Assembly (NCBI GenBank): GCA_964016885.1
Contig: OZ024752.1
Location: 27,156,001-27,220,000, forward strand
Direction of reading: 5' to 3'
Length of the DNA: 64,000 nt
Source of the DNA: Eledone cirrhosa
Lineage: Eukaryota
In this document: one piece after another, positions 1 through 64,000 of the stretch
Numbering within the stretch: the first letter of the stretch is position 1
Layout of the letters: each line of letters starts with the position of its first letter
Translations under genes and position numbers: made by a program
Notes under the pieces: model-generated
Databases searched by the model: none
Told to the model about the DNA's origin: nothing
What the model saw: the letters and a program-made list of their open reading frames with translations, nothing else

Positions 1-552
1 AGAATGAGATTAGTGCTATCAAGCGTAATGTAGTGAGATGAAGACAGGTCTAATTATTTATTATAATACTTATGTGGTGAAGAGATGAAAGCATTAGCTC
101 AATGACTAACGGCATTTGAATGGAATTTTGACAAGTACGTGCAACAACTTCAGACAAGTTTGAGTCGTATTAGACCATCTCACTGCAAGATAGCATTTTC
201 CTCGCTTGCCAAATAAGGCAATTACTCTATCCTTACTGTTTTCCAACTTTTAGTTCTCACTACAGCCGACCAACCAATTGTAACTCGTCTGATTACAATC
301 GTCTGTAATTTTTTCAAAGCCAACATTTGAACTATATTGAAATAGTCGGATTGAACTAAACTGGTGAGAATGAATTGTTATTCATAGAAATTTTGCGAGG
401 GCGTCGAAAGAATATGAACTGCTGCCCTATCAAATATAAGTGTCGACAAAAGTTTTAGAAGATCATAATGATTAATGAATTCGTGTTATAGTTTTTCAAA
501 GTTATCTTATCTTTTATTCATCTAACATTACCTAACCGTCTTATATTTTAAG

Positions 553-594
553 AATGAAACCAGCAGAAGATCAAGTAACAGAGAAGATAAACTG
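553..594 (+). CDS. Probable 42-nt phase-0 internal exon of the S-crystallin/sigma-GST gene (NETSRRSSNREDKL)
   Basis: Branch-like ctaac and pyrimidine tract ending ...ttttaAG at 551-552; GTaatt donor at 595; open 14 codons that join in frame to 9578; charged peptide fits the variable insert that precedes the YxxTCxRILPFLE helix in S-crystallins. Confidence 0.5.
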
Positions 595-902
595 GTAATT
601 TTCTTTGAATTTTATAGTAGTTGGGGCAGAATATTCAAACACTTGAGCAGAAGCGTGTGAATACATTTCACACCAATGTTGACATAAGTATCACGTTTTC
701 AAAGGATAACTTACTGTGTTAGAAAGCCGTCCTACATGAATGAATAATTTCCTAGTGATATTTTCGTGGTATTTTCTTCGTGGTTATAAGAGGCTTAGCT
801 CTGTTTCTCGACCGTTATATCGCGTGACTATCTCCCCCTCCGCCTTTTGGGATTCTTTCTCACGTCGTGTAGACGCGTTCTTGAGACTAGTAAAATGAGG
901 TA

Positions 903-990
903 TCCTCTTGATAAGTCGGCAGACCTCGCAAGGACTCTATTTCTTTGATATATTGTTTTTGTTTATGCCACGAAACTACGTAGTCGAGGA
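903..990 (+). ncRNA. Type I hammerhead ribozyme, U3-A8 core variant
   Basis: tcctc TTGATAA gtcggca...tgccac GAAA ctacgtag TC gagga: stem I tcctc/gagga, long stem II, palindromic stem III, GUC cleavage triplet. Confidence 0.75.
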
Positions 991-1493
991 ATTTAGGAAC
1001 AGTTTAGGTATGATACATTTTATTACTAATTATATCTAAATGTTTCTTCTCTCTTCATAATGTATTTTTAACTCTGATACTGGTTCAGTCTGGTTCAAAC
1101 TGAATTGGTCTGTCCCAGTCATTCATTGAGCAACATCGGTGAAGTTGGCACCCTTAACTCACAGTTGGGTGCGGATGCATTCATGTATATATGTGTGTGT
1201 CCGCATGTATCTGTGTGTTTCTAAATATATTAATAACTCCCTCTGGTCGAGCAATCTTTGAGGTGTGGGGACAACTGGAAAGCTTCCATTACTCATACTT
1301 CTCGCCTTCTTCACTACCTCTTCTGCGGCCTCGATATGAATACCCCCTCCGCCTCCGTGGTATTTTCTTCGTGGTTATAAGAGGCTTAGCTCTGTTTCTC
1401 GACCGTTATATCGCGTGACTATCTCCCCCTCCGCCTTTTGGGATTCTTTCTCACGTCGTGTAGACGCGTTCTTGAGACTAGTAAAATGAGGTA

Positions 1494-1581
1494 TCCTCTT
1501 GATAAGTCGGCAGACCTCGCAAGGACTCTATTTCTTTGATATATTGTTTTTGTTTATGCCACGAAACTACGTAGTCGAGGA
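1494..1581 (+). ncRNA. Type I hammerhead ribozyme, U3-A8 variant (copy 2)
   Basis: Same sequence as 903-990. Confidence 0.75.
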
Positions 1582-1650
1582 ATTTAGGAACAGTTTAGGT
1601 ATGATACATTTTATTACTAATTATATCTAAATGTTTCTTCTCTCTTCATA

Positions 1651-1716
<66 letters not shown>

Positions 1717-1727
1717 GTGTATATATG

Positions 1728-1815
<88 letters not shown>

Positions 1816-2427
1816 ATGCATATAGTGTTCTACAAATTATGTGGAAAAAAAATGAGAACATTTACATCGAAAAGGAAATGTAAAATCATACATTCACAGT
1901 ATTGTAGCAGGCTTTGGGGTATGGTGAACATATTCACTTCAGCAAACAATCCTGTGTTCAATCTTATCACGAGATACACAGGGCAAAGAACAGGTATATG
2001 GCTGTTGTTTCGGGTTGACTAATGCCTATTAAACGAAAGTGGGTTGGCGGAATATGTACAGTATCTGGATGTATTTATACACACGCTCGTGGACTTTTAT
2101 AAACATGTACGTGTGTTTGTATGCATGTATGTTTCTCTTTCTCTAAATTTCGAGTACATTTTTGACTGGCCACCTTCCTGGTGTCAAGGTTGTAAGAGAA
2201 AAGAATGTTTTGCAAACCCATTTGTAGTTTATGAATTAGGGAGCTGCGCGCTTTATCCACAAATCCAAGTTCAGTCATACTTTGGTCCAAGCGAGTTGGT
2301 ATATAACCTGTTACTTCAATAAATGGATATGAAGGTGGAGGTGTATCTTGGATACTGGATCTACAAACTCCTCATCAATGGTCCGTAGATGTCCTCCTTC
2401 TGTATTTTTTATGTTGTTTTTTTATTT

Positions 2428-2643
2428 TGTCGATCGACTTTCGTCAAATCGAACCGAGGAAACAATGTTTCCGTTGGTCTTTCCAATTGCTAATACTATG
2501 TATCGGTCGCATCTCCAGGTAGAAGGAGCAACGTGAAATAAAAGTGTCTTGCTCAAAGACATAACGCATCGTCCGGTCCAGGAATCGAACTGACAACCTC
2601 ACGATTGCTAATCAAGTTCTCTAACCAACCAGCCACACGCCTT
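2428..2643 (-). mobile_element. tRNA-derived SINE, family B
   Basis: Minus strand has A box (TGGCTGGTTGGTTAG), B box (GTTCGATTCC) and a ...gcaagacactt body; second copy at 9145-9354. Confidence 0.75.
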
Positions 2644-2738
2644 AACGGACATATCACGCTGAAAACACCGGTTCTCGTCCGATCACCGAATTTGAGCAAC
2701 GTCGAGCATAGTTAGTACTTAGATGGGTGACCGCTTGG
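2644..2738 (+). pseudogene. 3'-truncated 5S rRNA copy
   Basis: acggacatatcacgctgaaaacaccggttctcgtccgatcaccgaatttgagcaacgtcgagcatagttagtacttagatgggtgaccgcttgg matches invertebrate 5S rRNA roughly nt 5-98; 3' end replaced by microsatellite. Confidence 0.8.
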
Positions 2739-2883
2739 TATATATGTATGTATGTATGGGTGACCGCTTATGTATATATGTATGTATGTATGTATGTATG
2801 ATGTATTTATGATGTATATAGGTATGTAGGCATGTAAGTATATAGGAGCGGATCTATGTATGCATTCATTAGGGTTAGGATTA

Positions 2884-3070
2884 TGGATTGGCAGTATCGG
2901 TAGAGGGTCAGACGCCATGCTTTGCAAGCAAAGAGTTACGGCCCTTTATGGTCTGAGTTCAAATCCCGCTGAGGTTAACTTTGCCTTTCATCCTTACGGG
3001 GTCGATAAAATAACGTAACACAGTAATGCACTGGGTAATTGCTGGCCTTGTGCCAAAAGTAGAAACAATT
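2884..3070 (+). mobile_element. tRNA-derived SINE, family A
   Basis: A box TGGCAGTATCGG, B box GAGTTCAAATCC, body tttgcctttcatccttacggggtcgataaaat, tail gccttgtgccaaaagtagaaacaatta. Confidence 0.8.
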
Positions 3071-3457
3071 ATATATGTATGAATGTGTATATATATTTAT
3101 GTGTGTGTATATTTGTGTGTGTGTGTTTGTGTTTTCTGTCCTCGTCTGTGATTATGTTTAAATCAGTTTTGTGGCACAGTATGTCAAAGCATAGCATAGT
3201 GATTCGATAAGTATAGATCAAATATAAGAGTGGAACCGATACGATCGATTAAACAGTTTAAGAGAGTCTAACGGTTGAGCTAATGACAGAAAAGCGGAAA
3301 AGAACATAATAAGAAAATAATATACGAACACAGTATTTTCTGATATCACGGGCTATATATATAGATAGTAATACTGCAAAATATATTCAGCCCACTCACA
3401 TAAGCACACGCACAGTCACGCATATATACACACATACATATACAAACACACAAACAA

Positions 3458-3520
<63 letters not shown>

Positions 3521-3581
3521 CATATATACATATATACATATGTATATGTATATATGTATATGTATATATATGTATGTATAT

Positions 3582-3657
<76 letters not shown>

Positions 3658-3721
3658 ATAATATATAATATATATAATATATGGTGCACCGTATATATAT
3701 GTGTATGTATATATATAGAAA

Positions 3722-3907
3722 TAATTGTTTCTATTTTAGGCACAAGGCCAGCAATTACCTAGTACATTACTGGTACTTTATTTTATCGACCCCGTAAGGA
3801 TGAAAGGCAAAGTTAACCTCGGCCGGATTTGAACTCAGATCGTAAAGGGACGTAACTATGCTGGAAAGCATGTCCGACCCTCTACCGATACTGTCAGTTC
3901 ACCGCCC
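3722..3907 (-). mobile_element. SINE family A
   Basis: Reverse complement of the family A sequence. Confidence 0.8.
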
Positions 3908-3950
3908 TTTATATAGTAATACTATTTTCGAATCAGCGAGGGAGTTTGAA

Positions 3951-4183
3951 ATTATAAATGTAAGTTATCGCCGTATTTTGACTAAAGAAATTAAAGAAAT
4001 TATTTAGCCTGATAGTAGGGTTAAGAACCCTCAGAGAAATGGAAAAAGATGAGTATTGACGTACATGTACGTCAATGTACGTCAATACACATCTTTTTCC
4101 ATTTCTCCGAGGGTTCTTAACCCCACTATCAGGCTAAATAATTTCTTTAATTTCTTTAGTCAAAATACGGCGACAGCTTACAT

Positions 4184-4190
<7 letters not shown>
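3951..4190. repeat. ~240-bp near-perfect palindrome (fold-back element) next to (TA)n
   Basis: attataaatgtaagttatcgccg...gtattgacgtac is mirrored by gtacgtcaatac...cggcgacagcttacatttataat; small central duplication of gtacgtcaat. Confidence 0.85.
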
Positions 4191-4219
<29 letters not shown>

Positions 4220-4220
<1 letters not shown>

Positions 4221-4407
4221 CGAAGGAATTGTGGTAAGGAACCACGTGGACCATAACGCACCAGAGTACTCAATACTTAGGGTAGTAGAGTGGGAAATAG
4301 GAAAAATTATGACCCCCGACGGCAGAGCTCAAGCCGTTTCGACGGCTATTTGTAGACCAGCGTCAAAATAGCTGTCGGAACGCCTTGAGCTCTGCCGTCG
4401 GGGTCAT
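4220..4407 (-). mobile_element. Short fold-back PLE-like 3' end, family C
   Basis: Hairpin gacccc..gacggcagagctcaagccgtttcgac / gtcggaacgccttgagctctgccgtcggggtc plus tail shared with 10370, 21676, 31854 and 61454; embedded in (TA)n. Confidence 0.65.
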
Positions 4408-5184
4408 ATTATCTCATATATATTAATTATTAATATATATATATATGTATGCATGTATTTATGTAATTGGTTGATTTTAGGACGCCGTTACGGTGCAGAT
4501 GCCATGGGGTTGTAAATATTCAGGCAACAATATCGAGCAACGTAAAGGACAGGTGAGGCTATATGGAGATGAAGAAGAAGAGAAAATGAAAAAGAAAGGA
4601 TCAACGATAATGTTAAAGTGAAAATATTTACTGGTTCCTTTATTTCGGATATACCATCCATTTACAAAAGGGTACCAAACGAAGTTTCAGAGAATGTTGG
4701 AGAACGTCTTTCTATGCCTCCGCGTGGCTTGCGTTTGAGTTAGAATTGGCTGAAATTCTTGAACCTCAGATATTCACGTGCGTAGCTTCGATAGGAGCGA
4801 GTAATCAGTTGCTTGCCTGCAGCCTTCACCACGATGCGAACTGGCTTTTTGACAATTAATTATATATAAAACTGACTGCCCCATCCCCTCCACACACAGA
4901 AAATATAATTATCCTGTATATTATCATTTGCTATATCACATCGAGTTGAAGGTCAGTCATTCAACGTTTGATTGTTCGATATTTTCGTTGCTCCGTTGTT
5001 TTCTCTTGTCGATATTTGTCCATTTATTTACATAATTATGTATTCTTCCCTCAATCTCAACTCTCCGTTTCTTCAACCCAGCATGTTACCTGAATATTTA
5101 CAAGCCAATCTGCATTGTACCGGCTTACCAAACACAAGCAATTTTCTACTCCACAATGCTTCAAGCAACACACACTCCTTCCCT

Positions 5185-5288
<104 letters not shown>

Positions 5289-5406
5289 ATTATGTAATAA
5301 ACAACATAAGGCAATTATTCCATTTACCAGTGGTTTCTTAAAAGCAAAAGGTTTTGCTTTCAATCCTCAGAATGAAAAATCCTGGTTATATATATATATA
5401 TATATT

Positions 5407-6144
5407 GTAAGTATGCATGTATACGTACATACATATATGTATACAGACGTACAGTAGCATGCACATATATATATATATATACATATATACATACATATGC
5501 ATACAGGTACACATACATATATGCACGTATCAGTTTAGCGGCGCTTATTATAACGTCGCTTTGTTCGTTTGTAAACAAACTGAACAGCCTGAATTTATGC
5601 CATACGGTGTTAAGGCAACCACGTCACCTTTTTTGTTCAACACTGACACAGGAACGATGTACTAGTTTCAAGCTTGTTAGCTATCATCAGCACCTTTTAC
5701 CCATCTGCCAGATAGTTGAACGTTCGAAAGTATATACTTTCCTTATGAAAATTAACGGCTGAGCAGCCTAATTTGCATATTGAGTGAGTTAAATCGGTCA
5801 GGCATACCGAAAACGATAAATTGAAACAAAATGAAAACGAAATTTCATTTCTCACTCTTAGTATGGCACTTACTTAAATGTAAGTATGCATGTATACGTA
5901 CATACATATATGTATACAGACGTACAGTAGCATGCACATATATATATATATATATACATATATACATACATATGCATACAGGTACACATACATATATGCA
6001 CGTATCAGTTTAGCGGCGCTTATTATCACGTCGCTTTGTTCGTTTGTAAACAAACTGAACAGCCTGAATTTATGCCATACGGTGTTAAGGCAACCACGTC
6101 ACCTTTTTGTTCAACACTGACACAGGAACGATGTACTAGTTTCA
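5407..6144 (-). mobile_element. Retrozyme family 1, inverted arm (~1.5 units)
   Basis: Reverse complement of the 6142-8452 units; minus-strand HHR at 5654-5696. Confidence 0.85.
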
Positions 6145-6207
6145 GCCGTTAATTTTCATAAGGAAAGTATATACTTTCGAACGTTCAACTATCTGGCAGA
6201 TGGGTAA

Positions 6208-6250
6208 ACGGTGCTGATGATAGCTAACAAGCTTGAAACTAGTACATCGT
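6208..6250 (+). ncRNA. Minimal type I hammerhead ribozyme
   Basis: acggtg CTGATGA t agct-aaca-agct t GAAA ctag TA catcgt: stem I acggtg/catcgt, stem II agct/agct, palindromic CUAG stem III, GUA cleavage. Confidence 0.88.
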
Positions 6251-6681
6251 TCCTGTGTCAGTGTTGAACAAAAAGGTGACGTGGTTGCCTTAACACCGTA
6301 TGGCATAAATTCAGGCTGTTCAGTTTGTTTACAAACGAACAAAGCGACGTTATAATAAGCGCCGCTAAACTGATACGTGCATATATGTATGTGTACCTGT
6401 ATGCATATGTATGTATATATGTATATATATATATATATATGTGCATGCTACTGTACGTCTGTATACATATATGTATGTACGTATACATGCATACTTACAT
6501 TTAAGTAAGTGCCATACTAAGAGTGAGAAATGAAATTTCGTTTTCATTTTGTTTCAATTTATCGTTTTCGGTATGCCTGACCGATTTAACTCACTCAATA
6601 TGCAAATTAGGCTGCTCAGCCGTTAATTTTCATAAGGAAAGTATATACTTTCGAACGTTCAACTATCTGGCAGATGGGTAA

Positions 6682-6724
6682 ACGGTGCTGATGATAGCTA
6701 ACAAGCTTGAAACTAGTACATCGT
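6682..6724 (+). ncRNA. Minimal type I hammerhead ribozyme
   Basis: Same as 6208-6250. Confidence 0.88.
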
Positions 6725-7159
6725 TCCTGTGTCAGTGTTGAACAAAAAGGTGACGTGGTTGCCTTAACACCGTATGGCATAAATTCAGGCTGTTCAGTTT
6801 GTTTACAAACGAACAAAGCGACGTTATAATAAGCGCCGCTAAACTGATACGTGCATATATGTATGTGTACCTGTATGCATATGTATGTATATATGTATAT
6901 ATATATATATATATATATGTGCATGCTACTGTACGTCTGTATACATATATGTATGTACGTATACATGCATACTTACATTTAAGTAAGTGCCATACTAAGA
7001 GTGAGAAATGAAATTTCGTTTTCATTTTGTTTCAATTTATCGTTTTCGGTATGCCTGACCGATTTAACTCACTCAATATGCAAATTAGGCTGCTCAGCCG
7101 TTAATTTTCATAAGGAAAGTATATACTTTCGAACGTTCAACTATCTGGCAGATGGGTAA

Positions 7160-7202
7160 ACGGTGCTGATGATAGCTAACAAGCTTGAAACTAGTACATC
7201 GT
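7160..7202 (+). ncRNA. Minimal type I hammerhead ribozyme
   Basis: Same as 6208-6250. Confidence 0.88.
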
Positions 7203-7633
7203 TCCTGTGTCAGTGTTGAACAAAAAGGTGACGTGGTTGCCTTAACACCGTATGGCATAAATTCAGGCTGTTCAGTTTGTTTACAAACGAACAAAGCGAC
7301 GTTATAATAAGCGCCGCTAAACTGATACGTGCATATATGTATGTGTACCTGTATGCATATGTATGTATATATGTATATATATATATATATATGTGCATGC
7401 TACTGTACGTCTGTATACATATATGTATGTACGTATACATGCATACTTACATTTAAGTAAGTGCCATACTAAGAGTGAGAAATGAAATTTCGTTTTCATT
7501 TTGTTTCAATTTATCGTTTTCGGTATGCCTGACCGATTTAACTCACTCAATATGCAAATTAGGCTGCTCAGCCGTTAATTTTCATAAGGAAAGTATATAC
7601 TTTCGAACGTTCAACTATCTGGCAGATGGGTAA

Positions 7634-7676
7634 ACGGTGCTGATGATAGCTAACAAGCTTGAAACTAGTACATCGT
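7634..7676 (+). ncRNA. Minimal type I hammerhead ribozyme
   Basis: Same as 6208-6250. Confidence 0.88.
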
Positions 7677-8105
7677 TCCTGTGTCAGTGTTGAACAAAAA
7701 GGTGACGTGGTTGCCTTAACACCGTATGGCATAAATTCAGGCTGTTCAGTTTGTTTACAAACGAACAAAGCGACGTTATAATAAGCGCCGCTAAACTGAT
7801 ACGTGCATATATGTATGTGTACCTGTATGCATATGTATGTATATATGTATATATATATATATATGTGCATGCTACTGTACGTCTGTATACATATATGTAT
7901 GTACGTATACATGCATACTTACATTTAAGTAAGTGCCATACTAAGAGTGAGAAATGAAATTTCGTTTTCATTTTGTTTCAATTTATCGTTTTCGGTATGC
8001 CTGACCGATTTAACTCACTCAATATGCAAATTAGGCTGCTCAGCCGTTAATTTTCATAAGGAAAGTATATACTTTCGAACGTTCAACTATCTGGCAGATG
8101 GGTAA

Positions 8106-8148
8106 ACGGTGCTGATGATAGCTAACAAGCTTGAAACTAGTACATCGT
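8106..8148 (+). ncRNA. Minimal type I hammerhead ribozyme
   Basis: Same as 6208-6250. Confidence 0.88.
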
Positions 8149-8487
8149 TCCTGTGTCAGTGTTGAACAAAAAGGTGACGTGGTTGCCTTAACACCGTATG
8201 GCATAAATTCAGGCTGTTCAGTTTGTTTACAAACGAACAAAGCGACGTTATAATAAGCGCCGCTAAACTGATACGTGCATATATGTATGTGTACCTGTAT
8301 GCATATGTATATATGTATATATATATATATATGTGCATGCTACCGTACGTCTGTATACATATATGTATGTACGTATACATGCATACTTACATTTAAGTAA
8401 GTGCCATACTAAGAGTGAGAAATGAAATTTCGTTTTCATTTTGTTTCAATTTATATATATATTAATATATATATATGCATAAATATT

Positions 8488-8584
<97 letters not shown>

Positions 8585-8796
8585 TTGAGGGAAGGAGTGC
8601 GTGTTTGTGTGTGTTGTAGCAGCAGGTGATTGTTTTTATTGACAGCATGAACCTCCCAAAGTATAACAATATATGTTGCAATACACGTATTCAGATAAAA
8701 AAAAAACTTGCAAAAGTATGTGTGTGTTTGTGTGTATATATATATATACTATATATATATATACATATATATATATACGTATATATATGTATATAT

Positions 8797-9108
8797 TAAT
8801 GGAATAGAATGAAACGAAATTTCATTTCTCACTCTTAGTACGGTGCTGACGATAGCTAATAAGCTTGAAACTAGTACATCGTTCTTGTGTCAGTGTTGAA
8901 CAAAAAGGTGACGTGGTTGCCTAAACACTGTACGGCGTAATTCAGGCTAACTGTTTGTTTACAAACGAACAAACCGAGCATTATAATAAATGTTTCGGTA
9001 AACTGATACGTGCATATATATATGTGTGCCTGTATGTATATATATACATGCTACTGTACGTCTGTATACATATATGTATGTACGTATACATACATACTTA
9101 CATTTATG
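8797..9108 (+). mobile_element. Retrozyme family 1b partial copy with short 5' inversion; HHR at 8840-8882
   Basis: acggtg CTGACGA tagct-aata-agctt GAAA ctag TA catcgt; 8797-8843 is the inverted 3' end of the unit. Confidence 0.75.
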
Positions 9109-9144
9109 TATATATTCATATATATATATGTGTGTATATATATA

Positions 9145-9354
9145 TCGACTCTCGTCAAATGGGACCGAGGAAACAATGTTTCCATTGGTCTTTCCAATTG
9201 CTAATATTATCTATCGGTCACAACTCCAGGTAGAAGGAGCAATGAGAAATAAAGTGTCTTGCCCAAGGACACAACGCATCGCTCGATTCGGGAATCGAAC
9301 TCACAACCTCACGATTGTGAATCCGATTCTCTAACCACTCAGCCACGCGCCTTC
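9145..9354 (-). mobile_element. SINE family B
   Basis: Minus strand GGCGCGTGGCTGAGTGGTTAG...GAGTTCGATTCCC...TGTGTCCTTGGGCAAGACACTT; homologous to 2428-2643. Confidence 0.8.
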
Positions 9355-9366
9355 ACACACACACAC

Positions 9367-9474
<108 letters not shown>

Positions 9475-9577
9475 GTGTGCATGTGTGAGCGTGTGTTTGT
9501 ATTTGTGTCATAGGTTATTCAAGCGTCATGGTCATACTTACTACTAAGATTGCACACTTATTTTCTTATTCCTACAG

Positions 9578-9685
9578 TCACAGTTGCGTTCCAACTATGA
9601 AGCCACCTGCAACCGAATTCTACCATTCTTGGAAAAAACTCTTCAAGTTAACAACAATGGAAATCAGTTCTTCCTAGGGAACCAG
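9578..9685 (+). CDS. S-crystallin / sigma-class glutathione S-transferase family, penultimate exon (SQLRSNYEATCNRILPFLEKTLQVNNNGNQFFLGNQ)
   Basis: ttttcttattcctacAG acceptor, GTaag donor at 9686, 36 codons; resembles cephalopod S-crystallin/GST C-terminal domain (YxxTCxRILPFLExTL...GNQFFxGxQ). Confidence 0.9.
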
Positions 9686-9894
9686 GTAAGATTTCTCGAC
9701 GTAAAAACCTATTTACGTATATACGTAAATATACGTGTTTATAAAGATATGGCAGATATAAAATAAATGGAGCTCCATCAGTTTCAACAAGAAGAGTTCC
9801 AGTTCTTCGACCAGTGGAATAGCCTGCTCAGGAAATAAACGTATATATATAAAAGATATGTCATATATATATATAAGATGTGTCATATATATAT

Positions 9895-9927
<33 letters not shown>

Positions 9928-10072
9928 CATATCTCGTTTCTGAATTTGTTTAGGTCATGTTGCCAATAAGAAACACACGCACCAGTTGCTTTCACTTCAA
10001 TTTATTATAAATTAAATTTATAAATTTCCGGTTGGTTGGTTGGTTCCACAACCAGACGATTGTTCATATATT

Positions 10073-10115
10073 GTTAAAGTTCTTTCGTCACACATTATGT
10101 GACCTCTTCAGTGAC
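10073..10115 (-). ncRNA. Degenerate hammerhead motif (PLE pLTR remnant)
   Basis: gtca CTGAAGA g gtcac-ataatgt-gtgac GAAA gaac TT taac; stem I has a mismatch. Confidence 0.5.
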
Positions 10116-10203
10116 TGGGGATTCTTTTCTTTGTTTTTGTGCCTCTCCTTTGTTTTGTCCTACGCCATCTTGTTTTTGTGTGTGTCAAAAAAATATATAT
10201 ATT

Positions 10204-10300
<97 letters not shown>

Positions 10301-10369
10301 AAGTACATATGTATATATCAATATATATATATGTGTATATATGTATATATATATATTTATATATGAAAA

Positions 10370-10545
10370 GTCCGGGATCCCGACGGCTGAACTTCGGCTG
10401 TTTCAGCAGCTAGATCCGAACTGTTGAAACGGCCGGAGCTCAGCCGTCGTGGTTCCAAATTATTCATATTACCCACTCTACTACCCCCAAGTATCGAGTA
10501 CTTTGGTGAGTAATGGTCTAACTGGTTTTTACCGCCCCTGTTCTG
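10370..10545 (+). mobile_element. Fold-back family C copy (diverged)
   Basis: gacggctgaacttcggctgtttcagcag...ctgttgaaacggccggagctcagccgtc plus ttacccactctactaccc tail. Confidence 0.6.
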
Positions 10546-10556
10546 ATATATATATG

Positions 10557-10587
<31 letters not shown>

Positions 10588-11674
10588 GTGTGTGTGTGTG
10601 TGTGTCCATTCATAATAGATCAGTTTTAGATAAATATGATTCAATTGAAACATTTCTCTGGACAGAGAAAAGTCTTTGATCATATACAAACTGTTTATAC
10701 TCCGCCCCCCCCCCCCCCCCACATATATATATATACATATATATATATGTAGTGTTAGTCTGTGTGAGAGATCAAGTGGGAATTGTGTATTTGTGTGTGT
10801 AAATTTACGAACAAAATTCTGAATATTGAAATCGTTGAGTACAAAAAATGTTTATTGTAAATATTAATTTTCTTTACACATTTAGTTCCATTCTTAATAC
10901 AACATATTTTAGGTGAATGTGACTCAATTGAAGATTTTCTCTTTGATGGTATTCAAACTGTTATCACACAAGCACCCCCAACCCCTCACACACACTCACA
11001 CGTCTATATATATAAATATATATACTCATACATAGTAACTCACAAAAGAAAGTGGGTAGGGATTGATTTAAGAAATAAAGGACTTATTACTCAGAAAATT
11101 GAGTTTTCATGGTTAGGCTTAAATGTGAGGTTTACGGCCTCTTTTTTTATCAATCAACATCGGCGATGTTTTCTCTCAAGCTTACATTTCTCATTGGACG
11201 AATATATGTACAAGTAGAAATCATGCCACTAAGTAATTTGCGCCAAGTATAATTTTCCTAATTAAAAGAGGTTGATCTAAGGGAAATAATTCAAACCAAA
11301 CAGTGGCCTCTATTTTTATAATACATGTAGTTGTTAATGTGCTTTGACCCTGATTTTAACTGAAATATGATTTTAGGTTTTTATTTCGATATGAACAACA
11401 ACACCACCAACAACTAGGTCTATCAAAATGATCTTATCAAAAGCCATTTGGGGAACACTATGTATTTGTTGATATGCTAGATATAATAGCTACGCATGCT
11501 TCAAATCTTGGTCAAGCGTATTGGGAAAAGAAATGTTACATTAGATATTTGTGTCCTAGATACAGCATGTCGGAAATGATTATTAGGTATTCACTGCTGG
11601 AGCACCTTAGAGCATATCTCAGTTACGGACGTTTCAGTAAAAACTAAAGGGGTTTTATTATCTTCTTAGATAAA

Positions 11675-11864
11675 GGGCGGTGGATTGGCAGTATCGGTAG
11701 AGGGTCGGACGCCATGCTTTGTAGCAAAGAGTTACGGCCCTTTATGGTCTGAGTTCAAATCCCACCGAGGTTAACTTTGCCTTTCATCCTTACGGGGTCG
11801 ATAAAATAAAGTACCAGTAATACACTGGTTAATTGCTGGCCTAGTGCCAAAAGTAGAAACAATT
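11675..11864 (+). mobile_element. SINE family A with target-site duplication
   Basis: Family A sequence flanked by ttatcttcttag on both sides. Confidence 0.85.
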
Positions 11865-12368
11865 ATCTTCTTAGGTATAAATAGATGAGAGATACTTGTT
11901 ACTAAATGTTGTTAGTTTATCCTATAATAATTTCTATCGGAGTAACTTCATCTCTCTTGAAGGATTTTTGTGCACGAAGAGTCTCTCGCCATTTCGCAGA
12001 TATAACCAGAATCTAGAGAATATCTAATGTTCTAGGGAGACAATTGGAAGGTCATAATACGTAGATTGCTATTGCTTCTAAACATAGGAGCGCCTGATCT
12101 TAGTATTACACACTAACCAGAGATAGTGCTAATGATTGATTGAATTGCAGTTTATCATCTGTTCCTCTATAGTTAAACACCTGTTAGTAGAATCTTCTAA
12201 TTGGATAGGAGGTGTTGTTAAGGCTATAAACAATTTCTTCCATCTCCGATCAACAGGATTAAACCCATTAATTTCTCGATAACTAATCGGATCAATAACA
12301 TCACACAAGCATACACAATCTCAAGCAGTTATACCGTATTTATCCTTTTACCTTTCATTCGTATTTAG

Positions 12369-12533
12369 CTGTTGCTGTGTGATGTCATGGCTCACACCAC
12401 TCTGGAAAATGTTGTTGAAGATTCGCCATCCATACTGAACGGATACCCAAAGCTTCGAGCTCACATGAATCGCGTCTCTGACCATCCAAAAATACATTCC
12501 TATCTCAAAGAACGTGCACCCACAGACTTCTGA
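12369..12533 (+). CDS. S-crystallin / sigma-GST last exon (LLLCDVMAHTTLENVVEDSPSILNGYPKLRAHMNRVSDHPKIHSYLKERAPTDF*)
   Basis: Pyrimidine tract and tttAG acceptor, in frame with previous exon, GST C-terminal motifs (LxLCD, YPKL, HPKIxxYLKxR..TxF), TGA at 12531-12533. Confidence 0.92.
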   Translation: MLLCDVMAHTTLENVVEDSPSILNGYPKLRAHMNRVSDHPKIHSYLKERAPTDF

Positions 12534-12592
12534 AGAGAAAATTTATTGATTGGTTTAACTGTAATTGGTTTGCATTATTATCATTATTTTTT

Positions 12593-12598
12593 AATAAA
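12593..12598 (+). terminator. Putative polyadenylation signal AATAAA
   Basis: About 60 nt after the stop codon of the last exon, followed by a GT/T-rich stretch. Confidence 0.5.
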
Positions 12599-12672
12599 AA
12601 TACATTTTGTAGCTGTGTTGATTTCCCTCTCCTTTTCTCCGTCTCCGTCTTTCTCTAAATACATATATACAA

Positions 12673-12867
<195 letters not shown>

Positions 12868-12959
12868 TATATATAGTATTCTATATGTATATAATATTCT
12901 AAACTGAACACTAAAAGAATTAGCCGGAATAGAAAACGAAGAAAATAATGATTGCATTT

Positions 12960-13285
12960 AGAATACACCAAACACAATCAAATGGAGACAGATTATATCT
13001 AACACGAACACAAGGAGAAAGGGGCCTTATGTAACTAGAAACCTTTTATGAAATAACTACTGTAGGGCTACAAAAATATCTGATCAACAACAAAGGAATT
13101 TTTTTTCTAGGAAGCCAACAAATTTACAGCAGAAGCCGAATTAAGATATAACTGTAAAGAAAATGAAAGCAAAGAAGAAACAGCCACAGGATTTGTGAAA
13201 AACATAGAATCTAAATTAAAAACAGATCTCCAGAATATTAAATGATGACAAGAAAAACTCTTACATTGCCAATACACGAAAAAAA
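12960..13285 (+). mobile_element. Degenerate R4/Dong-like non-LTR fragment
   Basis: Translates ...GDRLYLTRTQGERGLM*LETFYEITTVGLQKYL, similar to DRIYLPRKEGGRGL..LDIALK.ATIGLSTYL in the 46-55 kb elements. Confidence 0.55.
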
Positions 13286-13449
13286 AAATATATATATATA
13301 TATATTTATATTTAGGTTTGTTGGTTCACCACTGGATAGAACTATGGTCAACCTCGATGTAATATTATGGAGAGCACTCAACGTAATGCAACTCACCCGT
13401 TTTCGTTTGTGTAGTTGGTGGTGTGAGTACGGAGTTAATTATTATAAAA

Positions 13450-13809
13450 TAACAGGAGGCTGGATTGGTGTAAATCCTTGAAAGGTTTATTATACTATGA
13501 ACATTTCAATGACCGGGTTCAAGTATGAATCCGGTGACATCATCAGGTATTCAAAATATAACAAAGGAATATAACAGATAAAATCCATGGGGCTGAAAAT
13601 CAGAGACAAGAGGACGACCGTCTATTTAGCAGCTTCTACCTCAGTCGGCCGCCCTCTGACTTTTCAGCCCCATGGATTTTATCTGTTATATTCCTTTGTT
13701 ATATTTTGAATACCTGATGATGTCACCGGATTCATACCGAACCCGTTCATTGAAATGATCATAGTATAATAAACCTTTCAAGGATTTACACCAATCCAGC
13801 CTCCTGTTA
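13450..13809. mobile_element. Fold-back PLE pLTR with two opposed HHRs (+ 13710-13767; - about 13492-13550)
   Basis: ~155-bp inverted arms; atac CTGATGA tgtcaccgg...cgttcatt GAAA tgatca TA gtat; followed by (TA)n. Confidence 0.75.
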
Positions 13810-13810
13810 G

Positions 13811-13848
<38 letters not shown>

Positions 13849-13859
<11 letters not shown>

Positions 13860-14734
13860 TACAATATCAGAGAAAGCATTTTAGCGATACTCCGGCCAAA
13901 TTCCAACTCACTCAACAAACATTAGGAAATAAGTGATTATATTCCCAATTATGCGTTCGGGGTGCTAACTAAAAGTATTGCGTGGAAAATTGGCTGTATT
14001 ATTTCATACGAGACATATCGAATATATCTCTTCCCAGACGGACGTCTCGTTTCATTATAGGATTCCTACAATTTGGGTTAAATTATACCAATTTATGTAG
14101 GAGCTTGTATACCATCAATAGATATATATTCAAGTGGGCTCCTATAATTCATCAGTGAGTGCCCCAATAATACTAATATTGATAATCTAACCAACATCAG
14201 TATTTAGCGATAATCATCATCTGTGCCTGAGGTATCTGTCAGGTTGCCAGTCCAGCAGTTCTAAAGAAATGCTCAAACTGATTCAAAAATGAGGAAGTAA
14301 ATTACCGCAAAAAAAACCAATACATGCGCATGACAATGAACTCTAAAAGGAATTCAGGCCACGTGTTAAGAACTCAATTGGAAATTGAAAAAATATCTAT
14401 GTGTGACCAACATTTGATGACACACATATTTTCTCGGGCAAAATAACAGAATGAGATATAAGGAACAATCAATATTCATATATAAAAAATAAACAAAGAA
14501 ATTCTAACCTTATACCGGGAGAATTTCAAATCTGCTGCGCCAAGAGTAAATAAATAAATACAATATCGGAGAAAGCTTTTTAGCGATACTCCGGCCAAAT
14601 TCCAACTCACTCAACAAACATTAGGAAATAAGTGATTATATTCCCAATTATGCGTTCGGGGTGCTAACTAAAAGTATTGCGTGGAAAATTGGCTGTATTA
14701 TTTCATATGAGACATATCGAATATATCTCTTCCA
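13849..14734 (-). mobile_element. Retrozyme-like family 3: ~699-nt unit with ~185-nt terminal direct repeat
   Basis: 13849-14034 repeated at 14548-14734; HHR adjacent to the left repeat; (TA)n on both sides. Confidence 0.7.
14033..14159 (-). ncRNA. Type I hammerhead ribozyme with large branched stem II
   Basis: Minus strand ctca CTGATGA attatagga[two internal hairpins]tcctataat GAAA cgagacgtccg TC tggg. Confidence 0.72.
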
Positions 14735-14789
14735 TATATATATATGTGTGTGTGTGTGTATATATTTATTAAAATGACAGATTAAAGTT

Positions 14790-15275
14790 TGAGCAAAGAA
14801 TCGCTGCTTTCACCATTAATAATAATATTCGATTGCAAATATGCAAACAAGCCTCATTATAAAGCCATGTCAGGAGAATGAGCCCCTCATTCTTGCTCTT
14901 GTGTTGGCATATCAACAGAACTGCAGACGCTAATGGTTCTGGGTTATACCCTTCATCAGTACAGTACGCTAATGGTTCTGGGTTATACCCTTCACTATTC
15001 ACCTGTCAACCGTCAGAGCTAGTGAAAATATATATTTTCTAAAATATACAGTGATTGATCGGCCTGATTTGCATATTAGCAGACTGGCTGATCAATCAGA
15101 TTTGCATATTAACAGATCCACTGATCAGAGCAAGAATGAGGGCCTGATTCTACTGCCATGGCTTTAAAAATGAGGCTTGTTTGTATAATTGCAAACGAAT
15201 CGAATATTATTATTAATATTCGAAAAACTCAGATTATATTTATTGTATTCAGCCATGTAAAGCGAACAAACGATT
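14790..15275. mobile_element. Degenerate MITE-like element with long imperfect inverted ends
   Basis: taataatattcgatt..gcaaacaagcctcatt..aaagccatg..ctcattcttgctct mirrored at ~15127-15218; internal 27-bp tandem duplication acgctaatggttctgggttatacccttca. Confidence 0.55.
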
Positions 15276-15467
15276 TTTTTTTTCATTATATATATATATA
15301 TAAATTGTCCTTTGTAACTATTTGGTATGTTTATTTTACATATATACGTCATTTTACATTTAATTTAATATAAATGCTCGTATTTACTACCTGAAATCTT
15401 AGAGCATATTTCCACAGGTGATATGGCGCATGATTCTGATACTCTCAGACATGACTTCCTTAATCTA

Positions 15468-15603
<136 letters not shown>

Positions 15604-16149
15604 TAGGTAAAGACTTTCGGGTCAACATTTTCATACCCGCACTTTCTGACTTAGAGAAACAATTTCTGCTGCATTTATTTAGTCACAAAAATATGACTGT
15701 GGTAAAGATGACTGGCAAATCTCGCGTGAATGGCTATAAGCATAAGTCTCGTTTCTCTGCATAAATGACTTGCGTTAGGGGAGGCAACTGTTTTGAGAAA
15801 GAGATATACTCTTATTTCCCCTGGCGGCTTTCCCATCTTCTCGAACTTTGGGCTATTTTTCGTTAACAATTCCATGACAAGCCTCGGCCGCTCTCTGATA
15901 GGTTTGTGTTAGAGCCGATAACAGAGAATACATCAGGCATTGTTAGTCCTCAGACCACATCCTTGCTCACTACTATCACTGAGCCGTTTACAATTGCATG
16001 AATATACCAACATTGCTGAAGTATTTTGTAGAGTTTAAGGTTAAGCGATTTCGTTAAATACCTTATTCAACAGTATAAGTCATTCAGCTAACATCACTAG
16101 TGTAGGTGTGTTGATTCTACTTGTATGAGGTTTTTAGTTTTAAGGCATA

Positions 16150-16288
16150 CCGTATTTCCCGGCGTCGAAGACGCTACTTTTTTCCTAACATAAGTCTAAA
16201 AAATCTACCATGCGTCCTGGAAGCCGAAGGTTGTCAAATTTAGGGTGCGTCCTCGAGGACGAAGCGTCTTCGGCGCCGGGAAATACGG
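16150..16288. mobile_element. Tc1/mariner-pogo type MITE (139 bp)
   Basis: TIRs CCGTATTTCCCGGCGTCGAAGACGC / GCGTCTTCGGCGCCGGGAAATACGG flanked by TA target duplication. Confidence 0.8.
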
Positions 16289-17879
16289 TACATATTGAAT
16301 CATAGGCAATATATATTCTATGACATACTCAATCACATCTTTTAAACAGAACGGGTCAAAAAAACATGCGATGTTATCCTGTGTCATAAAATGAATTTTT
16401 TGCTTTGTGAAATATTATTGTCAATTTATAAAATCAATTGCTCTCAGATATAAAAGAAAAATAATGATTTAGAAAATAATAAAAATTCTAAAATATTTAT
16501 TTTATTTATTTTTTAGATTTTAAAAGCAATTTTAAGTGATAAAAATAATTATTAACATATTAAACATTATTAGCACGAAAATAATTTTTATTAAATAAAA
16601 ATAATTTTCATCATATAATAATCATTGCTATTTCATAATAATAATTGCTAGCATATAGTAACTACTAACATATAAAAAATAATTTATAACAGATAAAAGA
16701 CAGTTATTAGCATATAAAAATAATAATTTAAAATGCGTTAATAATTGACAAAAGTTGAAAACAATTTCTAAAGTATAATAATCATTATAGCTGTTAAATA
16801 TTATTGTTAACATCAATCAAATATATAAAAAAAAAACAATTGCTCACAGCGAACAATGAAAGTGTTAGTGTTAACAGACTAAAAGAGGTATTGAAGGCGT
16901 AACTATAATTAAACAGAAAGGAAATTGGTAATGATGTGGAGAGGAGTTAAAGAAAATAAGACAGGGAAAGGCAGAATAGGATAGAGAGAAAGAGGAGGAG
17001 GAGGGAAAGAGGGGGAGAGGAGGAGCGAGAGAGAGAGAGTAAGCCGAGTGAAAAGGGAATTAGTGGGGGAAAGGGTGAGAGCGTACGTTAAATAATTGAA
17101 AAAAACGAAACCATCAGAGCAAAACAAAATATCAATCACAAGTTAAAAGATTCAAAGCAAATTTGTCGGTCTATTTTTTATTGCCATGTAACATTTCGCA
17201 CTCACACCACATATAGCCCTTTATAGTCACTGTCCATATTTCATGACCATACATCATACATTTTATATTCATTTATTAAGACCGCTGTTATCACTGCTCA
17301 CGTTTCATTACTACACATACCACATCTAAAAGACATTACATACAGCCATCATACATTCACACTATTATAACACCATATATTCTGTATTCACATTACTATA
17401 CATCAAACACCGATCTCTACATTCAAAATCGAAATTTCATTACCAAACATCATTGTAAATATTATATACACATTATTTAGTTCTGTACGTTCACGGCCAT
17501 ACAACATACTATCTTTTGTACATACTTCGTATGGACCTCTAAATACACTGTCTACGTTCCACTACGATAGGCCAACAAAAATTTTGCACACACTACATAT
17601 AGTTCACTACCGCTATTTTCCATGTTTCACTACCATGCACCCCTCATCTAATAAATGCCAAATATAGGTTTATATATTCACTATCCATATTGAACTGTCA
17701 TATAGGATATGAAATAAAAACAAATTGATCATTGCACAATTTTCACATCCTATGTTCCAACTGAGGCTAGATCTGATGGTTATTCTAACCAGTGAGTTTG
17801 TCCATTTGTCTATGGGTCACAAGTGTGAAAATATACTCTTGACAGATGCAATGTGTCCAAACACGGAAGAGCCGAACTC

Positions 17880-18215
17880 CCACCGTCATCGCTCCCATCT
17901 CTGTCGCCCTCCCCATCTCTCTGTATAGTGAGCAAATGGCGTCCCACGTGCTGGCGGCACCACAGCCCCGGCGGACAGAATGGAGAAGGCGTTTCCCCGG
18001 ATGATGGTAAGGGAGATGCCCTGGAAGAGCCATTCCATCTCTCTCGGGAGGCTCACACCTGCGGCGGGCCAACTCAGAGCCTATGGTAGTGAGTAGGGAG
18101 GTAGCCCTAGGTCCAAGGACACCAGAAGTCTCCACTGCCAAGGGTACCACCGCAAGACTGTTGGAGAGCGACCGGTACTTGGAGAGTTTTGCCTCCTCAG
18201 TCCGAAGTGCAGCAG
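17880..18215 (-). mobile_element. 3' fragment of a CRE-like non-LTR retrotransposon (restriction-like endonuclease end)
   Basis: KYRSLSNSLAVVPLAVETSGVLGPRATSLLTTIGSEL...(frameshift)WLFQGISLTIIRGNAFSIL resembles the CRE-clade C-terminus. Confidence 0.65.
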
Positions 18216-18439
18216 AACTTGATTATTGATCGAAAGTATGTTATGATAATCACAGAATAGATGATTTTGATAAATGATTACGTACTTTGACAGTCTTAGA
18301 TTTATGTAGTTTCTAATTTTACATGACAGTGAGGAATTATAGATGAATTATTATTTTGAAAAACAATATTTAATGAACATATATTAGCGAACTTATTTAA
18401 AATAGTTTCTTGTCTTAAAAACTGACATCCATCATGCAT

Positions 18440-18700
18440 CTATAACACCAACCACAACAACAATAGCAACAGCACCAACCACAACAACAACAGCAACAAC
18501 AATAACAACAACAATAACAACAACAGCAACAACGATTACAACAACAGCAACGACAACAAAAACAACAGCAACAACAATAGCAACAAAAATAGCAACAAAA
18601 ATAGCAACAACAATAGCAACAACAACAGCAACAGCAACAACAACAAATAACAACAACAATAAAAACATTAACAACAACAATAGCAACAACAATATCAACG

Positions 18701-18733
<33 letters not shown>

Positions 18734-19270
18734 GCAACAACAACAGCAACAACAACAACAACAAAAATAGCAACAACAATAGCAACAACAATAGCAACAA
18801 CAATATCAACAACAATAGCAACAACAATATCAACAACAGCAACAACAACAAATAACAACAACACCAACAACAACAGCAACAAAAACAACAACAAAAATAG
18901 CAACAACAATAGCAACAACAATAGCAACAACAATAGCAACAACAACATCAGCAACAACATCAACAACAACAAATAACAACAACAACAAGAACAACAGCAA
19001 CAACAATAGCAACAAACATAGCAACAACAACAGCAACAACAACAACAACAGCAAGAACAGTAACAACGTCAACAACAACAATCGCAACACAAATAGCAAC
19101 AACAATAGCAACAACAATATCAACAACAACAGCAACAACAACAAATAACAACAACAATACCAACATCAACAACAACAATAGCAACAAAAATAGCAACAAC
19201 AATAGCAACAACAATAGCAACAACATCAACAACAACAGCAACAACACCAAATAACAACAACATTAACAAT
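18440..19270. repeat. Compound (CAA/CAG/TAG)n microsatellite
   Basis: Direct reading. Confidence 0.9.
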
Positions 19271-19346
19271 AAACAGTTTGAACCAGATAAGTGAAGTCAT
19301 ATTTCAGTAAAAAGCTACGCATTTTTAAAAGATACAAAAATTACAA

Positions 19347-19625
19347 TCTGGCAGGAAGGTATACGTTGCTGACGATAGCTAATAAGCTTGAAACTAGTAC
19401 ATCGTTCCTTTGTCAGTGTTGAACAAATGAGTAACGATGGTTGCTAGACACTGTACGGCTTAATTCAGAATGTTTGTTTACAAACACACCGAGCATTATA
19501 ATAAATGTTCGGTGAATCCATACGTACATTTATATATACGTGTGCATGTATGTATATATATATATATATATATATATACATACTACTGTATGTCTGTATA
19601 CATATATGTATGTACGTATACATAC
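19347..19625 (+). mobile_element. Diverged retrozyme family 1 partial copy, HHR at 19363-19405
   Basis: acgttg CTGACGA tagctaataagctt GAAA ctag TA catcgt followed by unit body. Confidence 0.7.
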
Positions 19626-19799
19626 TAAAATTACAATCATTTTAAATCTAAATAGTCAAGAATTTGTGTATATTAAAAAAAACTATTATTCAGATAAATT
19701 AGGTTTTCCTTTATGTTTTACAATAGGTGATACAAATTTAGTGTTAAAAACACTATCTTTCTAAAACAATTAGAATATCTGTTTTTTAAATCTATATAT

Positions 19800-20370
19800 A
19801 CACTCTCACACACACATATATATATATATATATACACTCACACACACACATACATATATACACACACACATATATACACACACACATATATATACACTCA
19901 CACACACATATATACACTCACACACATATATATATTTATATATATATATATATATATACATATACATACGCACATATATATATATATATATACACACACA
20001 TATACACTCACACACATATATATATACACTCACACACACATATATACACTTACAAACACACATATACACTCACACACATATATATACTCACACACATATA
20101 TATATATACACACACACATATATATACACACACACATATATATACACACACACATATACACTCACACACATATATATACTCACACACATATATATATATA
20201 TACACACACACATATATATACACACACACACATATATACACACACACATATACACTCACACACATATATATACACACACACATATATACACTAACACACA
20301 TATATATACACACACATATATATATATACACACACACATATATATACACTCACACACACATATATACACG

Positions 20371-20420
<50 letters not shown>

Positions 20421-20686
20421 TATATACACACACACATATATACACTCACACAGATATATATACACACATATATATATACACACACACACACATATATATA
20501 CACTCACACACACATATATACACGCACGCACACATATACACTCACACATATATATATATATACACACATACATATATATACACACACACACATATACACT
20601 CACACACATATATATATACACTCACACACATATATACACTCACACACATATATATACACACATACACGCACACATATATACACTCA
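19800..20686. repeat. Compound (CA)n/(TA)n minisatellite
   Basis: Repeated cactcacacacatatatata units. Confidence 0.9.
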
Positions 20687-20995
20687 ATTTAGCCAGTATA
20701 TTGAGTCAAAATTTGGCAAACACTGGCATGTTTATTTTTCATACAAACTATTTGTGATTGTAAAATTTTCTAAAGCTTGTCACCCTCTCCCTTTCCTTCT
20801 CTTTCTTCCGTGACCTAATAATCCTTGCTCTTTGCCTCCTTTATTTCTCATTTATGGCATTTGTAGTCTTTCCTTTACTTTCCTATTCGTCAGATCTGCT
20901 CTTTGTTATCCATCCCCATTTTCATTATTTATATAATTAATTATGAAAACTTAATAAATTATTTACAAAAGAAACAATCAATAACATTTTGAAAT

Positions 20996-21180
20996 AGTTG
21001 TTTCAACTTTAGGCACAAGGCCAGCAATTACCCAGTGCATTACTGGTACTTTATTTTATCGACCCCGTAAGGATAGAAGGAAAAGTTAACCTCGGCGGGA
21101 TTTGAACTCAGATCGTAAAGGGACGTAACTATGCTGGAAAGCATGGCGTCCGACCCTCTACCGATACTGCCAATCCACCG
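20996..21180 (-). mobile_element. SINE family A
   Basis: Reverse complement of family A; flanked by ataacattt/gtgaaatagt duplication. Confidence 0.8.
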
Positions 21181-21293
21181 TACATAACATTGTGAAATAG
21201 TATTAGAGTATCAGACACTCACACTCAGTAAACTATGGTGACCAAACAACATTTTGCATAAAAGGTTTTGATAAAGTGGAATATTGATGATCA

Positions 21294-21839
<546 letters not shown>

Positions 21840-21970
21840 CATACATATATAGTAAAACTTTTATACTCTGCTATGTATTGAGTACCTTACTTACTGTGGT
21901 TACCTCCGATTCAACCCGGAATAACGTACATACATATATATACATATATATATATACATTTATATGTATG

Positions 21971-22028
<58 letters not shown>

Positions 22029-23844
22029 AGAGTTCTATTTAAATTGTTGGGATACAACAAGCAAATATTTTTATAACTGATATAAAGCACTCAACAAATA
22101 ATTGGAGTAAAAATACGATATTAACAAATGGAAACTATATTTATAAAACCATATTTATTTCATTATACATATTTCAAGGACACCAAGTTAAATTATGGTG
22201 TGCTTTCATCAGATAATATATAATATAGATCAGTTTTATAAATACATATTGACATACCCTTAAAGAATGCAACCATTACTGTTGGAAGCTCCCGGATAGT
22301 AGAGTTATAGCGTTAATTATTAGTATTGGATATTTTTAAAATAAGCCGTTGGGTTACGGAGAAATAGAAAGATAGAGAAGGAAAGAGAGAGAGAGAGAGA
22401 GCAGAATAAACAGAGAGAGAAATATGGAGAGAGAGAGGAGACAGAAAAAATGAGAGAGAACGAAAAACTGTAAGTCATATCTTGTTGAGTTAACTTAAGA
22501 ATTGAGATGAAATGAATAAATAAAAATTAGAAATGTTAATAATCCTGAATGGAATATAGATATAATATGAGAAATTTAACCATTGTTTAAATATGATAAG
22601 ATGTTTAGTTAATCAGTTAAATATTGAGATCCATATATTAAAAATTGGGATCTATATATTAAGAAATCCATATATTATTAAAGATCTATATATTACATAA
22701 CACGTATACGCACGCAAAAAATACGTACATATACATATATATACACACTTATAAAAATACATATATACATATCTAACTACGTATATAACATATACATACA
22801 AAATATAAAGGATTCTTTAATTTAATTTAAGATATAGGAATCTTATAAAATGTTAAATTGTTAAGATATTAAAGGAAATTTTATGTTATACACACTTTAT
22901 GTTATTAAACAAAATTTTTTTATATAAGTTTTATAAGATTACCTCCTATGTATTTATGGCAGTTATTATATGTCTTTTTGTCACGAATCTTGGGATAATC
23001 ACTATACATAAGTGCAATCGAATTATATGGATAAACACGCACATGTACATACACAATTCCCACATATACATACATATATGTACCCTCACAAATAGGTAGA
23101 TACGCATCACGTATATATAAACATACAGATAGACATACACGCATAAAACATATGTACATGCATGTCAATACACACATATACATATGTACACACATATAGA
23201 GAGAAGTACATATAAATACAGTACATAGTATAATTGAGTACATAAAATACAAAAGAACTATATTACGATTTGAAAATATAATTATAAGCAATATAACTTT
23301 AAAATCAATATAACTTTAAAATATTATAGAATATTTCAAGTTATAATTTCAAAATAATAGTATGTTTAATATATTTAGTATAGAAAATTTTCTAGGTATA
23401 TTTAACTTAATTTTATATCCATAAGAAAAATAAACAGAAACTTTGAAAGGATAAACTTTCGAAAATAGGAGAAGCTATCAAACAATAAAAAATAAAAAAA
23501 TATGAGAAATATTTTCTCCCTTCAAGAGCTCTCAGTATATTTCTCTAGAATAGTCTATTATATTTATTTATATTTAGGAAGAAAAGTTATTTTTACTTGA
23601 GTGTATAATCATTCAAAAAAGGATGAAGGAATCTAATGATTTATCGACAGGTTCAATATATCAATAAAATTAATTAATTAATTATATAATTTTACATTTT
23701 AAATTTATATTTATATTTCAATGTTGAGTTTAATCTATGTCTACAGCAACTGAATAACTTATTCCTTAAGTTCAGGGACTACCCCAAGTATCGAGTACTC
23801 TGGTGCGTTATGGTTCGCCTGGTATCTTACCACACCCTATTTGT

Positions 23845-23881
<37 letters not shown>

Positions 23882-23924
23882 GCACACACACACATATATA
23901 TATATATATATACACACATACACG

Positions 23925-23963
<39 letters not shown>

Positions 23964-24719
23964 GATTCATAGAAGATCTTCGAGAAACTTCTCAGTACTC
24001 TGTTATATTTGTCTTGTTTCATAATGTCTGCCAGTTCTGCCAGATTTGTATTAAAATTGGCACCTCAGTTATTGGTGGTGGTGGTGGTGGTGGTGGTCAT
24101 GATGGTTGTGATGGTGGCGGTGGTGGTCACGAGGTTTGTGATGGTGGTGATGGTGATGATAATGACGATGATGAGGATAAGGATGATATTCATGTAGGAG
24201 TTGATACTCAATCAATATTGTGAGTTGTAGTGTTGCTGTGTTAACTAATGGTTATCTAATCTGTATTTTATTGTGGAAATGTGTAATTTAAAGAAGATTT
24301 AACTTCAGTTTCTCGCAAGTTGAATCACAGCATAAATGTCTCTTCTGTTTCCATATCAGGATTCCTTTTACGCAGAAGTTAATGGATGCAAGAAACAATA
24401 CCATTATAGACGTGATGTAGTGCGTATTAGAGTTATATAATAAAATAACTTTGTCATCTACAAGGGATGTGTCAGAAATGGTACGATACTGGATAGGATA
24501 CCTGTTGTATTTACTTGTATCACTTTTTGTTTTGATATTAAATCGTATTCTATCACCTTCACAATATATCCTTGGTATTGATATAGTAATGACATGTTTT
24601 TATATTAAATCCTATTCTATTACCTTCACAATATATCCCTGGTATTGATATAGTAATGTCAATGATAACTGGGAAACGTTCAATTTAATCATTATGTAAC
24701 ATATATCATCATAGTCATT

Positions 24720-25325
24720 ATCATAAATTTGACAACCATTCCTACATGCTTGCATGATTTGTCAAATCCTGTCTAACAAAAACACTCGTGTGACCATATC
24801 TTTTTCATTCTGTTTCTTCCACATCTTTCTTACAAATGGATCCTTTGGTACTGCTTTAACAAACCCCAATCCACTATTAGTCCGTATATAGGGCGGTGGG
24901 TTGGCAGTATCGTTAGAGCGTCAGACACCATGCATTGTAGCATAGTGTTATGGCCCTTCATGATCTGAGTTCAAATCTCGCCAAGGTTAACTTTGCCTTT
25001 CATCCTTAAGGAGTCGATAAAATAAAGCACCAGTAATGCACTGGGGTCGATTTAATCGACTTTCCCCTCCCCAAAATTGTTGGCCTTGTGCCTATACTAG
25101 AAATCATTATTAGTCCGTATAAATAAACTCTCCTTTCTTACACATTACATCTGATTCCAACTATTCCCAGTTGTTTTCTTAACTCATTTATGTTTTGTCG
25201 TTCATGTTAACTAACGTTACACATCCAGTGGATCTTTTTCGCTTAATTTCTGTTTAACTTTAGCACATCTTCAATATTTAATACCCATGTCTCGCTACGA
25301 TGTAACATCGCACTACGTACACAAG
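24720..25325 (-). mobile_element. Degenerate RTE-like LINE fragment interrupted by a SINE
   Basis: Minus strand reads CVRSAMLHRSETW...HWMCNVS*HERQNINELRKQLGI, like an RTE-type thumb region. Confidence 0.5.
24891..25109 (+). mobile_element. SINE family A variant with TSD
   Basis: A/B boxes and body; tattagtccgtata duplicated on both sides. Confidence 0.8.
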
Positions 25326-27703
25326 AACCTTACCCATGACATATTGGATGTGTGTCTGTGTGTGTAAATGTATGCGAGAATGTTATATCTGGGCGTGTGT
25401 GTGTGTGTTAGTGTCTGTGAGTGTTTGAGTGTATGTGTGTGTATGTGAGTGTGTTGGGGTGGGCTGGAGATATGTGTGTGTGTGTATATGTGTGTGACTA
25501 TATTTCTGAAACTCTTATAATTTATAGGAGAGAGTTATCCCAGGCTATGAGATATTAAAAAGAGCTATGCTGAGGAATTAATCCTTAAAAAAAAAGCTTC
25601 CTATAAATTACAAAATACAGACAGAACAAAACAAAAACATCAGTTATTTTTCTTCTGCACTTCTCCCTTGTTATCTTTCGATGGAATGCATTCACAATTC
25701 TGTCCAACCCGATCGTGCAGCAAAACCTGTTTGATGTTTTGCAAAGGACATGGATTAGTAGAAAGATCAATTAATGTTTCATGTTTGCAGGGCGTTGCAA
25801 GAATAATTATGAGAGTAGCTACTAAACCATTATTATTCTGCTTCATAAATTCATTAACGAAAAAACTGTGGAGATTTATTGTTTGTAGTTTATGAAATTT
25901 AAATGAAGACACTCAAGCAATCAAACAAAAATACGGTAACATAGGGGTACTTAATATTTATATATGGATTACTAGAATTTCAGCAATGAATCATATTGAT
26001 TGGTGAATTGTTTGTAAGATAATAATAGAATAGAAAAAACTGTATAACCTCATTTGCAATTTTCTATTAGAATATATGTATTTAACGAAACGTAATATCT
26101 AATATCAGCATACAGTTACACATCCATAAATCAGATAAATGTGTTTAACCCATGTTTATGGATTTATAAGCAACATCAATGTTATAATTGAAAGATAAAT
26201 TACAGCAACTGAGAGTCACCTGCCGACAGCTATTTGTCTAGTCTACAAACATTGCTTGGTTGTATAAGAAAATTATTTCCTGATATGGACACAAGATCCA
26301 GTTTTCATAGGGGTTAGTTAAAGTCGTTTTAAAACAACCCCGCGTTACTTTATTTAATTATTTAAACCTGTGCTGTGTAGAGCTGGTAAGCCATTACAGA
26401 CTCGAAAATGTATTTTCTACCCCTTATAATTAAAACGGAAAAACAAGAGTGAGACAAAGAGAAAGAAAAAGAAGGCAAAAGCAGCAGAAATTAGAAAAGG
26501 ATGAAAAACATTGACAGCTATAAATCGCGTAAATATCTGATTCCAAAAGAAATTCACATCCCAACATATATTACTGGTACTTTTGTTTGTACTTAGAAGA
26601 AAAATTAAAAGTTATTCTCCCTTGTTGAATTTGACTCAGAAACTATAACAATGTGAGTGCATTTAGTTCGATGTTCTTCTAACTTTACCTTCCATTTTCT
26701 CATTAACGTGACAATGTAAAATTAGTACAATGTTAGGCTGACGAGTGGAAGAAGGTGGATATTGAAATAAATTGTTATTTGGTGAGTAATTTGATTCTTA
26801 TTTAGTCATCAACCTACAATTGAATAATAACAGTGTTGACAAATTAGTTCCCAGATTGTTTTGTTTTGTAAATTCTTCAATGTCTTAAAGTGAACAAAAA
26901 CACGACACACTATTGCACACCAAGAAATCTGACTCAGAATAATTATATATATTTTAATTAGATAATTAAAAGTAATCAAAGTATCTTTTTTCTTTTATTG
27001 GTTTGGTTTAGAAGGAGGTGTTGTGCTCACAGTTTTTGCGGGGACTTCCGAGATTAGGGAGTTCCACACGGATTATGACCCGTTTAGATAATTGCGAAAG
27101 TTGATGACTGCAATGAAAACAATCACCAACATTACTGGGAGTAAATTCCATAAGCTGGATGTTCTGATGAGTAATAAGGACTGTCTGTAGTGTATAGTGC
27201 AGTGTCTGTGGATGTGGACACAATGTAGGGAATGAGAAATGTTCCTAAGTAGATTTTACATACGAGGAGCCAATTCCGAAGAACCCCTATAGAAATGATA
27301 GAAAAACAATAGAGGAGACACAGCAAATCTCTAGGCCGTTGCATACAACACATTGAGGGGCCATGTCTTAAGATATTACTCAAATACTGGAAATAACTGC
27401 TAAATCTCTTTCAAATAAAGATGTTTAATCTTAATAAAATAAAGACATATGAAATAAAATATTCCTGGATATATTATGCCTAAAAATGATACGATTGTTA
27501 AACATGGAACAACATTAACATAAATATGCTGGATCAAAGATAACCTATATTAAAGAGCATATACAAGAATAACAAATGCAAACCAGATATGGCAAATTGA
27601 TAATTGAATGTGAAGGTCAAATAGAACTACGTTCACACATTTCAAAAGTGTGTCTTCTTTTTACTATTTCGAATAAATAGTCATTATATATATATATATA
27701 TAT

Positions 27704-27892
27704 AGGGCGGTGGATTGGCAGTATCGGTGGAGGGTCGGACGCCATGCTTTCCAGCATAGTTACGTCCCTTTACGATCTGAGTTCAAATCCCGCCGAGGTT
27801 GACTTTGCCTTTCATCCTTACGGGGTCGATAAAATAAAGTACCAGTAATGCACTGGGTAATTGCTGGCCTTGTGCCTAAAGTAGAAACAATT
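27704..27892 (+). mobile_element. SINE family A (full), followed by an inverted partial copy at 27917-28022
   Basis: Family A sequence; tail-to-tail partial copy across (TA)n. Confidence 0.85.
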
Positions 27893-28257
27893 ATATATAT
27901 ATATATATATATATATAATTATTTCTACTTTAGGCACAAGGCCAACAATTATCCAGTACATTACTGGTACTTTATTTTATCGACCCCGCAAAGATGAAAG
28001 GCATTAACCTTGGCGGGATTTGATATTATATATATATATATATATAATAACGGGATTAGATATTATATATATATATATATATATATATAGATATAATAAC
28101 TATTATATATATATGTATATATTAGAAAGTGAGGTTTTTTTACAAAATGAAAAATAACCGAGGTGTCCTACACGAGTGAAAGTATAAAGAAAAAGGCTGA
28201 AATCGAAAATGCCACTGGAGTCTTATTTAAAAAAAATATATATATATTTATTTGGTT

Positions 28258-28295
28258 CCTTTACCGGTTTCGTAGGTCTTCTGCTTTTCAAAAGT
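28258..28295 (-). ncRNA. Possible minimal HHR, U3-A8 variant
   Basis: Minus strand ctt TTGAAAA gcag-aagac-ctac GAAA ccgg TA aag; one stem II mismatch. Confidence 0.5.
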
Positions 28296-28315
28296 AGAGT
28301 TGCGAAGGAGGGCCT

Positions 28316-28491
<176 letters not shown>

Positions 28492-28570
28492 TATATACAC
28501 ATATATATATATATATATATATAAGTATGTGTGTATACGTACATACATATATGTATACAGACGTACAGTA

Positions 28571-28627
<57 letters not shown>

Positions 28628-29282
28628 TATAGATAGGTAAATATACACGGGTGTGTATGATTGTGTATAGAAGATTATATTAATAAGAGGAATTCCAACT
28701 TTGTCTGATTTACTCGTTTTATTTACAATCCTTTAAAATATATATAATGGTATTATAATGAAATAGTATGATAGAATATTAAATTCTAAGTGTTAATTGA
28801 ACAAGTACTTTCATGCTTTCGCAATCTTCAGGTTCATGATATGTGGTGACAGTCGAGTTTGCAATTTTCAACTGTAATGAGATGGGTAAATTTCCTACCT
28901 TTTATACATTTTATACAGAGAAAAGTGGCTCCAGAATGCAAAGCCCTGTAAACTGTATTTCGACCAATCAGTGTGTAGTTTCACTGAATTACTACAGCTG
29001 ATTGGTTTAAGCGTCACGGCTGGTTGAGCATGCTAACGACCAATAGTCATATCCAACGTATCAATTGTTTTGCTTTTTTGAAATGATGAAAATAGCATTT
29101 TCTATTAATCATCACCATCAACATCACTTTTATTATTATTATTATTGTTGTTGTTGTTGTTGTTAGTGGTCGTGGTCATAGTGGTAGTAGAAGTAATACC
29201 CCTAGGCGTTATTATTGTTCATTTAGCTTGGGTTTGAATTTATCAATAAAATTCTTTTCTTTGATTTTTCTCTTGATTTCAT

Positions 29283-30452
29283 TTGGGCTGTGTTCCCGTT
29301 TACGCGAACTCTGTAATGGGATACTTAGAACAACAACTCTACCAAGAAATAGAGGAAAAATATAGTACTGACTTTAGAAAGTACATTGAAAAATCTTGGA
29401 AGAGATACCTTGACGACTGTTTCATCATCTGGACAGAATCTCTAGATACTCTGGATGAGTTCAATATCCTCCTGAATAACCTACACCCATCTCTCCAATT
29501 CACAAAAGAGATGAGTAGGACCAAATTACCATTCCTAGATATAATGATAATCAAAAACGACACCACCATTACCACGGATATATATTATAAACACACAGAC
29601 ACCCATCAATATCTGAATTTTAAGTCGTGCCATCCACCTCATACAAAACGCAACATCCCATACTGCCTAGCCAGAAGAATTTGTACCATTGTAGAAGATA
29701 CGAATACCAGGTACAAACGCCTAACAGAACTAAGAGAATTTTTGCTCAAACAAAAATACCCATCTCTACTTATAGAAAATGTCATACAGCGGGCTATAAA
29801 AATACCTATACAACAACTTAGAACAACCCAAAGAAGAAGAAACCAAGAACTGGTCATACCATTTATAATGACACACAACCCATGTCACCAGAATATCTTC
29901 AACACTGCCAAAGCAAACCTACCGATCATTGCTCAAAGTAATGAATTAAAAGGCTTAATCACAGATCGATCTTTGACTCTTAGTAAAAGACAGCCAAAAA
30001 ATTTGAAGCAATTGCTAACAAAAGCAAAGTTTGACCTTAACAACAAAGACCAATCATTCACTGTATCTAAATGCAATGATAATCGATGCGGCACATGTCA
30101 ATCCATACACGCCGGTCAATATATGAAAACAAAAACTGGAAAAATATTCACAAATGCAAATATGAACTGCAAAAGCAGAAATCTAATTTACTGCATTAAA
30201 TGCCCGAATTGTGAAGAACTATATGTCGGTCAAACTGGAAATGCACTATCGGAACGTGCACGGGTACACCGTCAACAAATCAGAGACCCAAATGTCCGTC
30301 AGATACCCCTAAGCGGCCACCTGGCAACATGTGGTCAGGGAATATTTATAATATTCCCATTCTACAAATTACACAGCCCAAATGAAATCAAGAGAAAAAT
30401 CAAAGAAAAGAATTTTATTGATAAATTCAAACCCAAGCTAAATGAACAATAA
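29283..30452 (+). CDS. PLE reverse transcriptase C-terminal half plus GIY-YIG endonuclease (5'-truncated, open)
   Basis: WKRYLDDCF, LPFLDI, DIYYKxTD, CNDNRCGTC linker, LIYCIKC..LYVGQT, RARVH; first few codons come from the inverted arm. Confidence 0.88.
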   Translation: MGCVPVYANSVMGYLEQQLYQEIEEKYSTDFRKYIEKSWKRYLDDCFIIWTESLDTLDEFNILLNNLHPSLQFTKEMSRTKLPFLDIMIIKNDTTITTDIYYKHTDTHQYLNFKSCHPPHTKRNIPYCLARRICTIVEDTNTRYKRLTELREFLLKQKYPSLLIENVIQRAIKIPIQQLRTTQRRRNQELVIPFIMTHNPCHQNIFNTAKANLPIIAQSNELKGLITDRSLTLSKRQPKNLKQLLTKAKFDLNNKDQSFTVSKCNDNRCGTCQSIHAGQYMKTKTGKIFTNANMNCKSRNLIYCIKCPNCEELYVGQTGNALSERARVHRQQIRDPNVRQIPLSGHLATCGQGIFIIFPFYKLHSPNEIKRKIKEKNFIDKFKPKLNEQ

Positions 30453-30827
30453 TAACGCCTAGGGGTATTACTTCTACTACCACTATGACCACGACCACTA
30501 ACAACAACAACAACAACAATAATAATAATAATAAAAGTGATGTTGATGGTGATGATTAATAGAAAATGCTATTTTCATCATTTCAAAAAAGCAAAACAAT
30601 TGATACGTTGGATATGACTATTGGTCGTTAGCATGCTCAACCAGCCGTGACGCTTAAACCAATCAGCTGTAGTAATTCAGTGAAACTACACACTGATTGG
30701 TCGAAATACTGTTTACAGGGCTTTGCATTCTGGAGCCACTTTTCTCTGTATAAAATGTATAAAAGGTAGGAAATTTACCCATCTCATTACAGTTGAAAAT
30801 TGCAAACTCGACTGTCACCACATATCA

Positions 30828-30866
30828 TGAACCTGAAGATTGCGAAAGCATGAAAGTACTTGTTCA
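30828..30866 (+). ncRNA. Minimal type I HHR in PLE pLTR
   Basis: tgaac CTGAAGA t tgc-gaaa-gca t GAAA gtac TT gttca. Confidence 0.8.
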
Positions 30867-31009
30867 ATTAACACTTAGAATTTAATATTCTATCATACTA
30901 TTTCATTATAATACCATTATATATATTTTAAAGGATTGTAAATAAAACGAGTAAATCAGACAAAGTTGGAATTCCTCTTATTAATATATATATATATATA
31001 TACATATAT

Positions 31010-31447
31010 ATACATACAGGCACACATACATATATGCACGTATCAGTTTAGCGGACGCTTATTATAACGCCGCTTTGTTCATTTGTAAACAAACTGAACA
31101 GCCTGAATGTTTATGCCGTACGGTGTTAAGGCAACCACGTCACCTTTTTGTTCAACACTGACACAGGAACGATGTACTAGTTTCAAGCTTGTTAGCTATC
31201 ATCAGCACCGTACACCCATCTGCCAGATAGTTGAACGTTCGAAAGTATATTCTCTCCTTATGAAAATTAACGGCTGAGCAGCCTAATTTGCATATCGAGT
31301 GAGCTAAGTCGGTCAGGCATACCGAAAACGATAAGTTGAAATAAAATGAAAACGAAATTTCATTTCTCACTCTTAGTACGGCACTTACTTAAATGTAAGT
31401 ATGTGTTTATACGTACATACATATATGTATACAGACGTACAGTAGCA

Positions 31448-31510
<63 letters not shown>

Positions 31511-31832
31511 CATATATATACATACAGGTACACATACATATATGCACGTATCAGTTTAGCTGACGCTTTTTATAACGCCGCTTTGTTCGTTTGTAAACAA
31601 ACTGAACAGCCTGAATTTTTATGCCGTACGGTGTTAAGGCAACCACGTCACCTTTTTGTTCAACACTGACACAGGAACGATGTACTAGTTTCAAGCTTGT
31701 TAGCTATCATCAGCACCGTATACCCATCTGCCAGATAGTTGAACGTTCGAAAGTATATACTTTCCTTATGAAAATTAAGTAAGTGCCGTACTAAGAGTGA
31801 AAAATGAAATTTCGTTTTCATTTTATTTCAAC
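31010..31832 (-). mobile_element. Retrozyme family 1, ~1.5 units with short inverted segment (31778-31832)
   Basis: Minus-strand HHRs at 31169-31211 and 31677-31719. Confidence 0.82.
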
Positions 31833-31853
31833 TATATATATATATATATATAT

Positions 31854-31998
31854 GAACGAGTAGGACCCCGACGGCTGAGCTCAAGCCGTTTCGACGGGTA
31901 ATTGAGCTCAGCCGTCGGGGTCCTACTCGTTCCTATTACCCACTCTACTACCCTAAGTATTGAGTACTTTGGTGCGTTATGGTCCATCTGGTTCCTTA
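31854..31998 (+). mobile_element. Fold-back family C copy
   Basis: gaacgagtaggaccccgacggctgagctcaa / ttgagctcagccgtcggggtcctactcgttc plus tail. Confidence 0.65.
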
Positions 31999-32022
31999 TG
32001 TATATATGTATATATATATATA

Positions 32023-32428
32023 TATTTAGAAACACACAGATACATGCGGACACACACATATATACATGAATGCATCCGCACCCAACTGTGAGTTAAGGGT
32101 GCCAACTTCACCGATGTTGCTCAATGAATGACTGGGACAGACCAATTCAGTTTGAACCAGACTGAACCAGTATCAGAGTTAAAAATACATTATGAAGAGA
32201 GAAGAAACATTTAGATATAATTAGTAATAAAATGTATCATACCTAAACTGTTCCTAAATTCCTCGACTACGTAGTTTCGTGGCATAAACAAAAACAATAT
32301 ATCAAAGATATAGAGTCCTTGCGAGGTCTGCCGACTTATCAAGAGGATACCTCATTTTACTAGTCTCAAGAACGCGTCTACACGACGTGAGAAAGAATCC
32401 CAAAAGGCGGAGGGGGAGACAGTCACGC
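32023..32428 (-). mobile_element. Family 2 copy with U3-A8 HHR at 32260-32347
   Basis: Reverse complement of ~822-1228. Confidence 0.8.
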
Positions 32429-32448
32429 TATATATATATATATATAGG

Positions 32449-32645
32449 TACGTTATTCCGGGTTGAATCGGAGGTAACCACAGTAAGTAAGGTATTCAAT
32501 ACATTGCAGAGTATAACAGTTTTAATATATAGATGAGATTATACAGGACTAGAACAGTTTAATTCTTTAGAAATCATCAGGAATCTCTGATTCCTGATGA
32601 TTTCTAAAGAATGAAACAGTTCTAGTCCTGTAGAATCTCATCTAT
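32449..32645. mobile_element. Fold-back PLE family D, back-to-back HHR pair
   Basis: + HHR at 32589-32637 (gattc CTGATGA tttc-taaa-gaat GAAA cag-ttctagtc-ctg TA gaatc); minus copy 32536-32586 has GAAA changed to TAAA. Confidence 0.75.
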
Positions 32646-32654
32646 ATATATATA

Positions 32655-33580
32655 GTACTAAGAGTGATAAATGAAATTTCGTTTCATTCTATTCCATTTA
32701 TCGTTTTCGGTGCGCCTGGCCGTCTGAACTTACTCGATATGCAAATTGGGCTGCTCAGCCGTTCATTTTCATAAGGAAAGTATATATTTTCGGACGTTCA
32801 ACCATCTGGCAGAAAGGTATACGGTGCTGACGATAGCTAATAAGCTTGAAACTAGTACATCGTTCCTGTGTCAGTGTTGAACAAAAAGGTGACGTGGTTG
32901 CCTAAACACTATACGGCGTAATTCAGGCTGTTTGTTTGTTTACAAACGAACAAACTGAGCATTATAATAAATGTTCGGTAAACTGATACGTGCATATATA
33001 TATGTGTGCCTGTATGTATATATATACATGCTACTGTACGTCTGTATACATATATGTATGTACGTATACATACATACTTACATTTAAGTAAGTGCCGTAC
33101 TAAGAGTGATAAATGAAATTTCGTTTCATTCTATTCCATTTATCGTTTACGGTGCGCCTGCCCGACTGAACTCACTCGACATGCAAATTGGGCTGCTCAG
33201 CCGTTCATTTTCATAAGGAAAGTATATACTTTCGGACGTTCAACCATCTGGCAGAAAGGTATACGGTGCTGACGATAGCTAATAAACTTGAAACTAGTAC
33301 ATCGTTCCTGTGTCAGTGTTGAACAAAAAGGTGACGTGGTTGCCTAAACACTGTACGGCGTAATTCAGGCTAACTGTTTGTTTACAAACGAACAAACCGA
33401 GCATTATAATAAATGTTCGGTAAACTGATACGTGCATATATATATGTGTGCCTGTATGTATATATATACATGCTACTGTACGTCTGTATACATATATGTA
33501 TGTACGTATACATACATACTTTCATTTAAGTAAGTGCCGTACTAAGAGTGAGAAATGAAATTTCGTTTCATTCTATTCCA

Positions 33581-33582
<2 letters not shown>
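32655..33582 (+). mobile_element. Retrozyme family 1b, two tandem ~442-nt units
   Basis: HHRs at 32821-32863 and 33263-33305 (CTGACGA core); ends on (TA)n. Confidence 0.82.
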
Positions 33583-33661
<79 letters not shown>

Positions 33662-33690
33662 GTATATATATATGTAAATATATGTATATA

Positions 33691-33729
<39 letters not shown>

Positions 33730-33797
33730 ATATATATATATATATATATGCATATATACATTTATATATGTATATATACATATATATATACATATAT

Positions 33798-33888
<91 letters not shown>

Positions 33889-34271
33889 GAAAGTAAAACA
33901 AAGAAGCCTTCAATACATCAAAAGTCATTATTAGCCAACAATGTTTCGTCCTATTAAGGACTCATCAGGGCAATTAAAACAACAAGAAGTATTATTATTA
34001 CCGCTTACTTATAATAATAATAACATAATATCACATAGGTGTATCTGAACCCATCCATAAGTTAACCCACGGGACTCGTAATAGGGAATATAATACCTCT
34101 AGGAAACAAGTCGAACCCTCTGAGCGCTCACTCATTGGTGATAATTTTGCTAGATCTAATTCTAATAATGTTGCTTCTACTGATCCTATTATTGGCCCTA
34201 ATCCTTTTGATGGGATTCCAGACGACAGCAGATCTACTAGACGTAGAAACAGTAAGAGACTTAATGGAATT

Positions 34272-35165
34272 TTGGCTGATTCTAATAATGCGGTTTTAAC
34301 TAATCCTTGTAGTAACCCTAGTCTTAATAGTGGGATATTAGATAATGGTAGAGTCGGTAAGGATAAAAATAGAAGGAGACTAAATACTTATTTTAACCCG
34401 CCATATAATCAGGAAGTATTAACTAATATCCCTAGGTCTTTCTTTTCTATCTTAGAGAAAAATTTCCCCCCTTCTCATAAATACCATAGTATTTTTAATA
34501 AAAATGTTATTAAACTTTCATTCTCTACCACCCCTAATATTAGTTCTCATTTAGCTAGCACTAACAATAGGAAAATTAGGGATGGATTCTCGTCTCTACA
34601 TACTACTAGTCTGAACAGATCTGGAAATGCCTTACCACCAGAACAGACCTTACCTAATAGCAATCATACGTGTAATGCATCACTACTTCAGCCAACCAAT
34701 AGCACCCGGAAGTGTAACTGTAGAGTGAGTGCTAACTGCCCTTTAAACGGTAACTGCCTCTCTAAGAACATCGTCTATGCTTGCGTAGTTATAACTAATT
34801 CCTCTAATAGAACTTATATAGGCTCCACATCTAACACTTTTAAGACTAGGTTTAATTCTCATATCTCTAATTTCAAACATGTTAAGTTTAAGAATTCTAC
34901 TTCTTTAGCACACTATATCTGGGATCTTAAGGGGGCTAATATACCATATAGCCTTAATTGGCGTTTAGTAGCACGCTCTAATAACCTTTCTACACATACT
35001 AAATTTTGTAATCTCTGTATCCTCGAGACACACTCTATAATTTTCTCTAGCGAATCCTTACTTAATAGAAAGTCTGAGATATTCTCTTCTTGCCCCCACG
35101 CTATTTCTAATTCTTACTTTTATTATAAACCTAAAGTTTCTAGTAGTATAAATTGTATCCATTAG
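34272..35165 (+). CDS. PLE GIY-YIG endonuclease region (truncated)
   Basis: YFNPPY, CNCR..CPLNGNCL, NIVY...TYIG, FKTRFNSH, CNLCILE. Confidence 0.8.
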   Translation: MADSNNAVLTNPCSNPSLNSGILDNGRVGKDKNRRRLNTYFNPPYNQEVLTNIPRSFFSILEKNFPPSHKYHSIFNKNVIKLSFSTTPNISSHLASTNNRKIRDGFSSLHTTSLNRSGNALPPEQTLPNSNHTCNASLLQPTNSTRKCNCRVSANCPLNGNCLSKNIVYACVVITNSSNRTYIGSTSNTFKTRFNSHISNFKHVKFKNSTSLAHYIWDLKGANIPYSLNWRLVARSNNLSTHTKFCNLCILETHSIIFSSESLLNRKSEIFSSCPHAISNSYFYYKPKVSSSINCIH

Positions 35166-36513
35166 CTGATATATTCCATTACTTATTTTTTAGTTTAGGT
35201 TCTTTTTGTTTACCACCATTATTATCATCATTATTATCATTGGTTTTTGACAACTCTTTATTCTAGCTCTCATAATCTTTTGGCTACTATACCCTATCTA
35301 TCTTCTTACGCATTACATTTTCACTATTAACACCTTATGAGTATATATCTGATGATATATTTTACATTATTTTATTTTATTTCATTTTATTTTATTTTAC
35401 TTTATTTGGATTCTTCTTTGGATATTTTAAATATTTTTAATATTAATTTATCAAATAGGGTTTTCGGGTCATTTACCGGGGTTGTTTCCTAAGTTTTTAC
35501 TTAAGTGCATGTGAGACCTAAGTATATACTTTTGTTTTTGTTTTTTAATTTCCGGTTGATTCTATTTATTTATTTATTTATTAATACTACTGTGCATTCT
35601 ATTTACTGTTTGGCCCTTACTCACTCATCCACATATATGTTTGTTTACCAACCTTGTAATTATCAGTAATTATATATTATATTATGTTAATTATTTTATA
35701 TTGTATTTGTTATTGTACTATCGATCCTTATTACTTACCGTTGATTATATGTACCATTATGATATGTTAAATTTTATATATTATGTAAGATGTTTATATT
35801 TTTGTACCATCATAATTTTGGGTATTGTACAATTTATATTTTTTTCTCACCTACTATATGAATTGATTTGTTGACTTGCATGCCATTATATATTATATAT
35901 TATATATGTTATTATATTATTATTATAGTATTATTGTGACATCTATATTGTTTGTGTAAATTAACCGGAGATTATCTATTATATTATATTATATAGTATA
36001 TAATTGTATAGTTTATTATATATTATATGTGCTACTTATAATCATATCATATTATTACCTCATGCATATTAGATATACGGATTATTATTATTATTATTAT
36101 TATTATTATTTTTATTCCTATCATGCTTATTTATATTTAAACTCTTAATAAGGTTTAATTTGTGCTGTTAAAGATGGATATGTGTATTGATGTATGTGTA
36201 TATGTGCGTACGTGTGTATATATGTATATTGTACCTTTTAATTTTTATTGTAATTTTAATATTGTTACAAGTATATTATATTATATTATATAGTATTATA
36301 TATAATTCCCGCTCTATATAACCACCTTTTTTTTGCTCTAGGTTTTTTTTTGCTTTGGACTATATTTGTAATATGGTTCTAAATGTTATACACCTCCTTA
36401 GTGATTTTTATTACATATTTTCACCCATAATCTTGCAATACTTTAGTGTATGTACACTCCATATTCTTCGGAGTTTTCGGCTTGTATTGGCCGATAATAC
36501 TTCTTGTTATTTT

Positions 36514-36559
36514 AATTGCCCTGATGAGTCCTTAATAGGACGAAACATTGTTGGCTAAT
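36514..36559 (+). ncRNA. Minimal type I HHR
   Basis: attgcc CTGATGA gtcct-taat-aggac GAAA cattg TT ggctaat. Confidence 0.82.
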
Positions 36560-36719
36560 AAAGACTTTTGATGTATTGAAGGCTTCTTTGTTTTACTTTC
36601 ATAATTCTTCGGCTCTGTTTAATTACATTGAGCTATACCATTTACTGTCATTTCTATAATACTAAGAGGGTGTTTAACTCCAACACGCTCCAGTATTTTA
36701 ATCCTATATATATATATAT

Positions 36720-36794
<75 letters not shown>

Positions 36795-36797
<3 letters not shown>

Positions 36798-37379
36798 TTA
36801 ATATAGATGAGATTCTACAGGACTAGAACTATTTCATTCTTTAGAAATCATCAGGAATCTGGGTATCAAAAAATAAGTATGGTATTTAGGGTATGGTATA
36901 TAAGTAGGAGAGGGTGGGGAGTGGGATCGGTGTAGGTCATTGGTTGATAGAAAAGGGAATTCATTAAAGACTAATTCTACAAACCTATAGTTTATTTTTA
37001 TTTTTAGAGAAACAAAGGCAGAAAGAATTCTATAAACAGGTTCAGGATTGGGTGCCGCTCCTTATTATTAAGTTTCTCTTAAGCTAACAGGTGTCTATAA
37101 GATCAGTGGGGGTCAGTCATGGTTGATAGATTTAAAGGAAGGGGAGATTCTTTAAAAGCTAAATTCTTTAAGGTTCTACTAAATGACAAAGGTTTAGAGA
37201 ATTCTGTAGACAAATTCAAAATATTGAGTGCATATCATACAATTATCTTCAAATTTCTCTTAACTATTCAACTATATGCTAAAAATCAACAGACACATTC
37301 ACTAACACACTCACTCACACACTCGCGCGCACCCATAAACACACACACATACACATATACACATATATACACGCACACA

Positions 37380-37380
<1 letters not shown>
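36795..37380 (-). mobile_element. PLE family D pLTR, inverted arm
   Basis: Reverse complement of ~39940-40535. Confidence 0.75.
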
Positions 37381-37469
<89 letters not shown>

Positions 37470-37508
37470 CACACACACATACATACACACATACACACAT
37501 ACACACAA

Positions 37509-37560
<52 letters not shown>

Positions 37561-37608
37561 GCACATATATACACACACACATACACACACATACACACAT
37601 ATATATAT

Positions 37609-37696
<88 letters not shown>

Positions 37697-37698
<2 letters not shown>

Positions 37699-39842
37699 AA
37701 TGAAAAATAACAGGTAGACATCATAAAAAGGTAATTTATTCCGTGTGCTTACAAATGTTTCCACGGTGGTACTACAGCCTAGTTATGCTATGTGCAAATT
37801 TACAAGAATTTGCAGAACTCAAATATCCAATACTGTGACCACTGTATCCTCAGAGCAGAATGGTAAAATGTACAATGTAAATACCCTTAAGTGGGGTTGT
37901 TGTGGAAGATAGAGTAGGAAAGGAAGAGAGAAAAAAAAGTAGGGGAGAGGGAGAGAGAGAGAAAGATATGCAGGGGTTGGAGAAGTAGCAGAGAGTGGTT
38001 TGTAGATATCTTAATCAAAATGTTGTGGTAGGGGTTTTATTATACTGGTTACTTTTGGAGAGATGCGTTGATAGTTAAGGTCGGAATTATTTATTGCCCC
38101 AGAGGGCAGGTTCATAGATGTGGAGAGGGAGGTAGGCCAAAGGCGAGAGAGAGAGAGTGTAATGGATGTAGAGAGAGAGGTAGAGAGGGGACAGACGAAG
38201 TTTATGTGGTGAGTGAACTTTGGGTTTGTAGTAGTAATCTGTGAATTGCACTGAGTTACCATTTATAGTGATAAGCAGTGTATTGTCTTGTAGTGTTGGT
38301 GGAAGAGAGGGTGGTTAGCGAGAAAGCGATGTTATAGTTACGGGTTCGAATGTTAAGTTATTTTATAGTGAGAGAATTTAGCTTTTAGTTTGTGGTTGCA
38401 GTATAATGATCGTTCAATTCTATCGTTAAGTAGTTTGTTTTGGGATTTTAATATGTAAAAGAGTTCAAGGTTACATAACCTGCAGTATTTCAATCCACTC
38501 CGATATGCACTTGCGCTGGAAAGTATATCCCATTTTAAGGTGAACTGTTGGTTGCGTTCACGGAGTTGCCAGGTCTTGTTGGCGAGCGTGCTCACAAAAC
38601 GGTGATTAGGATGTTTGATTGAGAATCGATGACGGTACCAGCGAGATTTAAACGAGGTGGTAGTAGATCCGATATAATACCATTTCTGGTCGTTCGATTC
38701 AACCGTGCATTGGTAAACAATGTTGGACTTTAGGCATTCATTCTTCAATGAACATCTTTCAGGTAGATGGCAGTTACATTCTTTGTGTGGGTAGCGGGTA
38801 TACCATGGATAGGTTGTGATAGCGGTACAGGTGGATTGTGTAATACCCGTCTCCCATTTAGTGGTTGGGAGGCATAATATTACGTTCTGCCCATCTGTTA
38901 CTAAAATGTTTTGTTTTGTAGAGTTGTTTAATTGCCTTAAGTTAAGTTTTTTTTATGTATGCTTCAAGGTTTGGTTCTGTGGAGTATGATAGTCTAATAG
39001 TTTTAGAGTTCAGAATTTTGCTGTATTTATAGGAACTAGGGAAATGTTTGTTGATTAACTTAAAGAATGAAAGAGATATTGTTGTACTATTCGAGGCATT
39101 AAAAATAGGATTGTACCAGATATACTTTCTACAACGTGATTTATTTAGTGGTGATTTTCTATTATTAGTATGTCTGGTAGTACTGTCTGTGTGCGCTTGT
39201 ATTTTAGTCTCCCGGTTACATATTCCTTGATTTCGTGTAGAGCTATGTGTGTTATGGAAATTCCTATCAATGTGGGTATGGAGTGAGTATGGGCATACCA
39301 ACGGGTCTTAAAGTTGTTGGAGGTCATGCCGATGTAAGATTTTTGCAATCATCGGTGCCTGAGATGACATCGCATTTGTATACGATATCATTTGTGAGGC
39401 ATTTGTTTTCAAGTGGGCATGCTTCCTTATTTAGGCAATTACACAGAGCCCCAGTCCGGGGATTGGGTTCGGAGGTGGTTGGCTTATTGGATTTTTTAGA
39501 ATTCTGGTTGGCTATATTCCTAGCTAGGTTAGGTGTGGTGGAGTAGGAGAGTCTTGTTGTGTTCTTATTAAAGATGGTGTGGTACCTATGTTGTATGGGG
39601 AAGTGTAATTTCAGCAAAGTGAAGAAAATCCTAGCTATCGGTGTAGAGACATCTCTATTGAAGGGAGGGTTGTACCAGCTAATCTGCTTATGCCTATTCC
39701 TCCTCTGCAATCTTGCGGTGGTTTCTAGGTATGTTATCTTTTCTTTAAATCCGCTGCGGGCGAGGGCGTCATTGTAGTAGGAGGCAGATGCGTTAAAAAG
39801 GAGAGGCCAGATATTCTAATAGAGACGCTTTTTACTAGGTTT
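37697..39842 (-). mobile_element. Decayed PLE with two tandem GIY-YIG segments
   Basis: ORF pieces 39324-39710 (WYNPPF..CNC..CPL..IVY), 39145-39348 (SYIGMT), 38942-39301 (WYNP), 38353-38748 (IVY..YYIG..CRLC); HHR at 37746-37857. Confidence 0.78.
37746..37857 (-). ncRNA. Type I HHR with ~90-nt stem II
   Basis: Minus strand tgct CTGAGGA tacagtggt...accaccgtg GAAA catttg TA agca. Confidence 0.65.
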
Positions 39843-39848
39843 TATATA

Positions 39849-40697
<849 letters not shown>

Positions 40698-40871
40698 CAT
40701 ATATACATATATTTATATAAAGACTAAAATCCAAATTATCGTCTTCTGTCTTCCTCCGGTTGCAACGTTTTTTAAAATATTCACTTCTGCGTTCACAGAT
40801 TGACTTGTTAGTTTCAGAAGATCCCGTTAAGGGTGAAAGCAGCTATTTTTTGCTTAAACTTTAATCTGTTA

Positions 40872-40907
<36 letters not shown>

Positions 40908-41017
40908 TGTGTCTATATATATATATACATATATATATACATGTATATATATGTGTATGTGTGTGTATGTATATATATACACACACACATATATATGTGT
41001 GTGTGTATATATATATA

Positions 41018-41052
<35 letters not shown>

Positions 41053-41797
41053 GGATACTTAGTAAAATCGAATCTCTGGCGGTTTGCAAGAAAATTCGGG
41101 CTACTATATGAAATGAATTATCAAAGCACTCGATAAGGTATATATATATATATAACAGGACTCGTGCACATGGACTGAACAGAGTCTGATTTACCGCCTT
41201 GGGTCCTGTTTCCCTCATGGATTCAACTCCTCTCCCAAATTTCTTTAATACTCCGTCCGTTATCACACACGCGCTTGTACATTCGCCCCTAGATTCCTAT
41301 GGCTCTCTTGTGGTCAGAAACATATTCTTTTACAGCTAATACAGACCAACATAATATACATGAATGGACCTGTTATTTTTATCTAACGACATTTTTTTAG
41401 ATTCCACCTCGCCCGTCCCTTCTATCTATCTTATTTCTCATTCTTTCTCCCGATGAAGAACTAGCGTCCGAAACGTTAAGCCCCCCTTCCTGCTATTTCA
41501 AGCGTTAACCCAATATATTCCTTCCATATAGTGTACCGATTGTGTTAATTCTGTTTACATTTTAAATATATGTTTATATATATATAACTTTAATCTGTTA
41601 TATATATATATATATATATATAAACGGAAAAAATGAAACGAAATTTCATTTCTCACTCTTAGTACGGCTGTTACTTAAATATAAGTATATATACGTACAT
41701 ACATATAAGTATACAGACGTACAGTAGTATGTATATATATATATACATACATGCACACATATATATATGTACGTATACATACTTATATGTGTATATA

Positions 41798-41886
<89 letters not shown>

Positions 41887-41945
41887 ATATATATGTATTT
41901 ATATATATATATTCATACACACATATGCATATATATATGTGTATG

Positions 41946-42016
<71 letters not shown>

Positions 42017-42036
42017 CAGGATATATATATACACAT

Positions 42037-42642
42037 GTCAGGTCACCAGTTGGTGTTACTGGTAACATGTATCCCAGTACAACCTGTCCCATGGTGGGGT
42101 CGTTGGCGACTAAACTGGCAACCCCACCAAGGTTTCTTGGCGAGGAGGGTGATTTTGGACACCATGCAGGACTAAAAACAAAACCTGTCAAAAGGCAAAG
42201 GAGCTCTTAAGAGTCAATGGCCATCCAAAATCACCGGGAGAGATGACCCCTTGGCCTTTGTCAAGGCAGAATTCTAGCAGAAGGAAAACTCTGATATAAC
42301 ACCTGCAACCCTGATGTATCCAATGATGTTGACTTGTTCTTCTTTTTGGTAAATATCATCTTGGTTCAGAGAGTGGGACTGGCTTTGTGCAGTGCCTTTG
42401 CTCACTATAAAAGCTTCACGGCACAGCATTGCTTTATATCTGGAGATCTCTCTGCACTTGTCATCACATGGTACCATGGGCCCAGCACTATGTATCAATA
42501 ATTGTCACAAGTGTAGTGTTTGTACCAGAGTTTTCAAGTCGCTGGCTGGACTAAAAAGTCACACTAGTTCAGCGCATCGGTAGGGGTTCTCCTACATGGA
42601 TATAAAGTAGTGGCCGTACTCGAAAACGAGTTGGCAGCCACC
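42037..42642 (+). mobile_element. Non-autonomous bipartite RTE derivative
   Basis: RTE-type 5' UTR motif (gaaggaaaactctgat) joined to a C2H2-coding end (CSVCTRVFKSLAGLKSH...HR*) and short tail; second copy 45161-45768. Confidence 0.65.
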
Positions 42643-43170
42643 ATATATATATATATATATGTATATTTTATATATATACACATATATATATATACACACA
42701 CGCATATACGAGTGTATGAGTATGTATGTGTGTGTTACAAATTAAATCTATTTGTAGGAATCTACTTAATATTTCCTAATGTTCTATCCAATGTTTTATG
42801 TAAGTTTTAGTTCCATTACTGTGTTCTATGTTATCTTCTTCAAAAATGGTAATATTCTGAGAACGGTTTAAGAACAATATTCTTTTAATATTTAATACCA
42901 AATTATCCAGCTGTTTTTATACATTAGTTTAGTGTTCATGTGTTGACCTTTATTGCAAGTCAGTTTACATAACTCCATCATAATCCTCATCATCATCATC
43001 ATCGTCCTTGATGACATCACTATCTTATCGTTTTTACGTTCTCTTTTCCATACCGGCTTGGATTGGATGGTGAATTGTGTACGCGCATACAGACACACAC
43101 AGATACACAGACACACAGACACACTCACGCAGACACACACACACAAAACACACAGACACACACCCGCACG

Positions 43171-43202
<32 letters not shown>

Positions 43203-43278
43203 CATAAATATATAGATATCCATGCAAACACATAAACACACACACACAACCGCAAACACTCATGTATGTATGTATGCA

Positions 43279-44005
<727 letters not shown>

Positions 44006-44069
44006 TGTATGTATGTATGTATGTATGTATGAATGTATGCATGTATGTATGTTCAGACCTTTAGTATTA

Positions 44070-44460
44070 CCTTTTACGACATCCTTAAACCGGTTTCTTG
44101 GTCTGTACTCTGTCCTTTTTACTTTGGTTAGCTCCCCATAAAATACCTGTCTGACAATGTGACCAGTCTACCGCATCTGGTTCAAAATTATGCTTCTCTC
44201 AATGCTGGTGCTGCCCGCTTTTTCACGTAGAACCGTACCATATGTGTAAGGACGTACGGGATGCGGCTGATACAATCCTGATGAAACCTTTCCAAATACT
44301 TGATATATGATATCTGTAAATGTACACGTTTTGCACCCGTATAGCTTGGCGGTAAGAACACAGGCCTCATAAACGAAGATCTTCGTCTTTAGTGCTACCC
44401 CGATCTGACAAGACTCGCTTCACGAGTTTCCCAGAATCAAGACTAACTTTTGCAATCCAG
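44070..44460 (-). mobile_element. Degenerate RTE fragment
   Basis: Minus strand QMR*TGHIVRQVFYGELTKVKRTEYRPRNRFKDVVK resembles the RTE thumb. Confidence 0.55.
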
Positions 44461-44519
44461 CGATGTATTTGTGTATCATGGATACCATTTCTACTAAATA
44501 TTATTTCGAGGTACACAAA

Positions 44520-44712
44520 GGCGGTAGATTGGCAGTATCGGTAGAGAGTCGGACGCCATGCTTTGACGCATAGAGTTACGTCCCTTGCTAATCTGAGTTC
44601 AAATCCCGCCGAGGTTAACTTTGCCTTTCATCCTTACGGGGTCTATAAAATAAAAGTACCAGTAATGCACTGGGTAATTTGCTGGCCTTGTGCCAAACGT
44701 AGAAACAATTAT
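44520..44712 (+). mobile_element. SINE family A with ~21-bp TSD
   Basis: attatttcgaggtacacaaag on both sides. Confidence 0.85.
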
Positions 44713-45160
44713 TTCGAGGTACACAAAGCACTTCAAGTTCGTCCCCTCCCACGAAAATATCATATTCTGTTTAATATTATTGAATCCAAGGAAACCGTTT
44801 ATGTATGTGATAAAAAAATAATTTTAAAGATTTGTTAATTGAAATGAATAACTGCGAGGCATTGACTGAAAACTGTACATCACATAGAAAGATTATCATG
44901 AATAGATGTGATAGCTTTTGGCAAAGGTGAGTGTAGGCAAGACCCAAGAATACAACCTATAGAAATCCATCATGAATTGAAGTGCAATGTGTGTGGATGA
45001 TTTTTTCTCTCAAGCGCTGGATTCGTCCATCATCTATACTGACATGAGCTAGAAAGATATCGAACTATTTATGAAATAGTTCAATGTTCAAGAATGCGAT
45101 GGCGATCTTCTAACAAGTAGCAATCAACATGTATGTGTGTATATATATATATGTATGTAT

Positions 45161-45768
45161 GTCAGGTCACCATTTGGTGCTACTGGTAATATGTATCCCA
45201 GTACAACGTGTCTCATGGTCGGGTCGTTGGCGACTAAACTGGCAACCCCACCAAGGTTTCTTGGTGGGGAGGGTGACTTTGGACATCCTGCAGGACTAAA
45301 AACAAAACCTGTCAAAGGGCAAAAGAGCTCTTAAGAATCAATGGCCATCCAAAATCACCGGGAGAGATGACCCCTTATCCTTTGTCAAGGCAGAATTCTA
45401 GGAGAAGGAAAACTCTGATATAACACCTGCAACTCTGATGGTATCCAATGATGTTGACTTGTTCTTCTTTTTGGTAAATATCATCTTGGTTAAGAGAGTG
45501 GGACTGGCTTTGTGCAGTGCCTTTGCTCATTATAAAAGCTTCACGGCACAGGCATTGCTTTATATCTGGAGATCTCTCTGCACTTGTCGTCACATGGTAC
45601 CATGGGCCTAGCACTATGTATCAATAATTGTCACAAGTGCAGTGTTTGTACCAGAGTTTTCAAGTCGCTGGCTGGACTAAAAGTCACACTCATTCAGCGC
45701 ATCGGTAGGAGTTCTCCTACATGGATATAAAGTAGTGGCCGTACTCGAAAACGAGTTGACAGCCACCA
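45161..45768 (+). mobile_element. Non-autonomous bipartite RTE derivative (copy 2)
   Basis: Colinear with 42037-42642 end to end; (ATGT)n flanks. Confidence 0.65.
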
Positions 45769-45926
45769 TGTATGTATGTATGTATGTATGGTTATGTCGG
45801 GTCACTCTAGGGTGCTACAGGTAACAGGTAACCCATCACAACCTGTCGCAGTGTCGCTTCGTCGGCGACTAAACCGACAACCCCACCAAGTTTACTTGAT
45901 GAGGAGGAGGGAGGAGAAGGATGACG

Positions 45927-46077
45927 AGAAGAAGAAGAAGAAGAAGAAGAAGAAGAAGAAGAAGAAGAAGAAGAAGAAGAAGAAGAAGAAGAAGAAGAAG
46001 AAGAAGAAGAAGAAGAAGAAGAAGAAGAAGAAGAAGAAGAAGAAGAAGAAGAAGAAGAAGAAGAAGAAGAAGAAGAA
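45927..46077. repeat. (AAG)n microsatellite, left border of the R4/Dong array
   Basis: Direct reading. Confidence 0.95.
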
Positions 46078-47661
46078 ATGCGCCAAAGCAACGTTCACCA
46101 GAGGAAAGCTGCTGAAGAGTTCAGACATTAATCTTGATCGGGGGAACGTGATAAGAGAACTTGAACGAGAAAAAACTTACAAATATCTAGGTGTTTGTGA
46201 AGGAGACGGAATCAAGCACTCGACAATGAGGCAAAGGATAAGGAAGGAATGTTACCGCAGAGTAAGAGCAATCTTAAGAACGGAATTGAATGCAAGGAAT
46301 AGGATCGATGCCATAAACACGTTTGCCATACCAGTAGTAACCTACAGTTACAATGTCATCAACTGGTAAAGCACAGAGATCCGTAGGCTCGATACAAAAA
46401 TTCGAAAATTCTTAACCATGCACAGAATGCATCACCCTAAGGCAGATATAGATAGAATATATCTCCCTAGGAAAGAAGGAGGACGTGGGTTAAACCAGTT
46501 AGACATTGCGTTGAAAAATGCAACAATTGGATTATCTACATATCTAAGGGAATCACATGATTGGATGATCAAACTCGTTTTGAAACACGAAAGCACCAAA
46601 AGATCATATTCCATTACAAAAGATGCACAAAGATACAGTAATGGACTACATATTTCAGAAGTCCCATTTACTGCTGAAATGGATAACACAGAAAAAGCAA
46701 AGCAGGTAAAAGTAACTGCAAAGAAAGAACTGCTACAGAAACTGGCTAAGAAATGGCAAGAAAAGCCTCTGTATGGAAAATACCCAGAGCGAGCTAACAA
46801 TCCTGATGTTGACAAAACTTTAACCCATCAGTGGTTGGCATCCTCTGGACTGAAATCGGAGACTGAAGGACTGATTATATCAGCACAAGATCAGTGTCTG
46901 CCAACAAAAAATTACCAAGCCAACATAATAAAAAATGGATGCAGCCCATTATGCCGTGTATGCAAAAAACAACCAGAGACCATTGACCATATAATTTCAA
47001 TGTGCAGTCCTATAGCTCCAACCGAATACCTAAACAGGCATGACAGAGCTGCACAATACATACATTGGATGATGTGTAAGCATTTTGACCTGCCCCATCA
47101 AAAGAATTGGTGGGAGCATCAACCACCTCCCATACTTGAAAAAGATCACATCTCAATCTTGTGGAACTTTAGCATCCAAACTGACTGAAAAATAGATGCA
47201 AATAGACCTGATATAATATTGAAGGACTTTAAAAAGAGGGTATGCCTGCTAATTGATATGTCTGTTCCAATAGACAAGCATGTATCTATAAAAACATTTG
47301 AAAAATTGAGCAAGTATAAGGACCTGGAGATAGAAATTGGAAAAATGTGGAAATTGAGAACTAAAACAATACCAGTGGTTGTAGGCGCTCTGGGAATGAT
47401 ACCTAAGGGGTCTAATGATTACTTATCGCAAATCCCAGGAAACCCGCGTATAGGAGAAATACAAAAGATAGTACTAATGGGAACTGCCCATATACTAAGG
47501 AAGATTCTGTCAATATAAGTAGATCACAAGTCTAAACACTAAAGATGCATGTGTGAGTATGTATGTTCTTTCTTGAACATGGCGGACCTTGTTGTCTCTT
47601 GAGGTCACTGGTTGTGACTTGGTGATAACTCGTATGAACATAAAGCAAGATAAATGCAACT

Positions 47662-47746
<85 letters not shown>
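46078..47746 (+). mobile_element. R4/Dong-like non-LTR element family A, 5'-truncated, (TAA)n tail
   Basis: YKYLG, CRVC..ETIDHI..C, RHD, NRPDII..D..K RLE motifs; in-frame stops at 46367 and 47186; ends 47518, 3' UTR, (TAA)n 47663-47746. Confidence 0.85.
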
Positions 47747-50408
47747 GACATTGGAAAGCTTGAGTCACTACTGAATGGGACACTAAAAAACATAGGCACT
47801 AAAAATAGACTGGAAATAAAGTACAAAACTAGGAGGAAAAAGCTAAATATTATCATAGAGGAACTGAAGCAACGCATTGTAGCAAAGAGTGCAAAAATCA
47901 GGCGATACGAGAACAGAGTCAGTCAGTATAGACAGAACCGCATGTTCGACAACAACCAGAAGATGTTGTTTGGACAGCTTGAAGGGAAAGAAAGAGGCAA
48001 CGACTTGATCCCTGAGGCGGAACAAACTAAAACATTCTGGAGAGGAATATGGGAGCAGGATGTTAAACATAATGACCAGGCAGAAGGAGATCAGTGAACA
48101 GGCACACCAACAAACTGATTTGAGTATCACAGTTGAAACTCTTAAGGGGCAGGCCAAAAATCTAACCAACTGGAAATCACCAGGCCCAGATGGTGTGCAG
48201 GGGTATTGGATTAAAAATATAACATCCCTCCACCCGAAACTGACAACCATGTTCAATGACTGCTTGATGTCAGGTGAGGTACCAGAGTGGTTGACAAAAG
48301 GTACCACAGTTCTGATAATGAAAGACCGAATCAAGGGTAATGGTGTTACCAACTATAGACCTATCACATGTCTGTCCGTAATGTGGAAACTGTTGACAAG
48401 CATTATGTCTGAAGAAATCTACCATCACCTCCACACAAACAACTTGTTACCGGACGAACAGAAAGGATGCCGAAAGAAGTCACGTGGTACAAAGGACCAG
48501 TTACTTATTGATAAGATGGTAATGAGGAATTGCAAGAGGAGGCACACTGGTCTTGCCATGGGATGGATAGACTACAAAAAGGCATATGACATGGTGCCTC
48601 ATTCTTGGATCACCAAAAGCCTGGAGATCTTCAAGGTGGCAGATAACATCAGACAGTTGTTGGGCAAAAGTATGAAGTCCTGGGAAACAGAGTTAACATC
48701 AACTGGAGAATCCTTGGGAAGCGTGAAGATCAAGAGCGGTATCTTCCAGGGAGATAGTCTGTCCCCTCTGTTGTTTGTCCTTGCCCTGATGCCCTTGACC
48801 ATTATGCTGCGAAAAGTGAGAGCAGGATACACGTTGGGAAGGGGAGAGCTTACCATCAATCACCTCCTCTTCATGGACGATCTTAAGCTCTTCGGGAAAA
48901 GTGAGAAGGAGTTGGATGTGCTTGTTGACACTGTCCGTATTTTCAGCAGTGATATATGTATGCAGTTTGGTATTGGTAAATGTGGAGTCATTGTGATGAA
49001 GAGGGGTAGGTTGAGCAGAAGTAACGGGATCCAGATACCAACAGGTGAGATGATAAAGGAAATTGACTCTGAGGAAGGATACAAGTATTTGGGCGTTCTG
49101 GAGGCTGATGGCATAAAGAACAAAAAAATGAAGGAATTGTTAAGAACTGAATACATTCGGAGAGTAAGGAGCGTATTGAAGTCACATCTGAACAGCAGAA
49201 ATGCCATAAGCGCAGTAAATTCCCGAGCTGTGTCTATTATTAGGTACAGTGCGGGAATTCTGAGATGGAATGTTGCTGAACAAAAAGAAATGGATAGGAA
49301 GACTAGGAAGCTATTGACTATCTACAACATGTTCCACAAGAGGAGTGATGTCGATAGACTCTACCTAAGGAGATCTGAGGGTGGAAGAGGTCTTATCAGC
49401 ATAGAGGACTGTGTTCAGATGGAGAAAAACAAACCTATACAAATACGTGACCTATAGTAAGGAGCCAATGCTCAGAGCTGTACTGAAGGAGGGGACAGTA
49501 GGCCAGGGGATATCCAAGGAGGAAATAACATCAAGGAGGAAGAGCAGCCTTAACGGAAAATCCCTTCATAGTACCTTCTTTGAGAAAACTGAATTTAGAG
49601 ATCCACAGACATGGAACTGGTTGAGAAGAGGAGACCTCAAAAAGGCTACAGAAGGAATGCTAATGGCTGCGCAGGAGCAGGCCCTCAAAACGAAGTGGTT
49701 GAAGCACCATATCTACAAGGAGGAGGCTAGCCCACTGAGCAGGATCTGTGGAGAGAGAGAGGAGACTGTGGCTCACATTGTGTCCGAGTGTAAACACCTA
49801 GCCCAGACCCACTATAAGGGCTGGAGACACGATGTGATGGGCAGGGTGATCCACTGGCACCTGTGCAAAGTAAACAATCTACCACATTCTGAGAAATGGT
49901 ATGAGCATAGGCCAGAGGCGGTGATGGAGAACAGTCAGGTGAAGGTGCTGTGGGATTTTAGGATACAGACGGACAAAAAACTGGAACACAATAGACCTGA
50001 CCTGGTGGTTGTGGACAAAGAAAAAAGATCGTGCCTGATTGTGGATGTGGCCTGCCCGTTCGACACGAGAGTGCAAGAGAAGGAGAGGGAGAAAATTAAC
50101 CGATACCAGGACCTAAAGTGGGAGGTGAAAAGGATTTGGAACTGCCATGAAGTCAAAGTGATCCCGATTGTCATAGGCGCACTGGGGACTATCTCCAAAG
50201 GTTTCCAGGGATGGTTAAAGAAAATCGGCCCCTTCACGCTTTTTGGAACGCTTCAAAAGGCATGCTTGCTTGGAACAGCAAGAACCCTCCGATACGTCCT
50301 GAATATCTGAGGCTGCAGGTAGTGGCTTGATATTCAATCCAACGGACTTTCCAGTTAACCAACATCAATGACTGAGATTCAAGGAATAATAATAATAATA
50401 ATAATAAT
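47747..50408 (+). mobile_element. R4/Dong-like family B, 5'-truncated, (TAA)n tail
   Basis: ORFs 48060-49457 (RT: KSPGPD, DYKKAYD, GIFQGDSLSP, FMDD) and 49411-50310 (zinc knuckle, NRPDLVV RLE). Confidence 0.88.
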
Positions 50409-50849
50409 CACCGCTACAGCACCATCACTACAGTAATACGGTCACATCACCGCCACCACTGCCTCGGTATCGACATCACCACCACCACTGTCTCATTATC
50501 GCTACCGCCGCCAGTCCCCCACTTCTCCCAGCTGGTTGCTGCCACCACATTATAGAATTCCTACTACTGAAAAAGAGGAAGGCATCAAAATATATAGATA
50601 GACTCAAAAGAAAAAAGAAAAAACAAACAACAAAACCAAAGCAGCACAGCAACAACAGCAAAAAACGAGAAAAACAAACAGAGAAAAACAAAAACAAAAA
50701 AAAAACAAAAAACGTAAAGAAAATAAGAATGAAGAGAGAAGCAGGCGGACGGACAGAGAAGAGGGGGGAAAAACTAAAACTAAAAAAACAAAAACTAAGT
50801 CAGACATTCGAACACTACATTACAATGAAACTTATGCTTATTCATTTTT

Positions 50850-53800
50850 GGGGCCCTTTCTGCCTGTGTGTTTGTTTGTTTATGTGTGTTCGTATACAGC
50901 GTGGTGATAATGCCACACAAGGGCCAAGTGGAACGGCGAATCCACAGATGGCTATGTAACCATACATTCGCCAATCCTCGATAAGAGTGTTTAAATATCG
51001 AACATAAACAGTTCGAATAACGGTGAAATGGAGACTAGAACGTCATGTGACAGACTCTCACCCAACAGGTGCCCCCTGGCTCAGCAGCAGGAACCTGACT
51101 GTCAACCAAATACTGCTGATGTTGGAGGAAGAAGAAGAAGGAAAGGGGCCAGAACCAACTGGACGAAATAATTGAATAGAACTGTTATGCAATGTTACCT
51201 GAAAAGTAACCCCAAGGAGAGGGGCTACAGGACAAGGATGCATAACATCTGGAACGAGATTGGTTTATTTAAATTAGATGAACAAAAATTGGCCGGGCAG
51301 GCTCGGGTAATAAGAACTAATGGGTGGATAAGCGAGCTGGAACTGGAGGAACTGAGCAGAGAGAATGGCTTGGAGATGGCGGGTGTAGTATGCCAGACAA
51401 GCGAGCCAGTGGGAAATGAAGGTGAAGAGGTCCTGAGAACGGAGGGACCACCCGAAGCAGACAATGATCTGAATACTGAGATAAATAATACCTGGAACAG
51501 AGATACGGCCACTGAGGAGATGAATGCTGACGGGCTAGGACAAGATTCGGTTGACATCCTAAATTTAGTGGTAGATGAATTGAACAATGATAGTGGGAGA
51601 CCTATGAACCTAAGATATGTAGACAGGAAAAAGTTAAAAGAAACAACAGCTAAGGTAAACAAAGTCATCCCATACCTTGAGGCGAGGAGCCTTCACCAGT
51701 GCAACAATATACTCAAAGCAACAGCAAATACGGTGAGGAAACTACTTGGTATAAAAGCGAGAGGAAACAACAGACAAGAAAGAGCAGAGCCGTGGTGGAA
51801 GAAGCGACTGAGTGGTCAAATCGGGGAAATGAGAAATGACATAGGAAAGCTTGAGTCACTACTGAATGGGACACTAAAAAACATAGGCACTAAAAATAGA
51901 CTGGAAATAAAGTACAAAACTAGGAGGAAAAAGCTAAATATTATCATAGAGGAACTGAAGCAACGCATTGTAGCAAAGAGTGCAAAAATCAGGCGATACG
52001 AGAACAGAGTCAGTCAGTATAAACAGAACCGCATGTTCGACAACAACCAGAAGATGCTGTTTGGACAGCTTGAGGGGAAAGAAAGAGGCAACGACTTGAT
52101 CCCTGGGGCGGAGCAAACTAAATCGTTCTGGAGAGGAATATGGGAGCAGGATGTTAGACATAATGTCCAGGCAGGGTGGATTGAGACAGTACAGAGGGAG
52201 ATCGGTGGGCAGGCACAACAACAAACTTATTTGAGTATCACAGTTGAAACTCTTAAGGGGCAGGCCAAAAAACTAACCAACTGGAAATCACCAGGCCCAG
52301 ATGGTGTGCAGGGGTATTGGATTAAACATTTAACATCCCTCCACCCGAAGCTGACGGCCATGTTCAATGACTGCTTGGTGTCGGGTGAGGTGCCAGAGTG
52401 GTTGACAAAAGGTACCACAGTTCTGGTAATGAAGGTCCGAATCAAGGGTAATGATGTTACCAAATATAGACCTATCACATGTCTGTCCGTAATGTGGAAA
52501 CTGTTGACGAGCATTATGTCTGAAGAAATCTACCATCACCTCCACACAAACAACTTGTTACCGGACGAACAGAAAGGATGCCGAAAGAAGTCACGTGGTA
52601 CAAAGGGCCAGTTACTTATTGATAAGATGGTAATGGGGAATTGCAGGAGGAGACACACTGATCTTGCCATGGGATGGATAGACTACAGAAAGGCATTTGA
52701 CATGGTGCCTCATTCTTGGGTCACCAAAAGCCTGGAGATCTTCAGGGTGGCAGATAACATCAGACAGTTGTTGGGCAAAAGTATGAAGTCCTGGGAGACA
52801 GAGTTGACATCAACTGGAGTATCCTTGGGAAGCGTGAAGATCAAGAGAGGTATCTTCCAGGGAGATAGCCTGTCCCCTCTGTTGTTTGTCCTTGCCCTGA
52901 TGCCCTTGACCATTATGCTGCGAAAGGTGAGAGCAGGATACAAGTTGGGAAAGGGAGGGCTTACCATCAATCACCTCCTCTTCATGGACGATCTTAAGCT
53001 CTTCGGGAAAAGTGAGAAGGAGTTGGATGTGCTTGTTGACACTGTCCGTATTTTCAGCAGTGATATATGTATGCAGTTTGGTATTAGTAAATGTGGAGTC
53101 ATTGTGATGAGGAGGGGTAGGTTGAGCAGAAGTAACGGGATCCAGATACCAACAGGTGAGATGATAAAGGAAATTGACTCTGAGGAAGGATACAAGTATT
53201 TGGGCGTTCTGGAGGCTGATGGCATAAAGAACAAAAAAATGAAGGAATTGTTAAGAACTGAATACATTCGGAGAGTAAGGAGCGTATTGAAGTCACATCT
53301 GAACAGCAGAAATGCCATAAGCGCAGTAAATTCCCGAGCTGTGTCTATTATTAGGTACAGTGCGGGAATTCTGAGATGGAATGTTGCTGAACAAAAAGAA
53401 ATGGATAGGAAGACTAGGAAGCTATTGACTATCTACAACATGTTCCACAAGAGGAGTGATGTCGATAGACTCTACCTAAGGAGATCTGAGGGTGGAAGAG
53501 GTCTTATCAGCATAGAGGACTGTGTTCAGATGGAGAAAAACAAACCTATACAAATACGTGACCTATAGTAAGGAGCCAATGCTCAGAGCTGTACTGAAGG
53601 AGGGGACAGTAGGCCAGGGGATATCCAAGGAGGAAATAACATCAAGGAGGAAGAGCAGCCTTAACGGAAAATCCCTTCATAGTACCTTCTTTGAGAAAAC
53701 TGAATTTAGAGATCCACAGACATGGAACTGGTTGAGAAGAGGAGACCTCAAAAAGGCTACAGAAGGAATGCTAATGGCTGCGCAGGAGCAGGCCCTCAAA

Positions 53801-54532
53801 ACGAAGTGGTTGAAGTACCATATTTACAAGGAGGAGGCTAGCCCACTGTGCAGGATCTGTGGAGAGAGTGAGGAGACTGTGGCTCACATTGTGTCCGAGT
53901 GTAAACACCTAGCCCAGACTCACTATAAGGGCTGGAGACACGATGTGATGGGCAGGGTGATCCACTGGCACCTGTGCAAAGTAAACAATTTACCACATTC
54001 TGAGAAATGGTATGAGCATAGGCCAGAGGCGGTGATGGAGAACAATCAGGTGAAGGTGCTGTGGGATTTTAGGATACAGACGGACAAAAAACAGGAACAC
54101 AATAGACCTGACCTGGTGGTTGTGGACAAAGAAAAAAGATCGTGTCTGATTGTGGATGTGGCATGCCCGTTCGACACGAGAGTGCAAGAGAAGGAGAGGG
54201 AGAAAATTAACCGATACCAGGACCTAAAGTGGGAGGTGAAAAGGATTTGGAACTGCCATGAAGTCAAAGTGATCCCGATTGTCATAGGCGCACTGGGGAC
54301 TATCTCCAAAAGTTTCCAGGGATGGTTAAAGAAAATCGGCCCCTTCACGCTTTTTGGAACGCTTCAAAAGGCATGCTTGCTTGGAACAGCAAGAACCCTC
54401 CGATACGTCCTGAATATCTGAGGCTGCAGGTAGTGGCTTGATATTCATTCCAACGGACTTTCCAGTTAACCAACATCAATGACTGATATTCAAGGAATAA
54501 CAACAACAATAATAATAATAATAATAATAATA
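50850..54532 (+). mobile_element. Near full-length R4/Dong-like family B element (5' boundary uncertain)
   Basis: ATG at 51028, premature TAA at 51169, RT ORF to 53568, +1 shift to CCHC/RLE ORF ending 54421, 3' UTR and (TAA)n tail. Confidence 0.88.
51028..54421 (+). pseudogene. RT plus restriction-like endonuclease ORF of the family B element, disabled by one stop and one frameshift
   Basis: N-terminal RTNWTK*LNRTVMQCY, full RT motifs, CRICG..ETVAHIVSEC, RHD, RPD..D..K. Confidence 0.85.
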
Positions 54533-56481
<1,949 letters not shown>

Positions 56482-56502
56482 CATAATAATAATAAAAATA
56501 AT

Positions 56503-56571
56503 GAGAAGAAGAAGAAGAAGAAGAAGAAGAAGAAGAAGAAGAAGAAGAAGAAGAAGAAGAAGAAGAAGAAG

Positions 56572-56601
<30 letters not shown>
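56503..56601. repeat. (AAG)n microsatellite, right border of the array
   Basis: Direct reading. Confidence 0.95.
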
Positions 56602-56602
<1 letters not shown>

Positions 56603-57293
56603 GATAGACAGAGAAACAAACAAAGATAAAGTAGAGTGGCTGCTAGGTAGAAGTGACCAACACAAGGAAAACCAATTATTCATTCCCACATTATCGCAGA
56701 TGAATCTACATTTCTTTACGTTTATAAGGTAATGTATGGAACAATAATTTACTGTTTGTTTTATTAGTTGAGACAGAAGGCTCTGGAGACTTCTAGGGAA
56801 ATGTTATGATCACTTGAATAATTGAACACATAAACATCTTTAGTCTGAAACTAGCCATATAAGAATATAACGTAGATCATAAAATGTTATTGATACCAAG
56901 AAACGAGTTTTTCTCATCACAAATTTCCTTATGTATATTTTATATATACAAATAAATATATTCTATTCTATTACTGATTTTGGCTGTTCGTCTGTGGTCA
57001 AACTGGGTTTTCTCATTTAAGTATTTTAACCACTTAGCGACTTATTTTCGGTTGTTTATGTGTTGAATCATTATGTTTAAAAAGATGAGGACACACAATT
57101 TCAATACGTCAGTTGAGTTGTGCAATATATATATCATATAGGTGACTGTGAGCCACTCGTCTGTGAAACGCACGTTTCAGGTCGATATTCAATAAAAACA
57201 TTGAAACATGTAAACGAACTTCATCATGTTTTCTTATACTCACACATACACACGCACACACCATACACACACACGCGCACCCACAAACACACA

Positions 57294-57433
<140 letters not shown>

Positions 57434-57441
57434 ATATATAT

Positions 57442-57533
<92 letters not shown>

Positions 57534-57899
57534 TAGATATATACCATTATCTGCGTTTGAATTCCCACTTATGAACGAATAAGCCATGGATATGTAAACA
57601 TAGAGCTAATACATGACATTTACTAAACGGCCATTATTCTTAAAGGTTTGTAGAATATACATTTCATGATAGTAGAAGAATATGAGGCTAAGAGATTGAT
57701 CGTAGCAGAGCCATTCCAAATCAGGTATCAATCGTTGAAAATATATAATTTTGTTTACTTAAGCAACATGCCAAACATCCAAGGGCGCTCAAACTTTTGT
57801 TAAAAGCCACACTTCCAGGCATATGGATATACGCAAACATGATTCGGTATTCTTTCAATATTTGAAGATTGATTTTCCTTTTATGCCCAAAATAATAAA

Positions 57900-58190
57900 A
57901 TACTGTGAAGAAAAAATACATTATTATATATGTTGCTAAACGTAATCCTCATTTTCTATAGCATTACTATCCAAATATTAGATTAATGTTTATACTGCAA
58001 AATACAACATTGCTTATGAAACCAATGGATCAAAGAATTATTGCACATTTCAGAGTTTATTATCTGTGGCAGACATTTTAACAGTTAATAAATGCTATTA
58101 ATAATAAAAGAAGCCCAACACTAAAATAATCCGAGAAACCATTCAATATTCTGTATGCATTAACATGCTTAAAGGAGCTTGGAACAATGA
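57900..58190 (+). mobile_element. Tigger/pogo DDE transposase remnant
   Basis: HYYPNIRLMFILQNTTLLMKPMDQRIIAHFRVYYLWQTF* resembles the pogo motif FLPPNTTSLIQPMDQGII..FK.YY. Confidence 0.65.
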
Positions 58191-58959
58191 TGCGAAGAAA
58201 AAGTTATGAAAAACATTTGCAGTATTCAGAATCTGTAATTTATTGAAAATTTCAAAGGGAATCAAGAATAGTAGTAATTCTTCGAAGTGAAAGAAAAATG
58301 ACGGTTGGGATTATTAATCAATTACGCCTTGATCTTTCCACAAATGACAACAATGAAATATTTCCGTCACACAGATAATAGTTCGCAAATAAAGATCACG
58401 TTAAAATGTAAGAACGTTATAACAAGTTGAAGGAAATCTAATAATAGAAATCCCTCTTTATTCTTTCAAATGTTAAATAATTTAACGAAACATTTTCATG
58501 TAATAAAATAAGTGATTATCAGTTTTAAGTGCCGTGGTTCAATAATCAATTGAGGTATAATATTATTTTAAGAAGATTTACTAAATATGTATACTATATT
58601 AACTAATTGGTTATACGTAAACTGTTGTTGAATTGCAACCTTGGTAACTTTGTACAAAGGATGATGTATCAAATTCAAGTACAGAGAATTTAACTAACAT
58701 TCATAACAATATTTGAAACTTTGAAACCAATTAAATCATTTATATGTAATATATATGTACAGGATGTACCAAAAAGACTATATTTGAAAAGGCTATTATG
58801 TTATAAATGAATGACCGTATAATCATGCAGTAATCTGTACAATATGTGTCAGAATATAAAACTGTATTATTTTTTTATAACTTTTATAAATGTTTATAAA
58901 GTTATTTACACATTGAGCATTTGTAAAAATTGCAAATAAAATCGCAGGATTCTGGTTGA

Positions 58960-59161
<202 letters not shown>

Positions 59162-59355
59162 AAAAGGACGATGTATGTCTTCATTACGTTTATTGAATAG
59201 TGACGTGCGTTACGTTATTGATCAGCTCAAGGTTCGATCTGTATCGATCTAGCCCGACTCTCGAATAAAATATCTTCAGACCTCTGTTGTGGTAATGACA
59301 GAATGAACCTCTTAGAGCGTGATATGTATATGTATAAATAAATATATATATATAT

Positions 59356-59551
59356 AGTTTTAAAATAGATGAGATTCTACAGGACTCGAACTGTTTCATT
59401 CTTTAGAAATCATCAGGAGATTCCTGATGATTTCTAAAGAATGAAACAGTTCTAGTCCTGTAGAATCTCATCTATTTTAAAACTTTTATACTCTGCAATG
59501 TATTGAGTACCTTACTTACTGTGCTTACCTCCGATTCAACCCGGAATAACG

Positions 59552-59553
<2 letters not shown>
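59356..59553 (+). mobile_element. Fold-back PLE family D with HHR at 59418-59468
   Basis: Inverted arms centred near 59419; same tail as 40520-40602. Confidence 0.75.
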
Positions 59554-59594
<41 letters not shown>

Positions 59595-60289
59595 TTTATA
59601 AATAACAATCAAAGAGTGTGTTTAAAACATTTAATCACTTACGATCGTTCCATCCTAGCACAATTCCAAATTCATCGTCGTATATAGTAAAGGTTGAAAC
59701 ACAAATATAATATCCATGCAACCTCTTTATCTAATTTCATATCATTTTTGAAGATTAATAATACACCTTACACCTGACCTGGAATGTGATTGCAAAACAT
59801 TCTTCTTATAATCTCCCCCAATACATTTTGTAACCTTTGCCATCTTGAGTCCCATACTATTATTTATTCTAAATTAAATTTATTAAAAAGGAAATATGGG
59901 GTTTTTTCACTTGTCCTCATATTAATCACCATACATTTTACTATTTTAAACCTAGTGACTAACTTATACCAATGTAGACCTTATTTCTTTTAGTAACATT
60001 AGTATTATTGCACTCTTATTACATCCCCCTTCTGATCACTTCAATTGTGATTACAATTTATTATAACCACCCCTTCACATTTAAGCACCTTATTATTCTA
60101 TTATTTTATTATATTATTTTTAATAAGCCCCACTTTTATTTGAATTTATTTTTGCTAATATTATATTATATATTAATCATTGCCTCACTCTCTATTTTTT
60201 CAATTGTACATCTTCAATACTTATATAATTTATTAAATATATAATTAACTAGTAAAATTCTTTATCCTTTAATATTATTTAACATATGT

Positions 60290-60623
60290 TGCGGCCCTTT
60301 ATGATCTGAGTTCAAATCCCGCCGAGGTTAACTTTGCCTTTCATCTTTACGAGGTCGATAAAATAAAGTACCAGTAATGCACTGGGATAATTGCTGGCCT
60401 TGTGCCAAAAATAGAAACAATTATTTATATATCAGGTGGATTGGCAGTATCGTTAGGAGGTCGGACGCCATGCTTTGACGCATAAAGTTACGGCCCTTGC
60501 CATTCTGAGATCAAATGCCACCGAGGTTAACTTTGCCTTTCATCCTTACGGGATCGATAAAATAAAGTACCAGTAATGCACTGAGATAATTGCTGACCTT
60601 ACGCCAAAAGTAGAAACAATTAT
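60290..60623 (+). mobile_element. Two tandem SINE family A copies (first 5'-truncated)
   Basis: 60290-60423 and 60434-60623 match family A. Confidence 0.78.
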
Positions 60624-61086
60624 TAAAAATATCTTATATTTGAACTGCACACCTGCTCTTAACTTTATAAACTTTTGCAATGCTTATGACACATGTTTAT
60701 TTACTAATTATGATATATGTCTTGCACTATACTTAACATTTCTGTAGAAGCATGTTTATCTACAACAGCATGTTTTTTAAATTGTTATTGCTTTTAGCTG
60801 CTCCTAATTTTATTTTATTGCATTTATATGCGCATATTGTCCATATGCTTCTACTGTCTTTGCTACATAAATGTAGATACTTATACTTACTTCCCATATT
60901 ATGTATCCTCCTAATGTTCTTATGGCAAACATCTGATATTATTTTTGTGTTTCAACCTTTATTATATACTCCGATGTTATCGGCCTTGTACTAGGATGAA
61001 ACCACCGTAAATGATTATATGTTCTAAACACTGTTTGATTGTTATTTATAAATATTTCAGCTCTTGCTATTTTACATTGAGCAAAA

Positions 61087-61275
61087 GGGCGGAGGATTGG
61101 CAGTATCAGTAGAGGGTCGGACGCCATGCTTTCCAGCATAGTTACGTCCCTTTACGATCTGAGTTCAAATCCCGCCGAGGTTGACTTTGCCTTTCATCCT
61201 TACGGGGTCGATAAAATAAAGTACCAGTAATGCACTGGGTAATTGCTGGCCTTGTGCCTAAAGTAGAGACAGTTA
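61087..61275 (+). mobile_element. SINE family A with TSD
   Basis: tattttacattgagc on both sides. Confidence 0.85.
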
Positions 61276-61408
61276 TTTTACATTGAGCTATTCTCATACT
61301 TGCAATTGGATAATATTAAATATTACCCACCCACATTACATATAGATATACATACACACACAGAGACACACATGCACACATACATACATACATGAATATA
61401 TATATATA

Positions 61409-61453
<45 letters not shown>

Positions 61454-61456
<3 letters not shown>

Positions 61457-61643
61457 AACCAGTAAGACCCCGACAGCTGAGCTCAAGCCGTTTCGACGGC
61501 TAATTCTGGACTGAATTAGCCGTCGAAACGGCTTGAGCTCAGCTGTCGGGGTCTTACTGGTTCCTATTACCCACTCTACTACCCCAAGTATTGAGTACTT
61601 TGGTGCGTTATGGTCCACCTGGTTCCTTACCACATTTCCTTCG

Positions 61644-61645
<2 letters not shown>
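61454..61645 (+). mobile_element. Fold-back family C with perfect ~53-bp hairpin arms
   Basis: 61454-61506 pairs with 61513-61565 around a tggact loop; contains the HHR 3' half GAAA cggct-tgagctc-agctg TC gggg. Confidence 0.72.
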
Positions 61646-61720
<75 letters not shown>

Positions 61721-62162
61721 TATATATATATATATGCATGTATGTATGTATGTATGTGTGTATATAAATATATATAGAGAGATAGAGAGATAGATACATA
61801 CATAGATTTATATTTTCGCATACTATTGCACATATATAATTGTACAAACATTGCATTTCACATATATATGTATTTCATTTAATTGCACAAACACTAAAAA
61901 GACCTGTGTTTCCATAAAAAAACAAATCATGCTTGTTACTTAATCTTATTCCAAAGAAAATAAGAATAACATAGGTTTCCCTGGAAGTGAAGTGATATTC
62001 AAGTTTGAAATCTGTTTAAAACTTCCCCAAAGAAAGAGGGGGAAAAAACAGACATTTTGAATATATACTGTAGGAATAAAACAGCAGAAACGAATAAATA
62101 ACTAAATGAAATACATAGCACAACACACACACACACAGACACCGACACACACACACACATAC

Positions 62163-62195
<33 letters not shown>

Positions 62196-62776
62196 CACAG
62201 ACACCCACACACATATATATATATATAAATGTATGTGTGTGGGTGTATATCTAACTATTTATAATGATATGTCCGTTTGTGTAATCGCATGTGTCTATTT
62301 GTATAATGTATCTTTTTCGTGGGGAGGGAGTAATCTTAAATTGATTATTAAGAAAAACATAAAATATGTTGCATATTTATATGATATTATCATTTATCTT
62401 AATGATTTTGTAATTTCTTTCCTATCAAAATTTGATAAACTGAGAAAAATTGCAAATGGCTGCTGAAAACACTTCATTTAAAATCATAAACGTAGAATAA
62501 AAATAATACTATATAACTTCTTTAAAGAAAATTACAGCGATTTGAAATAAATAAGAACTGAAGTTCTCGATGAAAATAAATTTAAGTGTTAGCAAACTAG
62601 AACAGATACAGTAAGCTGTTATATTTTCCGCATATTTACATGACAAGCACAAAAACAGACACGATACATACACAAAAACATAACACACACACATGTATAT
62701 ATTGATTTATATAAAAATAAAATAACCAGGATGGTTGTGTTATCAACAAACCACGCACACACACACACACACACGC

Positions 62777-62874
<98 letters not shown>

Positions 62875-62979
62875 ATGTATGTATGTATGTATGTATGTAT
62901 GTATGTATGTATATATATAAAGAATATAAAGAATAAAATAACCAGGATGGTTGTCTTATCAACTTGTCTAAACAAATTA

Positions 62980-64000
62980 CATCGTTCCTGTGTCAGTGTT
63001 GAACAAAAAGGTGACGTGGTTGCCTTAACACCGTATGGCATAAATTCAGGCTGTTCAGTTTGTTTACAAACGAACAAAGCGACGTTAGCGCCGCTAAACT
63101 GATACGTGCATATATGTATGTGTACCTGTATGCATATGTATGTATATATGTATATATATATATATATATGTGCATGCTACTGTACGTCTGTATACATATA
63201 TGTATGTACGTATACATGCATACTTACATTTAAGTAAGTGCCATACTAAGAGTGAGAAATGAAATTTCGTTTTCATTTTGTTTCAATTTATCGTTTTCGG
63301 TATGCCTGACCGATTTAACTCACTCAATATGCAAATTAGGCTGCTCAGCCGTTAATTTTCATAAGGAAAGTATATACTTTCGAACGTTCAACTATCTGGC
63401 AGATGGGTAAACGGTGCTGATGATAGCTAACAAGCTTGAAACTAGTACATCGTTCCTGTGTCAGTGTTGAACAAAAAGGTGACGTGGTTGCCTTAACACC
63501 GTATGGCATAAATTCAGGCTGTTCAGTTTGTTTACAAACGAACAAAGCGACGTTGGCGCCGCTAAACTGATACGTGCATATATGTATGTGTACCTGTATG
63601 CATATGTATGTATATATGTATATATATATATATATATATGTGCATGCTACTGTACGTCTGTATACATATATGTATGTACGTATACATGCATACTTACATT
63701 TAAGTAAGTGCCATACTAAGAGTGAGAAATGAAATTTCGTTTTCATTTTGTTTCAATTTATCGTTTTCGGTATGCCTGACCGATTTAACTCACTCAATAT
63801 GCAAATTAGGCTGCTCAGCCGTTAATTTTCATAAGGAAAGTATATACTTTCGAACGTTCAACTATCTGGCAGATGGGTAAACGGTGCTGATGATAGCTAA
63901 CAAGCTTGAAACTAGTACATCGTTCCTGTGTCAGTGTTGAACAAAAAGGTGACGTGGTTGCCTTAACACCGTATGGCATAAATTCAGGCTGTTCAGTTTG
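62980..64000 (+). mobile_element. Retrozyme family 1 tandem array (more than 2 units, runs off the window)
   Basis: HHRs at 63411-63453 and 63881-63923; array starts at catcgttcc, the predicted 3' cleavage product. Confidence 0.88.

Follow-up and report, generated by a model that had tools for sequence, protein, structure and literature searches.

The interval 765-1655 (+ strand) of the window, a stretch of 64,000 nucleotides from Eledone cirrhosa, is probably a single insertion of a young, non-coding retroelement with a 591-nt unit, likely mobilised in trans by enzymes of Penelope-like elements (PLEs). Its RNA-sense strand carries a type I hammerhead with a U3-A8 core, predicted to cleave itself at the C17|G1.1 bond (985|986 and 1576|1577), probably as a dimer. 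Observed directly were the motif and all three of its helices, some 6,000 copies that are nearly identical, and an insertion anatomy of the PLE type, by which the element is a non-autonomous, retrozyme-like passenger.

A complete type I hammerhead motif with U3 and A8

Sequence reading and a repeat finder showed a 300-nt block directly repeated, with 100% identity, at an offset of 591 nt (765-1064 and 1356-1655, both +), in agreement with the unit length given in an earlier note on this DNA. By repeat finder and unit mapping the whole interval (765-1655, +) comprises 1.5 units of the 591-nt family: it is truncated on the 5' side at unit position 371, continues through one full unit and has its 3' end at unit position 80. 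Two identical copies of the hammerhead motif lie at 903-990 and, 591 nt further on, at 1494-1581 (+), and their predicted cuts, 985|986 and 1576|1577, bound a 591-nt monomer (986-1576, +) whose fold was computed as RNA. The remaining 3' tail of the insertion (1577-1655, +; unit positions 1-79/80) folds as a long hairpin and terminates with ...CAUAAUGUAU, one of two fixed 3' ends in the family. A (TA)n microsatellite without assigned strand, the usual target or flank of the family, abuts this end (1654-1795). A third copy, on the minus strand at 32020-32434 (unit positions 422-591 plus 1-245), has (TA)n on both sides and stops at the second fixed 3' end of the family (~245); its hammerhead motif is at 32260-32347 (-), with the predicted cut between 32265 and 32264.

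Each + copy of the motif reads UCCUC-UUGAUAA-(57 nt)-GAAA-CUACGUAG-UC-GAGGA. In copy 1, the core nucleotides are U3 (908), U4 (909), G5 (910), A6 (911), U7 (912), A8 (913) and A9 (914), followed by G12-A14 (972-974) and C17 (985), with A975 as A15.1 and U984 as U16.1. Helix I is open and has 5 bp (UCCUC at 903-907, GAGGA at 986-990). Helix II spans 915-971 and accounts for the gap of 57 nt between A9 and G12; its closing part (915-921/966-971) has 6 bp with C917 bulged, and its interior of 44 nt folds into an additional 8-bp helix. Helix III (975-984, ACUACGUAGU) is a 10-nt palindrome, A15.1 and U16.1 included, which can form either a 3-bp hairpin or a 10-bp intermolecular duplex. In the hammerhead consensus, C3 and G8 form a tertiary Watson-Crick pair. 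Here these positions are U and A, with the consensus letters absent and the ability to form a Watson-Crick pair kept, and all of the invariant type I letters are present (U4, G5, A6, N7 and A9 within UUGAUAA at 908-914; G12, A13 and A14 as GAA at 972-974; the A15.1-U16.1 pair; and an H17 that is not G). The motif therefore has the complete architecture of a type I hammerhead with a U3-A8 core. The earlier note had described three copies with a TTGATAA core and intact stem I, GAAA, palindrome and GUC, and these were found at 908 (+), 1499 (+) and 32342 (-); its palindromic stem III is likewise present, although with A15.1 and U16.1 it measures 10 nt, and not 8.

The same three positions of the window are also where an 18-mer from the 5' core, TTGATAAGTCGGCAGACC, occurs (908+, 1499+ and 32342-), against a chance expectation of 0.02, and three occurrences were reached in 0 of 100 shuffles. 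For a wider search we used a relaxed descriptor consisting of a 5-bp helix I, NUGANNA, a helix II of at least 4-5 bp enclosing no more than 80 nt, GAAA, a helix III in palindrome or hairpin form, and H17. In the 64-kb window the three known sites were its sole U3-A8 matches, and 300 dinucleotide-shuffled windows yielded no U3-A8 match and one C3-G8 match. The Rfam hammerhead models (Hammerhead_1 and its clan) gave no match at the gathering threshold in the window and none at E<=10 in 600-1800, so the statement that standard searches overlook the variant also holds. The sole Rfam match at the gathering threshold in the entire window was a 5S rRNA; the canonical PLE hammerhead of the window (36515-36559) also falls below the cut-off (29.1 vs 34 bits), and the 474-nt CUGAUGA family scores just 18.5 bits.

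With two core positions relaxed, a helix II of 57 nt allowed and the many trials offered by a 3-Gb genome, such a pattern might fit a repeat unrelated to ribozymes, and the silence of Rfam would agree with this; we nevertheless consider a chance look-alike highly improbable. Besides the shuffled windows, this judgement is based on the position of the motif, which is on the RNA-sense strand at a distance of ~80 nt to the 3' end, the place of PLE hammerheads (the autonomous element described below has its own at 77 nt), on the sharing of a long helix II and a palindromic helix III with other hammerheads of the genome, and on the minimum free energy (MFE) structure of the dimer, which is a double hammerhead.

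Dispersed insertions with the anatomy of Penelope-like elements

The 5' core pattern ATCCTC-N-TGAT-N-AGTCGGCAGACC has 5,964 exact matches in the 3.0-Gb genome and C17 with the next 31 nt has 6,444, while control patterns read backwards gave no match genome-wide. The copies encountered at 80% identity retain the core. The unit was first mapped on 15 merged regions, and insertion anatomy was then counted on 153 arrays lying wholly inside fetched, unselected loci. The 3' end is at ~80 in 79 of these arrays, at ~245 in 65 and elsewhere in 9, and is thus fixed in 144 of 153. It is immediately followed by (TA)n in 137 arrays, a head-to-head inverted copy abuts the 5' end in 99, and 79 of the 153 exceed one unit. 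The 5' ends, on the other hand, are scattered across the unit (162 distinct ends, with at most 3 at any position). The polarity of the insertions defines the RNA-sense strand, and this is the strand that carries the motif.

A tandem with a constant period of 591 nt could in principle also be an ordinary satellite, or a segmental tandem duplication, produced by unequal crossing-over and not by retrotransposition, and one sequencing run's contig of 621 nt (591 + 30) is what a collapsed tandem repeat would assemble into. We find this explanation barely credible for arrays that are short and dispersed over all large contigs, with 3' ends that are fixed and 5' ends that are variable, and with inverted arms and (TA)n flanks at the frequencies given above. 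The 153 arrays show the insertion anatomy of a PLE-type retroelement, and the description of the family as a plain tandem repeat must accordingly be abandoned.

Pfam gave no match for any ORF of at least 45 aa within 740-1627. The 591-nt unit contains no ORF with reverse transcriptase (RT) and GIY-YIG domains such as an autonomous PLE has, and the element is therefore non-autonomous. A non-coding tandem unit with one type I hammerhead per unit is also what characterizes retrozymes, which are functionally defined by circRNA expression. In the traits of minimal, dimeric PLE hammerheads the agreement is divided: helix lengths and palindrome fit, whereas helix II runs on into an interior of 44 nt, and the carrier, which is without a PLE ORF, is PLE-like only in its insertion anatomy. 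This anatomy comprises 5' truncation, partial tandems (pseudo-LTRs), an adjacent inverted 5'-truncated copy and a microsatellite bias which, together with fixed 3' ends, are hallmarks of PLEs as set out in the available part of Craig et al. (2021, PMC8557442). Among the 100 copies listed, none had a same-strand neighbour copy at 1-6 kb. No autonomous partner was recognized by sequence among the elements compared with the 591-nt family. Homology to the 474-nt CUGAUGA repeat, to a PLE 3' region at 36480-36705, to the canonical GTCTC family and to the autonomous U3-A8 PLE was considered and nothing significant was obtained, and a shared tail motif (TTCATAAT/GTTTCTTCT) did not exceed shuffles.

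As to the surroundings of the insertion, GST_C_3 matches mark two + strand exons, one at 9548-9763 (E 0.006, which does not reach the Pfam cut-off) and one at 12369-12530 (E 3.8e-7); they lie downstream of the two + copies by ~8 kb. The note had placed the copies sense to a crystallin/GST gene. This remark is weak and right only in part: these two copies share the strand of the exons and lie upstream of them, but it fails for the third, which is on the opposite, minus strand and 20 kb past the last GST_C_3 exon found. ARAGORN detected no tRNA in 2300-3100.

Positions 3 and 8 covary between families but not within the family

Within the 591-nt family, U3 and A8 are both present in 5,941 of 5,964 copies. 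The remaining 23 carry single changes: position 3 is not U in 11 copies (C in 5, G in 4, A in 2), all of which have A8, and U3 is accompanied by a base other than A at position 8 in 12 (G in 7, U in 4, C in 1). No copy has C3/G8, and a pattern for a canonical ancestor of this helix II version, CTGATGAGTCGG N30-70 CCACGAAA, had 0 matches in the genome. One fixed state with rare, independent single changes amounts to no covariation signal within the family, and is what neutral decay of a young family gives. Independent variation at positions 3 and 8, named in the earlier note among the observations that would speak against its reading, consists of these 23 single changes.

We then compared families in a scan of the window, of fetched loci amounting to 655 kb and of a further 600 kb taken arbitrarily from the genome, in which positions 3 and 8 could hold any of the 16 letter pairs. 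Eight sequence types, three of them single matches, have a C3-G8 majority (TTGCC, TCATT, TATTG, ACCTT-CUGACGA, GCTAT, TAGTC, AAGCT and GTCTC, the last with C-G in 23 of 26 copies), and two have a U3-A8 majority, namely the 591-nt family and a compact hammerhead with the sequence ACCUU-UUGAAAA-GCAG...CUGC-GAAACCGGUA. No type has a mixed majority state. One extra single C-G match and one U-U match look like chance, and the sole U-G match is a mutated GTCTC copy. Taken at face value, with three of the canonical types being single matches, the 8/0/0/2 table has a Fisher probability of 1/45. The covariation of positions 3 and 8 is thus real between families and absent within the 591-nt family, and the description of U3-A8 as a compensatory double change stands at the first of these levels and fails at the second. 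Several of the canonical C3-G8 types share the long helix II and an 8-10-nt palindromic helix III, which makes the odd shape of the motif a trait of the hammerheads of this genome. The helix sequences differ completely across families and the core is kept.

The earlier note had further called the variant selected. Among 3,580 cells of the stretch from G12 to C17 we counted 17 variants, a rate of 0.0047 where the median is 0.005, and the stretch ranks 38th of 557 windows (query 765-1355). With a rate of variation equal to the median, the core is no more conserved than a median position, and the family gives no evidence that purifying selection has acted within it. Among ~6,000-6,500 copies, each of U3, A8, G16.2, U16.1, G1.1 and A1.2 has 11-22 point changes, and C17, which is inside a CpG, has 30; these counts look like neutral decay. 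Changes in the helices of distinct copies kept and broke pairs, respectively, in 1 and 10 cases in helix I, 2 and 9 in helix II, 24 and 10 in the helix II extension, where they are purine transitions opposite a U run, and 0 and 2 in helix III, the family being too young for such a comparison.

A core without any sign of conservation within the family is also what would be found in a relic, that is, in the descendant of a PLE-type hammerhead with no or negligible cleavage, whose uncut multimers would be copied by PLE enzymes. We regard this explanation as unlikely, while giving it some weight, and return to it below. The invariant core letters are intact in all but the 23 copies of this young family, which argues against it, as do the reports of in vitro activity of U3-A8 cores (PMC3088659, in the part available).

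The same core in an autonomous PLE

The compact hammerhead (UUGAAAA...GAAACCGGUA) has 11,192 exact copies in the genome, and U..A is present in 99 of the first 100 listed. One locus, L347, contains a 770-aa ORF with an RVT_1 domain plus a GIY-YIG domain that is C-terminal, flanked by this hammerhead, which is unrelated in sequence to the 591-nt family. One of the flanking copies is inverted and upstream; the other is direct and lies ~77 nt before the (TA)n-flanked 3' end, a distance comparable with the 80 nt of the 591-nt family. An autonomous PLE of this genome hence uses a U3-A8 hammerhead. That the same core swap has been kept in a second, unrelated and more abundant PLE hammerhead is another point against a relic in the 591-nt family.

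Folding of the motif as monomer and dimer

In order to evaluate the predicted structure we folded the motif alone, in pairs and within the complete unit. As a monomer, the segment 886-1000 has an MFE of -19.2 kcal/mol in a structure that is not the hammerhead and is no better than shuffles (z +0.79); constraining it to the hammerhead costs 1.6 kcal/mol relative to the MFE. The unconstrained co-fold of two copies of 886-1000 is, in contrast, a double hammerhead at -51.1 kcal/mol, vs 2 x -19.2 for the monomers, in which all three helices are reproduced, with helix I in trans, helix II in cis and helix III as a 10-bp intermolecular duplex. The full monomer (986-1576, as RNA) has an MFE of -172.8 kcal/mol (z -5.05; equalled by 0 of 100 shuffles), and helix II is present in it.

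The lack of a hammerhead in the MFE of the monomer, like the silence of Rfam, would suit a ribozyme that has lost its activity, and so would the 44-nt interior of helix II, in place of which a small loop 2 in contact with helix I is usual. The co-fold argues against such a loss, since its MFE is the double hammerhead in its active form.

An excess of 5' junctions at the predicted cleavage site

If the element is cleaved as predicted, insertions might preserve the 5' end left by the ribozyme. We therefore took a census of 5' junctions, defined by an exact match to the 31 nt downstream and a non-consensus preceding base, and inspected every match. True junctions made up 14 of 28 matches at unit position 590, 6 of 22 at 591, 31 of 61 at position 1, 28 of 50 at position 2 and 4 of 16 at position 3, and all other matches were point changes. 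The 14 junctions at position 590 include at least 3 in which two position-1 ends meet head to head (CCUC|GAGG), and the 6 at position 591 are about the number expected from position-1 ends preceded by a chance C. Contigs C1-C4 alone contributed 18 and 15 junctions at positions 1 and 2, and 4, 4 and 9 at positions 3, 591 and 590, compared with 3-5 at control position 22, which coincides with a subfamily variant (A21G) that left only part of its rows usable. The uniform expectation, taken as an upper bound from the unselected ends, is ~12 per position, and in the clean unselected sample 2 of 162 5' ends are at positions 591, 1 or 2. There is thus a modest excess of 5' junctions of 3-5 fold, two nucleotides wide, on the bond that had been predicted beforehand, some of the junctions being segmental duplicates (L097/L098; L183/L210/L211).

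For the compact U3-A8 family we examined 30 matches per position and found 17 breaks at position 1 vs 6-10 at the neighbours, or an estimated ~116 breaks (of 205 matches) vs 33-78 at the four neighbouring positions; this contrast is weak, and an AAA run blurs the assignment of junctions.

A transcription start at G1/A2, or stalling of the reverse transcriptase beside the palindrome of helix III, would leave an identical footprint. Under the reading of the motif as a relic, one of these two would be the origin of the peak. Its extent over two purines (G1 and A2), which a start site might also show, agrees with this reading, as does the lack of insertion 3' ends at unit position 591 (0 of 182). 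The relic reading also draws on PLE biology: according to the available parts of the two papers, PLE minimal hammerheads are only weakly active in vitro (PMC4209133) and Naiads proliferate without canonical hammerheads (PMC8557442), so that copy number proves nothing about catalysis. The peak falls, however, on a phosphodiester that was predicted in advance, occupying 1-2 positions out of 591.

Self-cleavage of the predicted U3-A8 hammerhead is likely; the co-fold of two copies and the excess of 5' junctions speak for it, the silence of Rfam and the lack of a conservation signal within the family against it. Within a multimeric transcript of an array, the 10-nt palindrome of helix III would join two neighbouring motifs in a double hammerhead, by which the multimer would be cut into 591-nt units. 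A PLE reverse transcriptase, primed at (TA)n nicks, could then start copying at two AU-rich sites within the RNA, and its cDNAs would end either at random or at the 5' end made by the ribozyme; the surplus of junctions at unit positions 1-2 would stem from ends of the latter kind. By analogy with the retrozyme model, the 591-nt monomer might also circularise. We further put forward, as a tentative proposal somewhat short of probable, that the excess of 5' ends at the scissile bond preserves in the genome, as a fossil, the self-cleavage in vivo of a U3-A8 hammerhead whose helix II has 57 nt. Under this proposal the Penelope system with the greatest success in the lineage (at least 17,000 motifs, in an autonomous PLE family plus the 591-nt passenger) would have U3-A8 as its working ribozyme, and would start at two fixed, (TA)n-primed points to copy circles or multimers that are cleaved in part.

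Comparison with known systems

Should the proposal be true, genome sequence would be enough to infer ribozyme activity and the copying mechanism of a PLE. Counting 5' junctions is a cheap test, requiring only sequence, for in vivo ribozyme cleavage, and could be extended to other retrozyme families. With ~6,000 copies that are young and have clean ends, the E. cirrhosa family is a well-documented addition to the link between retrozymes and PLEs in animals that was proposed recently. In this one animal genome, two unrelated and very abundant families have U3-A8 as their majority state, and one of the two is part of an autonomous PLE.

The core swap itself has already been described (PMC3088659, PMC4209133, in their available parts), and since this was in 2011 and 2014, our knowledge of hammerhead chemistry is unchanged. 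In several natural hammerheads C3/G8 covary to U3/A8 (Perreault et al. 2011, PMC3088659, available part), and the same text credits the in vitro activity of 3/8 exchanges to Przybilski & Hammann 2007. Our motif has the identical compensated change of C3-G8; theirs were found through comparative searches, in other organisms and contexts. We found no further open papers on U3-A8/A8-U3 hammerheads.

The hammerheads of PLEs, as described in the available part of Cervera & de la Pena (2014, PMC4209133), have a short helix I (4-5 bp), a helix II of 6-8 bp with an unpaired base and a palindromic helix III, act as dimers and show low activity in vitro; a U3-A8 variant occurs in Schistosoma PLEs, with ~1,300 matches. 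The motif reported here resembles them, including the U3-A8 Cercyon-type hammerhead of Schistosoma mansoni, in being type I, in a helix I of 5 bp, in a helix II that is longer and leaves one base unpaired near its 5' side, in a small palindromic helix III that implies a dimer, and also in its thousands of copies, among them close pairs on opposite strands, and in its PLE context. It differs from those hammerheads, which are located in PLE pseudo-LTRs, by the further 44 nt in helix II, by its 591-nt non-coding carrier without an RT/GIY-YIG ORF and by the species.

In its insertions the family resembles Naiad/Chlamys and other EN+ PLEs, for which the available text of Craig et al. (2021, PMC8557442) describes 3' ends that are fixed, truncation on the 5' side, pseudo-LTRs made up of partial tandems, a neighbouring inverted copy that is itself 5'-truncated, and a bias towards (TA)n. 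Naiads, of which there are only remnants in cephalopods according to that text, spread well without canonical hammerheads; the 591-nt family differs from them in lacking an ORF, and the autonomous PLE of L347 in the C-terminal place of its GIY-YIG domain. 'Half-core' motifs with halves 35-50 nt apart are described there as well.

Animal non-LTR retrozymes have a unit of ~300 nt (Cervera & de la Pena 2020, PMC7229834, available part), and animal retrozymes have been proposed to originate from PLEs and to rely on them (Li, Clavereau & Pollet, 2026 preprint, 10.64898/2026.07.22.740005, available part). Compared with these metazoan retrozymes, the 591-nt family differs in the length of its unit and in its U3-A8 core. 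It shares with them short and dispersed non-coding tandem arrays, one type I hammerhead per unit, thousands of copies and a monomer RNA predicted to be highly structured.

Sequence variation in the 591-nt family

Among the non-diagnostic positions of the hammerhead motif, the most variable is the bulged C of helix II (C917 and its counterparts in other copies), with 17 variants in 230 copies. This bulged C is part of a CpG, as is the predicted cleavage site C17-G1.1, where changes of C17 are mostly to T. Both forward-strand copies in the window carry T at the equivalent positions 941 and 1532, whereas 292 of 297 compared copies have A, and A is also found at the matching position in contigs from two sequencing runs. 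The window insertion is therefore a member of a minor variant of the 591-nt family.

Repeats and genes in the window

The first repeat family is built of tandem units 442-474 nt long and occupies 6142-8454, 62978-64000 and 32655-33582 on the plus strand, with further copies at 31020-31400 and 31560-31850. Members of this family, in both orientations, flank the third 591-nt copy. The unit carries a canonical hammerhead (CUGAUGA...GAAACUAGUA) with a U.U at position 10.1/11.1, and its Rfam match is weak (Hammerhead_HH9, 18.5 bits, E 0.08). A perfect inverted repeat at 32560-32640 (minus strand), with arms of roughly 35 nt each (…tctttagaaatcatcaggaatc / gattcctgatgatttctaaaga…), separates the 442-nt repeat from that third copy.

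A Penelope-like element bounded by two (TA)n tracts extends from 33887 to 36705. Its plus-strand ORF (34029-35165) has a GIY-YIG match that falls under the Pfam cut-off (E 0.0009), and a canonical minimal hammerhead lies near its 3' end (~36515-36559, plus strand; Hammerhead_1, 29.1 bits, under the gathering score of 34). At the 5' side of the element is an inverted copy of this 3' module, and a second hammerhead is located on the minus strand (~33930-33975). Additional GIY-YIG ORFs are found at 29277-30452 (plus) and 38353-38952 (minus).

Two exon-sized plus-strand ORFs match GST_C_3, the GST C-terminal domain (9548-9763, E 0.006; 12369-12530, E 3.8e-7). They belong to the sigma-class GST or S-crystallin-like gene mentioned in the earlier note, which is known here from its C-terminal exons. 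Two adjacent LINE-like copies, also on the plus strand (48009-49457, 51172-53568 and 53516-54421), contain one RVT_1 ORF each, with E-values of 1.7e-24 and 3.1e-23; after the second ORF comes a weak zf-RVT match under the Pfam cut-off (E 0.0008). A 5S rRNA match at 2641-2760 (plus strand; 64.7 bits, E 2.5e-11) passes at its 3' end into a GTAT microsatellite. The stretch directly upstream looks tRNA-like by eye; ARAGORN called no tRNA in 2300-3100.

Other hammerheads in the genome

The autonomous Penelope-like element at locus L347 (G000:C1:36493000-36499000; ORF 1717-4026) has hammerheads at 915 (minus) and 5067 (plus). The L347 hammerhead has 11,192 exact genomic copies, many of them arranged as close head-to-head pairs.

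Several hammerhead families with a canonical core have an unusually long helix II (~45-57 nt from A9 to G12) together with a palindromic helix III of 8-10 nt. These were found at loci L336-L345, L147, L143, L047 and L122, and in the window at ~5370 (minus strand). One of them, GTCTC-CUGAUGA, is a tandem family of ~650 nt in which 23 of 26 pattern matches have C3-G8.

Follow-up and report, generated by a model that had tools for sequence, protein, structure and literature searches.

A stretch of 64,000 nucleotides of the genome of Eledone cirrhosa (assembly GCA_964016885.1, contig OZ024752.1, positions 27,156,001 to 27,220,000 of the forward strand; hereafter the window) contains, on its minus strand, a repeat that encodes no protein, carries a predicted hammerhead ribozyme and begins close to the site at which this ribozyme would cut. 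The question raised by this locus is whether such an element is a piece of a coding Penelope-like element (PLE) or the product of a self-cutting RNA that is copied back into DNA and, if the latter, on which template and by which enzyme. The evidence gathered from the window and from related copies in the 3.0-Gb assembly argues with good probability for a protein-free retrozyme, the ribozyme-cut RNA of which would be copied back into DNA, probably by a Penelope-type enzyme.

Organization of the Element in the Window

The whole element extends from 14734 to about 13848 and consists of an ORF-less monomer with a period of 699 nt followed by a partial second pass, as the first 187 nt reappear, with 3 substitutions (98.4% identity), at 14034-13848. 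No stop-to-stop frame inside this copy exceeds 61 amino acids, and (TA)n tracts are present on both sides, in agreement with the original prediction of a monomer of about 699 nt plus a terminal repeat running into (TA)n. The window copy holds just one complete ribozyme, and the whole monomer folds with a z score of -5.7 (0 of 20 shuffles as good). The element starts with GG where the cut product has UGGG, meaning that it begins at +3, or at +1 with a 1-nt deletion; it had been proposed to start within about 1 nt of the GUC cut, and the proximity was verified (at most about 2 nt from the predicted cut) but not a start exactly on it. The features of the locus are as follows:

14735..14760, minus strand: 5′ flank, (TA)n/(CA)n microsatellite in which a target-site duplication is unreadable
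14037..14734, minus strand: full ORF-less monomer, starting +3 (or +1 with a 1-nt deletion) from the hammerhead cut
13848..14036, minus strand: partial second pass that spans +1, the cut site, through +182 to +189, the fixed 3′ end; it matches the first pass at 98.4% identity
14161..14164, minus strand: GGGC lying 5′ of stem I and predicted to form a pseudoknot with GCCC; conserved, with no covariation
14156..14159, minus strand: 5′ strand of stem I, CUCA in the window copy and CCCA in most family A copies
14036-14033, minus strand: 3′ strand of stem I, UGGG, pairing with 14156..14159; C-G/U-A double change
14149..14155, minus strand: hammerhead core CUGAUGA
14054..14148, minus strand: branched stem II, in which a 9-bp helix (14148-14140 with 14062-14054) closes a three-way junction
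14136..14139, minus strand: GCCC, left unpaired in the stem II junction and predicted to be the other strand of the pseudoknot
14104..14134, minus strand: hairpin P2a; two pairs with double changes, basal helix with 98.8% of cells paired
14064..14102, minus strand: hairpin P2b; one pair with a double change, 99.7% paired
14037..14053, minus strand: GAAA core and GUC triplet with the short, near-palindromic stem III; 14037 is the last nucleotide before the predicted cut
14010..14030, minus strand: 9-bp hairpin just 3′ of the cut; a similar hairpin occurs in sister families
13848..13862, minus strand: AT-rich tract at which nearly all copies end; reverse transcription putatively begins here, within the RNA, and the tract shows microhomology to (TA)n
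13812..13848, minus strand: 3′ flank, (TA)n target

Directly past the 3′ (TA)n flank there is a long inverted repeat (13450-13810), and similar palindromic repeats flank many of the fetched loci. A 5S rRNA-derived sequence whose 3′ end decays into a microsatellite is found at 2641-2760 of the window.

A Clade of ORF-less Tandem Monomers

Genome-wide counts were obtained as exact pattern matches in the 3.0-Gb assembly, the reversed controls giving 0 matches in all cases. A 24-mer of the family of the window copy (family A) matched 967 times, a clade-wide 20-mer 6,937 times and a ribozyme signature 3,433 times. Family A is a young family of about a thousand copies, with a median divergence of 2.2% from the family majority; G+C accounts for 244 of the 702 majority positions and the copies are tandem repeats with one type I hammerhead per unit. 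Monomers of the clade measure 700-1030 nt and include those of sister family B (765 nt, colinear at 70%), family C (988-1030 nt, with no frame longer than 69 amino acids in the one tested) and several intermediates. An old family, G, was found by profile search and has a 696-nt monomer with 75-85% identity among copies. Clade sequence was also present in contigs of two sequencing runs, an observation that concerns presence only.

A coding PLE could also be the source, with the element as its tandem pLTR or as a piece from its interior, the latter having been named in the original prediction as a refuting outcome. PLE fragments often lie at 1.5 kb or less from clade copies, and Xenopus retrozymes are described as resembling pLTRs (10.64898/2026.07.22.740005). 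However, all 88 clade loci taken in genome order match ORF-less monomers, neighbouring ORFs are set apart by (TA)n or unrelated sequence, and family G lacks a consistent upstream ORF in 30 loci. An ORF combining RT and GIY-YIG domains was absent from the element and from the copies examined in these 88 loci. The search for longer tandem relatives recovered family A insertions of up to 3.6 monomers and no ORF-bearing relative among the 88 loci, while 42 insertions displayed exact monomer junctions and no clade copy ran into an ORF. The coding-element explanation is thus largely refuted and retains a very small probability, and the alternative put forward together with it, an ORF-less, tandem and retrotransposed element, is the one that the copies support.

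The Hammerhead Ribozyme and Its Branched Stem II

The type I hammerhead core is located at 14155-14037 and comprises CUGAUGA, a 9-bp stem II, GAAA and the GUC triplet with the cut predicted after 14037, the elements CUGANGA, GAAA and UH being present in type I order. The motif was missed by Rfam at the gathering threshold and at E<=5. In the minimum free energy (MFE) fold stem II encloses two hairpins, just as it had been drawn from the window copy alone, the z score of the 181-nt region being -1.98 (matched or surpassed by 6 of 200 shuffles). The active hammerhead fold is not the MFE of the isolated region, as the fold constrained to the full hammerhead reaches -37.6 vs -45.6 kcal/mol for the MFE, 8 kcal/mol higher.

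A structure alignment was built with 41 copies from several subfamilies, corresponding to 41 of the 45 extracted ribozyme regions (40 plus the window copy). Under the branched fold 96.1% of cells were paired, compared to 31-49% in slid controls, and six pairs with double changes were detected in stem I, stem II, P2a (two), P2b and stem III. The covariation score of the branched fold was reached by none of 500 shuffles, whereas the count of six double-change pairs alone does not beat the shuffle (194 of 500); these cells represent few events along a tree, and the kinship of the sequences inflates one control. Pair 10.1-11.1 was mismatched in 29 of the 41 rows (U-U in the alignment). In family G the same ribozyme layout is built from entirely different stem I and stem II sequences, and core and helices are retained across families down to 70% identity and beyond. 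Compensatory changes in five helices, seen when copies of different subfamilies are aligned, lend support to the branched stem II.

Stem III spans 8 to 13 nt and varies in sequence and length among subfamilies, with self-complementarity being kept. For its five commonest forms the calculated energy was -6.4 to -14.7 kcal/mol as a dimer vs +2.4 to -0.2 kcal/mol as a hairpin, and a palindromic stem III has been described in hammerheads that act as dimers (PMC4209133). The palindrome suggests cleavage as a dimer: because it is too short to fold alone, the hammerhead probably cuts in this form. In addition, the GGGC that precedes stem I is complementary to the GCCC of the stem II junction (92.7% paired in the 41 copies), in an invariant pairing that never covaries. 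Both strands are retained in the family G majority and occur in 14/28 and 12/28 decayed copies of this family (both in 9). By analogy with the pseudoknotted hammerheads (PMC3088659), the balance tips slightly toward a pseudoknot between these strands, the predicted geometry of which includes a 4-bp stem I and an 8-9-bp stem II.

Other hammerhead repeats were also detected. Tandem units of 442-474 bp with 97-99% identity and a consensus bearing a hammerhead core are located at 6142-8454, 32655-33582 and 62978-64000 of the window and probably correspond to another family of the original prediction. A further short hammerhead repeat has a GUA triplet and occurs in the window (5325-5370, minus strand) and in two fetched loci (L035:1170-1245 and L054, in oriented coordinates). 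A monomer with two ribozymes was considered on the basis of these two loci and was discarded, as family B had inserted in both at the 3′ end of the GUA-triplet repeat.

A Fixed 3′ End and the Footprint of Insertion

The ends of the insertions were analyzed in 90 family A loci taken in genome order, which were reduced to 87 by elimination of 2-3 tandem duplicates; for the count of 5′ ends, 4 split alignments and 1 internally broken copy were additionally removed (83 loci). The 3′ end was found at monomer position 174-189 in 83 of the 87 loci, giving a shared end ~183 nt past the hammerhead cut, and a homologous 3′ end is common to sister subfamilies and to family G. (TA)4 was present at the 3′ side in 78/87 loci and at the 5′ side in 57/87, and the AT-rich tract at the 3′ end itself resembles the (TA)n target. 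The 5′ ends were variable and spread over 0-3.6 monomers, lying in the 3′-most pass in 23 of 83 loci, in the next pass in 50 and further up in 10. Taken as a pattern among genomic copies, a fixed 3′ end with variable 5′ ends is a footprint of retrotransposition. The terminal repeat of about 185 nt proposed for the window copy is therefore real but its reading as an LTR is not, since the 187-nt repeat equals the stretch from the cut site to the fixed start site of reverse transcription.

All four 3′ register classes within the AT-rich tract occur in every one of the four main haplotypes (p=0.03 for an association). As the registers of the AT-rich tract are mixed in each haplotype, the cDNA start seems to be chosen anew inside the RNA and not inherited from the tail of the source copy. 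Neither an adjacent inverted arm of the same family nor a PLE tail was detected in the 87 family A loci, among which there was one head-to-head pair 1.1 kb apart; the 30-40-bp tail and the inverted 5′ arm of PLEs have been described as optional (PMC8557442). Two-armed insertions and a second start site at +156 were considered and rejected, as the inverted matches corresponded to other subfamilies (77-84%) with the usual end.

The Enzyme Behind the Insertions

Initiation of cDNA inside the RNA has been described as unique to PLEs, which also share the preference for AT-rich targets (PMC11167929); a (TA)n bias was reported for PLE clades (PMC8557442), and retrozymes were linked to PLE pLTRs in Xenopus (10.64898/2026.07.22.740005). 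PLEs are abundant in this genome (29,084 candidates). By analogy with these systems, the helper is probably a Penelope-type RT-endonuclease. In the sole PLE studied in vitro, ribozyme mutants had no effect on insertion (PMC11167929), and a sequence common to the clade and an ORF-bearing PLE was not found among the PLE fragments fetched, which are a small share of the 29,084 candidates.

Priming by a LINE-type RT on a (TA)n tail transcribed from the source copy, as for tail-bearing SINEs, would fit the absence of a PLE tail and inverted arm and of a PLE partner among the fetched fragments, and LINE-like RT frames are abundant in the window. Conversely, the haplotypes use all the 3′ registers and the internal passes lack a tail, the internal initiation is the very feature described as exclusive of PLEs (PMC11167929), and hammerheads with a short palindromic stem III are a trait of PLEs and retrozymes (PMC4209133). 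A LINE helper is thus improbable, and a Penelope-type enzyme is preferred.

Three candidate partners or relatives were discarded. The Neptune-like PLE of the window contains no sequence common to the clade; a branched hammerhead located 254 nt behind a PLE fragment (locus L214), considered as a partner pLTR, is an independent insertion of family G; and the hammerhead with a long stem II behind the window PLE at 38353 folds unbranched (z +0.64).

With regard to other retroelements of the window, a very young two-armed PLE is inserted in (TA)n at 28637-30975, with a GIY-YIG frame at 29277-30452. It bears a cysteine linker of the Neptune type. Its C-terminal 132 amino acids are 100% identical in more than 100 of the 150 genomic matches that were scored, many of which have a 775-amino acid open frame, and a small hammerhead-like motif is found within it near 30830-30865. 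A second hammerhead-like motif (37750-37853, minus strand), with an apparently unbranched stem II of 85 nt, is situated behind the PLE fragment 38353-39815, with (TA)n following 55 nt further on. Several broken elements with a LINE-type RT occupy 45731-55946; they carry an endonuclease-like motif at the C-terminus and are bounded by (TAA)n and (AGA)n tracts.

5′ Ends at the Predicted Cleavage Site

A genome-wide pattern for junctions at +1 to +5 gave 43 matches, most of them reading directly into UGGG, and a control pattern covering -4 to +1 gave 32 junctions, of which 28 were at +1, 2 at -1 and 2 at -2. With 731 read-through copies, a background of 0.0023 ends per nt (43 in 19,041 nt) and a flank pass rate of 45/83, ~1.0 junction per position was expected; the four upstream positions agree with this value and +1 has 28, a class that includes +2 starts preceded by a flank T and in which two rows may be one segmental duplicate. 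Compared to -2, the other position with a 1-nt T microhomology, the excess at +1 was significant (p=9e-7). In family B, 3 of 10 matches were at +1, 4 at -1 to -5 and 3 were not junctions, which weakly replicates the peak. The proposal of 5′ ends at the cut site, made from a single copy, thus finds its counterpart in a peak across the genome. With dozens of copies starting precisely where the cut is predicted, self-cutting of the RNA in living cells is likely, and the genomic +1 ends are likely a record of this cleavage in vivo.

That the peak reflects pausing of the RT at RNA structure, the ribozyme being inactive, was also contemplated. In line with this idea, there is also an excess of 5′ ends at +6 to +13, further clusters coincide with other AT-rich stretches or helix edges, and eight of nine Xenopus retrozymes showed no cleavage in vitro (10.64898/2026.07.22.740005). 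However, the peak is 1-2 nt wide and placed at the scissile bond instead of at helix entry (+4, -2, -17), with baseline values at -1 to -4, and the retention of core and helices across families down to 70% identity and beyond also argues against an inactive ribozyme. Pausing is therefore very unlikely to be the cause, and self-cleavage is favoured.

Among the 27 exact-start loci that were read, 25 were short (+1 to about +183) and 2 were long like the window copy, vs about 3.8 expected at an equal stop rate per lap (p=0.57), which is compatible with an equal chance of stopping on each lap. We infer that the RT encountered a cut RNA end in about 6% of crossings.

Circular or Linear Template

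In the 42 multi-pass insertions, the passes within an insertion disagreed at 20 of 459 polymorphic site-pairs vs 169 expected if they were independent, and 31 rare variants were common to the passes of one insertion vs ~1 by coincidence. Divergence between passes was 2.3% within and 3.2% between insertions, and the differences hardly recur among insertions (41 same-polarity vs 32 opposite-polarity pairs). At the internal junctions, 125 of 126 were exact and one had added bases. A signature of RNA editing was not seen among the rare shared variants (A>G in 4 of 31). Given the variants common to the passes of an insertion, one monomer would have been copied repeatedly and re-expanded with exact joints, and it is reasonably probable that a circular template best accounts for this repeated passage.

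Position +17 of the family A monomer, in the loop of the post-cut hairpin, shows a C/A polymorphism of ~50%. At this position, an exception to the scarcity of recurrent differences, four insertions of different haplotypes carry A in the upstream pass and C in the downstream one, the reverse being found in none.

Two explanations dispense with the circle. According to the first, only linear tandem transcripts, partly cut, serve as templates, and uniformity stems from DNA-level conversion or very young source arrays. Linear multimers of retrozyme RNA were indeed seen in axolotl (PMC7229834), and some copies stop at +1 on their second lap as well (2 long loci among the 27), which requires a linear end. 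On the other hand, lineage and rare variants are fixed across all the passes, followed by free divergence, and linear copying cannot give re-expansion, making this explanation rather unlikely. According to the second, the ends of a cut monomer are held together by stem I and the RT leaves the template at +1 or else crosses the nick by a jump, with no ligation involved. Such jumps would explain at once the +1 stops on every lap and the uniform arrays, and one junction does carry 2 extra bases. However, end-to-end jumps of R2-type RTs usually add bases, in contrast with the 125 of 126 junctions lacking them, and ~94% of crossings read through; nick jumping is accordingly given a low probability. 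For the family, a circular template remains the preferred reading.

The window copy itself is a different case. For the RT to halt at +1 on its second lap, the template must have had a linear end there; a linear multimer cleaved at the upstream ribozyme and left intact at the next is likely the best fit, or else a jump across a nick. As a simple circle does not explain a second-lap stop at the cut, the evidence for circles comes from the family as a whole. Reverse transcription more than once around a circular or cleaved monomer, one of the options raised at first, is hence sustained for the family, but the window copy does not agree with a simple circle.

A Model for the Mobility of the Clade

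Altogether, the following sequence of events can be proposed. Tandem copies would be transcribed and the hammerhead would cut after GUC, a site supported by the genomic ends; it would probably act as a dimer and possibly be aided by the GGGC/GCCC pseudoknot. Partial cutting would yield linear monomers, linear multimers and, after ligation, circles. A borrowed RT-endonuclease may then nick (TA)n and start the cDNA at the AT-rich tract ~183 nt past the cut, where the copies are seen to end. On cut RNA the enzyme would run off at +1, while on a circle or an uncut multimer it would read through and generate head-to-tail arrays; the window copy likely derives from the linear RNA described above.

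Relationship With Known Elements

The clade belongs to the known class of non-LTR retrozymes/non-autonomous Penelope elements, as a variant with a branched stem II. Like the metazoan non-LTR retrozymes, it consists of ORF-less, AT-rich tandem monomers with one type I hammerhead each and coexists with PLEs in the same genome (PMC7229834; 10.64898/2026.07.22.740005), and the axolotl retrozyme also has a dimer-type stem III and U-U at the base of stem II (PMC7229834). The element length falls within the 51-972 bp given for retrozyme consensus sequences (10.64898/2026.07.22.740005). In contrast, invertebrate retrozyme monomers are described as being of 170-400 nt, vs 700-1030 nt in the clade, and the stem II of metazoan retrozymes as a 4-bp hairpin, vs a 95-nt three-way junction; unlike them, the clade forms short dispersed arrays with a fixed 3′ end in (TA)n and genomic 5′ ends that mark the cut (PMC7229834; 10.64898/2026.07.22.740005). 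RNA, cleavage and circles have been demonstrated for retrozymes, whereas the clade is known from genomic copies (PMC7229834; 10.64898/2026.07.22.740005).

The hammerheads of PLE pLTRs share with the clade a 4-bp stem I, a long stem II and a palindromic stem III, and the pLTRs of Poseidon PAc and other PLEs share the AT-rich targets and a cDNA start in the RNA downstream of the ribozyme (PMC4209133; PMC11167929). Unlike them, the clade has no ORF, two-site tail or inverted arm, and there is microhomology between its start site and the target. No RNA ends were detected at the PAc cut, and the ribozyme is dispensable in vitro (PMC11167929), whereas in the clade about 6% of crossings stop there. 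Pseudoknotted hammerheads replace the loop-loop contact by a Watson-Crick contact between stem I and stem II, as predicted here, and tolerate U10.1-U11.1 as the clade does (PMC3088659); in the clade the strand that would pair is part of a multibranch junction located 8-9 bp into stem II and the pairing lacks covariation, and the available text on pseudoknotted hammerheads mentions no branched stem II (PMC3088659). Non-autonomous Chlamys PLEs such as MRC1 are likewise ORF-less, head-to-tail and targeted to microsatellites; their 3′ end resembles that of an autonomous partner and they mostly lack canonical hammerheads, whereas the clade has a hammerhead and no partner was found among the PLE fragments fetched (PMC8557442). 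In the main texts covered by a literature search, which came largely from outside the subscription journals, no animal hammerhead with a branched stem II was found, nor was the use of genomic 5′ ends as evidence of cleavage.

As Rfam does not detect this branched and possibly pseudoknotted ribozyme, the number of such elements is probably underestimated. Tentatively, these copies may represent a long-lived clade of animal retrozymes in which a hammerhead with a three-way-junction stem II presents a pseudoknot strand and cleaves obligatorily as a dimer, and whose insertions would record, base by base, self-cleavage in the germ line and the repeated passage of a Penelope-type RT, starting inside the RNA, around one circular monomer. 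In the literature available, cutting in vivo by Penelope and retrozyme hammerheads and the use of cut or circular RNA as insertion template have been proposed and not demonstrated. The single-base peak at +1 and the uniform arrays provide genomic evidence for the cut- and the circular-RNA routes, with exact positions named for both, the cut at +1 and the start of the cDNA at +178 to +189.

Follow-up and report, generated by a model that had tools for sequence, protein, structure and literature searches.

The described systems closest to the array considered here are the Penelope-like elements and the metazoan non-LTR retrozymes. In the available portion of PMC11167929, the Penelope enzyme nicks AT-rich DNA on both strands and extends both, and its reverse transcription starts at two internal positions, between which the genomic tail lies. 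The same source reports that the enzyme uses unprocessed RNA: hammerhead mutants have no effect, and no reads end at the cut. Of two inverted arms, one bears the tail according to accessible parts of PMC3846280 and PMC8557442, which also describe 5' junctions with microhomology and (TA)n targets. A third system, R2 with its HDV-like ribozyme, is described in the consulted part of PMC3774820 as having 5' junctions set by a ribozyme-made RNA 5' end, and this is the model that the original prediction adopted for the present array.

The window analyzed here is a 64,000-nucleotide stretch of the Eledone cirrhosa genome (contig OZ024752.1), and the focal array begins about 1 kb before its right end (Table 1). 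As in the metazoan non-LTR retrozymes, insofar as PMC7229834 and 10.64898/2026.07.22.740005 could be consulted, the focal family is built of tandem, non-coding units that each contain a type I hammerhead motif, and it also has in common with them a low GC content, a target duplication of more than 4 nt, thousands of copies and the presence of Penelope-like elements in the genome. The palindromic tetramer that caps its helix III and the U.U at the base of helix II recall the two axolotl motifs from the same partly available literature. Unlike the retrozymes in those excerpts, the focal unit is 440-510 nt long with an internal microsatellite, and it is known here from DNA alone. A map of junctions or fixed 3' ends, such as we present below, does not appear in the accessible portions of those two reports.

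The array does begin at the predicted cleavage site, as had been claimed: the flank ...ctaaacaaatta runs to 62979 and catcgttcc starts at 62980, the first base after GUA. A motif scan likewise bore out the claim that the hammerhead core is missing 5' of the array, finding none upstream of 62980. The start can be resolved only to the interval -2 to +1, because the final TA of the flank (62978-62979) is identical to the last two bases of the unit before the cut; TRF places the array start at 62978. In total the array comprises five full units and about 310 nt of a sixth, roughly 2650 nt or 5.7 units, and it ends outside the window at unit position ~314 of that sixth unit (L031:1633). It has no coding capacity beyond microsatellite-derived frames, and no overlapping frame exceeds 185 aa. 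The host flank carries a direct repeat of about 35 nt (62712-62749 and 62931-62964) with microsatellites between the copies.

Table 1. Coordinates of features at the 5' end of the focal array (window positions)
Feature	Positions	Strand	Remarks
Host flank, pre-existing	62915..62979	+	contiguous with the 3' flank sequence where the allele is empty
5' copy of target-site duplication, CAAATTA	62973..62979	+	second copy after the array 3' end outside the window, L031 ~1626-1632
Unit 1, 468 nt	62980..63447	+	begins at +1 after the predicted cut
Type I hammerhead motif	63411..63453	+	motif scan, fold of stems I/II; predicted cut after 63447
Unit 2, 470 nt	63448..63917	+	reference for all unit positions; numbering starts (+1) just 3' of the predicted GUA cut
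Microsatellite hairpin, (TA)/(TATG), inside the unit	63570..63700	+	length differs among copies
Short 3' end site, unit ~255	63697..63702	+	fixed end: genomic copies stop here or at the long site; inferred start of reverse transcription
59-nt tail reaching the long 3' end site, unit ~314	63703..63761	+	second fixed end; used by the focal array
Second hammerhead motif	63881..63923	+	motif scan, Rfam; predicted cut after 63917
Unit 3, start only	63918..64000	+	array extends 1.63 kb beyond the window

In the later units (63417-63453 and 63887-63923) the motif reads CTGATGA-TAGCT-AACA-AGCTT-GAAA-CTAGTA, with CATCGT after the predicted cut. Stem I is formed by ACGGTG and CATCGT, such that in the first motif 63411-63416 pairs with 63448-63453 around a core, CTGATGA, at 63417-63423; stem II has 4 bp and a basal U.U, and where a stable helix III would stand there is a palindromic CTAG. 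Stems I and II fold, and helix III, with its 2-nt loop, is unscorable by ViennaRNA as a monomer. Rfam at its gathering score returned no hammerhead, the sole weak match being HH9 at 18.5 bits against a gathering score of 52, and the assignment therefore rests on the core motif and the stems. (Rfam miRNA matches were dismissed, since they arise from the microsatellite.) Among loci preselected for an intact motif, the motif is retained across subfamilies and stem I varies from G.U to A-U in 26 of 188 copies. Hammerhead motifs of this kind are inefficient at cleavage in monomeric form and do better as dimers, according to the part of PMC4209133 that was available.

An empty allele of the site, which had been proposed as a check, was found. 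Contigs from runs X2 and X3, which represent one sample (maybe another individual or a close species), match 62915-62979 without a difference over 65 nt and then continue with 24 nt identical to the array's 3' flank; contigs of runs X5 and X6 fall short of the focal junction. The second copy of the 35-nt flank repeat is also present in the empty allele. Because the TA at 62978-62979 is present there as well, it is target DNA, and because the same TA also equals unit positions -2 and -1, the cDNA end may lie anywhere from -2 to +1. The target duplication measures 4-7 nt depending on the parse, three of its letters being common to the unit's own end. Considering the empty allele in one sample together with this duplication, the insertion is young, and the comparison shows that the focal array is a target-primed insertion of about 5.7 units at a formerly empty site.

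Does the coincidence of the array start with the predicted cut record ribozyme activity? The original prediction took the junction for a fossil of self-cleavage, in which reverse transcriptase ran off the 5' end of a cleaved RNA, whether a partly cut multimer or a reopened circle. R2, whose ribozymes fix its 5' junctions, offers a precedent in the accessible portion of PMC3774820, and at the focal locus a start at +1 is compatible with the data, and the TA belongs to the target. Moreover, the motif is complete and shows the stem I variation noted above, and the alleles at unit position 108 along the array (A,G,A,A,G,A) are compatible with two rounds of reading a trimer that stops at a cut, a pattern with a one in five probability by chance. 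The test put forward with the prediction itself is the distribution of 5' junctions across all copies of the family.

The genome (3.0 Gb) contains 13,955 exact 35-mers that read through the predicted cut; the young variant is present in 8,300 exact copies, and exact copies of the motif overall number 8,300 to 18,030 depending on the pattern used. A first junction pattern gave 167 matches, of which 5 of the 30 inspected were junctions and the others point changes or indels. With a pattern open at -9 to +8, the first 100 of 349 matches, classed by hand, comprised 61 junctions, 29 small indels and 10 unrelated sequences, and 7 of these 61 junctions lay at -2, -1 or +1, compared with 10.8 expected from a flat distribution. 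In a control window at -122 to -108 there were 438 matches, and roughly 80 of the first 100 were junctions. Extrapolated from these two sets of 100, junction density per position is about 12 near the cut and about 23 in the control.

Three matched patterns were then applied genome-wide and all of their matches classed by hand. The cut class (-2 to +1) had 54 matches with 41 junctions (22 at -2, 12 at -1 and 7 at +1), the upstream class (-5 to -3) 38 matches with 32 junctions, and the downstream class (+2 to +4) 63 matches with 50 junctions, or 45 without obvious duplicates. The ratio of cut junctions to the mean of the neighbors is 1.0 (95% CI 0.67-1.47). A script check of 30 loci per class altered four rows, giving 40 or 41, 33, and 50 or 51 junctions, and left the result unaffected; the focal site has no match to the cut-class pattern and stands outside these counts. 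The first 100 read-through copies on C1 supplied an unselected sample of 60 surrounding regions, chosen solely for containing such a copy; it held 111 arms, from which 3 nested artefacts were removed. None of the 70 resolved 5' ends (of 108) fell at -2 to +1; the closest were at -4 and +2, which sets an upper limit of 4% for starts at the cut, and the remaining 38 of the 108 arms begin in or beside the microsatellite.

The reading of the focal junction as a self-cleavage fossil does not survive this comparison, the outcome being the one that the prediction itself had named as its refutation: the cut has 41 junctions, its upstream and downstream neighbors have 32 and 50, and no start among the 70 of the unselected sample falls there. 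There is no excess at the cut, and even the upper limit of 1.47 restricts run-offs to at most a third of such junctions. In addition, 22 of the 41 cut junctions are at -2, joined via TA, and in the focal array itself five intact predicted hammerhead motifs stand in tandem, read through uncut. The concentration of 5' junctions at the cleavage site that characterizes R2 in the available text of PMC3774820 is therefore absent from the focal family genome-wide: its 5' junctions bear no fixed relation to the cut. A downstream surplus of junctions (35 versus 19, p=0.04) was considered as a run-off signal and rejected, since it tracks microhomology sites at +2, +4 and +6 and also lies below the density of the control window. 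We consider run-off from a self-cleaved end improbable.

Because about 40 such junctions are visible at about half sensitivity, dozens of look-alike starts are expected by chance, and a 5' truncation that fell at the predicted cut by accident is the likely origin of the focal start. Junctions made directly to the target, the minority type to which the focal array belongs, number 3 of 18 at the cut versus 3 of 26 and 1 of 24 beside it, and these tiny counts leave room for what may be a small excess within that class. Read in this way, the focal junction says nothing about the activity of the predicted ribozyme.

The 3' ends behave very differently from the scattered 5' ends. Of 110 BLAST-defined 3' ends, 93 fall at unit positions 237-263 or 295-314, with peaks at 255 and 313-314, and (TA)n follows. 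Fixed 3' ends combined with 5' ends scattered along the unit indicate target-primed reverse transcription. Head-to-head inversions account for 61 of the 68 non-indel junction loci, although some (TA)n flanks may have been miscalled as inverted. In every one of the 55 strictly classed back-to-back pairs (20/20, 10/10 and 25/25 in the three sets), one arm ends at the short site and the other at the long site. Strict classing failed for a further 46 pairs; where one of the two ends was strict, a re-run gave 20 seemingly discordant pairs, 6 concordant or ambiguous ones and 7 that were other or cut off. The longer arm can be either one (25 versus 29 pairs), and the lengths of the two arms are uncorrelated. 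Fold-back self-priming can be ruled out for 11 of 54 pairs, in which neither arm contains the other.

This architecture is that of the Penelope-like elements. In the portions available of the descriptions of PAc (PMC11167929), Adineta (PMC3846280) and PMC8557442, two fixed 3' ends with a tail between them are found, as here, and the GIY-YIG members in the same three sources carry the tail on one of two inverted arms. The focal family likewise has an inverted, 5'-truncated arm with the tail on one side, and targets that are AT-rich or (TA)n; 5' truncation with microhomology and read-through of the hammerhead in the inserted DNA complete the resemblance to the elements in these excerpts. The focal unit differs from them in lacking an ORF, in a tail of 59 nt as opposed to 30-40, and in that both arms can be multi-unit arrays.

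The tandem organization might have another origin. A single pLTR-derived unit could insert and subsequently expand by unequal crossing-over or slippage, like a satellite, as proposed in the part of 10.64898/2026.07.22.740005 that could be consulted, and both the homogeneity within arrays and the period of three in the allele pattern at unit 108 fit local duplication. Yet another sample lacks the array altogether at a site where the assembly has 5.7 near-identical units inside one target duplication, and both arms of inverted insertions can reach many units. Older subfamilies, moreover, do not have longer arms (median 392 versus 501 nt), and arm length is uncorrelated with identity. Growth of this kind is in our judgment very improbable as the source of the arrays, although local expansion at the DNA level may have followed insertion in single arrays. 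The broader claim that the repeat spreads through RNA rather than by unequal crossing-over thus stands in part: this is a retrozyme-type array inserted with a target duplication at an empty site, for which an RNA route is likely, and only the support drawn from a self-cleavage fossil falls away.

The explanation that we favor with considerable confidence is that the focal array is a chance-truncated insertion of a high-copy non-LTR retrozyme, made by a Penelope-like enzyme that copied a multi-unit or circular RNA through its ribozyme sites. The family is likely a passenger of Penelope-like retrotransposons, copied in trans. In such a scheme a GIY-YIG endonuclease would nick AT-rich DNA, and reverse transcription would begin inside the RNA at unit ~314, as in the focal array, or at ~255, and stop at variable points. 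Usually both target strands would act as primers, one for each site, and the two cDNAs would join head to head. At the focal locus a single strand presumably acted as primer; the cDNA would have run from the long site through five ribozyme sites to a stop near the sixth, where its end would have joined the target directly via the 2-nt TA match. Its template would have been either a linear multimer left uncut or a circle that the enzyme went round repeatedly.

Among the loci examined, no autonomous partner sharing the focal unit was found; pieces of GIY-YIG ORF are common in these loci, and none is followed by the focal motif. At two loci (L158:4737-5958 and L145:5353-7915), GIY-YIG-type ORF pieces are fused to arms of the focal family, in the same sense and head to head, respectively, and these fusions may reflect template switching that involved a Penelope mRNA and the retrozyme.

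The choice between the two templates has been approached through variation among units. If the ribozyme cuts transcripts to monomers that are then ligated into circles, the route proposed in the accessible part of PMC7229834, arrays would be rolling-circle cDNAs whose 5' junctions keep no trace of the cleavage. The Penelope-type explanation allows two templates, a ribozyme-made circle among them, and we regard this course of events as a respectable possibility that we stop short of favoring. Units are nearly identical, the median number of differences being 0 within arms, 0 between the arms of a locus and 4 between loci, and units within an array have private variants in common (L137, C8). A 1-nt loss at -2 is found in both of two adjacent units of L212, and at one locus on C1 (G000:C1:184445917-184447808; L130:4474-7052) a 7-nt loss abutting the predicted cut, seen nowhere else in the genome, destroys the hammerhead core in all five units. 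This single case is possibly a ligation scar on a circular template: a circle that had been trimmed, religated and copied over five rounds would be expected to leave such a trace under the model of PMC7229834.

Against a circle, the focal array mixes two unit types at position 108, which is impossible from a single monomer circle. Of seven near-cut lesions with a sister unit in the same arm, five are unshared and two shared; small indels are about equally dense in the control window and at the cut; and homogeneous source arrays or local duplication would yield the same pattern of near-identity. A fuller version, in which arrays are one-step rolling-circle cDNAs of ribozyme-made circles, a Penelope dimer primes one short and one long site by rule, and the locus with the 7-nt loss is a fossil of trimming and ligation, strikes us as tentative and rather unlikely. 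Run X1, whose kind is not on record, yielded one self-closing 470-nt contig, and a tandem DNA repeat would assemble likewise; the contig was left out of the argument. Three other loci (C2:206876066, C3:8220960 and C4:102108905) have an identical 6-nt loss across the cut, located between two AC repeats.

The focal array is not alone in the window, where microsatellites and Penelope-like fragments abound. Six further insertions of the family (5406-8454, 8800-9110, 19343-19623, 30984-31831, 32656-33580 and 41620-41789) fall into three age classes, three of them being back-to-back, and the window is far denser in such copies than its surroundings. Three other hammerhead-bearing Penelope-like families with inverted ends occupy 28651-31013, 33870-36710, 36790-40610, 32440-32650 and 59350-59560. 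Here one short and one long end are combined in 4 of 5 pairs, including the pair around the ORF at 34029-35165. Penelope-like ORF pieces are found at 29277-30452, with a GIY-YIG match above the cut-off, and at 34029-35165 and 38353-38952, with weak GIY-YIG matches.

A second retrozyme family, with a 310-nt unit and a related hammerhead bearing a CGCG palindrome, was encountered at L135:6733-9101 and L165:5224-6417. It too is arranged back-to-back, with ends at 139 and 165-170, and in L165 it lies inside the microsatellite of a focal unit. Elsewhere in the window, a 5S rRNA-like sequence at 2641-2760 (Rfam 64.7 bits), possibly a retrocopy, runs at its 3' end into a microsatellite, and several broken ORFs of non-LTR retrotransposons, with RT-like motifs recognized by eye, lie in tandem at 45731-55946.

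The focal family is best described as a non-autonomous non-LTR retrozyme that has likely spread through RNA, and it adds to a group already linked to Penelope-like elements. In the literature searched, supplements aside, we found neither a junction map of a retrozyme family nor a count of short/long pairing; the one-sided tail has been described before. The flat junction map supports, from the side of the genome, the in vitro finding that ribozyme-cut ends are not used as templates in Penelope-type insertion. The strict pairing of short and long ends informs how the inverted Penelope structure forms, by two independent primings rather than by fold-back in at least 11 of 54 pairs, and the empty allele of a 5.7-unit array bears on whether retrozyme arrays insert whole or grow as satellites. 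The family thereby constitutes a large natural data set on the inverted Penelope structure and on the origin of the arrays.
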